A stretch of DNA of 64,000 nt from Chiloscyllium plagiosum (taxonomy: Eukaryota), in assembly GCF_004010195.1 (NCBI RefSeq), contig NC_057753.1:14910651-14974650 (forward strand), in the 5' to 3' direction. Of the stretch, positions 1 to 64,000 are shown in pieces (positions within the stretch are counted from its first letter, which is position 1; each line of letters starts with the position of its first letter). The notes beneath the pieces were generated by a model. The model had not been told where the DNA came from. It saw nothing but the letters and a program-made list of their open reading frames with translations, and made no database searches. A program made the position numbers and the translations under genes.

Positions 1-1640
1 AGTGCCAGTACGTTCGTTCTCAAGTAAGGGGAACAAAAGTGCACACAGTACACCAAGGATAGCCTCACCAGCACCTTGTACAGCTGCAACATAGCATCTC
101 TGTTTGAACCTTCAGGAACCTACGTTACATCTGTCCAATTTCTATCGCGATGCCCTGCTATTTCTTCCTTGATAATACACTCAAGCATCTTCCCCACTGC
201 AGAACTTAAGCTAGCTGATCAATAATTCCCAATGTTTTATCCATCTCGATTTTTAAACAGTGGTGTCACACTAGTTTTTTTTTCCAATCTGCTGGGACTG
301 CCACGCAGCCTAGTGAATTTGAAAATTGTCACTAGTGCACTTGCTGTTTCTCCCGCCAACTCATTTAATACCCTGAGATGCATTCCCTCACGGCCAGGAG
401 ACTTGTCCATCCTCAGCTCCATTAGCTTGCCTGACACTACCTCTTCCGTAATAATGTTTGTTTCCAGGTCCTCACCTACATTTGTCTCTTTGCCACTTAC
501 TGGCATGTTTTTACTATCCTCCACTGTGAAGACTGACACAAAATCCCTGTTCAATGCCTCGGCCATTTCATCACATACCATAACTAAGTGCCTCTTCTCA
601 TCCTCAAAATTACCAAACTTTAGTTGAGCCACTCTTTTTTCTTTTTATATTTATATAGGAACTTTTACTATCCACCTTTGTATTCTTTACTAGTTATTTT
701 TCCTCATCTTTAATATTTTCCCAATCTTCCAGTTTCATACTGTTCTTTGCCGTTTGGTATGCCTTCTCTTTCACTTTGATAGCCTCGCTTATTTCCTCAG
801 ACACGCAGGGCAGATTATCACTTTACTTACAGTCCTTCCTTTTCACTGGAATATACTTTTGCTGAGCACTTGTACAAAAACATCTTTGATGGAAGTCCTC
901 CACTGCTCGATATCTGTCACACCATATAACCTTTGTTTCCAGTCTACTTTAGCCAGGTGCTCTGTCGTTCTACTGTTGTGCCCCTGCACATGCACAGGAC
1001 CCTGGTATTGGATTTTATCTTCACACTCCCAATCTGAATTCCAAGTTCTGCCATATTGTGATCACTCATTCCAAGAGGAACCCTAACTATGAGATCATTA
1101 ATTATTTCTGTTCCAATACGCAGGACCAGATCGAAGGTTGCTTAATCTCTCGTCGGTTCCATTGCATACTGTTCAAGGAAACTATCACGTGTACACTCAA
1201 AGAACTCCTCCTCAAAGGTACTGTGACTGACCTGCTTCGACTAAGCTACATGTAGACTAAAATCCCTAATGATAATAGCCGACCCATGTTTACAGGCATT
1301 GCTGATTTCTTTGTTTATTGCCTTCACCAATGTGATGTTATTATTTACTGGCCTAGAGACTGCACCTATCAGTGACTTTTTCTTCAGAGGATTACTTCTT
1401 TCCACGCAAATTAATTCAAACTCATTCTCCATCGAACTTATACCGTCTCTCCACACTGCCCTGATGTCGGCTTTGTATAACAGAGAGACACCATCTTCTT
1501 TACACTGCTGTCTGACCTTCCAAGTAATCTAGGACTCCTGGATATTGAACACGCAGTCGTGGCCATCGTTTTGACGTGTCTCTCTAATGTCTATTAAATC
1601 ATTTTCATTCGTGTTGATTTGTGCCATTAGTTCTTCAACC
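1..1640 (-). mobile_element. Degenerate CR1-type LINE ORF2 fragments (endonuclease and RT)
   Basis: Minus-strand translations give CR1-like motifs: 'DKSPGREGMHLRVLNELA...VTPLFK' (237-632) and endonuclease-like 'LIGAVSRP...IIIRDF' (1241-1456). Bases 1-100 match the RT C-terminus, which implies an internal deletion. Confidence 0.85.
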
Positions 1641-2459
1641 ATGTTACAAATGCGATGAGCATTCAGGTGAAGTGCTTTTTGTTAGGTTTCTTGTCCTTAT
1701 GATTTCTGTAATCTCCTTTTGCTTGTTGTCTCTCCTCACCTGTCCATTGAGGTCTTCCCTCCTCTGTTTCCAAAGGCCCAACACGCCCAACACATGAACT
1801 GCACTTTACGCAATCCACTCCACTGCAATCACTGCTCGCAATGTGGTTTCTACTATTTTGGGAAATGAAGTTTGGACTGGGTGACCACACTGCAGAACAT
1901 CCAAGTTCTGTCTTCAAGAAGAGTTACAGTGAACCTCAGCACATGCTGGAAGCACACCACCTCAGTTTCTATTTGGGGAGTCTGCAGCTTTCCAGGCCTC
2001 ATATCATTTTTTTTTAGAGCCTCAACTCTCCCATGTCCTATCCCCCTATCCCACACGCCAGGCCTTGTTGTCAATTGGCCTTCCAAAGCACTCTACATAT
2101 GGTTCGCCACTAACAGTCTCCATTAACAGCTATTCACCCTGCTAGCCAGATCATAATCCATTCCTTTGTCCAACTGTTCTTCTCTCTATTTGAACTCTAT
2201 CCCGATCTCTCGTTTACTCCTTTCCCTCTCCCAACCGCCACTATATCTTCTGCAGATAGACCAACATTTTCCAAGCTGTCGTCAGTTCAGAGGAAGAAGC
2301 ACTGAGAGGTTCCTGATCAGTTTCACCTGGGGACTGAGACAATATTGGAGGTTTGAGAGTCTTAAACGTGGACAAATCCCCAGCTCGGAGTGAAGTTATC
2401 TCACGTTGCTCTGTGAGACAAAGGAGCAATTTTAGGAGTATGGACCAATGTTTCACATT

Positions 2460-2893
2460 CTTCTTTAGCCACAGGGAAGTTGGTCGAGGACTGAAGGACT
2501 ACTAATGGGGTTCCACTTTTTATCAAGGCAGTTAGAAACAAACCAGGGAAATACAGTCAAGTGAGCAGCACAGGAGTGGTCGGGAAACGTTCGTAGAAAC
2601 CTCTGAATGAGATAATTAATTCGGACTTGTCCAGGCAAGATTTGATGAAGGAGTCAGCATGGTTTTGTTCGAGGAGGTGATGCTTAACAGATATGTTTAA
2701 AGTTTTGGGGAAGTGATCAGATCTTTAAATGAGGGGAGTGAACATGATGTACTGTATGTACTCCTACACGGGAGACTGACAACAGGGTAAAAACATAAGC
2801 AATTCACGATCACGTGGTGTCAGAGAAATTCATTCCAATGGATCGGAGACCAGATACAACGCCGGCAAGCAGCTTGATTAAACAAATTGACAT
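2460..2893 (+). mobile_element. Degenerate CR1 LINE RT fragment, cut off by the ERV LTR
   Basis: Reads 'TGKLVED*RTTNGVPLFIKAVRNKPGKYSQVS', resembling the CR1 VPEDWRxANVxPLFKKG..PGNYRPVS motif. It ends abruptly at the LTR terminus at 2894. Confidence 0.7.
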
Positions 2894-3576
2894 TGTGGGA
2901 AAGAAATTGGCCAGGCTGACACAGAACTGGTTCTCCGCACTGATGGCCAGAATGTTCTAACCCAAGCAGTGGGTTCAGACAGTTTTCATAGGGGTACAAC
3001 ACAAAGGTGATAATTGTAAAGCAGTAACAGTACAGTGGTGAAAATTGTAAAGCGATTAAAATAAGAATAAACTGAATGGAAGTTAACCAAACGTCTGGCA
3101 GTACTCATTCATTTGTAATTGACATTGGATATTCCAGCCATCTCCTGGAATGGGTGAGAATGTCTTCTCGAGTATTTCCTGTCTCCACGAGTATATGCAA
3201 ATGTTCCTTTTCCTGGCTTTCAGTTCAGTCCATTGTGCTCCTCCTGGGAGCAAAGTCTTCCGGGGTCTCTCAGTCTGCCTCTTTGTTTATGCGCCACCGG
3301 TTTATATGGGAAACGAGCCTGCACTGAGGGTATTCGGACTGAAGTGATGATCGGGGTTAGGAGCTTACTGTGTCGGCTGCTTGAGAAACGTATTATCCGG
3401 TCTGGGAGTAGATTAGAATGTCTGGATTCTATATTCGCCTCTTTGACCAAGACTGAGGCATTATGGGTGTGTTCTCTGTGTGTTGGCAGGCATGGTTTCT
3501 ATGTTTCGTTGACATACTTCTGTGTTTTTTATGTGGTTATGCTATGGGTGGATCGTATAGCAGATTTTCTCCCACA
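2894..3576 (-). mobile_element. 3' LTR of the endogenous retrovirus (683 bp)
   Basis: On the minus strand it starts TGTGGGAGAAA right after a purine tract (AAAAGAAGGGTGAAC, ~3577-3591) and ends TTTCTTTCCCACA, giving TG...CA ends with a TGTGGGA inverted repeat. TATA-like CATATAAA at ~3301-3308. Confidence 0.75.
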
Positions 3577-3578
3577 GT

Positions 3579-4960
3579 TCACCCTTCTTTTGTTAAGACC
3601 ATGTTGAAAAAGTGCAAAATAGCCTGGACCAGAGAGGCTATCAGGNNNNNNNNNNNNNNNNNNNNNNNNNNNNNNNNNNNNNNNNNNNNNNNNNNNCCAG
3701 GATAATGATACCCACAACCGCAATATGGGATATTAGTTTCTCCAGCAGTTCAGTGCCCCGAGAGGCAAGCCAGAAGATTGCCCATGTCCACAAGTCCCTG
3801 TGTGACTCCGGTTCATTTGGGGCAGCAGCAGCCTGTGGAAAGTGGTGTGTCAGGTCGGTTATATTTTCGCTGGGGTCAGGGATGTAGGTACAGCAGTCTG
3901 TGCCAATGAAGGTGCAAGTGCCCCTTTTGTGGCCAGCTCGTATTCGAGGGCCATTCTGTTTTGTAGGGCGACAGTACGAATGGCGACAGCCTCTGCATTC
4001 AGCTTGGCAAGAACTTCAGCCGTAGCATGTTATCTCCTCTAGCATGGTGGCCAGCTGAAGTGCTTCTATGTCGAGGCGCAAGGTTTTGTAAGTGGACACA
4101 AAAACGGGGAAGGTGGATTTCTCGTCTAGGGCAGTGAGGGTACGTTTTCTGTGGGAATAAGCTTCTGGAAGGGAGACGACTGGGAGTTGTAATGGAGTGG
4201 TACCGCATACCCATGTGCTAGCCCATGACAACGCCAGCCAGGGTATGCCTTGTGACAACAGACAAAATAAGTGTCATTGTATGTTCTTAGGTTTGGGTTC
4301 CTGTCCAAATATTGTTGAAAATGGAATTGTGGCCACACATGTTGTGGCCAAGTAAATCTAGGATGCTGCACTCAGCTACAGACCAGAGTGCTCCAGGGGT
4401 CAAGAGCAGAGAGTTAGTGCATCGGCTCCACCTAGGCACCCATGCGAATCTCGTTAGGCACATGGTTTCTCTGCGTGACCCTCGTGCGGTGGTGCCAGTG
4501 ATGGCCATGGTTGGGTGTTCATGTGTGAGGTTCTGGGCTGCATAGAAGCATCCTGTGATTCTGTCTAGGTGGTATCCTGCGGATTTCCAGTAGTCTGAGC
4601 TATGAGCCACACGAATGGCCGGTCTGGTTAGCAGACTGAGCGTTGTGATCCCAGGGACCTGTCTAGTTTAAGTCACAATTATGCCATCTCTGCAGTGTTA
4701 AAATGGACTGCGCCCTGGGGAATGCCGCTGTGGGAATATTCAGGGATACGGGAACAGACCCAGCAGCTGGTCTGGTTTACCTTTGGGCACAAAGGTGGTC
4801 ATGTCAAGGAAAATGCTCACCCACGGCTCACGGTGGATTAAGTACCCTGTGTGTGCCCTGTTACTGATCAGCGGTGAAGTGCCGGTCAGACCAAATGTGA
4901 TTATCCCGATGGCTGCAGGGAGCAGCTGGATCCCTCTATGGTGTCTGGAGCTGTATCCTG
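3579..4960 (-). pseudogene. env: ERV env pseudogene (gamma-type envelope)
   Basis: SU CxxC motif 'NQTSCWVCSRIP' (CWVC at 4754-4765); furin-like 'HRKR'; ISD-like 'LQNRMALEYELA'; CX6CC 'CTFIGTDCC' after a frameshift; hydrophobic TM segment at the small gap; tail '...FFNMVLTKEG*' ending at 3579. Multiple frameshifts; 5' boundary approximate. Confidence 0.9.
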
Positions 4961-5019
4961 TTCTGCTTGGTTGTCCTTCTGTGGAGGCGGAGCCCTCTTT
5001 CACCGGGTCGCATTCTGGT

Positions 5020-8000
5020 CTCCCTTGGAGCGTGACAGCTGTTGTGGTCGTGAGACAGGTCCTTTCCATCTAGGGGAGAGAGAATCTTTCTGCGCGGACT
5101 GTCTCCTTACATAGTGCCCAGTTTAAGTGGGTGAAGTGGTTCCTGCCGTGGGGTGGATATGGCAGCTTTTTTTTTGTTTGCCTTTTTTTTGTTGTACCCC
5201 CCACACTATAACTAACTGCGGTAGTGCTTATTTTTTCTCCAGCACCCATGTTATGTGTGTGCAGGTTTGATACACAGTGAAAGATTGAAGGTGTATGAAT
5301 CTTTATTCAGTTTCCACCAGCAGGAAGATAAGAAGCACCCAAGTACATCGCAGGTTTTAGCAAATCTTGGTTCAAAGTGATCCTTCTACTAATGGCTTGA
5401 ACGTAATGAAAGATAATTTCCTGTGTTAAGAGCAGCTGTGACATTGGCTAGTTTTGGGGGTCCGTTGACTATGGGCATGGGTCGTTCCATTAGCACTTCA
5501 AATGGTGTAATTTCCGACATTCGGTTTCCCTGTCCACTTACTGTGTGAAGCACCAGTGGACGGCCGTCTGGCCAAGCCAGTCCTGTGTCCCGAGTGATTT
5601 GGGGAAGGTGGTTTTGAGGGTGCTGTTCATTCTCTCCAATACTTCTGATGACTGGGGGTTGGTACAGAATGCGGTATCTCCTGGGTATCCCGAGGGGTCA
5701 CAGTCAGCAGTAATGAGCTTCGCGGAGAAATTGGCACCATCCCCTATATGATTCTATGCGCCCTGGGATATAAAACTCTTGAAATAACGTCCTTCAGGAT
5801 ACATTTTATCACTGCTCTGGCGTCTGGGGAATGACTCTACCCAATTTGAAAACATGTCGACAATAACTAAGTCAAATTTTTATTCCTCCTTCTGAGGCGT
5901 GTGGGCAAGATCAATTAGAAGATAAGTGAATGGACCATCAGGAACTTGAATGTAGTCACGTTTGGCCATTGGCTTCCCTGAAGTTTTCGGTAGACAGATG
6001 AGGCACTGTGACAGCAGAGCTTAGGCAGCTGCAGCGACTCCCGCTGCATACCAGGAATGGCTGACAGCATCTTGCTTGTGTGTTCGATTCCGTGTACCAC
6101 CACGGCCAATAAGTGCAGGTGGGCTTTCAGTTAAATAATGCAGCGGTGTATAAGAACCTATAAGAACGGTTGATTGTACGGCGCCAATGCGGACCCATGC
6201 GGCCCTTTCAACTGGAGTGGCAGTTTGCTGTGCTGTTGGGACTGCATCGAGAGAGTCGAGGGAATCTGGCGGTTTCACCACCCTGGAGGTCTGCAGGGCA
6301 TAAGTGGCCAGGGTTAGTGCAGATTCCTGGGTGGCTGCATCAGCTGAGGCATTTGCTTGGGTGACGGGATCAGTGACAGAGTTATTGGCATCACATTTTA
6401 TAATTGTGAAAGCGGCAGGTAGCAGAGCTGCTTGTTGGATGTTGGCAATGAGTGCAGCATATTGGAGTGGTCTCCCTGCTAAGCTGATGAACACCCTCTG
6501 TTTCCATATTGTGCCAAAGTCCGGAACGACTCCAAATACACATCTGGAATCTGTGTAGATATTGGGTGTGCCAGAAGGCAGGCTCTGGTGAGAGAAAAGA
6601 GCTCTGCCACCTGTGTGGAGACCCCATCTGGTAATGCAGCTGAGTCGAGAGTGGTGATGGGGGTGCAGATGGCTTGGACTGCCAATGTGTATTTGTCTGA
6701 TGGCCGGAAGGAAGAGCCGCTGGTGAAAAGAATCTGGTCCGGGTTTTCTCAGACCGATCAGGACACCTGCTGAACCAGGCAAAAGTGAGGACTGCAGATG
6801 CTCGAGATTAGAGTCAAGATGAGAGTGGTGCTGGAAAAGCACAGCGGTTAAGACAGCATCCGAGAAGCAGGAAAATCAACGTTTCTGGCAGGAGCCCTTT
6901 GTCAGGAATGCTAAACCAGGTCCAAGCAGTTGTGGTTGTCTGCAGAATCGTGTTAGGTGTGCGGAATTAGGGTGGCGGGGTTCAAAGCTAGGGCGCAGTG
7001 TGGAGAAAGGTATGCCTAGATCATAAAGTGACCTCATGACCAGTTCTCTGAGTTGGATTGCCGCTGAATTAAGCAGCAGGGAGAGTGACAGTGAAACCAA
7101 AACAGTACACGGGTGATCTAGCACAATGGAGGTGGCCTTATCCACTGTTTGTAGCTGCTTCCACCGTGCACAAACATGCGGCATTCTCGTAACTAAGCAT
7201 TATACAATGCAACAGGGCTAAGCATTATACAATGCAACAGGGCGACGGAGATCCCCATGAAGCTGTGTTAAAATGCCAGATGCAAACTATTCTGACTTGG
7301 TTACATAAAGGTAGAAGGGCTGTGAGTAATCTGGGACTCCCAGAGCAGGAGTGAAGATTAGTTGCTGCTTCAGTTCAGTGAATGCCCGTTGCATTTCGGG
7401 TGTCCACTTCACATTGGCTGGCTGTTTAGGGGAAGCTGCCTCCCACAGAGGTGCATCAATAGCCCAATGGACAGGAATCCAGGGCCTGCAGTAGTTTACC
7501 AGCCTCAGAAACATTTGCAGCTGCCTGTTTTTGGCAGGTAGGGGAATCTGGGCGATGACAGCCAATTGCATCGTGGACAGTGCTCTGAGGCCATAGGAAA
7601 GATTGCACCCCAGATATTATCGTTGGCAGTGCTCTGTGGACATAGGAAAGGTCGCACCCCAGATATTAGACATTTTGCTGACACAACTGCATTTTCTTGA
7701 TCGACACCCTATGCCCATCCTCTGCCAGACCGCAGAACAAGGCCACAGTAAACTGCTTGCATGCAGTAGCGGAGGTGGAAGCCAATAGCAGGCCATCCGC
7801 AAATTGGAGGATGGTGCTGTGGCATGGTAAGTGAAGGGTGGACAGGGTAAGGAAAACTGCAGCAACATAAACTGTGAGGCTCTCCGAATACCCTTAGGAA
7901 AACCGGTCTATGTATTTTGGCAGCCGCCATATGTAAAAACATAAAGTTTCAGGGGGCAACGTAATGGAGAATGAGGCTGAGCAAAGGTCGATTACAAGAA

Positions 8001-8340
8001 TATCAACTGGAGGAGGCGGGGACACTGGTCAGGATAGCATTTGTGTCCGGGACTAGTGGGAACAACAATGGCATTGACAGCCCTAAGATCTTGCACAAAA
8101 CACAATTTTCGTGGTCTTCCAAGCTTCGGGATAGGTAAAAAGGGAGTGTTACATGGGCTGGTTGTGGGCACGAGGATTCCTTGTGAAAAGGTGATTCAAT
8201 AACTGGTTTGATTCCCAATATTGCTGCGGGTGATACCGGTGTTGTGTTGATGGCAGGATTGCTCCCTGTCTGAGAGTAACTGTATATGATTGGGCGGATA
8301 ATAGCTGGCCTGCATGGTTCTATTGCTGTGCCCACAGTGA
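5020..8340 (-). pseudogene. pol: ERV pol pseudogene (RT - RNase H - integrase), class I / epsilon-like
   Basis: RT: 'PCNTPFLPIPK...FVQDLRAVNA', 'VIDLCSASFSI', decayed catalytic motif 'LQFADGLLL', 'FLRLVNYCRPWIP', 'PALGVPDYSQPFYLYV'. RNase H: 'NIYTDSRCVFGVVPDFGTIWKQR...IIKCDAN...NASADAA'. Integrase: 'LVIVDMFSNWVESFP', 'QSSEVLERMNSTLK', 'PRWKGP'. Many stops and frameshifts. Confidence 0.92.
6780..6908 (-). mobile_element. Short Penelope pLTR-derived element inserted in ERV pol
   Basis: Minus strand begins ATTCCTGACAAAGGGCTCCTGCCAGAAACGTTG (decayed hammerhead head). Flanked by direct repeats TGCTGAACCAGG (6768-6779) and TGCTAAACCAGG (6909-6920). Confidence 0.8.
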
Positions 8341-10344
8341 TTATGGGAGATCAGCTAATAACAGGTGGCTCTAGGCGGAGGAGGCAGTGTCTGTACCTTG
8401 TTTTGTAAAAGTAGCTCGTTGTTAATGCGGGGGCACAGCGCACACAAAACTCGCCCTGTCCAATCAGTGTAAGCTCTATTAAGGGGTTTGTGTCTTGCCC
8501 AAAGGGTGTGAAATGTATTGTTAGTTGTGCGACACGCCCCATCATGGTTGTGAGATCTTTGAGGTGCCACGTATTCTTAATTATAAAGGGTCTTTGCAGA
8601 CCAGTGCGGCCTCCTCTGCGCTGAGTTGCACGTCTGTTGCAATAGCCTGTGGTCTGACTACGTATCTGCCCGTCATGGTTAGTCGGGAGTTAAGCTCTAG
8701 ATGTGAGTCCATGAGTGGAGGATATGTTGATGCTGGTTCCGGGGGGTGGAATATGGACAGTGAAATTGACAAACAAAACGGCCTGGCAACAGCACCCACC
8801 AGAGAATGGGTGGAGGATGAAGGGGTAGTTGATATGAGGAGCGGAGAGGGTCAGGAAAGGCGAGGGTAGCTTCTGGCTGGCACAACCAGGCGCGTGAGCC
8901 ATATACTAATCTCACAACTGACAGTAGGGGAATTCCAGACTGCTCTTGCAAACATCCTGGAGCCTTAGTGCACCGCCACTTCCCAGAAAGTGCTGAAAAG
9001 AGAGAAAGAAAGAACTCAAAAAGAATGGGCCATAAAAAAGTGAATTTCACCAACCACTTTCTCGATTAGATTACCTTTCCCTTCCGCCGTCTCCAGGACA
9101 GAAATGAAGGAAATTGGAGAAATTTAAGAACATATGACATCGAAATTCATTGGAATTATTTTCTCATTCGCCAAACCAGAAAATAATGGCGAGCCGAGTC
9201 ACCGTAGAACTTTGTTTCATTACAGCGATGAAATAACAGTCTCTCTTCGGTTCCAGTAAAAACGCAACTTGTCTGGAACAAAACAGCAGCAGTAGAGATG
9301 CTTGAGCCTACGATTTATCGTGTGGCAGGCGAACACGATCATGACAACATGGACACTGATCCCTTTGAGTGAGTCTGCACTCTCCCACACCGCAGTTAAT
9401 TCTCNNNNNNNNNNNNNNNNNNNNNNNNNNNNNNNNNNNNNNNNNNNNNNNNNNNNNNNNNNNNNNNNNNNNNNNNNNNNNNNNNNNNNNNNNNNNNNNN
9501 NNNNNNNNNNNNNNNNNNNNNNNNNNNNNNNNNNNNNNNNNNNNNNNNNNNNNNNNNNNNNNNNNNNNNNNNNNNNNNNNNNNNNNNNNNNNNNNNNNNN
9601 NNNNNNNNNNNNNNNNNNNNNNNNNNNNNNNNNNNNNNNNNNNNNNNNNNNNNNNNNNNNNNNNNNNNNNNNNNNNNNNNNNNNNNNNNNNNNNNNNNNN
9701 NNNNNNNNNNNNNNNNNNNNNNNNNNNNNNNNNNNNNNNNNNNNNNNNNNNNNNNNNNNNNNNNNNNNNNNNNNNNNNNNNNNNNNNNNNNNNNNNNNNN
9801 NNNNNNNNNNNNNNNNNNNNNNNNNNNNNNNNNNNNNNNNNNNNNNNNNNNNNNNNNNNNNNNNNNNNNNNNNNNNNNNNNNNNNNNNNNNNNNNNNNNN
9901 NNNNTGCTCTCCACCTGCCGCTGCGGCTGAGCGCCAGAATTTGCTCTTAACCTCCTTACTTTTTAGGTACCCTAGAGTCATAAAGTCTTTTGACCAAACG
10001 TTTGGTCGTCTGACCGAACGTCCTGTGTGTCAATTTGACACCCCGACTGTAAAACACAGATTGTTATCTGTGGTGACCCTTCCAGAGATTGGCTGTCCGC
10101 CCGTCGCTTTGTCAAACCAGCGTGATTTGAATCGCTGATATTGCTCATTCTCCCCCCCCAAGGAGTCGAGCTGGTCTCAGTGTGAGAGCCGCTGTGTGTT
10201 CCTATTGTAATCCTGTAAGACCCGGGCCCCGTTCCCCCTCGGTACAGCAGCAGCTCCACAGTGTCTCTGCCGTGGACGTGATTGGTAAGCCAGCCAGATC
10301 TGCCCACACTGGACGCCTCCCTGTTGTTGTTCCCCCCCCCTCAG

Positions 10345-10454
10345 GCGCACTATGACAACGACAGCAAAACCTTCCTGCTCCTGGATGATGACCTGGACGA
10401 GGAAGAGACGATTACAGAAGAGGAGGAGGATGATGACGATGCCGACATCACTGG
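10345..10454 (+). CDS. IPO4: Importin-4 internal exon (acidic loop)
   Basis: cag|...|gtatgt; AHYDNDSKTFLLLDDDLDEEETITEEEEDDDDADITG resembles the human IPO4 PQYDGSSSFLLFDD...DDSEISG segment. Confidence 0.9.
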
Positions 10455-10487
10455 GTATGTGTCACTGTTGGGCCCTGTCCATTAGTA

Positions 10488-10890
10488 ATGGCTCTCTTTG
10501 GCAGAGAGCCCTCAATGGGTGCAGTTCCGATTGGTTTCTCCCTTGCTCCCAGTTTGAATGGGGCTCTGGTTGGATTCAGGTCGTAGACTGTGATGGAATC
10601 CAGTGCCATCCGTTGCAGCCTCCGACTCTCCAGGCGAAACAGCCCCAGCCTGTTCAGCCTCTCCCTGTAGCTCAAATCCACCAACCCTATGGCTCTCTTT
10701 GGCAGAGAGCCCTCAATGGGTGCAGTTCCGATTTGGTTTCTCCCTTGCTCCCAGTTTGAATGGGGCTCTGGTTGGATTCAGGTCGTAGACTGTGATGGAA
10801 TCCACTGCCATCCGTTGCAGCCTCCGACTCTCCAGGCGAAACAGCCCCAGCCTGTTTAGCCTCTACCTGTAGCTCAAATCCACCAACCCT
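10488..10890 (+). repeat. Tandem duplication of a ~200 bp unit including a CR1 fragment
   Basis: TGGCTCTCTTTGGCAGAGAGCCC...AAATCCACCAACCCT occurs twice head-to-tail. The minus strand encodes CR1-like 'LSYRERLNRLGLFRLESRRL'. Confidence 0.85.
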
Positions 10891-11388
10891 GGCGACGTCC
10901 TGGTAAATCTTTGCTGAACCCTTTCAAGTTTCCTGGCCGCTGTCCCACTCTGCGTTAACGTGAGGGAAAAAGATGATCTGGTCATCTTTTAGTTCCGGTG
11001 GGGGGCTGATGCTGTGAACTCGCTTCACGCCAGTTGGCTGCAGCTTTTCTCCGTAGCCGCTGTGCCGACGCTCCGGAAAAGCTCCATTCGCTGGCTGGTA
11101 GGCACCCCTGGTCATTCCAAGGTCATACTAGGTGCTGCATTCCGGCCAATCTTTCTGTGGGTTGAATTCCAGCGAAGATTCTTTTACCCGGGCAGTGGTC
11201 AGAAAGCTGAACGCAGTATCCCAGGGAGAAGCTGTGTGAAGTAGAAAGGGATGTAAAAGTTTGTGTGAATAGACCAGGGGGGTGGCAGGGCTGTGTGACG
11301 TGTAAGAAGCTGGTTAGGCTGTGTGGCCTGTTTTTGTGCAGTAACTTTATTACGCTTGTCTGATGCTGTTCACTGTGGGTCTGGACAG

Positions 11389-11466
11389 GTTCAGTGTGGA
11401 GAATGCTTATCTCGATGAGAAGGAGGATGCCTGTGACGCTTTAGGAGAGATCGCTGTCAACACTGG
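11389..11466 (+). CDS. IPO4: Importin-4 exon
   Basis: cag|...|gtaaga; FSVENAYLDEKEDACDALGEIAVNTG; phase 2-2, consistent with neighbouring exons. Confidence 0.93.
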
Positions 11467-12643
11467 GTAAGAGCACCGAATAACGCCCGTCAGCTCCAAT
11501 CTGTTGTCTGTCCGCGTACGGGCCTTCCGATATCCTCTCCCTTTGTCGCACACCTGGTATCCCCCAACAAGTAAGTAGCCTCCTGATTTTCCCCACTGTC
11601 GACAAGGCACAAGTCAGGAGTGTAACCAGGAGTAGTCCGTTCAGCATCTCGAGCCTGTTCCGCCATTCGATGGCAGAGCTGTGGCCTGACCCCCACATTC
11701 CTCGCTGAATAAAACCTCCTCGATCACCGATTTTAAACGTAACAACTGATCCAGCATCAGCGTTCCAAGCCTCTCCCACCACAAAGTGTTTCCCAGCACC
11801 TCTCCTGAATGTTCTGGCCCTCATTCTCACACGATACACCCTCGTCCTAGAATCCCCAAATAGCCGAATTGTGTATCTTTATCTAACCATGTTAATATCT
11901 TGAAAACTTGGATCAGACCACCTCTTAACGTTCTGAGTTGTAGAGAAAACAGGCCAGTTTTGTATCTTAAAAAAAAACAAAGAACTAAGGACGCAGGAAA
12001 TCAGAGACTAAACAAGAAACTGCTGCAAAATCTTAGCAAGTCGGGCAGCATCTGTGGAGAGAAAGCAGAGTTAACCTTTTGGGTCCAGTGACCCTCCTGA
12101 AGGAGAACATTAACTCTGTTTTTCTCTCTGCAGGTACTGTCAGACCTGCTGAGTTTTCCCAACAATTTCTAACTTTGTTTCCAATTTGTGCGCTCGCCCC
12201 TCACGACTTAACCTCCAAAGTCCAGGTGTCACTCTAGTGAACTGAGATCAACTCCCTCCAAGGTCAGTATATCCTTTCAAAGATGTGTTTTAAGTGGCTC
12301 CGCACTTGCCCTGGATGGGGCCGGGGAGGGGGAGGGGGAGAAGCTCAGCACCATCCAGGGACAAAGCAGCCCCCCCACCGCACCCCCCCCCCCCCCCCCG
12401 CTTGATTGGCCCCACATCCACAATTGTCCCCCTCTCCTGCCTCCACCAGCGACGCTCAGTAACAAGCAGTGTGTGCCACACGACGTGGATGGCAGTGGTT
12501 CAAGATGGGCAGCTCACCGCGGGTAACAAACGCTAACCCAGCTCGCAATGCGATGAACAAGTGATTAACAATCACACCCGGTTCAGCTTACTGTACTTCA
12601 GCGTCACCATCTTTTGGAGCTAAACTGCTTTTGTTTGCCTTAG

Positions 12644-12701
12644 GGCTGCCTTCATGCCTTTTATGGAAATGTGCTTTGAAGAAATCTTCCGCATTAATGA
12701 C
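12644..12701 (+). CDS. IPO4: Importin-4 exon
   Basis: tag|...|gtgagt; AAFMPFMEMCFEEIFRIND (human VAFLPYMESVFEEVFKLLE). Confidence 0.88.
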
Positions 12702-12949
12702 GTGAGTATCTGACTTCTGGCTGCGTACGGTAACCAACCTGCTGCTGCTGCTCCTCACCCCTTTGCCCCACGTCCCGTTAAATCCCGGCGAGGGCCGGTG
12801 GGGATAGCAGCTGAACACCCGTCCTTCAGATTACATTGTCGGCTGGACACTCCGTGGGAGGTCCAGACAGGCAGAGGATCTCCGAGAGTCTACAGCCCAG
12901 TCCCTCCCAAATTCAAGAGCTCGCAACAGCTGACCAGGCGTAGATATAT

Positions 12950-14530
12950 CTGACCCTCCGACAGCGCCAGCGCTGAGGGAGAGGCCGCTGTCGGAGGGTC
13001 AACGCTGAGGGAGTGGCCGCTGTCGGAGGGTCAGTGCTGAGGGAGTGGGCACTGTCGGAGGGTCATTGCTGAGGGAGTGGGCTCTGTCGGAGGGTCAGTG
13101 CTGAGGGAGTGGGCTCTGTCGGAGGGTCAGTGCTGAGGGAGTGGGCACTGTCGGAGGGTCACTGTCGGAGGGTCAGTGCTGAGGGAGCGGGCGCTGTCGG
13201 AGGGTCAGTGCTGACGGAGCACCGTGCTGTCGGAGGGTCAGTGCTGAGGGAGCGGGCGCTGTCGGAGGGTCAGTGCTGACGGAGCACCGTGCTGTCGGAG
13301 GGTCAGTGCTGAGGGAGCGGGCGCTGTCGGAGGGTCAGTGCTGACGGAGCACCGTGCTGTCGGAGGGTCAGTGCTGAGGGAGCGGGCGCTGTCGGAGGGT
13401 CAGTGCTGACGGAGCACCGTGCTGTCGGAGGGTCAGTGCTGAGGGAGCGGGCGCTGTCGGAGGGTCAGTGCTGACGGAGCACCGTGCTGTCGGAGGGTCA
13501 GTGCTGAGGGAGCGGGCGCTGTCGGAGGGTCAGTGCTGACGGAGCACCGTGCTGTCGGAGGGTCAGTGCTGAGGGAGCGGGCGCTGTCGGAGGGTCAGTG
13601 CTGACGGAGCACCGTGCTGTCGGAGGGTCAGTGCTGAGGGAGCGGGCGCTGTCGGAGGGTCAGTGCTGACGGAGCACCGTGCTGTCGGAGGGTCAGTGCT
13701 GAGGGAGCGGGCGCTGTCGGAGGGTCAGTGCTGACGGAGCACCGTGCTGTCGGAGGGTCAGTGCTGAGGGAGCGGGCGCTGTCGGAGGGTCAGTGCTGAC
13801 GGAGCACCGTGCTGTCGGAGGGTCAGTGCTGAGGGAGCGGGCGCTGTCGGAGGGTCAGTGCTGACGGAGCACCGTGCTGTCGGAGGGTCAGTGCTGAGGG
13901 AGCGGGCGCTGTCGGAGGGTCAGTGCTGACGGAGCACCGTGCTGTCGGAGGGTCAGTGCTGAGGGAGCGGGCGCTGTCGGAGGGTCAGTGCTGACGGAGC
14001 ACCGTGCTGTCGGAGGGTCAGTGCTGAGGGAGCGGGCGCTGTCGGAGGGTCAGTGCTGACGGAGCACCGCACTGTCGGAGGGTCAGTGCTGAGGGAGCGG
14101 GCGCTGTCGGAGGGTCAGTGCTGACGGAGCACCGCACTGTCGGAGGGTCAGTGCTGAGGGAGCGGGCGCTGTCGGAGGGTCAGTGCTGACGGAGCACCGC
14201 ACTGTCGGAGGGTCAGTGCTGAGGGAGCGGGCGCTGTCGGAGGGTCAGTGCTGACGGAGCACCGCACTGTCGGAGGGTCAGTGCTGAGGGAGCGGGCGCT
14301 GTCGGAGGGTCAGTGCTGACGGAGCACCGCGCTGTCGGAGGGTCAGTGCTGAGGGAGCGGGCGCTGTCGGAGGGTCAGTGCTGACGGAGCACCGTGCTGT
14401 CGGAGGGTCAGTGCTGAGGGAGCGGGCGCTGTCGGAGGGTCAGTGCTGAGGGAGCGGGCGCTGTCGGAAGGTCAGTGCTGAGGGAGTGGGCACTTTCGGA
14501 GGGTCAGTGCTGAGGGAGCGTCCCGCTGAC
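12950..14530 (+). repeat. Minisatellite of 32/33-bp units forming a 65-bp higher-order dimer
   Basis: Alternating GCTGTCGGAGGGTCAGTGCTGAGGGAGCGGGC and GCTGTCGGAGGGTCAGTGCTGACGGAGCACCGT. The same family appears inverted at 33038-33090. Confidence 0.95.
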
Positions 14531-14820
14531 AGAGGTTGAGCGCCGCTCTGTCACTGACCCTCCTGATGACCATTTGAAATTTGAAACTGTGTCCCTGGCT
14601 GAAGAATTGCCCAGGATGGAAGCTTCCTGTTGCATTCTGACAGCATTACCAGCACAGATCACATTACAAACATCGTCCATTAGCTGTGGTGCTTTGGGAG
14701 GTTCTGAAGTGGTGAAAGGTGCGACAGAAATGCAAGCTGGCCTTATCTGTGACCCAAGCACAGCTTTTGTTTTTATTTGCCTCATTTTGAGTAATCGGGC
14801 CGCTTTAACATCTTTTGCAG

Positions 14821-14926
14821 TATCCTCACGTCAATGTCAGGAAGTCTGCTTACGAAGCAGTTGGCCAGTTCTGCTGTGCCCTTTACAAAGTTGCTCAGGA
14901 AAACCCAACTGACCAAAACTTGGAAG
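14821..14926 (+). CDS. IPO4: Importin-4 exon
   Basis: ttttgcag|...|gtaaga; YPHVNVRKSAYEAVGQFCCALYKVAQENPTDQNLE (human CPHLNVRKAAHEALGQFCCALHK). Confidence 0.95.
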
Positions 14927-16949
14927 GTAAGAGTTTTTTTACCTCAGGGCGGGGGCTCACGTTTCCCAGAAACATGAGGCCTGGGCTCCAACGTTAGTGC
15001 AGGGGCCCAATTGCTCTTCTGTCGTGGTCTCATTATCCCATTCTGTCACGTGGGATTCGTGAGAGAGCTTTTTCCCAGGCTGTGGAACTCTCCGTTACAG
15101 GGAGTGGTTGACAACAGTGTGGCTGTGTTTTAGGGACACCGATGGAGGAAGATGTAGAAGGATATGCTCATGGATTGGGATTAAGAAGGAGTGAAGGGAG
15201 GCTTGTGTGGAGCAGGATCACGTTGTGGGGCAGAGTGGACTGTTTCTGTTCTGTGGACTGTTATTAACCTCAGTATCAGGGTTTTTCTTTTGGTGAAGGA
15301 ATCTTCAATGTTTATCACGGCAAAACATGTCAGTTTCTGTGTTGCGTTTCTTTTTTTTTGACACGTTTCCTTGAATTCCACGTCATTGGTCATTCCCAGA
15401 AACAAACTGTGCAGATCCTTGTGATCCAGAGCATATCCAGTATCCAACTAAATGTAGAAAGGGCCCCTGACTTCCCAAGATGGCTCCTCCTCTGCCTGCC
15501 ACGGCCCAGTGGGAGGATTGTCTGTCTCCCTCAGCTCACGTTTCCCAGGAACGTGAGGCCTGAGCTCCATCGAGCTCAACCAACCGTTGCTGAAGGAGTG
15601 CCGCTCTGTCCCAAGTGTCAGCCTTCAGGGATAAGTTCAAGCATTTACAGCAGAAGAAAAGCAGGAGGCTTGCTCATGCCCTGAAGCCAGTATTTGAACT
15701 TTCAGCCTAACCCCAAAACAGCAGGTGGACTTGTACTGGCAATGTCACTGGGCTGGTTATCCAGGCCCCCAGATGGGAGCGTGCGTTTCAATCCTTCCAT
15801 GGTCAACGCTGACATTTCGATCTGATTTTTAAAATAAAGTCAGGATGTAAAGGGCTATGAATTTTGTCGTAAAAAGCCTATCTGGGTCACTAATACCCCT
15901 CAGGCAAAGAAAGCTGCCATCCTATAAACGGCTGTGGACTGCAGGCTCACTGTCATGTGGCTGCCCCTTAAGTGCTCTCTGAGGTAATTGGGGGTGGACG
16001 ATAAATACAGGCCGAGCCAGTGACACCCACGTGGTGTGAGCTAATTGAAGTATATTGAGTAACGTTTAAGACTCTCTCGAGTATCAAGACGATTGAGGGT
16101 TACGGGGAGAAAGCGGGAGAATGGGGTTGAGAAACCAAGCAGCCATGATTAAATGGCGGAGCTGACTCGGGTGGGCTGAATGGCCTCATTTCGGCTCCTA
16201 TGTCTGAAAAGCAGCATTTGCCCAATTCCTTTCTCGTCATCGCCACCGAGTCTGCTCCAGCACCCTTTTCGGGCAGTTCTGTTCCAGACGCATCGATGCA
16301 TAAAAAGCAAACTCTTCCCATTGCATCTCGAGCTGTTTTACCTGTTGATCCTTTGTTGCCGTCCACTTCTCAACCCTCCTGCAGGAGGGAAGACCCTAAT
16401 ATGTCAGAATTTTTAAGACCTCGACTGAACCCCTCCTTATTCTGCTCCGAGGGGAGATTCCCAGCTTCCCCAGAGTCTTCCCAATATCCCAAGCCCCTCA
16501 TCTCTGGCAGGGTTCCGGGTTATCTGGTTCCGTGCTTTCGCAAGGATGTCCAGCAGTGGACACCAAGATTCTGAGAATCCCGTCTTAAACAGCTTCCTCG
16601 ACTTGTCCTGCTGCTTTCAAAGATTTGTGTAACTACAACCGTCGCTGTCACCGTTCTCCATCAACCACCCCACTGCCCGCCCCCCCACACAATTCGACAG
16701 TTTAGATCACCTCCCAACATTCTGCCTTCCAAAATGGTAATGAGTTTGCACTTTGTGTGTGTGTGTGTGTTAAAGCTCACCGGCCTCTGATTTATTGCCC
16801 TGCTCCCCCCGCGATGTGCTGCTGCCTGCTGTTTTGGAGCTGTGTCGCACTGTGGGTGCACATTGCAGTAATGTTCAGTTTACAGTTTATGGCAGTTGCT
16901 TTCCCTCCACACAGGCAGGCCCACTCACTGCCAGGCCGCCTGTAAGCAT

Positions 16950-17697
16950 AGAGTCCTCACAACAGGCCCTTCGTCCCAGCAACTCCAAACCAACCCTCCG
17001 GAGAGTAACCCATCCAGACCCATTCCCCACACTATTATTCTACACTTACCCCTGACTATTGCAGCAAACCTGCACATCCCTGGGCACGATGGGTAATTTA
17101 GCAAAGCCAATCCACCCTAACCTGCACATCCCTGGGCACGATGGGTAATTTAGCAAAGCCAATCCACCCTAACCTGCACATCCCTGGGCACTATGGGTAA
17201 TTTAGCATGGCCAATCCATCCTTACCTGCACATCCCTGGGCACTATGGGTAATTTAGCACGGCCAATCCACCCTAACCTGCACATCCCTGGGCACTATGG
17301 GTAATTTAGCATGGCCAATCCACCCTAACCTGCACATCGCTGGGCACTATGGGTAATTTAGCACGGCCAATCCACCCTAACCTTCACAAGCCTGGGCACT
17401 ATGGGTAATTTAGCACGGCCAATCCACCCTAACCTTCACATCCCTGGGCACTATGGGTAATTTAGCACAGCCAATCCACCCGAACCTGCACATCCCTGGG
17501 CACTATGGGTAATTTAGCACAGCCAATCCACCCTAACCTGCACATCATTTGACTGTGGGAGGAAACCAGAGCACCCGGAGGAAACCCACGCAGACAATGG
17601 GGGCGAATGTGCAAACTCCACACAGACAGTCCCCCCGAGGTTGGAATCGAACCCGAGTCCCTGCCGCTGTGCGGCAGCAGTGCCAGCCACTGCCGCC
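16950..17697 (-). mobile_element. HE1-type tRNA-derived SINE with an internal 52-bp tandem array
   Basis: SINE head (minus strand) at ~17697-17550. Nine full copies of AACCTGCACATCCCTGGGCACTATGGGTAATTTAGCACGGCCAATCCACCCT-like units at 17067-17534. Confidence 0.88.
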
Positions 17698-18644
17698 CTG
17701 TGCCTGAGGAGATCCGTTTCGACGTGAGGAAGGGGGACAGCTTTTAATTCAGCTACTGCTTCTCCAATGGGTTAAGGAACCAGACGTATTCAAAAAATCC
17801 TCGTGTTTGTAGAGCAGCTGGGATGTATTCATACATCCAGTTCACCACCCGGCGTCCCCACATCCCCCAAATCAAACGCTGGACTTTACCAAACGGTTGT
17901 TGCAACTTGCATTGGAGGAGGGAAACTGGTGGGCTGTCAACAACGAGGGGGGGGGGTTGGGGGTGTTCCGAGGCTCTCCGTTCGCCAGAAGCGTTCCCTC
18001 TGATCACGGCTGACCCGTGTCCTGAACACCATTTACCTTCCTTCGTCCATCACAGAGGCTTGGAGGAAAAGAAAACCAGAGCTCTTTATGTTTAAAAACG
18101 CAGCAAACTTCCTTCTCTGTGGCGTTCAGGATATCAGTCAGATCAGCCGTGGTCCCATGGAAAGCGAGAGGGGCCAAATGGCATTTTGTCTCCTCCATTC
18201 ATGTTTACACATGGCCAACCATCTCCCAGCCATCAACGGTATCAGCTCCCTCATCACACCCAGGTATTCCACAGAAACACAAGAGTCTGGCGGCTGCGGT
18301 GTTGTGGCTGGTTAGCTGGGAGAGTTTGGCAGTGCACAGACTCCCACGTAATCTCTGCTGCTTTAGCTGTGAGCAGTTCCACATTTCTCTGTTTCTGGTG
18401 CTAACTTTTCCACCCTGCGGCGGTAAATTAGAATCAAGAGAGACTTTTGTTGCTTGGTTTCTTTGTTCAGTTTGCTTTGCTTTCTGGTTTTGCTGGGAAG
18501 AGGTTTTCCTGATTGCGCTCTTGCACGGTTCTGGTGTAGTGTACGACCGGGAGCTGTGAATCTCTGTGTGGGGAAGCGTTTGCTGTTTGAAGTCCTGCCC
18601 TCTCTCCTGTGTTCCCCCACCCCACCCACACCCCCGCCCTTAGT

Positions 18645-19600
18645 GAGTTTGAGAAGATTTGTAGCTCAGGTTGAGGTTTTGGATGGAGGCTTGCTCGCTG
18701 AGCTGGAAGGTTCATTCCCAGACGTTTCGTTACCCTACTAGGTAACATCTTCAGTGGGCCTCAGGCGAAGCAATGCTGAAAATTCCTGCTTTCTATTTAT
18801 ATGTTTGGGTTTCTTTGGGTTGGTGATGTCATCTCTGTGGTGATGTTATTTCCTGTGGTGAAGTCACTTCCTGTTCCTTTTCTCAAGGGGTGGTAGATGG
18901 GGTCTAACTCAATGTGTTTGTTGATAGAGTTCCGGTTGGAATTCTAGGAATTCTCGTGCGTGTCTTTGTTTGGCTTGTCCTAGGATGGATGTATTGTCCC
19001 AGTCGAAGTGGTGTCCTTCCTCACCCGTATGTGAGGATACTAGTGAGAGAGGGTCATGTCTTTTTGTGGCATGTTGGTGTTCATGTATCCTGGTGGCTTG
19101 TTTTTAGAACATTATTTCAATGAGCCAACACACACTGCAGCACAGAGGAACTACGCAGAGCAGAGAAAAATCACCTATATCATGTATTCAAAAAGAATGG
19201 GTACCCAATGAACACAGTCCGCCAATTTTTCAGCAACAAACCCAAACGAGCAGATAAAACACGTCCATCGACTGGGACAATACATCCATCCTAGGACAAG
19301 CCAAACAAAGACACACACGAGAATTCCTAGAATTCCAACCGGAACTCTATCAACAAACACATTGAGTTAGACCCCATCTACCACCCCTTGAGAAAAGGAA
19401 CAGGAAGTGACTTCACTACAGGAAATAACATCACCACAGAGATGACATCACCAACCCAAAGAAACCCAAACATATAAATAGAAAGCAGGAATTTTCAGCA
19501 GTGCTTCGCCTGAGGCCCACTGAAGATGTTACCCAGTAGGGTAACGAAATGTCTAAAAATGAACCTTGCAGCTCAGTGAGCAAACCTACATCCAAAGCCC
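18645..19600. mobile_element. Penelope-like element fold-back (inverted pLTR/GIY-YIG 3' ends)
   Basis: Inverted arms at ~18675-19005 and ~19267-19600. Encodes the GIY-YIG C-terminus ('HHFDWDNTSILGQAKQRHAREFLE', 'SNRNSINKHIELDPIY') and an RT-thumb-like 'HLYHVFKKNGYPMNTV'. Confidence 0.88.
18717..18758 (-). ncRNA. Minimal type I hammerhead ribozyme motif in a Penelope pLTR
   Basis: Minus strand CCCA-CTGAAGA-T-GTTACC-TAGTAG-GGTAAC-GAAAC-GTC-TGGG: CUGANGA and GAAA cores, 6-bp stem II, 4-bp stem I, GUC cleavage triplet. Confidence 0.75.
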
Positions 19601-19647
19601 CAGCCCTGTTCCAGACCGTTACCGCGGGTGTCTTTTGTTGCCACCAG

Positions 19648-19841
19648 GTTTCCAGAAGTTGCTCGCCATGGTGTTTCCGAACTACTTGAAAACCATTCAC
19701 GAGGAGAAGGACCGCCTCGTGGTCATGACGATTCTGGAGTCCATGAACAACGTGTTGAAGAACTGCAAAGGGGACACGCTGAAGGAGCCAGGCCGCCTGG
19801 ACGAGATCTGCAAAGCCATCCGCAACGTACTGCAGAAAAAG
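19648..19841 (+). CDS. IPO4: Importin-4 exon
   Basis: cag|...|gtcagc; FQKLLAMVFPNYLKTIHEEKDRLVVMTILESMNNVLKNCKGDTLKEPGRLDEICKAIRNVLQKK. Confidence 0.95.
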
Positions 19842-19899
19842 GTCAGCCCAGAGTCCGCGCGTTCTCTCCCGGTGCCCTCTGCGATGCCTGGTTTTTGAA

Positions 19900-20770
19900 G
19901 ATTAGAGTGGGGGCTGGAAAAGCACAGCCGGTCAGGGCAGCATCCGAGGAGCAGGAAAATCGAGGTTCTGGGCCGGAGCCCTTCGTCAGGAAGGGGGCTG
20001 GGAGTCTAGGAGGTAGAGAGATAAATAGGCTGGGGAGTGGGATTGGGGAGAAGGTAGCTGAGAGTGGATGGAGGTGGGGGTAAAGGTCATAGGTCAGAGA
20101 GGAGGGTGAGCGGATAGGTGGGAAGGAAGATGGATGGGTCATGAGGACGGGGCTGAGCTGGAAGGTTGGAACTGGGGTGAGGTGGGGGAAGGGGAAATGA
20201 GGAAACTGGTGAAGTCCACATTGATGCCCTTGGGTTGAAGTGTTCCGAGGCGGAAGATGAGGCGTTCTTCCTCCATGGTCTGGTGGTGAGGGAGCGGCGG
20301 TGACGGAGGCCCAGGACCTCCATGTCCTCGGCAGAGTGGGAGGGGGAGTTGAAATGTATCCGTCGCTCCCGATGTGGTCTCCTCTACATTGGGGAGACCG
20401 GATGCCTTCTCGCAGAGCGCTTTAGGGAACATCTCCAGGACACCCGCACCAATCAACCCCACCGCCCCATGACCTGTCCTGCCTGTCTATCTTCCTTCCC
20501 ACCTACCCACTCCACCCTCCCCTCTGATGTATCACCTTTACCCCCACCTCCATCCACCTATTGCACTCTCAGCTACCTTCTCCCCAGCCACACCCCCCAC
20601 CCCTCCCTCCCATTTACCTCTCCACCCCGGAAGCTCCCAGCCCCCTTCCTGATGAAGGGCTCCTGCCCGAAACGTCGAATTTCCTGCTCCTCGGATGCTG
20701 CCCGGACCTGCTGTGCTTTTCCAGCACCACACTCTAATCGTGACTCCAATCTCCAGCGTCTGCAGTAGCC
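19900..20770. mobile_element. Second Penelope-like fold-back (different family)
   Basis: Inverted pLTR ends (GCTGGAAAAGCACAGC... / ...GCTGTGCTTTTCCAGC). GIY-YIG fragments 'CGLLYIGETG..LAERFREH' (+) and 'EEERLIFRLGTLQPKGINVDF' (-). Confidence 0.85.
20646..20679 (+). ncRNA. Minimal hammerhead ribozyme motif (PLE-type)
   Basis: TTC-CTGATGA-A-GGGC-TCCT-GCCC-GAAAC-GTC-GAA: intact cores, stem II GGGC/GCCC, stem I TTC/GAA. Confidence 0.7.
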
Positions 20771-20844
20771 ACTCCTGCCTGGTCTTTTGAAGATGTCGTG
20801 TCACTGCCCTTCTTGGTGCTGACTCTGCCCATTGTGTCTTGCAG

Positions 20845-20898
20845 ACAGCTTGCCAAGACCCGGAGAACGACGAGACCGAGTCGGATGAAGAGCAGGAG
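20845..20898 (+). CDS. IPO4: Importin-4 exon
   Basis: ttgcag|...|gtagga; TACQDPENDETESDEEQE (human TACQDTDEEEEEEDDDQ). Confidence 0.92.
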
Positions 20899-21189
20899 GT
20901 AGGAATGCGCAGGTTTGCAAACGTTGAGCAACCGGCAGATGATTCCGTTTTTGAATTCCCGTCGATCCCCATGCCGGCACCTTATGTTACGACTGGCAGC
21001 TGATGTATCTGCTTTGCTTGTACTTATTCAGTATGACACGTCCGCAGTGGTTTTTCTTTGGCTTGTTGGAAACCCCTTCGATTGTGGCTGGTCAAAGCTT
21101 AATGAGTTTACTGGGGTTTCTGGAATTGGAATGACAGTTAGTGACTAGCCTTCACCCGAGGGAGGCTCAGCAACCAGATACCCGACCCA

Positions 21190-21960
21190 CGGTTCCCAGT
21201 GAATAGAGAAAGCGTTCCCTCGTCTTTGTTTGGAATAGGTCCCCCTTCACTTTTAAGCGACCACCCCTTGTTTCTCTCACAAGAGGAAGCATCCTTTTCC
21301 ACGTCCACCCGGTCAAGTCCCCTCACAAATCTTTTACCTGTTTCGACTGAGTCACCTCTGGCTTCTTCCAACCTCCCAGAGGATACAGGCCGAACCCTGT
21401 CTAGGCTTTCCTCATTCCGGGGATGAGTCGCCTAAACCTTCTCTGAACTGCTTCCAACACACTGTACATCCTTCTGTAAGTGAAGTGGCCAGGACAGCAC
21501 ACTGTGCTCCAGATACAGAAACGATAACTTAAGCATTACCTCTTGACTCTTACATTCAACATCCCTCACAACAAAACACCGCATCCTACCAGCTTTCCGA
21601 ATTTCTTGTTACGCCTGCCTCTGTGATTCACACACTGAGACACCCAAATCCCCCTCAATGCCAGTTTTCTACTTACTGCCAGTTTCCCACTTCCCCACAT
21701 TGTATTCCATTTGGCAGATCTCTGCCCACTCGCGGAACCTGTCTCTATCCCTTTGCTGTCTCCTTTACGTGCCCTTCACAACTCCCTTTCCTGGCTACCT
21801 TTTGTGTCATCGGCAACTTTACCTCCCATATTTTCAAACCCTCCGCCCAAATTATTTTCTTTAAGGTGTAAAGAGTTCATGTCCCAGTACTGAGTCCTGT
21901 GACACACCACTCACTCGTGTACAAGATCCACTTATTCCCACTCTCTAGTTCCGGTTAATC
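21190..21960 (-). mobile_element. Degenerate CR1 LINE 3' fragments
   Basis: Minus strand 'RGDSVETGKRFVRGLDRVDVEK' and decayed RT motifs. Confidence 0.65.
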
Positions 21961-21969
21961 GGCCGATCT

Positions 21970-22290
21970 GGGTGGCACGGTGGCTCAGTGGTTAGCACTG
22001 CTGCCTCACAGCACCAGGGACCCAGGTTCGATCCCAGCCGCGGGCAACTGTCTGTGTGGAGTTTGCACATTCTCCCCGTGTCTGTGTGAGTTTCCTCCGG
22101 GTGCTCCGGTTTCCTCCCACAGTCCAACGATGTTCAGGTTAGGTGAATTGCTCTTGCTAAATTGCCCGTAGTGTTAGGTGCATTAGTCAGAGGGAAATGG
22201 TGTCTGGGTGGGTTACTCTTCGGAGGGTCAGTGTGGACTTGTTGGGCTGAAGGGCCTGTTTCCACACTCTACGGAATCTAAACTAATCTT
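21970..22290 (+). mobile_element. HE1-type tRNA-derived SINE, near full length
   Basis: GGTGGCACGGTGGCTCAGTGGTTAGCACTGCTGCCTCACAGC...GGTTCGATCCC (A/B-box-like) with a CR1-like tail GGGCCTGTTTCCACACT. Confidence 0.9.
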
Positions 22291-23032
22291 CTGTCCATGC
22301 CAACCTGATGGCGCCCCCTACACCAGGAGCTTATATTTTCCTCAGTGCCTATCACATGCCTTCTGGTAATCTAAGGAAGATACATTGACTGGTTTATCTA
22401 CAGCACAAGTTCAGACCATTAGACATTGGAGCAGAAATGAGACCATTCAGCCCATCGTATCTGCTCCACCATTCAATCATGCTGATAAGTTTCTCATCTC
22501 TATTCTCCCGCTTTCTCCCCATAACCCTTGATACTCAAGAACCTGGCTACCTCAGTCTTAAATATATTCAATGACCTGACCTCCACAGCCTTCTTCAAAG
22601 GACTCCAACAAATTAGTCAACCATGATTTCTCTTTGACAAGACCATATCGGTCTTGAAATTATCCCGGTGCCCAGTAGTAACATCTTCTAACATTTTCCC
22701 TCTGACAGATGTTAAGCCAACCGGCCTGTACTTTCCTGCTTTCTGTCTCTCACCCTTTTTTATTAATAATGGACGTGCAGCAGTTATTTTCCAATTGAAG
22801 GAACCTTGCCTGAGTCTCGTGAGTTTTGGGAAATGACCTGACTCGCTACATCTTTGAGAGGCTGTTCCTCCGGCTTGCGATTGGAACACCGCAGCAGACC
22901 CAGGGCACAACTGTCAGTCTAGGGGCAAGACGGTTCATCGAAATGGTGAGCAACTGGAAGGTCAGGGCCATTCGTCTGGGCAGAGCAGAGGTGCTCCCGC
23001 CTCCCCTACCCCGTCAGTGTTTGATCTCTGCA

Positions 23033-23877
23033 CTAAACGCTGGAACACCCTCCCACCTCACTCCCATCCCTCCTGTGGAGGGAGAGCTCCGACGGCTTGC
23101 CAGTGTTGAGGAGAACGTGGATCAGTGCGTACAGACCAGACTGCTGCAGCACGGGCTCTGGCCCGCGTCGGGAGAGTTTCCAGACGTGCGCAAAGAAGCG
23201 CAGGCTGAGGCGTTCAAAGCAGCTGATGAAGGAGGAGGTCAGTCCCAAGTACGGTAGATCCGGGTAGAGCATGAGTGCGGCAACCAGCCCAGGGAGAAGG
23301 TAGCCTCGCTCAGAGCGGCGTGTTGGTGTGGTGTGGCCAACCTTCAGAGGGTGGCATGATGCCTCTCCTGAGATCGGAGGTTCTGAAGGCAGAGCTGGTG
23401 TGGGAACCTGGTGCAGCGTCTCTGAACTCTCCGCCTGCATCCTCTGACAGAGGAGGTAGCTGCTCGTGACCATGAGCCCCGTGAGCGCGAGGAAGGGATC
23501 TGGCAGGTAGAAACCCCGCAGGCAGCCGAGGCCGTCGAAGGGGTGTTCTCCCAGGCATCGGCGGGCAGGGCGGATGGCATCCGGGTAATAGTGGGCCCCG
23601 TACGAAGTGGCGATGATCCAGCAGAGCAGGGTGTAGACCCCGTTCACCAAGGTTAGCTGGCGCCTGGCAGGAGCTGGCCGGCCGGAGAGCTGGTGCTTGC
23701 CCACGGGCACCACCTGCTGGAGCCTGCTGGCGAAGTGAGTCTCTGCAGCAATCAGAGCCAGGATCAGGAAGGTGACAGCGTTGTACGTCTCATTGAGAAA
23801 GGCAAGGAAGCGGAGCGAGATCACTTCCTGGCCGTTTGTCAGTTGTAGGTCTGTGAACCAGCAGAGGAAGAGGAAGC
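23033..23877 (-). CDS. Nested antisense gene, exon 2: multi-pass membrane protein, GPR160-like orphan receptor candidate
   Basis: Acceptor ttttctgtgccctctttag|GC in phase with exon 1. 845-nt uninterrupted frame with several hydrophobic segments (FLFLCWF; VISLRFLAFLNETYNAVTFLILALIAAE; VYTLLCWIIATSYG; PFLALTGLMVTSSYLL; YLLPGLVAALMLYP). TAG stop at 23033. Family assignment is from recalled similarity only. Confidence 0.75.
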
Positions 23878-25574
23878 CTAAAGAGGGCACAGAAAACATG
23901 GTCTTTTTAGGGGTTTTATAACCGGCCACCCTCTTGCAATCGTTGGGTGCTAAACTCCAACCAAAAAGCAAAAATACTGCATTTCAACATTGAACGAGGA
24001 GCACAATCTTAAAATCAGAGTATCAGGAGACGACCATTTGGCCCCTTGATCCTATCCCCCTTGCCAGGGAGACCATGGATAATTTGTATGTTAATGCCAT
24101 CTACACATCTTCAATCTGTAACCTTTCTCTGGCACATCAAAGTGTCCAGAACTATGACACAATATGATGGAGGGGCTTTCAGAGATGGATAGCCATTTTC
24201 CCCCTCTGAAATACGTCCAGAGAAGGCAGTTGGAAATCTTCAGGTTTTAGATATAGATACACAATTTGACATCTGTTGTTATTCTGTCTGTTTTATTCCT
24301 TGCATATGGTCTCTTTGTGTTTCTCTCATTCTTTTTGTTGCCCTCCCACGCTCTGGCACTCCTGTGCTAGTTCCCTCTGGCTCGCTGTTCACTGTCTACC
24401 TCTCTGCGCTGTTATCGAGTCGCAGTTGCTTACTTTACAGTTCTCGATTTCACACACTCTCATTTCTCTCCTCACCCAGGATCTTCTCAGTCAGCCTTTC
24501 TCATTCCCTTGCATCAACTGTGCGGGGATAAATATTCTAGCCTGACAGCGTGGGTTTTATTTTTGAAATCTGGTTACTGTGGCAGTCGCTCGCTGAGCAC
24601 ATTCATGCCCGGTTGTCGATGTACTTTTAAGAAAAGAACAAATCTTTATTACCGAAAAGGAAAAGGGGGGGGGTTAAAAATGGTAAATCTAGACAGTATG
24701 GAAAGATCTTACTATGGAACAGCAAAAATGAATGTCCTTTTGCAGCCATTCTGCCCCAGTGAAATATCCCTCCGCTGTACACTTCAAGATGTCCTAACTG
24801 TGAATTCCTGCATTTGGTATTTTCTTTCAGAGATTTGATGCCCTTTCAGCGGATGTGACTGTCTCTGTCTCTGTTACTGTCTTTCCCCAAGGCGCACAGG
24901 CTTAATCACTTACTTTGTTCTGGCTGATGACTCCCTTGTCGCTGCTTCTTTTTTAAAACACAAAGTTTGGAGCTTTTTCCAGCTCTGTTGGCCTGAAGAC
25001 TTCTCCAAGCTTAAAAGCAGCTCTCTGCTGGGATTGATCTTTTCTGGTTCCCTGTGCCCCTGGCCCTCCCTTCCCTCACTTACAATAAACAGCGCTAATC
25101 TCACCAGGCGACTTGCTGAGTGATTTAACTTTGGCCACATCAATTCTTGGAAAGGCCGGCTTTAACTCACTCTTCCACATGCCATTCTGCTTCTCTCTCA
25201 GCCAAACAAAAAGGGTTGAAAATCAGAATCTCGTTTGTCTACATTTGGAGATGCCGGTGTTGGACTGGGGTGCCTGGCGTTTTTAACTTCGTTTGTCTAC
25301 AAGTTTTGAGCCCAAGTTCCCAAAAATGCTCCATCGTGAACTTTCCTGACAGTGCAGACGTACTTGTGTTGGTGCAGCTAGACTGAAAAGAGCAGAAGTT
25401 CAGCTCTACTACGACGCGATAAAATGCGGAGTATTTCTGTGATTATTCATCCTGCTGCCCAGTTAGTTAACTGCTGTGAAGGAGCCTGGACTCCTCCTGG
25501 GCTGCTGGATCAGAGACGACTTTCGAATTGTTTTAAATTCTTGGGCTGCACTGGCTGGGTCAGCATTTATTGTC

Positions 25575-25775
25575 GAGAGCGTGGTGCTGGAAAAGCACAG
25601 CAGGTCAGGCAGCGTCCGAGGAGCAGGAGAGTTGACGTTCCGTCAGGGTGAAGGGCCTTTTGCCCGAAACATCGATTCTCCTGCTCCTCGGACGCTGCTT
25701 TGACCTGCTGTGCTTTTCCAACGCCACCCTCTCTGGACTCTAATCTCCAGCATCTGCAGTCCTCACTTTCACCTC
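25575..25775. mobile_element. Short palindromic Penelope pLTR-derived element
   Basis: GTGCTGGAAAAGCACAGCAGGTCAGGCAGCGTCCGAGGAGCAGG... mirrored by ...CTCCTCGGACGCTGC...GCTGTGCTTTTCCA, with a decayed hammerhead in the centre. Confidence 0.75.
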
Positions 25776-26789
25776 AGCATTTACTGTCCAGTTACAAACC
25801 AACCACACTCTTCTCGATCTGAGTCACGTTAGGCCAGACCGGGTAATGACATGGGTGAACCATGATTTCTTTTTTCCCTTTCCCAACAATCAGCAAGACA
25901 TTTGATTCCATTTTTTTTTGTTTCTGAATCTCTGTCATGGTGGATTTGAACCGGGATTCCCAGAGCATTACCTGGGTCTCTGGATTGATCAGCTCGTGAT
26001 AATGCCAGTGCCTTCCCCATGGCTGACCGTGGATTCTGAGGTGGTTCAGGCAGGCCAAAGTGATTTCTGCTTCCCGGCTCCGTGCCGAGTGCTTCACTTC
26101 ATCTCCACGCCTCAGCGAGCTCCGCGATTCAAATCTTGCACATCCATCCAAAACGGGTGTGTGTAACTCCTCAGACAAGCTCCTCAGACTGTTCTAGAAC
26201 AATCCCACAGCATGGCGGAGCTCTCCGGCGCCAGGCTGAACGTCTGTTTCTCAGTTGAACGTAGGCGATCCTGGTGTCCGCTGTTTGTTTCCTTTTTGAA
26301 AAGTGAGGAAAGGAGTTTGACCCGGCGGCCTGGAAGAGACCGTGACCAAAGCAAATGATTTGGCCGGAGTCCAGTTGCCCGTTTGGCCTGCAAACCGTGG
26401 GCTGCGTTTCTTGCTTTACAACAGAGACGGCACTTCAGAAACTCCCTCGTTCGCGGTAGACTGCTGTGGGAGGTCCTGAAGAGGTGCCATGCAGAGAATA
26501 GTCACTCGTCCCTTTTGAGAGAGGATCCCGTTCACTGTTTCCACCCACCACTCTTTCTCCTTTCCTGATTTACATATTTCCTCTTGGAAAACGTACTCAC
26601 TTTATTTATGAAAATCAGCATTACATTTACTTTCACCACTCTCTCGACCAACTTATTCCAGATCAAAATTCATGGCGCCAGCAAATGTCATTCTCATCTC
26701 TCAGCTGGTTCTTTCTAAATTGGTGCTGTCTGCTTAGTTGCAATGCGAACAGCTTGTCCTTCTCTTTACTGCCATCAAAGCCCCTCCAT

Positions 26790-27066
26790 GTGTGGAAACA
26801 GGCCATTCAGCCCAGCAAACCCACCCTGACCCTATTACTCTACACACACCCCTGACTAATACGCCTAACCTACACATCCCTGAACACTACGGGCAATTCA
26901 GCGTGGCCTATTCACCTAACCTGCACACCTTTGGATTGTGGGAGGAAACCGGAGCACCCGGAGGAAACCCACGCAGACACGGGGAGAATGTGCAAACTCC
27001 ACACAGTCGCCCGAGGCTGGAATTGAACCCAGGTCCTGTGAGGCAGCACTGGACCACCGTGCCGCC
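26790..27066 (-). mobile_element. HE1-type SINE
   Basis: Reverse complement of the SINE at 21970-22290. Confidence 0.85.
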
Positions 27067-27176
27067 CTAATCTGTCTAGGAGAAACCATCCCAACTTCTC
27101 AAAGTTCTCCACACAGCAGGAGTACAGGGGGTTTGCCTGAAAAGGACACGAGAACGCGGTTAGTTTGATGCAGTAC

Positions 27177-27318
27177 CTGTGACACAGATGTCGGTGAACA
27201 GGAGCAGTACGATGGTCTGTCCGCTAACAGACTGGATGCACACCGCGCCTTTGGAGCAGGCGAGGTTGCTGGTAATCCTGAGTGCCCCGAGGCACAGAGT
27301 CCTCTCTGTCAGCCCCAT
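27177..27318 (-). CDS. Nested antisense gene, exon 1 (from first in-frame ATG; may extend to ~27440)
   Basis: MGLTERTLCLGALRITSNLACSKGAVCIQSVSGQTIVLLLFTDICVT then ACAG|gtactg donor; 142 nt (phase 1) matches the exon 2 acceptor. The frame stays open upstream (...AILSLWK) to a stop near 27443. Confidence 0.65.
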
Positions 27319-28300
27319 CTTCCACAAAGAAAGAATGGCTGCACACGACAGCACGCCTTCACTTCTCCGAAGCAGCAACCGAACGCAGCTCCATGTAAAA
27401 ACGGACCCGGACACCGGATGAAAGGGATGGCTGCTCTTGAACTAGCCTGAGGGGCTTGTCTTTCCCCTCACCTGGTCATTTGCAGTGGCTCAGAACCGGT
27501 GTGAGTCACTGTTCAGAGCCAGTCGGGCAGAGGACTCTCTGATGTTTTACATAGCTGCCGCTGTTTCTCAGCAGACAGGCAAGCACTTGGTATTTGCTTT
27601 AGAGCAGGTCTAACCTGTTACAACACGAGTCTAGCACACACACACACGCACACAAGAGGGGGTGGGGTTTGGGGAAAGGGAGACCAGGGAATGGTAAATC
27701 CCAGTCCAAACAATGCGCTTTTGGAACTGGGAGGATTACAGAGATGCTATAATGGTGTTGGCATTCGGCTCGGACCTGTTTTAAATGGGATGTTTTAGGC
27801 CTCTCCCACGTGTCCCCTCAAATCCTTCTCCAGTGCCCCTTGCGGCCTCACCGTGAACAGTGGTTGAGAGTTTTGTGTGGCTCTCGCTCTGACTTGGCGA
27901 TGCCATCCTTTTCCTGCTGCCCTACTGTTCCTGGCGATGTCCCCAAGGCTGTAACCCCGTTCCTGTTCGTCATTGTGACATGTGAGAGCACACCGTTCGT
28001 TTTCACAGATACACTGACCTGTGGCCTGTTCCACCTTGCCCGCCACCTCTCTCGGCTCTTCCACCATCCTGGAATTATGGCCGTGCCCGTCTCCCGCCCA
28101 GTACTGGGGCGGCAGAAAGTTCCTGCTGTAGCCGTCGCTTTCGGTCCCCACTGAGCAATCTGCCCTGATCCACCCACTCCCGTCCGTCCACCTGGGGGCA
28201 GATGGAGACTAAGCCAGTTTCTTTGTGAACTTGGTGGGGTGTCAGACTCTGGTGGTGCAGTTAAGCCACTGCTCTGGGACCCACCACCACCTGGACTCCG

Positions 28301-29279
28301 CCCCCCCACCCCCAACCCTCCTGCAGCCAATGTTTCCCACACCGATTCCTGGGATGGCAGGACTGACAGATGGAGAAAGACCGGATCGATTAGGGGACGA
28401 TATTCACTGGGACTGTGGAAGAATAAGGAGAGTGGGGGGGGGGGGACCTCCATGAAATTTAGACAGGGCAGACGCAGTATATTCTCTGACCGTGCAGACC
28501 AGAAACCAGGGGCACAGTCGAAGGATACAGGGTAAGGCCGTTTAGGATTGGCGTGAGGAGACATTTTTTCATCCGGAGACTGAGCCCAGGGGAATTCTCT
28601 GGCCATTGGCAGTTTTTGTGTGGTTCAGCTGCCTGAGAACCAATCAGATAATTGTTGCTGGGCAGAACACCTCCTGACGAAGGGCTCATGCCCGAAACGT
28701 GGATTCTCCTGCTCCTCGGATGCTGCCTGACCTGCCGCGCTTTCCCAGCCACACACTTTTCAGCTGCGAACACCTTTTGTCACGGATTCCCCCCCTCCCC
28801 ACCCCCAACCCTCCTGCAGCCAATGTTTCCCACACGGATTCCTGGGATGGCAGGACTGACAGATGGAGAAAGACCGGATCGATTAGGGGACGATATTCAC
28901 TGGGACTGTGGAAGAATAAGGAGAGCGGGGGTGGGGGGACCTCCATGAAATTCTAACAGGGCTAGACAGGGCAGACACAGTATATTCTCTGACCGTGCAG
29001 ACCAGAAACCAGGGGCACAGTCGAAGGGTAAGGCCGTTTAGGATTGGCGTGAGGAGACATTTCTTCATCCGGAGACTGAGCCCAGGGGAATTCTCTGGCC
29101 ATTGGCTGTTCTTGTGTGGTTCAGCTGCCTGAGAACCAATCAGATAATTGTTGCTGGGCAGAACACCTCCTGAGGAAGGGCTCATGCCCGAAACGTGGAT
29201 TCTCCTGCTCCTCGGATGCTGCCTGACCTGCCGCGCTTTCCCAGCCACACACTTTTCAGCTGCGAACACCTTTTGTCAC
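28301..29279 (+). repeat. Tandem duplication of a ~490-bp unit
   Basis: CCCCAACCCTCCTGCAGCCAATG...CACCTTTTGTCAC occurs twice. Each copy includes a CR1 scrap and a pLTR-derived segment with a hammerhead-like head. Confidence 0.9.
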
Positions 29280-30459
29280 TGGTCTGCAGACTGATGCTCG
29301 GTCACCAATCAGCTCCTCCCTGCAGGCCGAGTCTCCGTTGAAACATTCCCACGTGGCTCCGGCCTGTGTGTAAAGTTCACCCTGACTGGAGCCGGCACCT
29401 CTGTAAATGAGGGCTGTTTTAAATAAACGGTAATCCTTCAGCTCGCCTTCATTCTCAAACCAGTTCTTCTCCCTTTTCGGTCCACAGTTAAAGATACAGT
29501 AAAACAAAAAGGCACGGTAGTGACACCTTCTCCCACCTTGTCACTCCTCTGCCAGTACGCCTCTAGTTCTTCTCCCCTATACGTCCCACACTTCAGTTCC
29601 TAAAGTCTGGAATTTCTCTCCGCTATCCCGTTGCATCTCTCTCTGCCCCCTTGTCTCCGGCACTCTCTTCCTCTAATTCCCGACGCCTTTGGTCATCTGC
29701 CCCAGTCTCTCCTTTTGTGAATCAGTGTCGTGTTTTGTCTGTCCACCCATCCCTGGCCTACCCCTTCCTCCTCCTCGCCTGCCAAGTATACCTGCCTGCT
29801 TATCTTGTGCGCCCTCGTCCCTCTCCCCTCCTCCGTCCCTTGCTCACTCACTTCTAATCCCTCGGAACCAATGCCCAACACCTGCCGACCTGTTCCTAAC
29901 CCCAGGCGAGCTGAGATTGTAAACGGTTCTCTGACGGCACCAGCCTCTTCCCCCCCCCCCCCCAACCTACCCACACCCAGCGTCGTTCCTTCTCCTCAGC
30001 CACATCTGATAGTGACCCCTCTGCCTGTCTTTACAAGCTGTGACACACCCTCCTCCACCGACTCCTCTCCCCTTTCCTCTCCCTGCACCAGCTTTCCCAA
30101 CCATTGCTGGTGACTGATTCACCCGGGAAAAACCCGACGCCGTTGGCTTTCAGCCTCACCGCAGACGTTGTTTGCTCACCATCGACTCCGTCCCAGTCCT
30201 CGGCTGCTGTCAGAGGCAGAACCAGACGGGTCGCAACCTTTGGTGTCCTGTTGGACATGCACACCCTCCCCTTCCACCCACCGCCCCCAGCTTTCTCTTG
30301 ACCAAGAGGGCTGGCATTGTCTGACCACCCACACCCGAACCCCTTCTCCGGAGAGGGGCTCCAATCAACACCTCCCGGACCCTGAGGCAGAATCACGTGC
30401 ATGACCTTTGACACTGCTGTGGCTGTTGCCAAAACGATGGGTCAGTTCTGTTTTTTTAG

Positions 30460-30760
30460 ATTACATTACATTACAGTGTGGAAACAGGCCCTTCGGCCCA
30501 ACAAGTCCACACTGACCCGCCGAAGCGCAACCCACCCATACATTTACCCCTTACCTAACACTACGGGCAATTTAGCCTGGTCAGTTCACCTGACCTGCAC
30601 ATCTTTGTGACTGTGGGAGGAAACCGGAGCACCCGGAGGAAACCCACGCAGACAAGGGGAGAATGTGCAAACTCCACACAGTCAGTCGCCTGAGGCGGGA
30701 ATTGAACCCGGGTCTCTGGCGCTGTGAGGCAGCAGTGCTAACCACTGTGCCACCGTGCCG
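30460..30760 (-). mobile_element. HE1-type SINE
   Basis: (ATTAC)n tail on the + strand; head ends ...CCACTGTGCCACCGTGCC. Confidence 0.88.
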
Positions 30761-31487
30761 TGTTCGAACGGGAGGTGTGGAGTTAAAGTTCCGCACGTGC
30801 ATGTTTTTTTTTAAATTCGTTCACAGCATTTATTCAAGCCCATCCCATTTATTGCCCATCCCAAAATGCCCAGAGGGTAGTTGAGAGTCAACCACATTGC
30901 TGTGGGTCTGTAGGCCAGACCGGGTAAGGATGGCAGATTCTGTCCCGTTAGTGAACCAGATGCGTTTTTCCTGACAGTCAGCAATGGATTCACAGTCGTT
31001 ATTAAACTCTTCCTTCCTCCCAGATTGTGCGTGAGTTCAAATTACACCATCTGCCGTGGCGGGGTTTGAACCCAGGTCCCCTGAGCACTGCCTGGGTTTC
31101 TGGATTATTCCTGATGAAGGGCTTCTGCCTGAGCTGCTGTGCTTTTCCAGCACCACGCTCTCGACTCTGATCTCCAGTATATGCGGCCCTCCCTTTTACT
31201 GGATGAACCGCCGAGCGGTAATCCCATTAAGGGCCTGGAAAAGGATCGGGTGACACCCCCCGTGCGCCAGCCTCGATGTTGTTATTCGGGGCTTGCGCGT
31301 TTTATAACCAGCTGTTTACTTCGCAGGTTTGACGTCTGTTTGACCAGTCACAGCGACCGACCGACGGCCTTTCGAAGCGTTCACTGCCTTCTGTGGGGGC
31401 GGGGGGGGGCCAGTCGAGGTCTTAGTAGAAATAGCCTCCGACTGTTGGCCCTGTGTGTGGCTGACTTGTCCTTTCTTCTCCTTGCAG

Positions 31488-31613
31488 GCTGAGTATGACT
31501 CCATGCTCCTGGAATACGCCGGGGAAGGCATCCCCCTTCTGGCTGCTGCCGTGGGAGGACAGATCTTTGCCCCGTACTTTGCTGGCTTCCTCCCCCTGTT
31601 GCTGGGTAAAACG
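31488..31613 (+). CDS. IPO4: Importin-4 exon
   Basis: ttgcag|...|gtgcgt; AEYDSMLLEYAGEGIPLLAAAVGGQIFAPYFAGFLPLLLGKT (human AEYDAMLLEHAGEAIPALAAAAGG). Confidence 0.96.
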
Positions 31614-32690
31614 GTGCGTGTGCTCGGTAGGTGGGGGGGGTGGGGGAAGACTTTGGTTCGGTTTGAGCCGTGAAACCGAGAGTGGGAAAGAGGCACTGCC
31701 CACGGTCAGGGCAACCAGCTGCTGCAGTTTGGGGGGAATGGGCGTGGTATGTCAATGCGGGGAGTAACGTGACAGGAGTAAAACCCTCATTTATTTGCCG
31801 GTTGTGGGACATGGGCATCGCTGGGTGGGTCCAGCATTTATCGCTCGCCCCCCCCCCCGTCCCGTCCCGTCCCCGTCCCTGTCCCTGTCCCTAGTTGTCC
31901 GCTTGAGAGGGTGATAGTAAGTTGCCTTCTTGAACTGCTGCAGTCCATGCGCTGTAGGGTAGACCCACAATGTCCCTGAGGGAGGGAATTCCAGGAGTTT
32001 GATACTGAAAGATCCTGTGTGTCTCTCTCTCTCTCTCTCTCTCTCCCCCTCTCTGTCCCTCAAGCATGTACCCAGATCCTCAGTTCCTCAAATATGTCCC
32101 CAGTTCCAAGCCAGCGTTGAATACACGCACTCTGCTGTGAAGTGTTTGGGTGCGGTATTTAGAATATCTGCCGTGACAGGACAACTGGTCAAACGGTCAG
32201 CACTCTCTCCTGTAGCCTCTTCCTCCCTGACTGCTGGGGAAGGCAAAAGAAAGCTCATGGCCAGTCGCAAAAAATACCCCTAGGCCAACTGTCTCGAAAA
32301 GGGCTAGGCAGGCCTGGAGGGGCGGAATGGCTTGTACTTCAAGCAACCAGCACGCAAGGAGCAGCGGAAGATGGGTTAGGAGGAACGGAGGCAGGTGGGC
32401 TTGTTTTTTTTTTAAAGCAAGGGGAGGGATTGAAAGTGAGTGCTGAAGGGGCCGGTGCAGCCAAACGTGGGTGACACAAAGGCGTACAGTCTGGGAGAAG
32501 GCAGAGACAGGGCCCTGGGCTGGCACACTGTGAGGCCGCAGCATGGAGGCAGGAGAATTCCGTCGCGCCCACGTTTTTCAAAGCCTCGAGTTTGTTTCCG
32601 GATTCCCCCCTATTGTCCTGGAACCCTGCATCCCTCCCTGAGATTGCTGCAGGAATGCTTTTTGATCTGTCGTGTGTGTGTGTGCTGCAG

Positions 32691-32899
32691 AAGCCCAGCT
32701 GCACGGTGGCTGAGAAATCCTTTGCCATTGGATCGATCGCAGAGACGGTGCAGGCCATGGGGCCGGCGACGGTGCAGTTTGTTCCCCGGCTGCTGCCCAT
32801 GCTGCAGGCTGGGGCGCGGGACACCGACGACGAGGTGCGCAGCAATTCGGTCTTCGGCATTGGTGTTCTTGCCGAGCAAGGGAAAGAAGCCATCTTCGA
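32691..32899 (+). CDS. IPO4: Importin-4 exon
   Basis: ctgcag|KPSCTVAEKSFAIGSIAETVQAMG...EVRSNSVFGIGVLAEQGKEAIF; ends GA|gtatcct (phase 2). Confidence 0.95.
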
Positions 32900-33862
32900 G
32901 TATCCTGGGCCCCGCTGCCGAATGGGGGGGACGTGGCAGGGTCGGGGGGGTCTGTGTGTGNNNNNNNNNNNNNNNNNNNNNNNNNNNNNNNNNNNNNNNN
33001 NNNNNNNNNNNNNNNNNNNNNNNNNNNNNNNNNNNNNCGCTGACCCTCCGACAGCACCCGCTCCCTCAGCGCTGACCCTCCGACAGCGCGGTGTTGGGAT
33101 TGTCAGCGTGGGTTGTGTGTGTTCCAGTTAATTCAGTGCCACAGACGGATGACTCAGAGCTGAGAAAATGACACACTGATCCACAGTTTAATCTTGAATT
33201 GCACACCCAGTTCTTTGGAGAGCTCCTGAGGACAGGACAGACATTCTGTGAATGTTCCTGTATTTATCACGTGTGCTTCCAAGTGTTGCGTTACAGGGAA
33301 GTGGCGTGGCTGACTCTGGATCACTCTTGTTTACGCAATGACCTGCTGTAATTGGGGCTGCCTGCCTGAAAGCAGATTAAACAGGCACTTTCACCATAAT
33401 CCCTGAGAGGGCACAGAGCTCAGAGGCTGCTTGGGGCAAGACAGCAGGGTTATGTTGAGCAGCGCTGTCTCGGGGCTGTCACCATCTCGATGGGCCAAAG
33501 GGACTGGCCCCTCTGTGATCCAGCGCTGCTTATCAGGCACCCGAATTGTCAGAAAATTAACCACGCCCTCGGCACAGCGCTCTTACCGTGAGACAGCGGC
33601 AAGGGAGGGTCAGGCTGAGGCTGAAAGAGGGGGTGTATTGATTTGACACCTTTGGGCCCACCCCCAATGAAGTACTTTCTCCGAATCGCCGTCACTGCTG
33701 GAGGGGGTGCAGTGAGCTCCCACAGCAGCGATGGGGAATTGGCCCAAGCCACCTGGGTTGTTGTTCCCCCAGTGTTGGTCACAGGACACCAAGGAGCATG
33801 GCATCCTGAGAGAGACAGCTCACTGAGCCTCCGTATAACGCTCCGTCTTGAGAGAACTGCAT

Positions 33863-34086
33863 TGTGTGTGTACGTGTGTGTGTGATGTATAGGTGTGTGT
33901 CTGTGCGTGTGTGTGTCTGTGCGTGTGTGTGTCTGTGCGTGTCTGTACGTGTGTGTCTGTACGTGTACAGGTGTGTGTGTGTGTGTGTACAGGTGTGTGT
34001 GTACAGGTGTGTGTCTGTACGTGTACGTGTGTGTCTATAAGTGTGTGTCTCTATACGTGTGTGTGTGTGTGTACGTGTGTGTACGT
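33863..34086 (+). repeat. Imperfect (GT)n microsatellite
   Basis: TGTGTG runs interrupted by TAC/CT. Confidence 0.9.
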
Positions 34087-34104
34087 GGTTGAGCAGTGGA
34101 AGTG

Positions 34105-35598
34105 GTGTACGTTAACTTCACCAAGGCATTTGGTAAGGTTCCCCATGGTAGGCTCATTCATAAAGTCAGGAGGTATGGGATACAGGGAGGTTTGGCTATC
34201 TGGATTCAGAATTAGCTGGCTGACAGGAGGCAGAGAGTGGTTGTAGATGGAAAGTCTTCTGCCTGGAGGTCAGTGGTGAGTGGGGTCCTGCAGGGGTCTG
34301 TACTTGGGCCTCTGCCCTTTGTAGTTTTTATAAATGACTTGGATGAGGAGGTTGAGGGGGTGGGTTAGTAAACTTGCAGATGACACAAAGGTTGGGGGTG
34401 GCGTCGATAGTATAGAGGGCTACTGCAGGCTATAGCGCGACATAGACAGGATGCAGAGCTGGGCCGAGAAATGGCAGATGGAGTTCAACCTGGATAAATG
34501 CGAAGTAATGCATTTTGGAAGGTCGAACTCGAATGCTGAATATAGGATTAAAGACAGGATTCTTGGCAGTGTGGAGGAACAGAGGAATCTGGGTGTGCAG
34601 GTACATAGATCCCTCAAAGTTGCCACCCAAGTGATTAGATTACATTACAGTGTGGAAACAGGCCCTTCGGCCCAACAAGTCCACACCGACCCGCCGAAGC
34701 GAAACCCACCCATACCCCTACATTTACCCCTTATCTAACACTACGGGCAATTCAGTTTAGCCAATTCACCTGACCCTGCACATCTTTGTGACTGTGGGAG
34801 GAAACCGGAGCACCCGGAGGAAACCCACGCAGACACGGGGAGAATGTGCAAACTCCACAGTCAGTCGCCCGAGGCGGGAATTGAACCCGGGTCTCTGGCG
34901 CTGTGAGGCAGCAGTGCTAACCACTGTGCCACCGTGCCGCCCACAAGTGGATAGGGTTGTTAAGAAACCATATGGTGTTTTGGCCTTCATTAACAGGGGG
35001 CTGGAGTTTAAGAGCCGTGAGGTTTTGCTGCAGCTCTACAAGTCCCTGGTGAGACCACACTTGGAATATTGTGTCCAGTTCTGGTCACCCTACTATAGGA
35101 AAGATACAGAGGCTTTGGAGAGTGTGAAAAGAAGGTTTACCAGGATGCTGCCTGGACTGGAGGGCTTGCCTTATGAAGAAAGGTTGAATAAGCTCGGACT
35201 CTTCTCTCTGGAGAGAAGGAGGAAGAGAGGAGACCTGATCGAGGTGTACAAAGTAATGAGAGGAATAGATAGAGTCAATAGCCAGAGACTTTTCCCCAGG
35301 GCAGGACTGACTGGTACGAGGGGTCCTCATTTTAAGATATTAGGAGAAGGGTAGAAAGGAGACGTCAGAGGTAGGTTCTTTACGCAGAGAGTTGTGAATA
35401 CTTGGAATGCATTGCCAGCAGTGATGGTGGAAGCAGAGTCATGGGGACATTTAAGCGAACGCTAGACATGCACAAGGACAGCAGTGAGTTGAGGGGAGTG
35501 TAGGTTAGGGTTATTTTATTTCAGATTAGGAATAATCCTTGGCATGACATTGTGGGCCAATGGGCCTGTTCTGTGCTGCACTGTTCTCTGTTCTATGT
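34105..35598 (+). mobile_element. CR1 LINE 3' portion (RT to tail) interrupted by a SINE
   Basis: 'LADDTKVGG', 'WAEKWQMEFNLDKCEVMHFG', 'LYKSLVRPHLEYCVQFWSPYY', 3' tail GGGCCTGTTCTGTGCTG. Confidence 0.93.
34634..34941 (-). mobile_element. HE1-type SINE inserted into CR1
   Basis: Splits CR1 ...KVATQV|DRVVKK...; CAAGTG is duplicated on both sides. Confidence 0.88.
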
Positions 35599-35785
35599 CC
35601 GAGACCTGCACGTAGGGCCGAGCGTTCCTGTTGTTGTTATTATTATTATTATGAGCTGCGTTCCAGTCTCCTGGCATTCCCTGTGAAAGTTGAGGTATTG
35701 ACTGGGAGGGAGTGAAGCACACTAACGGTCTCGCTGGGAGCGCTGGAGAATCAATCCCTGGTCAGTCCTTAACGTTCCTCTGCAG

Positions 35786-35918
35786 CCACTATCCGTCCCT
35801 TTTGAACATTCTGTCGTCCATCATAGCCCGAGAGCAAAACCGGCGTGTGGTGGACAACGTCTGTGGGGCTGTGTCCCGGATGATGATGACGAATCTGCCT
35901 GGAGTCCCCGTGGAGCAG
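35786..35918 (+). CDS. IPO4: Importin-4 exon
   Basis: HYPSLLNILSSIIAREQNRRVVDNVCGAVSRMMMTNLPGVPVEQ|gtactg (human HFPKLLGLL...RVRDNICGALARL). Confidence 0.94.
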
Positions 35919-36445
35919 GTACTGGGCACTTCCTTGGGACGTTCAGCCGCAAAGACGTAGTTGGGGGGGGAGGGGGGGGGGGATCTGACCTGTCAAGCTG
36001 CTCAGTCCTGGCCGGGGGAAGGTGTCTGGTTGATGTCCATGAGCCCAACTTCCCAAATGGGCCAGGCACCCACTGGGTGGGTCCTGGAACAAGGGACGAC
36101 AAGGCAATCCCGTTTGCTGGTGGAGCATTCCTGGTCCAGCCTGCTGGACGGTGGGTAAGGTGCTGGAAGACACCCCCTTGAGGGGAGAGATAGCAGAGAG
36201 TGAGCTGAGCAGCTCTCTCTGCCACTGGCTCTGCCAATAACTGACTCTGTGCTGTGAAACCCTCCCAACACCTCAGTAACTGTCCCATGCTTCTTGCCCT
36301 CTCTCCCGCTCTGACCAGGGGGAAAGGTTTCACCAGGAAGCTCACAGTGCAGGGGCCAGGATGGCAGTGATCAGTCCCTCCGAACACTGCTCACGATAAC
36401 TGTATGAAGAGAGATTAACGGACCTTCTCTGTACTTTCTCAAAAG

Positions 36446-36550
36446 GTCTTTCCTGTGCTGGTACGGTCGCTTCCTCTGAAAGAGGATATCGAAGAAAACT
36501 TAACGGTGATGAACTGCATCACGTTCATGTACAAGAACAATCCCAATCAG
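36446..36550 (+). CDS. IPO4: Importin-4 exon (last one visible; terminal exons missing)
   Basis: aaag|VFPVLVRSLPLKEDIEENLTVMNCITFMYKNNPNQ|gtaagg (human LPLKEDLEE). Confidence 0.93.
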
Positions 36551-36624
36551 GTAAGGCACGCACTCAGTGCATGCTCACACACAGGTATCTGTGTGTGTGG
36601 GTCTATATATATACAGCAGGACAC

Positions 36625-39600
36625 ACTGTAATAGGGATACAGACTGCGGTGTGATCACCCATCAGTACGCACTGTAATAGGGAGGGAGACTGCGGTGTGA
36701 ACACCCATCAGTACGCACTGTAATAGGGATACAGACTGCGGTATGAACACCCATCAGTACGCACTGTAATAGGGAGAGGGACTGCGGTGTGAACACCCAT
36801 CAGTACGCACTGTAATAGGGATACAGACTGCGGTGTGAACACCCATCAGTACGCACTGTAATAGGGATACAGACTGCGGTGTGAACACCCATCAGTACGC
36901 ACTGTAATAGGGATACAGACTGCGGTGTGAACACCCATCAGTACGCACTGTAATAGGGATACAGACTGCGGTGTGAACACCCATCAGTACGCACTGTAAT
37001 AGGGAGAGAGACTGCAGTGTGAACACCCATCAGTAAGTACTGTAATAGGGAGAGAGACTGCGGTGTGAACACCCATCAGTACGCACTGTAATAGGGATAC
37101 AGACTGCGGTGTGAACACCCATCAGTACGCACTGTAATAGGGATACAGACTGCGGTGTGAACACCCATCAGTACGCACTGTAATAGGGATACAGACTGCG
37201 GTGTGAACACCCATCAGTACGCACTGTAATAGGGATACAGACTGCGGTGTGAACACCCATCAGTACGCACTGTAATAGGGAGACAGACTGCGGTGTGAAC
37301 ACCCATCAGTACGCACTGTAATAGGGAGACAGACTGCGGTGTGAACACCCATCAGTACGCACTGTAATAGGGATACAGACTGCGGTGTGAACACCCATCA
37401 GTACGCACTGTAATAGGGAGACAGACTGCGGTGTGAACACCCATCAGTACGCACTGTAATAGGGAGACAGACTGCGGTGTGAACACCCATCAGTACGCAC
37501 TGTAATAGGGAGACAGACTGCGGTGTGAACACCCATCAGTACGCACTGTAATAGGGAGACAGACTGCGGTGTGAACACCCATCAGTACGCACTGTAATAG
37601 GGAGACAGACTGCGGTGTGAACACCCATCAGTACGCACTGTAATAGGGATACAGACTACGGTGTGAACATCCATCAGTACTCACTGTAATAAGGAGAGAG
37701 ACTGCCGTGTGAACACCCATCAGTACGCACTGTAATAGGGATACAGACTACGGTGTGAACATCCATCAGTACGCACTGTAATAGGGATACAGACTACGGT
37801 GTGAACATCCATCAGTACGCACTGTAATAGGGATACAGACTACGGTGTGAACATCCATCAGTACGCACTGTAATAGGGAGAGAGACTGCAGTGTGAACAC
37901 CCATCAGTAAGTACTGTAATAGGGAGAGAGACTGCGGTGTGAACACCCATCAGTACGCACTGTAATAGGGAGAGAGACTGCAGTGTGAACACCCATCAGT
38001 AAGTACTGTAATAGGGAGAGAGACTGCGGTGTGAACACCCATCAGTACGCACTGTAATAGGGAGAGAGACTGCAGTGTGAACACCCATCAGTAAGTACTG
38101 TAATAGGGAGAGAGACTGCGGTGTGAACACCCATCAGTACGCACTGTAATAGGGAGAGAGACTGCAGTGTGAACACCCATCAGTAAGTACTGTAATAGGG
38201 AGAGAGACTGCGGTGTGAACACCCATCAGTACGCACTGTAATAGGGAGAGAGACTGCAGTGTGAACACCCATCAGTAAGTACTGTAATAGGGAGAGAGAC
38301 TGCGGTGTGAACACCCATCAGTACGCACTGTAATAGGGAGAGAGACTGCAGTGTGAACACCCATCAGTAAGTACTGTAATAGGGAGAGAGACTGCGGTGT
38401 GAACACCCATCAGTACGCACTGTAATAGGGAGAGAGACTGCAGTGTGAACACCCATCAGTACACACTGTAATAGGGATACAGACTGCGGTGTGAACACCC
38501 ATCAGTACGCACTGTAATAGGGGTACAGACTGCGGTGTGAACACCCATCAGTACGCACTGTAATAGGGGTACAGACTGCGGTGTGAACACCCATCAGTAC
38601 GCACTGTAATAGGGGTACAGACTGCGGTGTGAACACCCATCAGTACGCACTGTAATAGGGGTACAGACTGCGGTGTGAACACCCATCAGTACGCACTGTA
38701 ATAGGGGTACAGACTGCGGTGTGAACACCCATCAGTACGCACTGTAATAGGGGTACAGACTGCGGTGTGAACACCCATCAGTACGCACTGTAATAGGGAG
38801 TGAGACTGCGGTGTGAACACCCATCAGTACGCACTGTAATAGGGGTACAGACTGCGGTGTGAACACCCATCAGTACGCACTGTAATAGGGGTACAGACTG
38901 CGGTGTGAACACCCATCAGTACGCACTGTAATAGGGGTACAGACTGCGGTGTGAACACCCATCAGTACGCACTGTAATAGGGGTACAGACTGCGGTGTGA
39001 ACACCCATCAGTACGCACTGTAATAGGGGTACAGACTGCGGTGTGAACACCCATCAGTACGCACTGTAATAGGGGTACAGACTGCGGTGTGAACACCCAT
39101 CAGTACGCACTGTAATAGGGGTACAGACTGCGGTGTGAACACCCATCAGTACGCACTGTAATAGGGGTACAGACTGCGGTGTGAACACCCATCAGTACGC
39201 ACTGTAATAGGGGTACAGACTGCGGTGTGAACACCCATCAGTACGCACTGTAATAGGGGTACAGACTGCGGTGTGAACACCCATCAGTACGCACTGTAAT
39301 AGGGGTACAGACTGCGGTGTGAACACCCATCAGTACGCACTGTAATAGGGTGAGAGACTGCGGTGTGAACACCCATCAGTACGCACTGTAATAGGGAGTG
39401 AGACTGCGGTGTGAACACCCATCAGTACGCACTGTAATAGGGAGTGAGACTGCGGTGTGAACACCCATCAGTACGCACTGTAATAGGGAGTGAGACTGCG
39501 GTGTGAACACCCATCAGTACGCACTGTAATAGGGAGTGAGACTGCGGTGTGAACACCCATCAGTACGCACTGTAATAGGGTGAGAGACTGCGGTGTGAAC

Positions 39601-40514
39601 ACCCATCAGTACGCACTGTAATAGGGGTACAGACTGCGGTGTGAACACCCATCAGTACGCACTGTAATAGGGAGTGAGACTGCGGTGTGAACACCCATCA
39701 GTACGCACTGTAATAGGGAGTGAGACTGCGGTGTGAACACCCATCAGTACGCACTGTAATAGGGAGTGAGACTGCGGTGTGAACACCCATCAGTACGCAC
39801 TGTAATAGGGAGTGAGACTGCGGTGTGAACACCCATCAGTATGCACTGTAATAGGGATACAGACTTCGGTGTGAACACCCATCAGTACGCACTGTAATAG
39901 GGAGTGAGACTGCGGTGTGAACACCCATCAGTACGCACTGTAATAGGGAGAGAGACTGCTGTGTGAACACCCATCAGTACGCACTGTAATAGGGAGTGAG
40001 ACTGCGGTGTGAACACCCATCAGTACGCACTGTAATAGGGAGTGAGACTGCGGTGTGAACACCCATCAGTACGCACTGTAATAGGGAGTGAGACTGCGGT
40101 GTGAACACCCATCAGTACGCACTGTAATAGGGAGTGAGACTGCGGTGTGAACACCCATCAGTACGCACTGTAATAGGGAGTGAGACTGCGGTGTGAACAC
40201 CCATCAGTACGCACTGTAATAGGGAGTGAGACTGCGGTGTGAACACCCATCAGTACGCACTGTAATAGGGAGGGAGACTGCGGTGTGAACACCCATCAGT
40301 ACGCACTGTAATAGGGAGGGAGACTGCGGTGTGAACACCCATCAGTACGCACTGTAATAGGGAGGGAGACTGCGGTGTGAACACCCATCAGTACGCACTG
40401 TAATAGGGAGGGAGACTGCGGTGTGAACACCCATCAGTACGCACTGTAATAGGGAGGGAGACTGCGGTGTGAACACCCATCAGTACGCACTGTAATAGGG
40501 AGAGGGACTGCGGT
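36625..40514 (+). repeat. 46-bp minisatellite, about 84 copies, running into the gap
   Basis: Unit ACTGTAATAGGGATACAGACTGCGGTGTGAACACCCATCAGTACGC; variation concentrated in the few bases after AATAGGG. Confidence 0.97.
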
Positions 40515-41039
40515 NNNNNNNNNNNNNNNNNNNNNNNNNNNNNNNNNNNNNNNNNNNNNNNNNNNNNNNNNNNNNNNNNNNNNNNNNNNNNNNNNNNNNN
40601 NNNNNNNNNNNNNNNNNNNNNNNNNNNNNNNNNNNNNNNNNNNNNNNNNNNNNNNNNNNNNNNNNNNNNNNNNNNNNNNNNNNNNNNNNNNNNNNNNNNN
40701 NNNNNNNNNNNNNNNNNNNNNNNNNNNNNNNNNNNNNNNNNNNNNNNNNNNNNNNNNNNNNNNNNNNNNNNNNNNNNNNNNNNNNNNNNNNNNNNNNNNN
40801 NNNNNNNNNNNNNNNNNNNNNNNNNNNNNNNNNNNNNNNNNNNNNNNNNNNNNNNNNNNNNNNNNNNNNNNNNNNNNNNNNNNNNNNNNNNNNNNNNNNN
40901 NNNNNNNNNNNNNNNNNNNNNNNNNNNNNNNNNNNNNNNNNNNNNNNNNNNNNNNNNNNNNNNNNNNNNNNNNNNNNNNNNNNNNNNNNNNNNNNNNNNN
41001 NNNNNNNNNNNNNNATCTTCTTATTACGTTATAAGATAT

Positions 41040-41570
41040 GGGGTTCGACCAAAAAAGAAATATCCTGCACAGTCCTAGTCACCATAATATCAGAAGGAGG
41101 TGACAGTATTGGAAAAGGTGCAGTGGAGATCTACTGAGGTTTCGCCTGGAATGAATGCCTCAGTTCCGAGTTGAGTGTGGATTGGCAAGTTTCGCTTTCC
41201 TTGAGCAGACGAAGGCTGAGAGGAGAATTGATTGAGTGATGCAAAAGCATGAAATGGTAGATTGAGTGAAACCTTTGCCCATAGTCGATGGGTTTGAGAG
41301 CATCCAGCATAGATTTAAATTGAGGAACAAGTGTTTTCAAGGAGTTCTGAGACAATTTCATTTTGACTGAGAGAATAGTAGACACGTGGTACTGGCTGCC
41401 TGAGATGGTGAGGAGGCAGGTACTCTCGTAACATTGAAGAAGCATCTGGATAAGGACTTAAAATGTCAGGGAACAGTAGACAGTGGGTAAAGTGCAGGCA
41501 GGTGAGATTGTTCAATATACACATTGAGGTCTGAAGGTCTGTTTATCTATGGGATGTGTGACGCTGTAAC
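41040..41570 (+). mobile_element. Old CR1 LINE 3' end
   Basis: Decayed 'YQKEV..LEKVQWR' and 'LEQTKAERR' segments followed by the CR1 tail. The tail region is tandemly duplicated at ~41529-41755. Confidence 0.65.
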
Positions 41571-42876
41571 CTTTATTTCAACCTGTAACCTTCCCACTGG
41601 GGAAGATGATGGCCTAGTGGTGTTATCATTGGTCTGTTCGCTAGCGAGTCTGAAGGTCTGTTTATCTATGGGATGTGTGACGCTGTAACCTTTATTTCAA
41701 TACCATTGGGGAAGATGATGGCCTAGTGGTGTTATCATTGGTCTGTTCGCTAGCGACACCCTCACCACGTGAATTAATAAAGAAAAACTATCTTAAATAA
41801 ATGTTGGCATCACTCTGCATCACTAAAGAGAAATCCAGCCAATGGTATCAACACTTTCCCGCATTGACTGAGGATACCTTTTTCAAACTCAGCTCTGGTC
41901 TGGTGTTTGGTTGTCTCCCGGTTAATCTCACTATTATTCGTCTGTGTCTCTGTCTCTCTCTCTCTCTAATAATAGAACAGCCTGATGGTCCTCTGGGACT
42001 TGACCTTTTAACTTTCATTAGCACAGACCTCATTTACAAGCTTACGTGCCCGGAGCTCTGCACATCTCTTATTAAAAGCATGGAATGGCAGCCTTGTCTG
42101 TTCGAGTATTCCCTTGGCTCACTGATCTCTCAATGATGAAATCTCTCTCGTCACCCCTACTGAAATCGCGCACACCGCACTGAAATAACATGAACACTTT
42201 TCCTAGATATCCTGAGCCAGCTGAAACGTCAAATCTACCAACTGCAGTTACCTTTTAATGAAATTCTCTCTCATGTTTCCAAGCAGCAGTGAATGTGGAC
42301 GCAATTAATCTTATGGTCCTTCAGCAGAATAAAGAAACCTGCTCTCTCAGAAATCAGTTTGGTGAATTTCATTGCAAACACTTTACTGCAAGGCATTGCT
42401 TCTGGGGCAAGATAAAAATAACTACACAAAACAGGCCAGCCGTGGTCTCTGCAACATCTGCACAAGGACGGTTGAAAGCAACCTTGCTTCTGTGTTCAAA
42501 TTCTTGTTCAATGAAGGCCTGCATGCCTTTCCATCTCGGACCTGCATCCTTCTGTACAGTTCCTGGTGCACTGGGTCACCCATAAAATGTTGTTAATCGT
42601 CTCTTGCTGAATTTTAATACTCTTCTCTCTTATTTTCTGTCTCCTATCGTTAACCTCACCCTTTTCCCAATTATATCGCATCTTTCATGTGTTGCTCACT
42701 CACTCACGTGTCTGGATGGCATTGAAGTAAAGCTGGCAACACCACATTTGATCCCCTCAACTATAATAATTGACTGTATATGCCCCACCGTCAAGTTCTC
42801 GTACACATCATTTATTCCCGCCTTCCAGTGAAAATGCTCAGTTTTTCCTGTCCGTGAACTAGCTCTCTGTCCTGGC

Positions 42877-43393
42877 CAGCAGATTTGGGATGAAAAATGT
42901 GAACCGACTATGTTAAAGTTGAGAAAAGAGAAACAGGGCCACAGCCCGTGGCAGTAAAAGACCTGGTACTGTCCATGCAAATAATCGGATAATGGGAAAA
43001 TTCTAAAGTATCAAATGGAATCAGATAATGATTTCAGGAATGGATGGTAGGCCATTCATATTTACGTGCAATAGCGTGTACTTCAAGTTTGAACACCGAC
43101 CTCTGAATTGGGAGTTTATCGACAGTGTTGTAAAATTCATAAACAGCACGTGGACCGGTTCTCCCACGTTTAATATGATAGTTACACCTGAAAAATTGTA
43201 GAGCCCCTAAATATGAATTGCCTACCATCCATTCCTGAAATCTTTATGATTCCATTTGATGCTTTAGAATTTTCCCATTATCCGATTATTTGCATGGACA
43301 GTACCAGGTCTTTTACTGCCACAGGCTGTGGCCCTGTTTCTCTCTTCTCAACTTTAACATAGTCGGTTCACATTTTTCATCCCAAATCTGCTG
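42877..43393. repeat. Inverted repeat, ~186-bp near-identical arms with ~145-bp spacer
   Basis: CAGCAGATTTGGGATGAAAAATGTGAACCG...CATATTTA (42877-43063) mirrored at 43208-43393. Confidence 0.9.
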
Positions 43394-43404
43394 ACTTTGT
43401 TTTC

Positions 43405-46035
43405 AGAATGCACAATGGGTTTGTATCTGGGACTTTGATGTTGTGGCCATTTCGGACACATGGATCGAACAGGGACGGGAATGGATGTGGCAGTTTCTGG
43501 GATTTAGATGTTTCAGTAAGAACAGAGAAAAATGTAAAAGACAGGGAGATGTGGCACTGTTAGTCAAGGACAGTGTTACAGTAGCAGAAAGGACGTTTGA
43601 GGACTCGTATACCGAGGTAGTATGGGCTAAGGTTAGAAACAGAAAGGGAGAGGTCACTCTGCTGGGAGGTTTCTATTGGCGTCCAAAAGGTTCCAGAGAT
43701 GGAGTGGAAAGGATAGCAAAGATAATTCTGGATAGAAGCGAGAGTAACAGGGTAGTTGTTATGGGGGCTAACTTTCGAAATATTGACTGGAAATACTATA
43801 CCATTGTTCGAGTACTTTAGATAGGTCAGATTTTGTTCAATGTGTGCAGGACGGTTTCCTGACACAGTATGTTAGACAGGCAACAAGGTACGAGGCCACA
43901 TTGAATTTGGTGGTGGGTATTGAACCTGGCCAGGTGTTAGATTTGGAGGTAGGTTAGCACTTTGGTGATAGTGACCACAATTCGGTTATGTTTACTTTAG
44001 CGGTGGAAAATGATAGATATATGCTGCAGAGCACGAGTTATCGCTCAGGGACTGGCAATTATGTATGTGTCTGTCAAGCAGCGAGCGAGCCGTCGTTTAC
44101 CAACGAAGTTGACTCTCTTAGCAAGTGGAAGAAGAAAGCTTACGTTAGGAGGCGACGTGAAGACTCAGACATGGTGCATGAGAGTTACCAGTTAGCCAGG
44201 AAAGTCTTTGAGTGAGAACTAAGAAGAGCCAGAAGGGGACATGATAGGTATTTGGCAGATAGGATCAAGGAAAACCTTGTGGCTTTCTGCAGGTAAATCA
44301 GGAGTAAACAATGATCAGAGAAAGATTGGGGCCAATCAAGAATAGTAGTGAGAAGTTGTGCATGGAGTCTGAGGTGATCGGAGAAGCTCTAAATGAATAT
44401 TTCGTCAGTATTTACATTGGAAAAAGACAATGTTATCGTGGCGAATACTAAGGCTACGAGACATATTGGGATTGAGGTTCACAAAAAGGAGGTGTTTGTA
44501 ATTCTGGAAAGTTTGCAAATTGATAAGTCCCCTGGGCCAGTTGGGATTCAATGTAGGATTCTCTGGGAAGCCAGGGTGGAGATTTCAGAGCCATTGGCTT
44601 TGATCTTTATGTCGTCATTGTCTACATGAAATGTGCCAGAAAGCTGGAGGATAGCAAATATTGTCCCCTTGTTCAAGAAGGGCGAGTAGGAACAGCCCTG
44701 GTGAGTATAGACCAGTGAGTCTTGTACGATTGAGGGTAAAGTGTTTCAAACTGCTCCAGAAGAGAGGATTTATAGTCACCAAGAGAGGAATCAGTTGATT
44801 GGGGGTAGTTGAGGCTTTGTGAAGTGCAGGTCGTGCCTCACAAGCCTTACTGAGTTCTTTAAGATGGGGACCAAACAAGTGGGTGAGGATAAAGCGTTTG
44901 AAGTGGTATATATGGATTTCAGTAAGGCGTTTGATCAGGTTCCCCACGGTAGGCTATTGCACAAAGTGCTCAGGTATAGGATTGAGAGTAATTTAGCAGT
45001 TTGGATCTGAGGTCGGCTATCTGAAAGAAGATAGAGGGTGGTTATTGACGGGAAATGTTTATCCTGGAGTTCAGTTACTTGGGGTGTACGGCAATAAACC
45101 GTTTTGTGGATACTGCTGTTTGTCATTTATATAAATGACCTAAATGTGTGCAGAGAAGAATGACTGAGTAAATTGGCAGATTACACGAATGTCGGTGGAG
45201 TTGTGGATAGTGCTGAAGAATGTTGTAGGTTGCAAAGCGACAGAGATATGCTGCAGAGCTGGCGTGTGAGTTAGGAAATGGAGTTTAATGCGGAAAAATG
45301 TGAAGTGATTCACTTTGGCAGGAGTAACCAGAGTAAAGAGTTCTGGGCTAATGGTAAGATGCTTGGTGATATAAATGAGCAGAGCGCTCTCGGTGTCCAT
45401 GAGCATAAATCCTGATAGTTGCCACCTAGATTGATAGTGTTTTAAAGAAAGTGTTTGGGGTGTTAGCTTTTATTTGCAGAGGGATTGAATTTCGGAACCA
45501 TGAGGTCATGCCGCAGCTGTACAAAGATCTGGTCTGGCTGCATTTGGAGTATTGCATACAGTTATGGTCACTGCATTATAGGAAGGATGTGGAAGCTATA
45601 GAAAGCGATCAGAGGAGATTTACTTGGAAGTTTCCTGGTTTGAAGGGAAGCTCTTATGAGTAAAGTCTGAGGGACTTGAGACAGTTTTCGTTATAGAGAA
45701 TAAGGTTGAGAGGTGACTTAATTGACACATACGACAATCAAAGGGGTGGACAGGGTGGACAGTGAGAGCCGTTTTCATCGCATAGTGATGGCACGCACAA
45801 AGGAACACAGCTTTAAATTGAGGGATGATAGACATAGGAGCATTTGTTTTCCCTCGGAGAGTAGTAGTAGTACGGCGTGGAACACAGTCGTCTCGCCAAC
45901 TTTAAGGTTATTTAAATGTTCATTGGAGAGACATATTGATGGAAATAGAATCAACTTCAGATTGGTTCCACAGATTGGCGCAACATCGAGGGCCGAAGGG
46001 ACTGGAATATGCTGTAATTTTCTATGTTCTATGTT
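43405..46035 (+). mobile_element. Degenerate CR1 LINE covering most of ORF2 (EN and RT) and the tail
   Basis: 'DVVAISDTWI', 'GDVALLVKDS', 'RVVVMGANF', 'DKSPGP', 'VVYMDFSKAFDQVPHGRL', 'LHLEYCIQLWS', (TTCTATG)-type tail. Confidence 0.92.
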
Positions 46036-47419
46036 CGAGCAATGTGGCTGACCGAAACATGCATCAAATCTATTGCCACCTCCTATAATGGTGGGAAGTG
46101 CAGGTTCCCAGTCTCTATGATTGATAAACGTTTTGTATGTAATATAAATCTAAAGTCACAGTTCCCCATGGCGTCAAGTCACAGACAATTTACAGATGAG
46201 GAACATAAGAAAACTTGATATTTGGCAAATTTGAATGATGGTGCGCTGTTAATGCATCGCACTGCACTGGTCCCACAAGAACCAGCAATTTTCGGAGCAA
46301 AGTCAACACAATTTGATATTTGAGCATATTTCACAGACGAAGAGGAAAAAAAATCAAACATTCCCTCTCACGAGTAAGTTACTAAATAAATTCAAATAAA
46401 TGATTATGATTGTTTAAATATTGGAAGGAATGATGAGGGAGCTGGTAAACCAGTGGAGTGGCGGAGATGTGGAAGTCACTACCTGCAACAATGACAAAAT
46501 AAGATTCCTGGGGACTTAATGAGTATTTCTTTTAAACAAAAAGCTTAGTTCAATGGTTAACATTTTTGGATGATGGAAAGCTGAAATCAAAAACAAGCAA
46601 GGCAAACATTTGAGGAAGATATTAGGCCTGGGAGCATCTGTGGACAGAGGAGAGTTAACATCTTGAGTAGAACGTGACTTCTGGATGATGACAGATTTTA
46701 TGCTGTGGACAGACGGGGCGCAGGAGTGAGTGGAACAGATGGGGAGCGTGCCCATTGTAAAAGCTAATGGGCCTGCTAGCTGTGATACAGGAGACAATTA
46801 ACATTCCGAATGGGTGCGAATGATTGGGGTGAAAATTGGGCTGCCCCTGTTGAGCCCAGTGCCGACAGGACACAAACACGTGAAGGAGGAAGGGTGAATA
46901 ATCATCGAAATGAAGGTTAGAGCTTCTTTTCTGAAGTTGTTCGTCTCCATTTTGAGTCTTGAACGGTATAAAGTGCAGAAGTGGAAATTGAGCTGTTTCT
47001 CCAGCTGCTCGAAGAGATGTTGAATTGCACAGCGTCTTCAAAGTACCTGAGACCATTAATCTCCTGTGGTTGTGTGATGGCATGATATGAAATCCGGAGT
47101 GGGGACTCGCATCCAAGTCATAATCTTACACATCATTGATTCGTCAAGATGAGCTCGTGTTTGGAGCCCGGTTTCATTATACCCATTAATGGTCACATCA
47201 TTTCTCATTGGTGCAGAAGACAAGACTTCATTTCACAGTGTGTGCACATCAAAATCTAACTGTTGATGGAAATAAGCACGTGGCTGTGTACAAACCGTTT
47301 CTGAGGAGCGAGCTGTTACAGAAATCGAGGAGTAATTTGATAAGTTAAATGCTGTTCAGTATCGGTGGAGCAGCGTTCAGCTAATGTTCACATTTCACTT
47401 GGAACCACCAGCTGGGACG

Positions 47420-47465
47420 ATGCTTGTTACCGCCCTGAAATTGCTCCTTCTGCAGCTATTGAACT
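47420..47465 (+). CDS. Putative signal-peptide exon of the SRCR gene
   Basis: ATG, MLVTALKLLLLQLLN, then T|gtgagt (phase 1, matching the downstream phase-1 exons). Linkage to the SRCR exons is inferred. Confidence 0.6.
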
Positions 47466-48384
47466 GTGAGTTATGGTTTATTGAATGCATTCTCTTTATC
47501 ATTGATAGGCCATTTATTACTTACATATAAATCAGATAATGTAACGATCAGTCCATGCGAAAGAAAATATTGACATGACGTGGAATGAACATTATATTCT
47601 CTTCATTTTGCTATGATGTTTATGCACGACTTTAGAAGGCATCAGAGCTCCCTCCCCCAAACACCATCCCATCACCATTCCCTGCAATCCTTGCATTTGT
47701 TTTGCGTGGCTACTGTACAGCTCACAGAGTTGAAAGCCTACTTAATTTGTGTCTTTTAGTAACCGATTCTCTCGCTGTTTTGGCAGCGTGTGTCGTGTGT
47801 AAACTTTCTGAACAATATCCACATTTGGCAAAGTTTGTGAAAGCGTAAAATGTAAATTGGTTTTCTTTTGAATTTCTAACATTTTTATTTTGGCTGGTAT
47901 TTCTGCTGTTAGATTCCACCAAACTTTCTCCATAGTGTTGCATATCTACCATGCTGTTCACGTTCTCAAAGAAACAGAGGAACTGTGTGTCACTGTGATG
48001 TTGAGACATTTATGCACTTTTGGAAAGGATACAGGCACTATTTTCCGGAGTTAAGTTTTAAATTCATTGCTCTGATAAGGAGCACAGTTAGGTGTTTATC
48101 AAAAACAAAAACACTGTCCCGAAACTTTGACTCCACATTCTGTCCACAGACGCTGCCAGAACTGCTTGGATTCTTCTATCAATTTCTGCTTTCTGATTTC
48201 TATCAATTTCTGATTTCTAGTAACTGCAGTTCATCCTTTTTTGAACAAGTGTTTTTCTTACTTTTTGAGTTTGGTCAAAAGTTTGTCACTGCTCAGGGCA
48301 ATGTCGATAACATGCTCTGCCTGTATTGGAACACTTGATGCTGAAAGCTCAGTCGGATCATCGGGTTAGTGGCTCTTCTGAAAG

Positions 48385-48990
48385 GTTTATGCGTTTTTCA
48401 AAAATACACTTTATTCATAAAACATCTTTATGTGCATGCATTATCTGTGAAGGAGATCACTTCTATATGGTAATTCATGCAGAAACGCATTGGTATTACA
48501 TCAGACACAGTCCTGGGGAACAGACCGTAGAGCACGGAGGCCTGAGTCTCAGAACCCCTTGGTAAATAGTGCTGCAACTTTCTACAGACATACTCAGAAA
48601 AGACACATTTCACAATGAGCTCAGTGACAGTCTCTCCATCCCAACCCCAGAGCCGCTTCAATGGCAGCATGGGTTGGTTCAGGCAGTCCAGGCAGACGAG
48701 AAGGATCTCATAGGTACTGCCCTCCTCACAAGCAGCTAAGCAATGTCCTGGTGCTTGTTGGAAAGCGCTGGTGATGAGGCATTCCACCAAATTAGTTGGA
48801 CAGTCTGCTCAGGGAGCAACACGGGCAGGATCCACCCTCTCCATTTCCCGCAGAGTCCAGAGATCACTAAAGGTGTGTGTGCAACGAGCCTCAGCACTGC
48901 ACTGATCATTTCGCGCCGAGTTACTGAGAGAAAGTGTGTTTAGCAATTGCCTTTCTGAGTCAGGGGCAGGAGTGTTGCAAATTGAGGCAG
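48385..48990 (-). mobile_element. Tx1/L1-clade LINE 3' fragment
   Basis: 'WGWDGETVTELIVKCVFSEYVCRKL...SVLYGLFP' resembles the C-terminal zinc-knuckle region of Tx1/L1 ORF2; minus-strand AATAAA near 48410-48415. Confidence 0.6.
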
Positions 48991-49988
48991 GGCTGACCAT
49001 AATATAAATTTTCTGACAGTGTCAGCTCTTCGTAAATGTCAATCCGTTTTAAACATATTTCCGGTTTTCTAGTGGGAGTTGTTCCAAACAGTTCTAAAGA
49101 TGATTTGAACCGAAAACTCGAGGCAGTTTACTCGTTTTGATTTGATTTGTTTGCCCGCATTACTGTCACTTAAAGCAAGCAAACAAGAAATCAAATTCAA
49201 AGAAAATCTAAAACGGCTGGAAGATTTTCTGTTACCGTCCTGTGCGGCGGATTCTGGGCCACCAGTGAGCTCGCTGTCTGTGAAACAACAGTCAACCGCT
49301 GTGTGGAATGAGCTAACACAGATTCGGGTGTTACTCTCAGATTGCAATGATCGCAGGCGTCACCTTGTGATATAATTCATAGACCTGTTAATTTAAGCCA
49401 CTTGCCATGCATTCACGGGTCGTATCAGGGTAGAACTGATGTGTTTCTATCGATATTGGTTAATACCATAATTTTCTTCAAATAAGCCCTTGGGAAAACC
49501 GTACCATTGTAATATCCAGAAAGAATCTTTTGCTCAATCTATTCTCAATGATGAACGGGTTAGGTGACAATTAATATTCGGACATTATTCATCTGACTGT
49601 TTCTATTTGTTCAAAGAAAATGGTGGTTGTTGACTTGGTCAGCGTTCATTTGGGCTGAAAGTCCAAACTAACGGTTGTGGTCTGAATTCATGGGCCAATG
49701 CATTCCATTGAGGTCAGGCACATCACAGAATATGAGGAAGACCATCGCAAAATCCGAATCAAGCATCCAGTCAAAGTTCAGCGATGTCATTGTAACCTGG
49801 TTGGGGACTTGCATGTGGTGTTTCCATGTTCTGTTTGCAGTAATTGCTGGTGGGACCTGCAGTTTTCTTAAATTGCCTGAATGAGCTAAGGTGAAGTGAT
49901 GCCGTTAACTCCGACGGTGCCACTTCTATGGTTAAATGTTGGTCGTGGACAGATTAAACTCGTGACCCAATCGGCTGGATGGAAATCA

Positions 49989-50116
49989 TTCCTGAGGAAG
50001 TTCCTCGTGCCCGAAACGTCGATTCTCCTGCTCCTCGGACGCTGCCTGACCTGCTGCGCTTTTCCAGCGACACATTTTCAGCTCTGATCTCCAGCATCTG
50101 CAGTCCTCACTTTCTC
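49989..50116 (+). mobile_element. Short pLTR-derived element with a 14-bp TSD
   Basis: Starts (A)TTCCTGAGGAAG...CCCGAAACGTCGA; flanked by perfect CTGGATGGAAATCA repeats (49975-49988 and 50117-50130). Confidence 0.85.
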
Positions 50117-50504
50117 CTGGATGGAAATCAAGCCGAATTTCTTCGTCCCAGGTGCCAGTCTTCCTTCTGAAATCTTGTTCAGTTCAAGACAGCAAGTTAG
50201 GTAGTGTTTCTTTGATAAATCCAGAATATGCGTTGTTGATAATGGGGCACAGTTTAGGAATCAGAATGTGAATTGTACAGAAATTCCAGCAGCAGTTATC
50301 CAGTTATAGAGAAAGAATTAATATTCTGTTCAGATTCTGGTTGATGCCAAGGTGTACTTCTCTTTGACAGTTTTCATGTGTATATGTACAGAAATATCTT
50401 GCTTTGTGTTAAATACAGTTTCTGAATCTCCTTTTAAGCAAGCCTTACTCCTACTTAGACTGTGTCGTGGAATGGAATGAAAATATGAATACATTTTTCC
50501 AATT

Positions 50505-51447
50505 GCGAGTATAAGAGGTACAGTTAGTAAGTTTTGGGGACCCCAAAATTGGGGGGTGCAGTGGACAGCGAAGAGGGTTACCTCAGATTAAAACAGGATC
50601 TGGACTAGATGGGCCAATGGGCTGAGAAGTGGCAGATGGAGTTTAATTGAGATAAATGCGAGGTGCTGCGTTTTGGGAAAGCAAACCTTAGCAGGATTTA
50701 TACACTTAATGGTAAGGTCCTAGGGAGTGTTGCTGAACAAAGTGACCTTGGGAGTGCAGGTTCATAGCTCCTTGTAAGGGGAGTCGCAGGTAGATAGGAT
50801 AGTGAAGAAGGCGTTTGGTATGCTTTCCTTTATCGGTCAGAGTATTGGGTACAGGAGTTGGGAGGTCGAGTTGCGACTGTACAGGACATTGGTTAGGCCA
50901 CTGTTGAAATATTGCGTGCATTTCTGGTCTCCTTCCTATCGGAAAGATGTTGTGAAACTTGAAAGGGTTCAGAAAGATTTACAAGGATGTTGCCAGGGTT
51001 GGGGGATTTCAGTTACAGGAAGAGGCTGGGGCTGTTTTCCCTGGAGCGTCGGAGGCTGAGGGGTGACCTTACAGAAGTTTATAAAATTATTAGGGGCATG
51101 GATAGGGTAAATAGGCAAAGTCTTTTCCCTGGGGTCGGGGAGTCTAGAACTAGAGGGCATCGTTTAGGGTGAGAGGGGAAAGGTATAAAAGAGACCTAAG
51201 GGGCACCGTTTTCACACAGTGGGTGGTATGAGTATGGAATAAGCTGCCAGAGGAAGTGGTGGAGGCTGGTACAATTGCAGTACTTAAGAGGCATTTGGAT
51301 GAGTATATGAATAGGAAGGGTTTGGAGAGATATTGGTCGGGTGCTGGCAGGTGGGAATAGATTGGGTTGGGATATCTGGTCGGCATGGACTGGTTGGACC
51401 GAAGGGTCTGTTTCCATACTTTAAATCTCTATGACTCTGTGACTCTA
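50505..51447 (+). mobile_element. CR1 LINE 3' portion
   Basis: 'WAEKWQMEFN', 'LYRTLVRPLLKYCVHFWSPSY', 'LGLFSLERRRLRGDL', (ATGACTCT)-type tail. Confidence 0.92.
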
Positions 51448-53923
51448 TTTGCCCTCTGTGTTTAACTACTAGGAAAAGATTAGCACTGCTCAGGCTGGAG
51501 GTCAGAGTCGAAATCGGTGGTGCTGGAAATGCAAAACCGGTCAGGCAGCATCAGAGCAGCAGCAGAGTCGACTTTTCCAGCAGGAGCTCTTCATCAGGAA
51601 TCCTTCTCCTCGGATGTTGCCTGACCAGCTGTGCCTTTCCAGCACCACACTTTCAGACTTAGTTTGTCTACTGCCACATACGACAGAGACAGCAACTGAA
51701 ATTCAACAATGACAAAATTTCAGTTTTCTAAGTATAATGTATTGATGCTGTCAATGTCAATGGATCCAGGGTGTAAACTAATTGACCAAAACTGCTTGCT
51801 TTATTATCTCTATTACAGACAATTCTGCCCCTGCAATATGATTAAAAGAACCCATTTATAAAAATTGAGATTTTAGTTGTTATTTAGTTAATACTCATGG
51901 AACTATCACAGATAAATACACAAAAGATCTACTGACGCAAAATTCCATTGACCATCGAGATTTTTACGGCAGCGATTAAGATTTTTAATTTTGAGAAACT
52001 GGGTGAAGTTATGGAATATACATCTGCACTATGTATGTATATGTATATATATAGTAGGATTCCTGGTGAAGAGATCATGATTGAAGAGTCAACTCTCCTG
52101 TTCATCGGATGCTGCCTGACAGGTTGTGCTTTTCCAGCTCCACAATTTTAGACCCAGATCTCTACCATCTGCCGTCCTCCGAGCAGACAAAGCAAAATAG
52201 ATATGCACAGCACTTGGTTCGAAGACTACATTTCACGTTCTAGAGTTTCGAAACGTTATACACTCATTTATGATTAGTTTGATATCTGAAGAAAGGAGCT
52301 TTATTGAAATATATTAACATCGATGTTTTGGAGAGGAAGGATAACACTACCACGTTTTAAGCATGGTTGGAGAAACACAGTAGGTCCGGCAGCATCTGTG
52401 AAGAGAGAAACACTGTTAACATTTCAAGTCCGGCCTGTCTATTCTTCAGAACTGAATAATACATTAAAAAAGTGTCACCCCAGACCAGCAACGTTACATA
52501 ATGCTTTTCTCTCCACGTAAACTGCTGGGATAGTTAAGTTCCTCCAGCCTTCTCTGTATTTATTCTAGAGTTCTAACCACCACAGTAATTTTCCATTCAC
52601 TCGGTGTCTTATTTGTATTGATCTGTTTTGTGAAGCGGGTTGTCTTGTGGGAGTTCACAACAAGCAAGAGAAATCACGAAGTCGTTGGACGGAATTTAAT
52701 TGAAAGCATTTTGGGTTTAGTTGGAATGATACCTGACTGGGGACCAAAACATGAATATTCTTTTCATCAAAAACGACGCTGTTCCAAACAATTGAAAGAC
52801 ATGTTTGAGTAGAGTTTGTGAACCTTCGAGACCAGGGGGTCAATTAGAATTCTACAAACGTTTAAAGAAATCTGAGAGTCGAAATTTTCAAATGCAACAG
52901 CATTCCAGAAATAGACCTCCCACTTGTCTGGAAAAGAAGTGAAATTATGCTATTGAGACAACAGATCTGCCAGAGAAAAAAACAAATGTAATCTAGACTT
53001 GGATCACTTGCATCTTATTTTCTTTCATTGTGATCGTTGCAATCTTTCAAGTCGGGAAACGGTGAGGCAGTTGGATTGCTTTTATGTGCGATTTATTTTT
53101 TCCAGAAATAACATTCTCAGGTTAGATGATAAAGAAGTTGATATTGAATGTCTCCGCTCATTAATTTGGCGATTTTTCTTATGTTGTTTTTTGTTGTTAT
53201 ACAATTAGAGAAGAGCATGAAATGCGAACTTCCAAGTTGTACAAATCATTTCAATATTCATTGGAATTATGAATAACTGACTTGTCAATCCACTAATGCA
53301 TATTTAGAAACTATTAATTTGCAAAAAGAAAGAAAAGACCGAAGCACTTTCAGGAAACAATGTTCAACTCAAAGTTTTCTGTTTAAATTTGACTTGAATT
53401 CTTCAGTCCAGAAATCATTCCACTATTAGCGAAAGACTCAAAATCCAACTGCGTGTGTTTTTTTTTCAAATAATAAATGTCACACAAAATGAGAGGAGAC
53501 TATTTTATTTAACGTCTATATTTTTCAGTTAATACATATTAAATGTTAAGTCGCAGTCAAAGCTGACAACTGTTCTGCGTTTTTGTCACTGTTCGTAATT
53601 TATTTTCTTAGATTCCCCAGCTCCATTAATACTGTATTGAATTACGGGGATTTCAGTCGAATTGGAATGACTATGTGAAATCTGAATGAATGCTACCATT
53701 AAAGAAAATAACTTGTTCCTGCCCTCCGTGTGTCGCTGAAGCAGACTGGAAATAAATGTGACATCTCGCTAATTGCACCGATTAAACTTGAAGTCGTCAG
53801 CAATTGGTGTTAGAATAGAGTATGTCAAACCCCGAAATGTGTAGAGCACTCTCACCAACATTCCACATTGAAAGCCATGTCCGCTACCATGTTGCAATAG
53901 AAATATCACGTGAGATAGTAAAT

Positions 53924-54047
53924 AGCGAGTTTTGCTAAGATTTGTAGCTCAGGTTGAGGTTCTGATGGAGGTTTGCCCGCTGAGCGTGTAGATTCATTTC
54001 CAGACGTTCCGTCACCCTACGAGGTAACATCTTCAGTGGGCCTCAGG
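53924..54047 (-). mobile_element. Solo Penelope pLTR with a mutated hammerhead
   Basis: Same family as 18645-18765; GTAAAT direct repeats (53918-53923 and 54048-54053); core GAAA mutated to GGAA. Confidence 0.8.
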
Positions 54048-55004
54048 GTAAATGCTTAAAAAAAATCAAATGAATATACATGTTTCAAAATGCCAGAATT
54101 ATTCATTAATTATATCTTGTCTAGAGTCACGACTAATGTTACTTCTGCAGCCATTGATTGGAACATGCTCCCATCAGCTGTATTGTTCAAAATGATGCAA
54201 CTGATGTGACATGGATTTTTCGTTTTCCAAAACTGCCCAGTTAGTAACGAACAACAAAAGTGTTCTCTATCACATTAATATAAACAATCAATCTTGTACG
54301 ATCTTAAGCAGTGCTTCAAAACTGTTTACTGTCTTTCCTAACATCTTTTTCTACTGAATCAACTGAACTCTCGCAATTTTAAGTACCTTGACATGTATTT
54401 AACAGTGTGCAAAATAATAGACCAAAATTCTCACGCACGTAGTAATTATGCAACAGTACATGGGAGAGAACAGCCGATACAATGAACGGTTTAAGAATTC
54501 TTTAGTTCTGAAATTGTTTTGAGTGTTAGTGCATGACTGAAATCCAGCTGTGTGCTTTTTTTTTCTAATGAGAAGTGTAAAACGAGAGGATAATTATTTA
54601 TTTAACTTCTATATTTTTCCGATAATACATATTAAGTGTTAAGTCGCATTCAAAAATGACAACTGTTCTACGTTTTATCGCGGTTAGTAATTTGGTTCTC
54701 TATATTTCCCTGCTTGACCAATACTGTGCTGAATTATGGAGATTTCAGTCTAATTGGAATTGCTTTGTGAAATCTAAATGAACGTACTAATGCAGAGAGA
54801 AAAAAAACAAGTTGTTCCTGCCTTTCTCATGTAGCTGAAGCAGACTGGAAATAAACTTGACATCTCGCTAATTACACCGATTATACTTGAAGTCGTCAGT
54901 CAGCATCCCGTGTTTGAATAGAGTATGTCAAGACTAAGTGTGTGGAGTACAGTAATTACACCAACTCTCAACTCATTCCACATTGAAAACCATGTTCTCC
55001 ACCA

Positions 55005-55600
55005 TAGAACATTACAGCGCAGTACAGGCCCTTCGGCCTTCGATGTTCCGCCGACCTGTCATACCAATCTGAGACCCATCTAACCTACACTATTCCATGT
55101 ACGTCCATATGCTTCTCCAATGATGACTTAAATGTACATAAAGTTGGCGAATCTACTACCGTTGCAGGCAAAACATTCCATATCCTTACTACTCTCTGAG
55201 TGAAGAAACTATTTCTGACATCTGTCCTATATCTATCATCCCTCATTTTAAAGCTATGCCCTCTCGTGCTCACCGTCACCATACTTGGAAAAAGGCTCTC
55301 GCGGTCCACCCTATCTAACCCTCTGATTATCTTATATGTCTCAATTAAGTGACCTCTCAACCTTCTTTCTAATGAAAACAACCTCAAGTCCCTCAGCCTT
55401 TCCTCATAAGACATTCCTTCCATACCAGGCAGCATCCTAATAAATCTCCTCTGCATCCTTTCCAAAGTTTCCACATCTTTCTGACCAGAACTGTACACAA
55501 TACTCCAAGTGTGGCTGCACCAGAGCTTTGTACATCTATAGCATAACCTCCTCGTTCCGGAACTCGATCCCTCTATTAATAAAAGCTAAAACATTGTATT
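55005..55600 (-). mobile_element. 5'-truncated CR1 LINE
   Basis: 'KDVETLERMQRRFIRMLPG...FFTQRVVRIWNVLP'. Confidence 0.92.
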
Positions 55601-57544
55601 TCCATATTGCAATAGAAGTATCATGAGAGCTAGTAAATGTTTTAAAAGCTAATCAAGTGGACATACGTGCTCCAAAACACCAGAATTATTTATTAAATAC
55701 ATCTTGTATAGAGTCACGGCTGATATTACTCCAGCATCCTTTGGTTGGAACAGTGCTCCCGTAAGATGCATTGTTCAATGACGTGACTTGGATTTGGCGT
55801 TTTCCAAAACTGGTGCAATTCGCAAGGTACATCAAAAGTGTGATCTATCGCCTTAAAGTAAACAACCTATCTTGTATAATCTAACACAATCCTTCAAAAT
55901 AAAATGTGATCCCTATTATCTTTTTCTACCAAATCAACCGAGCTCTGGCAATTTTAAGTCTCTTGACATACAGGTAACAGTGTGCAAAATAACAGACCAA
56001 AATTCTCACAAACTTAAAAATTATGCAGCAGCACATGGGAGAGAACAGCCGATATAGTGAGCGGTTTAAGTAAATGAAAATTAAAAGTTTGAGAAAGAGG
56101 TGAGGCTGAAATTTGATTAAGTTGAATAAGGACAAAATTCCAGTGAACGCACCAGCCTGCAGGACATTGTTTTAGATTTTTGTTCCTCATTTTACATGAC
56201 TAACTACATTCTTAAAGGAGCAAGCATTAAATATTCTGCATTGAACTGAGGGGATGTTGCCCACACATCATAAACACGGGAAAGAATGGATCAGTTCGAT
56301 GAATGCAGGTTATACGAGAATCTGTACAGCAGGGACAGAATGAATCAATGCATAGGGGAAGTGACCATTTTTCAACACACTGTACAGGGCGGTGCATCTT
56401 CTCTTAAATCGTGAAAGTAGAGTTAAAACACCGAGATTGAAAACAGTTCATTCGGGGTTTACGGATTATTTGAAATTTGCACGGGAAAACAAATCACCGG
56501 AAATTGAAAATGATCAAAGTTTGTCGCATAATCTGAGAAACGTTAAATTTATTTAAATTCCCAACAAGTTTCGATTCCTGCTTGACCTTACGAGGGGAAT
56601 ACAATATCTTATTAATGAACGTCATTAACAGGGCAAACTCAGTACATTTGAGTCTTTAAAAAATACAGAATGGGTTCATCATCATCCTGTCCCCAGTGCA
56701 GTTGAATATATATGTATGTACTGGAGTGACAATTTGAGCGCAACAAGGAAATGAAAGGGAACTAATTAAGCTGGTTGTTCAAAGAGATAGCGTTGACCCA
56801 CCGGACCCAGTGACCTCCTTCCTGTGTTTTGTCCAAGGGAAGTGTTTGTCGGCAGTTACATATTAAACTGTCTCTTTTGATGCATGGTATGACTGCATGT
56901 TTAGGAATTGGTGAAATTGAGAATTGCTGCTTTTCATTGTTGATGACTGAGCCTTGTGATGCTGCTGCCTTGCAGACACAGGAACAGTGAGAAGCCGAAT
57001 GTTTAAGATACCAAATGCGACACTTAAGTCGAATTGGAGAGTTACTCGCTGACGAAATACTGTCAGTTGCTGTTTATTTCAGCACTGTTGATCGAGCAAA
57101 AATCTTAGTATCCTGAAACCCTTTGATGGGGGCGCCTTGCTTTAGCCGCTAGGAAATATTAATGCTCTCTTCAGGAATAACGTTGAGTAGGTCGGGAGTG
57201 CAGCAGCAAGCAGAGCAATTAGTCATTTTGTGAAACATTCACACTGCCCCAACACATCCCAAAGAGGCTCACCACAGGTCCCAATGTGTTGGGTTGTCGT
57301 TGTCCGTGTCTGTGTGAAAACTTTGAAGATAAATTTAGAAGAAATAAATGGCAGCATTTGTTTGCTCCAGAAATTATATTTTCTGATTTATAAGTATTAC
57401 ATGAAACTATGATTTCTCATTTCCAGGTATCACTTACTTCTCAATGTAATGATAATACTCCACCCCAGTTTGTTTGATCTGTTTAATTCATGTCGAGGTG
57501 TTGCATTGCTTCCTAACACTATAATTCTCATCCGTCTATTTCAG

Positions 57545-57577
57545 GTAGACTTGTCGACACTCAGGCCGATTTGAGAG
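57545..57577 (+). CDS. Putative 33-nt linker micro-exon of the SRCR gene
   Basis: tttcag|GTAGACTTGTCGACACTCAGGCCGATTTGAGAG|gtaatt; phase 1-1, open (RLVDTQADLR). Confidence 0.5.
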
Positions 57578-58189
57578 GTAATTGCATGTTATTTTAATAG
57601 AGCATGGAATCCCTACACTGGGGTTTATCTGTTCAGACGCGAAGCTGTGGTGATAGTCTCCATGCATTAGTGTTCGTTTGTTAACCAGCTCTTTGTTTAT
57701 AACTGAGAGGGGGAGGCATTACTGCTGAAGGTCTCCAGTTCAAGTATTCCTGGACAACAGAGTGTGAAGCTTTATCTCCCACACGCAATGCTGTCCTCAA
57801 AGACAGAGACAAAGAATGGGGAGAATGTGAAAGATTAATTCCCATCCACACCGCAGTACTCAGATACAGAGACAGTGAATAGAGACGGTGTGAAAAGCCA
57901 GCTGCACACAGAGTGCTGCTGTTGGAAACGTATTCAAATTACTTCACTCACTCGTGAGCGCTGACATTGTGCGCACATCACCGCGCATCCCGCAACGTTT
58001 CCGGCTGTGATAGACACAGTACTGTTTCATTTTATGATGCTCCCAGGGGTGATCGGTTGAGCCTTCCTGCCAATCATTGCTGAGAACGATAGAACCCAGA
58101 CCATTATTGACCCCGCCCCTTCGGTTTCCCTGAAGTTCAAGTGTTTTCTGAACACTTGCCTTGATGGTGGCAGCTCCAACAGCAGTCGA

Positions 58190-58560
58190 AATGCTCATCA
58201 CCACCCAGGGACAAAGCAACCCCTCCTTAATTGGCACTACATCCACAAACTTCAACTCTCTCCATCACCAACGCTCAGTGCAGCAGTGTGCATGATCTAC
58301 ATGATGCACTGCATATACACCAAAAATCTTCAGACGGCACCTTTCAAACTCGCGACCAGTTCCGTCTAGGAGGGCAATGGCAGACAGTACATGGGAGCAG
58401 CAATCCCTGCAATTTCCCCAAAGGCACTCACCATCAGGACTCGTAATCATGTCGCCGTTCCTTCAATGTCGTCGATCAAAATCCGGAAAGTCCCTCGCTG
58501 AGGGACATTGAGGGTCTACAAACAGCAAATGGACTGCAGCGGTTCGAAAAGGCTCGGGAG
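58190..58560 (+). mobile_element. Decayed LINE (CR1/L2-group) 3' end
   Basis: 'LIGTTSTNFNSLHHQRSVQQC' resembles LINE RT C-termini; related tails are seen at ~31790-31990 (-). Confidence 0.55.
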
Positions 58561-58862
58561 GATGTTGACCCAAGTGGTGATGTTCACTTTGCACAGATGG
58601 AATAAATTCCCACATTGTCCTGTTGAGATAATTTTCTCAATGGGGCCATTTGACGAACTCTCCCTTTCTGTGATGAATACCATTTTATAAAATACCCTTC
58701 CCCTTTCAGCATTCCCAGTTGGTGTTTTGCGTTATTTTGTAGCAGAGTGCATTTCTCCCATACCCTGACCCTGATTGCTTGGTGAATGGGGGGTAACGGC
58801 TCTGGTGCGCGTTTTCATGCTTGTAACTTGTTAACCTTCGTTTCTATTTTTGCATCTTACAG

Positions 58863-59177
58863 AGGCATTTCGTCTGAGACTTGAGAATGGGGGCGGTCGT
58901 TGTGCTGGTCGATTAGAGATTGAATTCAATGGACAGCGGTTTACTGTCAATCATAATGAATGGGACCTTCCGGATGCTACTGTTGTGTGTCGGCAGCTGA
59001 ACTGTGGTACCGCTGTGTCTGCTCTCGGTGGGGCTCACTTTGGACCAGGATCCGGACTCGTTATATACTTGGGCATTGAGTGCAAAGGGACCGAACGTAT
59101 GGTGTTGGAGTGTCCAATAAGCAGAATTGATAACAACGGCACCTCACACGACAATGATATTGGTGTCATCTGTTCAG
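58863..59177 (+). CDS. SRCR domain exon 1 (CD163/WC1/DMBT1-like)
   Basis: cag|...|gtaaaa, 315 nt, phase 1-1; LRLENGGGRCAGRLEI...WDLPDATVVCRQLNCG...FGPGSG...CKGTE...GVICS. Confidence 0.95.
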
Positions 59178-59746
59178 GTAAAAATCTACTGTCATTTCTA
59201 TGTAATTTAATCACAATCCAGTGCTGTGAAACTAGAAGTGGATATGATAGCAGAATGAAAACTGCCCAATAATTATAAACAGAATAACAATGGAATTTAT
59301 TTCATTGGATTTATTCGGTATCGTCATATAATGTGTTGAACATTTGAAGGCAATGGGAGAGGTGAGTACCTGTTACTGTTTACGCTCCTGTGAAGGGGAA
59401 GGAGAGGTGTCCAAAGTGATGTCACTTGAAGCCAAATCGAAAGATACCCCCCTGGAACTATCACATTTACAACCCAATTTATAATGAGACTCGACACTGT
59501 GTTGGCGAGCAGAATCACTTGTCATTTATCTTTAGCCTGAAAGTCGTTTTCTCTTTGACGAGCTGAGGATCAGGATTCTGGTGATGAACACAAGTGAGAT
59601 TGACAGGGCTGCAAACTCACACTGATTGACGGAATCATTTGTATCCAGAGATTTCAGATCTGCCATTAATCTGATGAATGTTCTTCCGTCAATAATATGA
59701 ATTGGTATTGTTTGTAGTCGTTATGATTCAATGTTTCTCTTTTCAG

Positions 59747-60061
59747 ACCACATCATTCCGAGGTTGGTCCCTGGAAATTCCCAATGCTTCGGCAGACTGG
59801 AGGTCCTGTTTGGTGACACCTGGAAAACAGTGTGTGGTCTTGACTGGGATTTGAAAAACGCTAATGTGGTCTGTGCGCAGCTTCATTGTGGAGTGGCAGT
59901 GTCTGTTTCAAGCTCTGCTCATTCTGGCGGCAGTACTGTGCTCATGGGGACTGAGGTGTTTAAATGTACGGGCAATGAGACTCAGCTGGGGAAGTGCCCT
60001 TGGTCTTCAACCACGCACCAGGATTGCATTGGACACAACAGTGTCACCCTGATATGTTCAG
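59747..60061 (+). CDS. SRCR domain exon 2 (group B, 8 Cys)
   Basis: ttttcag|...|gtgagg, 315 nt; PRLVPGNSQCFGRLEV...TVCGLDWDLKNANVVCAQLHCG...CTGNETQLGKC...LICS. Confidence 0.95.
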
Positions 60062-62024
60062 GTGAGGACAGATGTAATGGAGAAAGAGGGACGCATTTCG
60101 CTTTAATGTTTGCAAAAGTAATACTGCTGGCATTGCTGACATTGCTCTAACTGTGCCAGATTTTAAACAGTGCTTGTAGTTTCCAAACTAGTCAAGCAAC
60201 TAGCTGCAATGTGGCATAGTGAACACGCAATTATTGGGACATAAGGTAGTTCAAAAATATTGCAATTGTGTTGGAAAAGAGATTTCGTCAAGTTTGTAAA
60301 CTGTCTGCACTCAACATGTTTTATTGTCTCCATTGTGTAAACGTCGAATCATTAAGATAGTAGTGAGCAGGTGTTAACGTAGGTAAATTGAAGTGAATAT
60401 CAATTAAATTCATGTCAGGCTTTTCTTTTAACTTTTCCGGCCCCCCTTAACATTTTTGAACAGTGTATCTAAACTGTTTAAAATAATGAAACAGCACTCT
60501 CTCCGACAAATTCTTCAGCATGCATTTACAGCTCACAATACTTCATCATATAACATTTGTCATCATGGACATTTGTTCAACCATCGCATTCTGAACGTAA
60601 CATGGCGTCTGGAGGCGATCCTACGCATTCCGTCACCATCACGTCGGTTTGAACTTACCTTTCTTAAGACCACTGTGTAATTTATAATAGTGTCCATATG
60701 ATCAGTTATCCAATTCAGTGTCATTCCAATGCACACCACACCTCTTGCCCTAACCTTAACCTTTGTGCCTATTACTCTTCCAAAGATCGGCTAACGGAAG
60801 TAATTTATTTTCCTCAGCTGACTTATTTGAGCAGTCACATTCTCGGGTAACTTCAGCTCCATTGTTTCAATGCAAACGACAGCTGGTCTCATACAATCTT
60901 CTCGAAAATAGAAGCGTCGTTGTATGTCTACTCCAGTATCGCTTGCTCGTATCTCCTCAAAGACCATGACATCCTTTGTGAATAATGTGTTGTACATAAT
61001 TGTACACACCGCTTTTTATTATCCTAAAGACAACTGGATAACAATCAACGTGGCTTCTCTGCTTCTGCAGTAACTAACTCTAACTCCACATTGAAGTTAA
61101 AGTTGCAAAGCTGATTAGCGTGTCATGTATTGTATCAACTTGAAGCCCTCAGCCCTTCTTTCTATACGCACTTATTCAAAATCCGAATAGAGAAAAAGTG
61201 AAACCTCCACATACAGATTTCCTGTCACTTTCCTGGCTGCCAGAATATGCCCCCTAATGCTTTTTTGAATTAAGTCCCATTTGTCACTTGTCTATCCGTT
61301 CTGCCGTCCTTTCATTGCCCGACTAAAGTTGATAGCTACCATCCTTAATGGTTTGAACACATTAATGTCTTGTATCATGAGCTATTACTTTGCATCTTAA
61401 TGCAAACTTGGGAAATCCCTTCTTTCAAAACCACAAATGTGAGGCTGTTATTAGTATCCTTACTATGCTTTTAAACGTCATGAATGTCTCAATTATCTTA
61501 AACTGCTAAACTCCCTTGTTGACCATATTTAATTGAAGTGCTTTAATATCGAAAATATTGGTAACTTCTGCCATTCGAGTCGCATTGGAGTGCAGCATTT
61601 CCGACGGAGATCCAGTAACTCAGTTGGCCGAATGGCTGGGATGTGATGTAAGTTGATGCTGACAGCATTGGTGCAATACCTACTGGGTCTGAACTTGGCC
61701 TGAATGTCTCCATCGTTCGCCCTTCAGCTGCTTAGTGGTAACCTTCAGGCTCAATCGCCATCAGTTTGTCTCTCTCTCTCTCTCACGAGCGTGTAGTTAT
61801 ATGATCATCTTGACTTTGGTGACTCCTCCTTCAAAGCTAATCCAACTTCGCGAGCACTCATCACCAAATGCAGCACAGATTTTCACTGAGCATAGAGTGT
61901 TAAAACGCATCCTCATTATTTAAATTCGACAGGACTCGGCATGAGTCATCACAAGCAGTCTGTTAGGAAGATTATTTCACTGTGAGTGTTACAAGCAGGT
62001 TCGTGAAGTAAACGTAATTATTTT

Positions 62025-63475
62025 AGAACATTGAACAGTGCAGCACAGAACAGGCCCTTCAGCCCACGATGTTGTGCCGACCACTGATACTCATGAATGC
62101 ACCCTCACATTTCTGACCATACGCATGTCCAGTCGTCTCTTAAATGTCCCCAATGACCTTGCTTCCACAACTGCTGCTGGCAACGCATTCCATGCTCTCA
62201 CAACTCTCTGTGTAAAGAACCCGCCTCGGACATCCCCTCTATAGTTTCCTCCAACCAGCTGAAAACTATGACCCCTCGTGTTAGTCCTTTCTGCCCTGGG
62301 AAATAGTCTCTGGCTATCGACTCTACCTATGCCTCTCATTATCTTGTATACCTCAATTAGGTCCCCTCTCCTCCTCCTTTTCTCCAATGAAAACAGTCCG
62401 AGCTCAGTCAACCTCTCTTCATAAGATAAGTCCTCCAGTCCAGGCAGCATCCTGGTAAACCTCTTCTGAACCCTCTCCAAAGCATCCACATCTTTCCTAT
62501 AATAGGGCGACCAGAACTGGACACAATATTCCAGGTGCGGTCTAACCAAAGTTTTATAGAGCTGCAACAAAATCTCACGACTCTTAAACGCAATCCCCCT
62601 GTTAATGAAAGCCAAAACACCATATGCTTTCTAAACAACCCTGTACGCTTGTGTGGCCATTTTAAGGGATCTATGTACCTGCACACCAAGATCCCGCTGT
62701 TCCTCCACACTGCCAAGAATCCTATCCTTAATCCTGTACCCAGCTTTCAAATTTGACCTTCCAAAATGCATCACCTCGCATTTATCCAGGTTGAACTCCA
62801 TCTGCCACCTCTCAGCCCATCTCTGCATCCTGTCAATGTCCCGCTGCAGCCTACAACAGCCCTCTATACTATCANNNNNNNNNNNNNNNNNNNNNNNNNN
62901 NNNNNNNNNNNNNNNNNNNNNNNNNNNNNNNNNNNNNNNNNNNNNNNNNNNNNNNNNNNNNNNNNNNNNNNNNNNNNNNNNNNNNNNNNNNNNNNNNNNN
63001 NNNNNNNNNNNNNNNNNNNNNNNNNNNNNNNNNNNNNNNNNNNNNNNNNNNNNNNNNNNNNNNNNNNNNNNNNNNNNNNNNNNNNNNNNNNNNNNNNNNN
63101 NNNNNNNNNNNNNNNNNNNAAAGCCGTGTTGACTGCATTTAATCAAGCCATGCTGTTCCAGATGGTCATAAATCCTATACCTCAGAATCCTTTCTAACAC
63201 CTTGCAGACGACAGACGTGAGACTGACTGGTCTGTAATTGCCGGGGATTTCCCTATTTCCTTTCTTGAATAGAGGAATTACATCTGCCTCTCTCCAGTCC
63301 TCAGGTACGACTCCAGTGGAGCGCGATGATGCAAAGATCTTCGCAAGTGGCAAAGCAATTGCATTTCTCGTTTCCCGAAGCAGCCGAGGAAAAATCTGCT
63401 CCGGGCCTGGCGACTTGTCAATCTTAGTGTTTGACAAAATTTTCAGCACATCAGCTTCCTCGATCTCTATCCATT
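62025..63475 (-). mobile_element. CR1 LINE RT (relatively young, spans an N gap)
   Basis: 'DKSPGPEQIFPRLLRE...VPEDWREADVIPLFKKG..PGNYRPVSLTS' and 'LVRPHLEYCVQFWSPYY' in long open frames. Confidence 0.95.
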
Positions 63476-63607
63476 TTGAAGAAATTAAATCTCTGTTATT
63501 AGGATGTTGCACGGATAAGATGCTATTGGTTTTCTCTTTTGCATCTTGCAGAGTGTCTGTAATAATAGGGATTTGCAAACACTTGTAATTTGTTTGGTCC
63601 AAAACAG

Positions 63608-63931
63608 GAAACCATGGACTCCGGTTGGTTGGTGGGGAGCACCGGTGCTCTGGGCGAGTGGAGGTCCTGCACGGGGAGCAGTGGGGAACGCTGTGTGGTG
63701 ATTACTTTGACGCACAAACCGCCAGCGTGGTCTGTGAGCACCTTCAGTGCGGGACTGCAAAGTCGATACCCAAAGATGCTCGATTTGGGAGGGAAGCCGG
63801 GCCAATGTGGAAACAAAACTATAAATGCCGTGGAAACGAGAAACGATTGGGGGACTGCACAGTTTTGCACGAGGAAAATTTCAACTGTTCCCATGGAAAT
63901 GTGGCCAATGTCATATGTTCGGCTGTGTCTG
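63608..63931 (+). CDS. SRCR domain exon 3 (group B, 8 Cys); gene continues beyond the window
   Basis: aacag|...|gtaagt, 324 nt; LRLVGGEHRCSGRVEVLHGEQWGTLCGDYFD...VVCEHLQCG...CRGNE...CSHGNVANVICS. Confidence 0.95.
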
Positions 63932-64000
63932 GTAAGTCTGGCAGATGTCCTTCCTGACGAAAGATAATTAAGTGGATACGCTTTTGGATCAAGTGATGCT

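What the first reader, a model, noticed from the sequence alone, without database searches (positions are those of the whole stretch)
23033..27440. Nested antisense two-exon gene for an orphan multi-pass membrane protein inside an IPO4 intron
Seen: within the 10.6-kb intron 20899-31487, a phase-matched donor (27177) and acceptor (23877) join into a stop-free frame of 328 aa from the ATG at 27318. It has five or more hydrophobic segments, no transposon motifs, and a minus-strand AATAAA at 22759-22764. From memory, 'ILSLWK.GL...LLLFTD..VT.FL...W......VISLRFL.FL.ETY' resembles uncharacterised fish GPR160-like proteins. Inference: a divergent orphan receptor-like gene hidden antisense in a housekeeping gene and easy for annotation to miss. 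This is the best candidate for undescribed biology in the window. The true start is uncertain: the frame is open upstream and a short out-of-frame ATG ORF precedes it.
Basis: partly seen in the sequence, partly recalled or inferred. Interest (0 to 1): 0.72.

Follow-up and report, generated by a model that had tools for sequence, protein, structure and literature searches.

The report
Stripped-down GPR160-like receptor inside IPO4 intron
A shark gene lying backwards inside an intron of the importin-4 gene is already catalogued as 'uncharacterised' and belongs to an unnamed family found in sharks, bony fish and amphibians; it is likely a stripped-down relative of the orphan receptor GPR160, predicted to have lost the parts that such receptors use to switch on G proteins.

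Summary
It was not missed by annotation, since it is identical to RefSeq XP_043538373.1 (LOC122543612). It is not an orphan either: intact relatives occur in other sharks, bichir, sturgeon, teleosts, a caecilian and frogs, with the same start Met, and the intron site recurs outside sharks. It is not GPR160 itself, which sits on another contig between SEC62 and a polyhomeotic gene. The family keeps the class A anchors D2.50, E/D3.49 and W4.50, and models as a seven-helix bundle whose nearest solved folds are GPCRs (modest Z). It lacks C3.25, R3.50 and NPxxY, its ICL2 varies from 24 to 102 residues, and its TM6-ECL3-TM7 segment appears about 16 residues shorter than in any control receptor. Kinship to GPR160 rests on four private residues, two loop spacings and language-model features; alignment scores do not show it. 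Best reading: a G-protein-silent, GPCR-derived membrane protein with a collapsed TM6/7 hairpin. Splicing here, nesting in other species and function were not observed. The scan held no earlier finding on this sequence.

The parts
27177..27318 (-). Coding exon 1 (Met1-Thr47 plus one base): TM1, ICL1, most of TM2 with D2.50
   Evidence: Met conserved in 43 of 46 aligned rows
23878..27176 (-). Phase-1 GT-AG intron, 3,299 nt, after Thr47
   Evidence: same site implied in whale shark model P0009 and bichir isoforms and seen as an acceptor in locus L126
23033..23877 (-). Coding exon 2 (residues 48-328 and stop): end of TM2 to C-terminus, including the shortened TM6/TM7 hairpin at residues 240-277
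22759..22764 (-). AATAAA, candidate poly(A) signal about 270 nt after the stop
   Evidence: use not shown
27359..27394 (-). Out-of-frame upstream ORF of 11 codons, ending 40 nt before the main ATG
   Evidence: function not tested
20899..31487 (+). Host importin-4 intron, 10,589 nt, just before the exon matching human residue 825
19656..19841 (+). Importin-4 exon (3' part; 5' end not mapped), human residues 748-807
20845..20898 (+). Importin-4 exon upstream of the host intron (18 codons)
   Evidence: fills the gap 808-824 between the two matched exons
31488..31613 (+). Importin-4 exon downstream of the host intron, human residues 825-866
32691..32891 (+). Next importin-4 exon (3' end not mapped), human residues 867-930

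Best explanation
This is a conserved two-exon gene nested antisense in an importin-4 intron, whose protein is likely a GPR160-derived, GPCR-fold membrane protein that probably no longer switches on G proteins and is predicted to have a collapsed TM6/TM7 hairpin. Shown: the gene structure, conservation across jawed fishes and amphibians, the retained anchors D2.50, E/D3.49 and W4.50, the absence of C3.25, R3.50 and NPxxY, and the short hydrophobic segment after ICL3. Inferred: an ancient duplicate of GPR160 lost about 16 residues covering the outer half of TM6 and ECL3. TM6 and TM7 would then form a short hairpin that turns inside the outer leaflet and leaves the helix-bundle pocket open to lipid. 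With the TM6 switch and the G-protein face gone, it would act as a 'pseudo-receptor': binding a hydrophobic or lipid-like ligand through the conserved core (R3.26, Y3.35, D2.50, an acidic residue at 7.45, a probable intra-ECL2 disulfide) and acting through partners other than G proteins. My odds by step: real gene 0.97; class A ancestry 0.85; GPR160 as closest relative 0.7; shortened TM6/7 hairpin 0.7; G-protein-silent 0.65; lateral lipid pocket 0.3.
For: Gene: identical RefSeq protein and 5 other shark clusters at 53-72% identity over exon 2; 91 of 153 helix positions invariant in 6 sharks, against 4 of 26 in ICL2, 2 of 46 in ICL3 and 2 of 52 in the tail. Family: 29 non-shark relatives; 18 of the 19 looked up are named, from bichir, sturgeon, teleosts, a caecilian and frogs; the tree of 28 members groups sharks, frogs and ray-finned fishes. 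Class A anchors among rows with a residue: D2.50 45 of 45, E/D3.49 45 of 45, W4.50 44 of 44, N1.50 23 of 43. AlphaFold2 models of the shark and Xenopus proteins (pLDDT 78.6, 81.2) give seven main helices, with TM6 of 14 and 20 residues and no full ECL3. 47 of the top 50 structural matches of the Xenopus model are GPCRs, aligned over residues 1-240 (best Z 9.6). Lost motifs: Cys at 3.25 in 0 of 45, Arg at 3.50 in 0 of 45, [ND]PxxY in 0 of 46 rows; ICL2 span 24-102 against 25-30 in 71 shark class A controls and 28 in GPR160. The 6.50-to-7.45 distance is 14, against 30 in GPR160 and 29-43 in all 90 controls, and no further hydrophobic segment follows in the 20 of 29 members with tails long enough to test. 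GPR160 link: top three Atlas clusters for both proteins queried (0.91-0.94); K1.46, Y3.35, Y4.56 and N7.37 are in GPR160 and in 0 of 71 controls; spacings 26 and 53 are shared with GPR160 by 20 and 16 of 29 members and by no control.
Against: No function, ligand, topology or expression was observed. The family HMM does not hit shark GPR160 at E<=10. hhalign ranks GPR160 9 of 31, a free block search gives z 0.8, and the fixed-register score ranks it 7 of 72. GPR160 has only 4 of 17 signature residues, and 3 of 71 controls have 3. The window's own protein has R1.46, T7.37 and spacings 25 and 50, so it matches GPR160 only at Y3.35 and Y4.56. The TM6/TM7 register was set by eye against GPR160, so N7.37 and the figure 14 are partly circular. 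A register-free run length was noisy (family median 43, range 30-59, GPR160 59; it picked TM5 in 4 of 29). Fold scores are modest: shark model best Z 7.6, rmsd 6.7; Foldseek no E<=0.001; a non-GPCR helical bundle ties at Z 9.1. The structural alignments end with model residue 239-240 on the end of TM7, which by recalled receptor numbering is about two turns later than my sequence register. GPR160 itself lacks R3.50 and NPxxY yet is listed as class A, so motif loss does not prove silence.
Confidence: 0.5

Rival explanations
1. It is an atypical but working G-protein-coupled orphan receptor, a second GPR160-type receptor of fishes and amphibians, in which a shortened TM6 still swings out on ligand binding.
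For: D2.50, E/D3.49, W4.50 and an acidic 7.45 (36 of 41) are conserved, as are two ECL2 cysteines (43 of 43, 45 of 45). Fold matches cover all seven helices. Some UniRef entries already carry the automatic name 'GPCR family 1 profile domain-containing'. GPR160 is classed as class A without R3.50 or NPxxY (sequence; class in PMC13494238, passages).
Against: ICL2 ranges from 24 to 102 residues and the cytoplasmic loops are not conserved, unlike a G-protein interface. No R3.50, CWxP or NPxxY. GPR160 itself gave no response with 12 G proteins to its proposed ligand CART (PMC10935005, first half of the text read).
Confidence: 0.2
2. It descends from a class A receptor, but residues 240-270 cross the membrane only once, giving a six-pass protein with an outside C-terminus; the conserved buried charges would then serve a transport-, channel- or chaperone-like role.
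For: Only about 30-38 mostly uncharged residues follow ICL3. Helix 262-284 carries charges (E269, R270, R274). The C-terminal tail is nearly absent in some members (1-9 residues after position 277 in 5 of 29).
Against: Both models break the segment at the conserved prolines into two helices, and structural alignments place the second on TM7. The segment after the proline matches GPR160's TM7 better than most controls do (rank 5 of 72).
Confidence: 0.17
3. The family is not specially related to GPR160; it comes from another receptor branch, or is an unrelated helical membrane protein whose anchors match by chance.
For: All alignment-score tests failed to single out GPR160. GPR160 sits on a 6.3-change branch in the tree. 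Atlas scores of 0.90-0.92 also go to 7tm_1 clusters, and 0.90 to TMEM116. Z values lie within the range that helical bundles reach by chance.
Against: Three near-invariant anchors and a half-kept N1.50 at class A spacing; four residues and two spacings shared with GPR160 and with none of 71 controls; the same top three Atlas clusters for two proteins only about 22% identical.
Confidence: 0.1
4. It is a pseudogene or a chance antisense frame that automatic annotation propagated.
For: No junction reads were seen here; 2 of 100 shuffles reach the frame length.
Against: Intact frames with helix-biased conservation in sharks, fishes and amphibians; high GC3; conserved start and intron site.
Confidence: 0.03

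Closest known systems
GPR160 (orphan class A GPCR; shark copy P0070 at G000:C13:64633269-64634300)
   Same: K1.46, Y3.35, W4.50 with Tyr six residues later, N7.37, short ICL1 and ECL1 spacings (family level), no R3.50, no NPxxY, no Pfam 7tm_1 hit. GPR160 is the most divergent human rhodopsin-family receptor (PMC2117022, passage) and remains orphan, the CART pairing being unsupported in two later studies (PMC13494238, passages). P0070 is named GPR160 by its place between SEC62 and a polyhomeotic gene (human order in PMC11339866, passage) and by recalled sequence features, not by a database label.
   Different: Separate locus (C44, inside IPO4); a coding intron that GPR160 lacks; N-terminus 18 residues before 1.50 against 39; Leu for C3.25, with a Cys pair in ECL2; ICL2 and ICL3 long and variable; about 16 residues missing between TM6 and TM7; no significant alignment score.
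RefSeq 'uncharacterized protein' LOC122543612 (XP_043538373.1) and its unnamed relatives (Xenopus XB22041731.S, bichir LOC114645839 and others)
   Same: The window's protein is this record letter for letter; the relatives form one family.
   Different: Nothing in sequence. The records give no family name or function; some UniRef entries carry only an automatic GPCR-profile label. None of the five names searched was found in the paper library.
Non-signalling or motif-degenerate 7TM proteins (atypical chemokine receptors, GPR50-type modulators; recalled)
   Same: GPCR fold kept while G-protein activation motifs are lost; action through ligand capture or partners.
   Different: Those keep full-length TM6, ECL3 and TM7 (recalled); this family appears to shorten the hairpin itself. 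No sequence link was tested.
Nested intronic genes of vertebrates, e.g. LRRTM in alpha-catenin (PMC3933685, search listing only)
   Same: A membrane-protein gene inside a large intron of another gene.
   Different: An ordinary arrangement; whether nesting in IPO4 is conserved beyond this genome could not be tested.

Membership tests
Nested antisense protein-coding gene | Whole coding region inside one intron of a host gene, on the opposite strand | tested here: met
   CDS 27318-23033 (-) within intron 20899-31487 (+) of importin-4
Nested antisense protein-coding gene | Spliced transcript in this species | tested here: inconclusive
   No reads could be laid on the junction. Indirect only: RefSeq models in 8 sharks carry both exons
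Class A (rhodopsin-like) GPCR | Seven transmembrane helices in GPCR arrangement | tested here: inconclusive
   Seven main helices in two models; 47 of 50 top matches are GPCRs, but Z 7.6-11.1 and rmsd 5-7 are within the range of generic bundles
Class A (rhodopsin-like) GPCR | Anchors N1.50, D2.50, D/E3.49, W4.50 at class A spacing | tested here: met
   23 of 43, 45 of 45, 45 of 45, 44 of 44
Class A (rhodopsin-like) GPCR | C3.25-ECL2 disulfide | tested here: not met
   Leu in 44 of 45, Cys in none
Class A (rhodopsin-like) GPCR | R3.50 of the DRY motif | tested here: not met
   Arg in 0 of 45
Class A (rhodopsin-like) GPCR | CWxP in TM6 and NPxxY in TM7, joined by a full ECL3 | tested here: not met
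   Trp at 6.48 in 1 row, [ND]PxxY in 0 of 46; spacing 14 against 29-43; register set by eye
Class A (rhodopsin-like) GPCR | Pfam 7tm_1 match | tested here: not met
   0 of 46 members at E<=1; shark GPR160 also has none
Class A (rhodopsin-like) GPCR | G-protein or arrestin coupling | not testable with these tools
   Needs cell assays
GPR160 orthologue | Position between SEC62 and PHC3; intronless coding region | tested here: not met
   That position holds another single-exon 7TM gene on C13; the window gene has two coding exons on C44
GPR160 paralogue | Significant alignment score to GPR160 | tested here: not met
   only one GPR160 sequence was on hand, which limits power
GPR160 paralogue | Shared residues and spacings absent from other class A receptors | tested here: met
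   K1.46, Y3.35, Y4.56, N7.37 each in 0 of 71 controls; spacings 26 and 53; Atlas top three
GPR160 paralogue | Sister position to GPR160 in a class A tree | not tested
   The tree held GPR160 as the only outside row, on a very long branch

The most novel reading that the evidence does not exclude
Jawed fishes and amphibians share an ancient, undescribed 'six-and-a-half-helix' receptor derivative: a GPR160 sister gene in which one deletion fused half of TM6 to TM7, making a re-entrant hairpin that opens the GPCR pocket to the membrane and uncouples it from G proteins; amniotes may have lost it.
Probability: 0.3. Interest if true: 0.75.

Novelty: new variant of a known kind. Interest (0 to 1): 0.5.

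Why it matters
The nesting and the gene model are ordinary and already in RefSeq. What would matter is the protein. A GPCR-derived family kept under selection since the shark/bony-fish split (over 400 million years, recalled) after losing the TM3 disulfide, the DRY arginine, NPxxY and apparently the outer TM6 and ECL3 would be a natural experiment in what the receptor fold does without its activation switch. It also offers a handle on GPR160, a cancer- and pain-linked human orphan whose CART pairing is disputed (PMC13494238, PMC10935005): residues kept in both (K1.46, Y3.35, Y4.56, N7.37) point to the shared ancestral function. Members in Xenopus and in killifish make it testable in standard laboratory animals.

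Tried and rejected
Pfam on exon 2, on 6 sharks and on 46 members: no 7TM family. PDB by sequence with both profiles: 0 hits at E<=10. Own-genome searches with a shark, a sturgeon and the GPR160 protein found no further family copy; weak hits L003 and L004 were read and showed no family frame, the other weak hits were not read (this search is insensitive). One search used a query out of frame by one base and is void; importin-4 was confirmed through PDB instead. A polyhomeotic Pfam search hit only another contig; the neighbour on C13 was found by SAM and zinc-finger motifs (motifs recalled). Sequencing runs: no RNA holder listed. No reads were laid on the junction, so splicing and tissue of expression stay open. 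Homodimer prediction gave no answer (score 0.00, alignment not used). dN/dS could not be computed: no orthologous DNA. Dropped rows: P0013 (a repeat protein) and P0017 (1,730 aa, 9 short stretches, not read) from the 33 hits; 19 of 90 control receptors lacking an anchor in the signature test; fragments and near-duplicates from the 29-member sets. Rejected: 'missed by annotation', 'orphan', 'uncertain start', and 'the shark GPR160'. Paper searches (listings only) showed no description of this family; subscription journals and supplements were not seen, so it may be listed in GPCR-repertoire tables. PMC7190928 was not held.
Full report
VERDICT. It is already in RefSeq as an uncharacterised protein and has relatives across fishes and amphibians, so it is neither unannotated nor an orphan. 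The interest lies in the protein, which looks like a class A receptor derivative, probably from GPR160, that has lost its activation motifs and part of TM6-ECL3. Helix positions below use Ballesteros-Weinstein numbers (convention recalled), anchored on the invariant columns of an alignment of shark receptors.

1. THE OBSERVATION. On the minus strand a GT donor follows 27177 and an AG acceptor precedes 23877. The two exons (142 and 845 nt) give 328 codons and a stop. The 3,299-nt intron is phase 1. AATAAA lies at 22764-22759, an 11-codon out-of-frame ORF at 27394-27359, and the ATG at 27318 has A at -3 and G at +4. The host is importin-4: three + strand exons match human importin-4 (7UNK) residues 748-807, 825-866 and 867-930, and the host intron is 20899-31487. 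The open frame alone is only mildly unusual (2 of 100 local shuffles reach 316 codons), but GC3 is 0.745 against 0.479 in the intron.

2. ALREADY ANNOTATED, AND CONSERVED. The spliced product equals XP_043538373.1, LOC122543612 of Chiloscyllium plagiosum. Five other shark clusters match exon 2 at 53-72%, and a Heterodontus fragment followed. Among six sharks, 91 of 153 helix positions are invariant, against 4 of 26 in ICL2, 2 of 46 in ICL3 and 2 of 52 in the tail. A profile search of 1.84 billion representatives gave 33 hits at E<=0.001: 2 sharks, 2 dropped as spurious, and 29 others. I looked up 19 of the 29. Eighteen are named, all as uncharacterised, hypothetical or automatic GPCR-profile entries, from bichir, sturgeon, teleosts, a caecilian and frogs; none is an amniote. 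That absence is weak, because the search was not iterated and most scores were marginal. A tree of 28 members plus GPR160 groups sharks (95/96), frogs (100/99) and ray-finned fishes (89/99), as expected of one orthologous family. The first Met aligns in 43 of 46 rows, which settles the start. The intron site recurs: a whale shark ab initio model begins with the same intronic read-through, bichir isoforms diverge at this point, and locus L126, 57% identical to the teleost query, has a phase-1 acceptor at the same place. Full-length sturgeon-type proteins on Logan contigs of 1.2-1.7 kb are probably spliced transcripts; that is inference. I saw no junction reads.

3. NOT GPR160 ITSELF. SEC62 lies at G000:C13:64.51 Mb. 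In the next 200 kb there is one single-exon 344-residue seven-helix gene, followed by polyhomeotic SAM and zinc-finger exons on the other strand. The human order is SEC62, GPR160, PHC3 (PMC11339866, passage). I take this gene, P0070, as shark GPR160, from position and recalled sequence features. The window gene on C44 is therefore a separate locus.

4. CLASS A ANCESTRY. Pfam and PDB sequence searches find nothing, but GPR160 has no 7tm_1 hit either. In 46 aligned rows, some near-duplicates, D2.50 is present in 45 of 45, E/D3.49 in 45 of 45, W4.50 in 44 of 44 and N1.50 in 23 of 43. AlphaFold2 models of the shark protein (pLDDT 78.6) and the compact Xenopus protein (81.2), both built on my alignments and so not independent, show seven main helices. 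Their nearest solved folds are GPCRs: 47 of 50 top rows for Xenopus, best Z 9.6, rmsd 5.6, 205 aligned, and Z 11.1 on a second look. The shark model reaches only Z 7.6, Foldseek gives no E<=0.001, and an unrelated viral helical bundle ties at Z 9.1. The fold evidence is supportive only together with the anchors.

5. HOW CLOSE TO GPR160. For: the three best Atlas clusters are GPR160 for both proteins queried. Of 17 family signature positions GPR160 shares K1.46, Y3.35, Y4.56 and N7.37, each found in 0 of 71 other shark class A receptors. The spacings 1.50-2.50 (26) and 2.50-3.49 (53) of GPR160 recur in 20 and 16 of 29 members and in no control. Against: the family HMM misses GPR160, hhalign ranks it 9 of 31, a free block search misplaces it (z 0.8), and fixed-register scoring ranks it 7 of 72. 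Three controls have 3 of the 17 signatures, and the window's own protein matches GPR160 at only two of the four. The controls were 90 of the 148 matches listed, of which 71 kept all anchors. I put the specific link at about 0.7.

6. WHAT IS LOST. No row has Cys at 3.25, Arg at 3.50 or an [ND]PxxY motif; one has Trp at 6.48. Two ECL2 cysteines are invariant instead and probably pair with each other. The N-terminus is only 18 residues before 1.50. ICL2 spans 24-102 residues, against 25-30 in controls and 28 in GPR160, which is hard to square with a conserved G-protein face. After ICL3 the family has one ungapped hydrophobic block. Its first half reads like the inner half of GPR160's TM6 up to the 6.50 proline, and its second half like GPR160's TM7, with 14 residues from 6.50 to 7.45 instead of 30 (29-43 in all 90 controls). 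No other hydrophobic segment follows. The models agree in part: TM6 is 14 residues in shark, and in Xenopus two helices and their turn span 45 residues. Caveats: the register was set by eye; the register-free measure was noisy; and the structural alignments end with residue 239-240 on the end of TM7, about two turns off my register by recalled numbering. The shortness is better supported than the exact register.

7. LIKELY WORKING. Shown: a conserved gene, a retained receptor core, lost switch motifs. Inferred: a GPR160 duplicate lost the outer TM6 and ECL3, so that TM6 and TM7 form a short hairpin and the pocket opens towards the outer leaflet. It then binds a hydrophobic ligand or a partner protein without activating G proteins (overall 0.5). 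Rivals: a working atypical receptor (0.2); a six-pass protein with another role (0.17); no special tie to GPR160 (0.1); a pseudogene (0.03). The nesting needs no special mechanism, and its conservation is untested.

8. WHAT IS KNOWN. GPR160 is the most divergent human rhodopsin-family receptor (PMC2117022, passages). It is still orphan, its CART pairing unsupported by two later studies (PMC13494238, passages; PMC10935005, first of two parts read; PMC13364575, passages). A search for three locus names and two family names found 0 papers; six broader searches showed no description in their listings. No supplements were read. Automatic UniRef names already tag some members as GPCR-profile proteins, so the receptor link is not wholly new. 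The scan held no earlier finding on this sequence or place, and the word search gave unrelated nested genes.

9. SCORES. Novelty: new variant of a known kind; I do not file it as a class A GPCR or as GPR160, since defining features fail. Interest 0.5: the locus is ordinary and annotated, but an old vertebrate family with an apparently collapsed TM6/7 hairpin would surprise a receptor specialist and is easy to test.

Noticed in passing
window 28298-29279: A near-perfect tandem duplication of about 495 nt (95-98% identity) inside the host intron, about 1 kb upstream of the nested gene's ATG; a recent duplication or an assembly artefact.
   Followed up: no
window 58835-59269, 59701-60147, 63589-63954 (+): Three SRCR-domain exons (Pfam E 7e-24, 6e-22, 2e-26): a scavenger-receptor gene of the DMBT1/CD163 type downstream of importin-4.
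   Followed up: partly
window 62094-63701 (-): LINE-type reverse transcriptase remnant with an assembly gap (RVT_1 E 2e-8), lying between SRCR exons.
   Followed up: partly
window 3644-6875 (-): Several open frames of 124-284 codons; one has a weak RNase H match (E 0.04) and one recalls a retroviral envelope end (recalled, no Pfam hit). Possibly a decayed retroelement.
   Followed up: partly
G000:C13:64633269-64634300 (L022:8269-9300): The shark's own GPR160, intronless, 344 aa, with Phe at 3.50 and no NPxxY, and no Pfam 7tm_1 match.
   Followed up: yes
tree: Tarpon and eel/bonefish members fall in two separate teleost clades, hinting at retained duplicates from the teleost genome duplication.
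   Followed up: no
window 27441-27450 (-): An acceptor-like pyrimidine stretch with AG just where the main frame opens, 123 nt above the ATG; there may be a further non-coding exon upstream.
   Followed up: no
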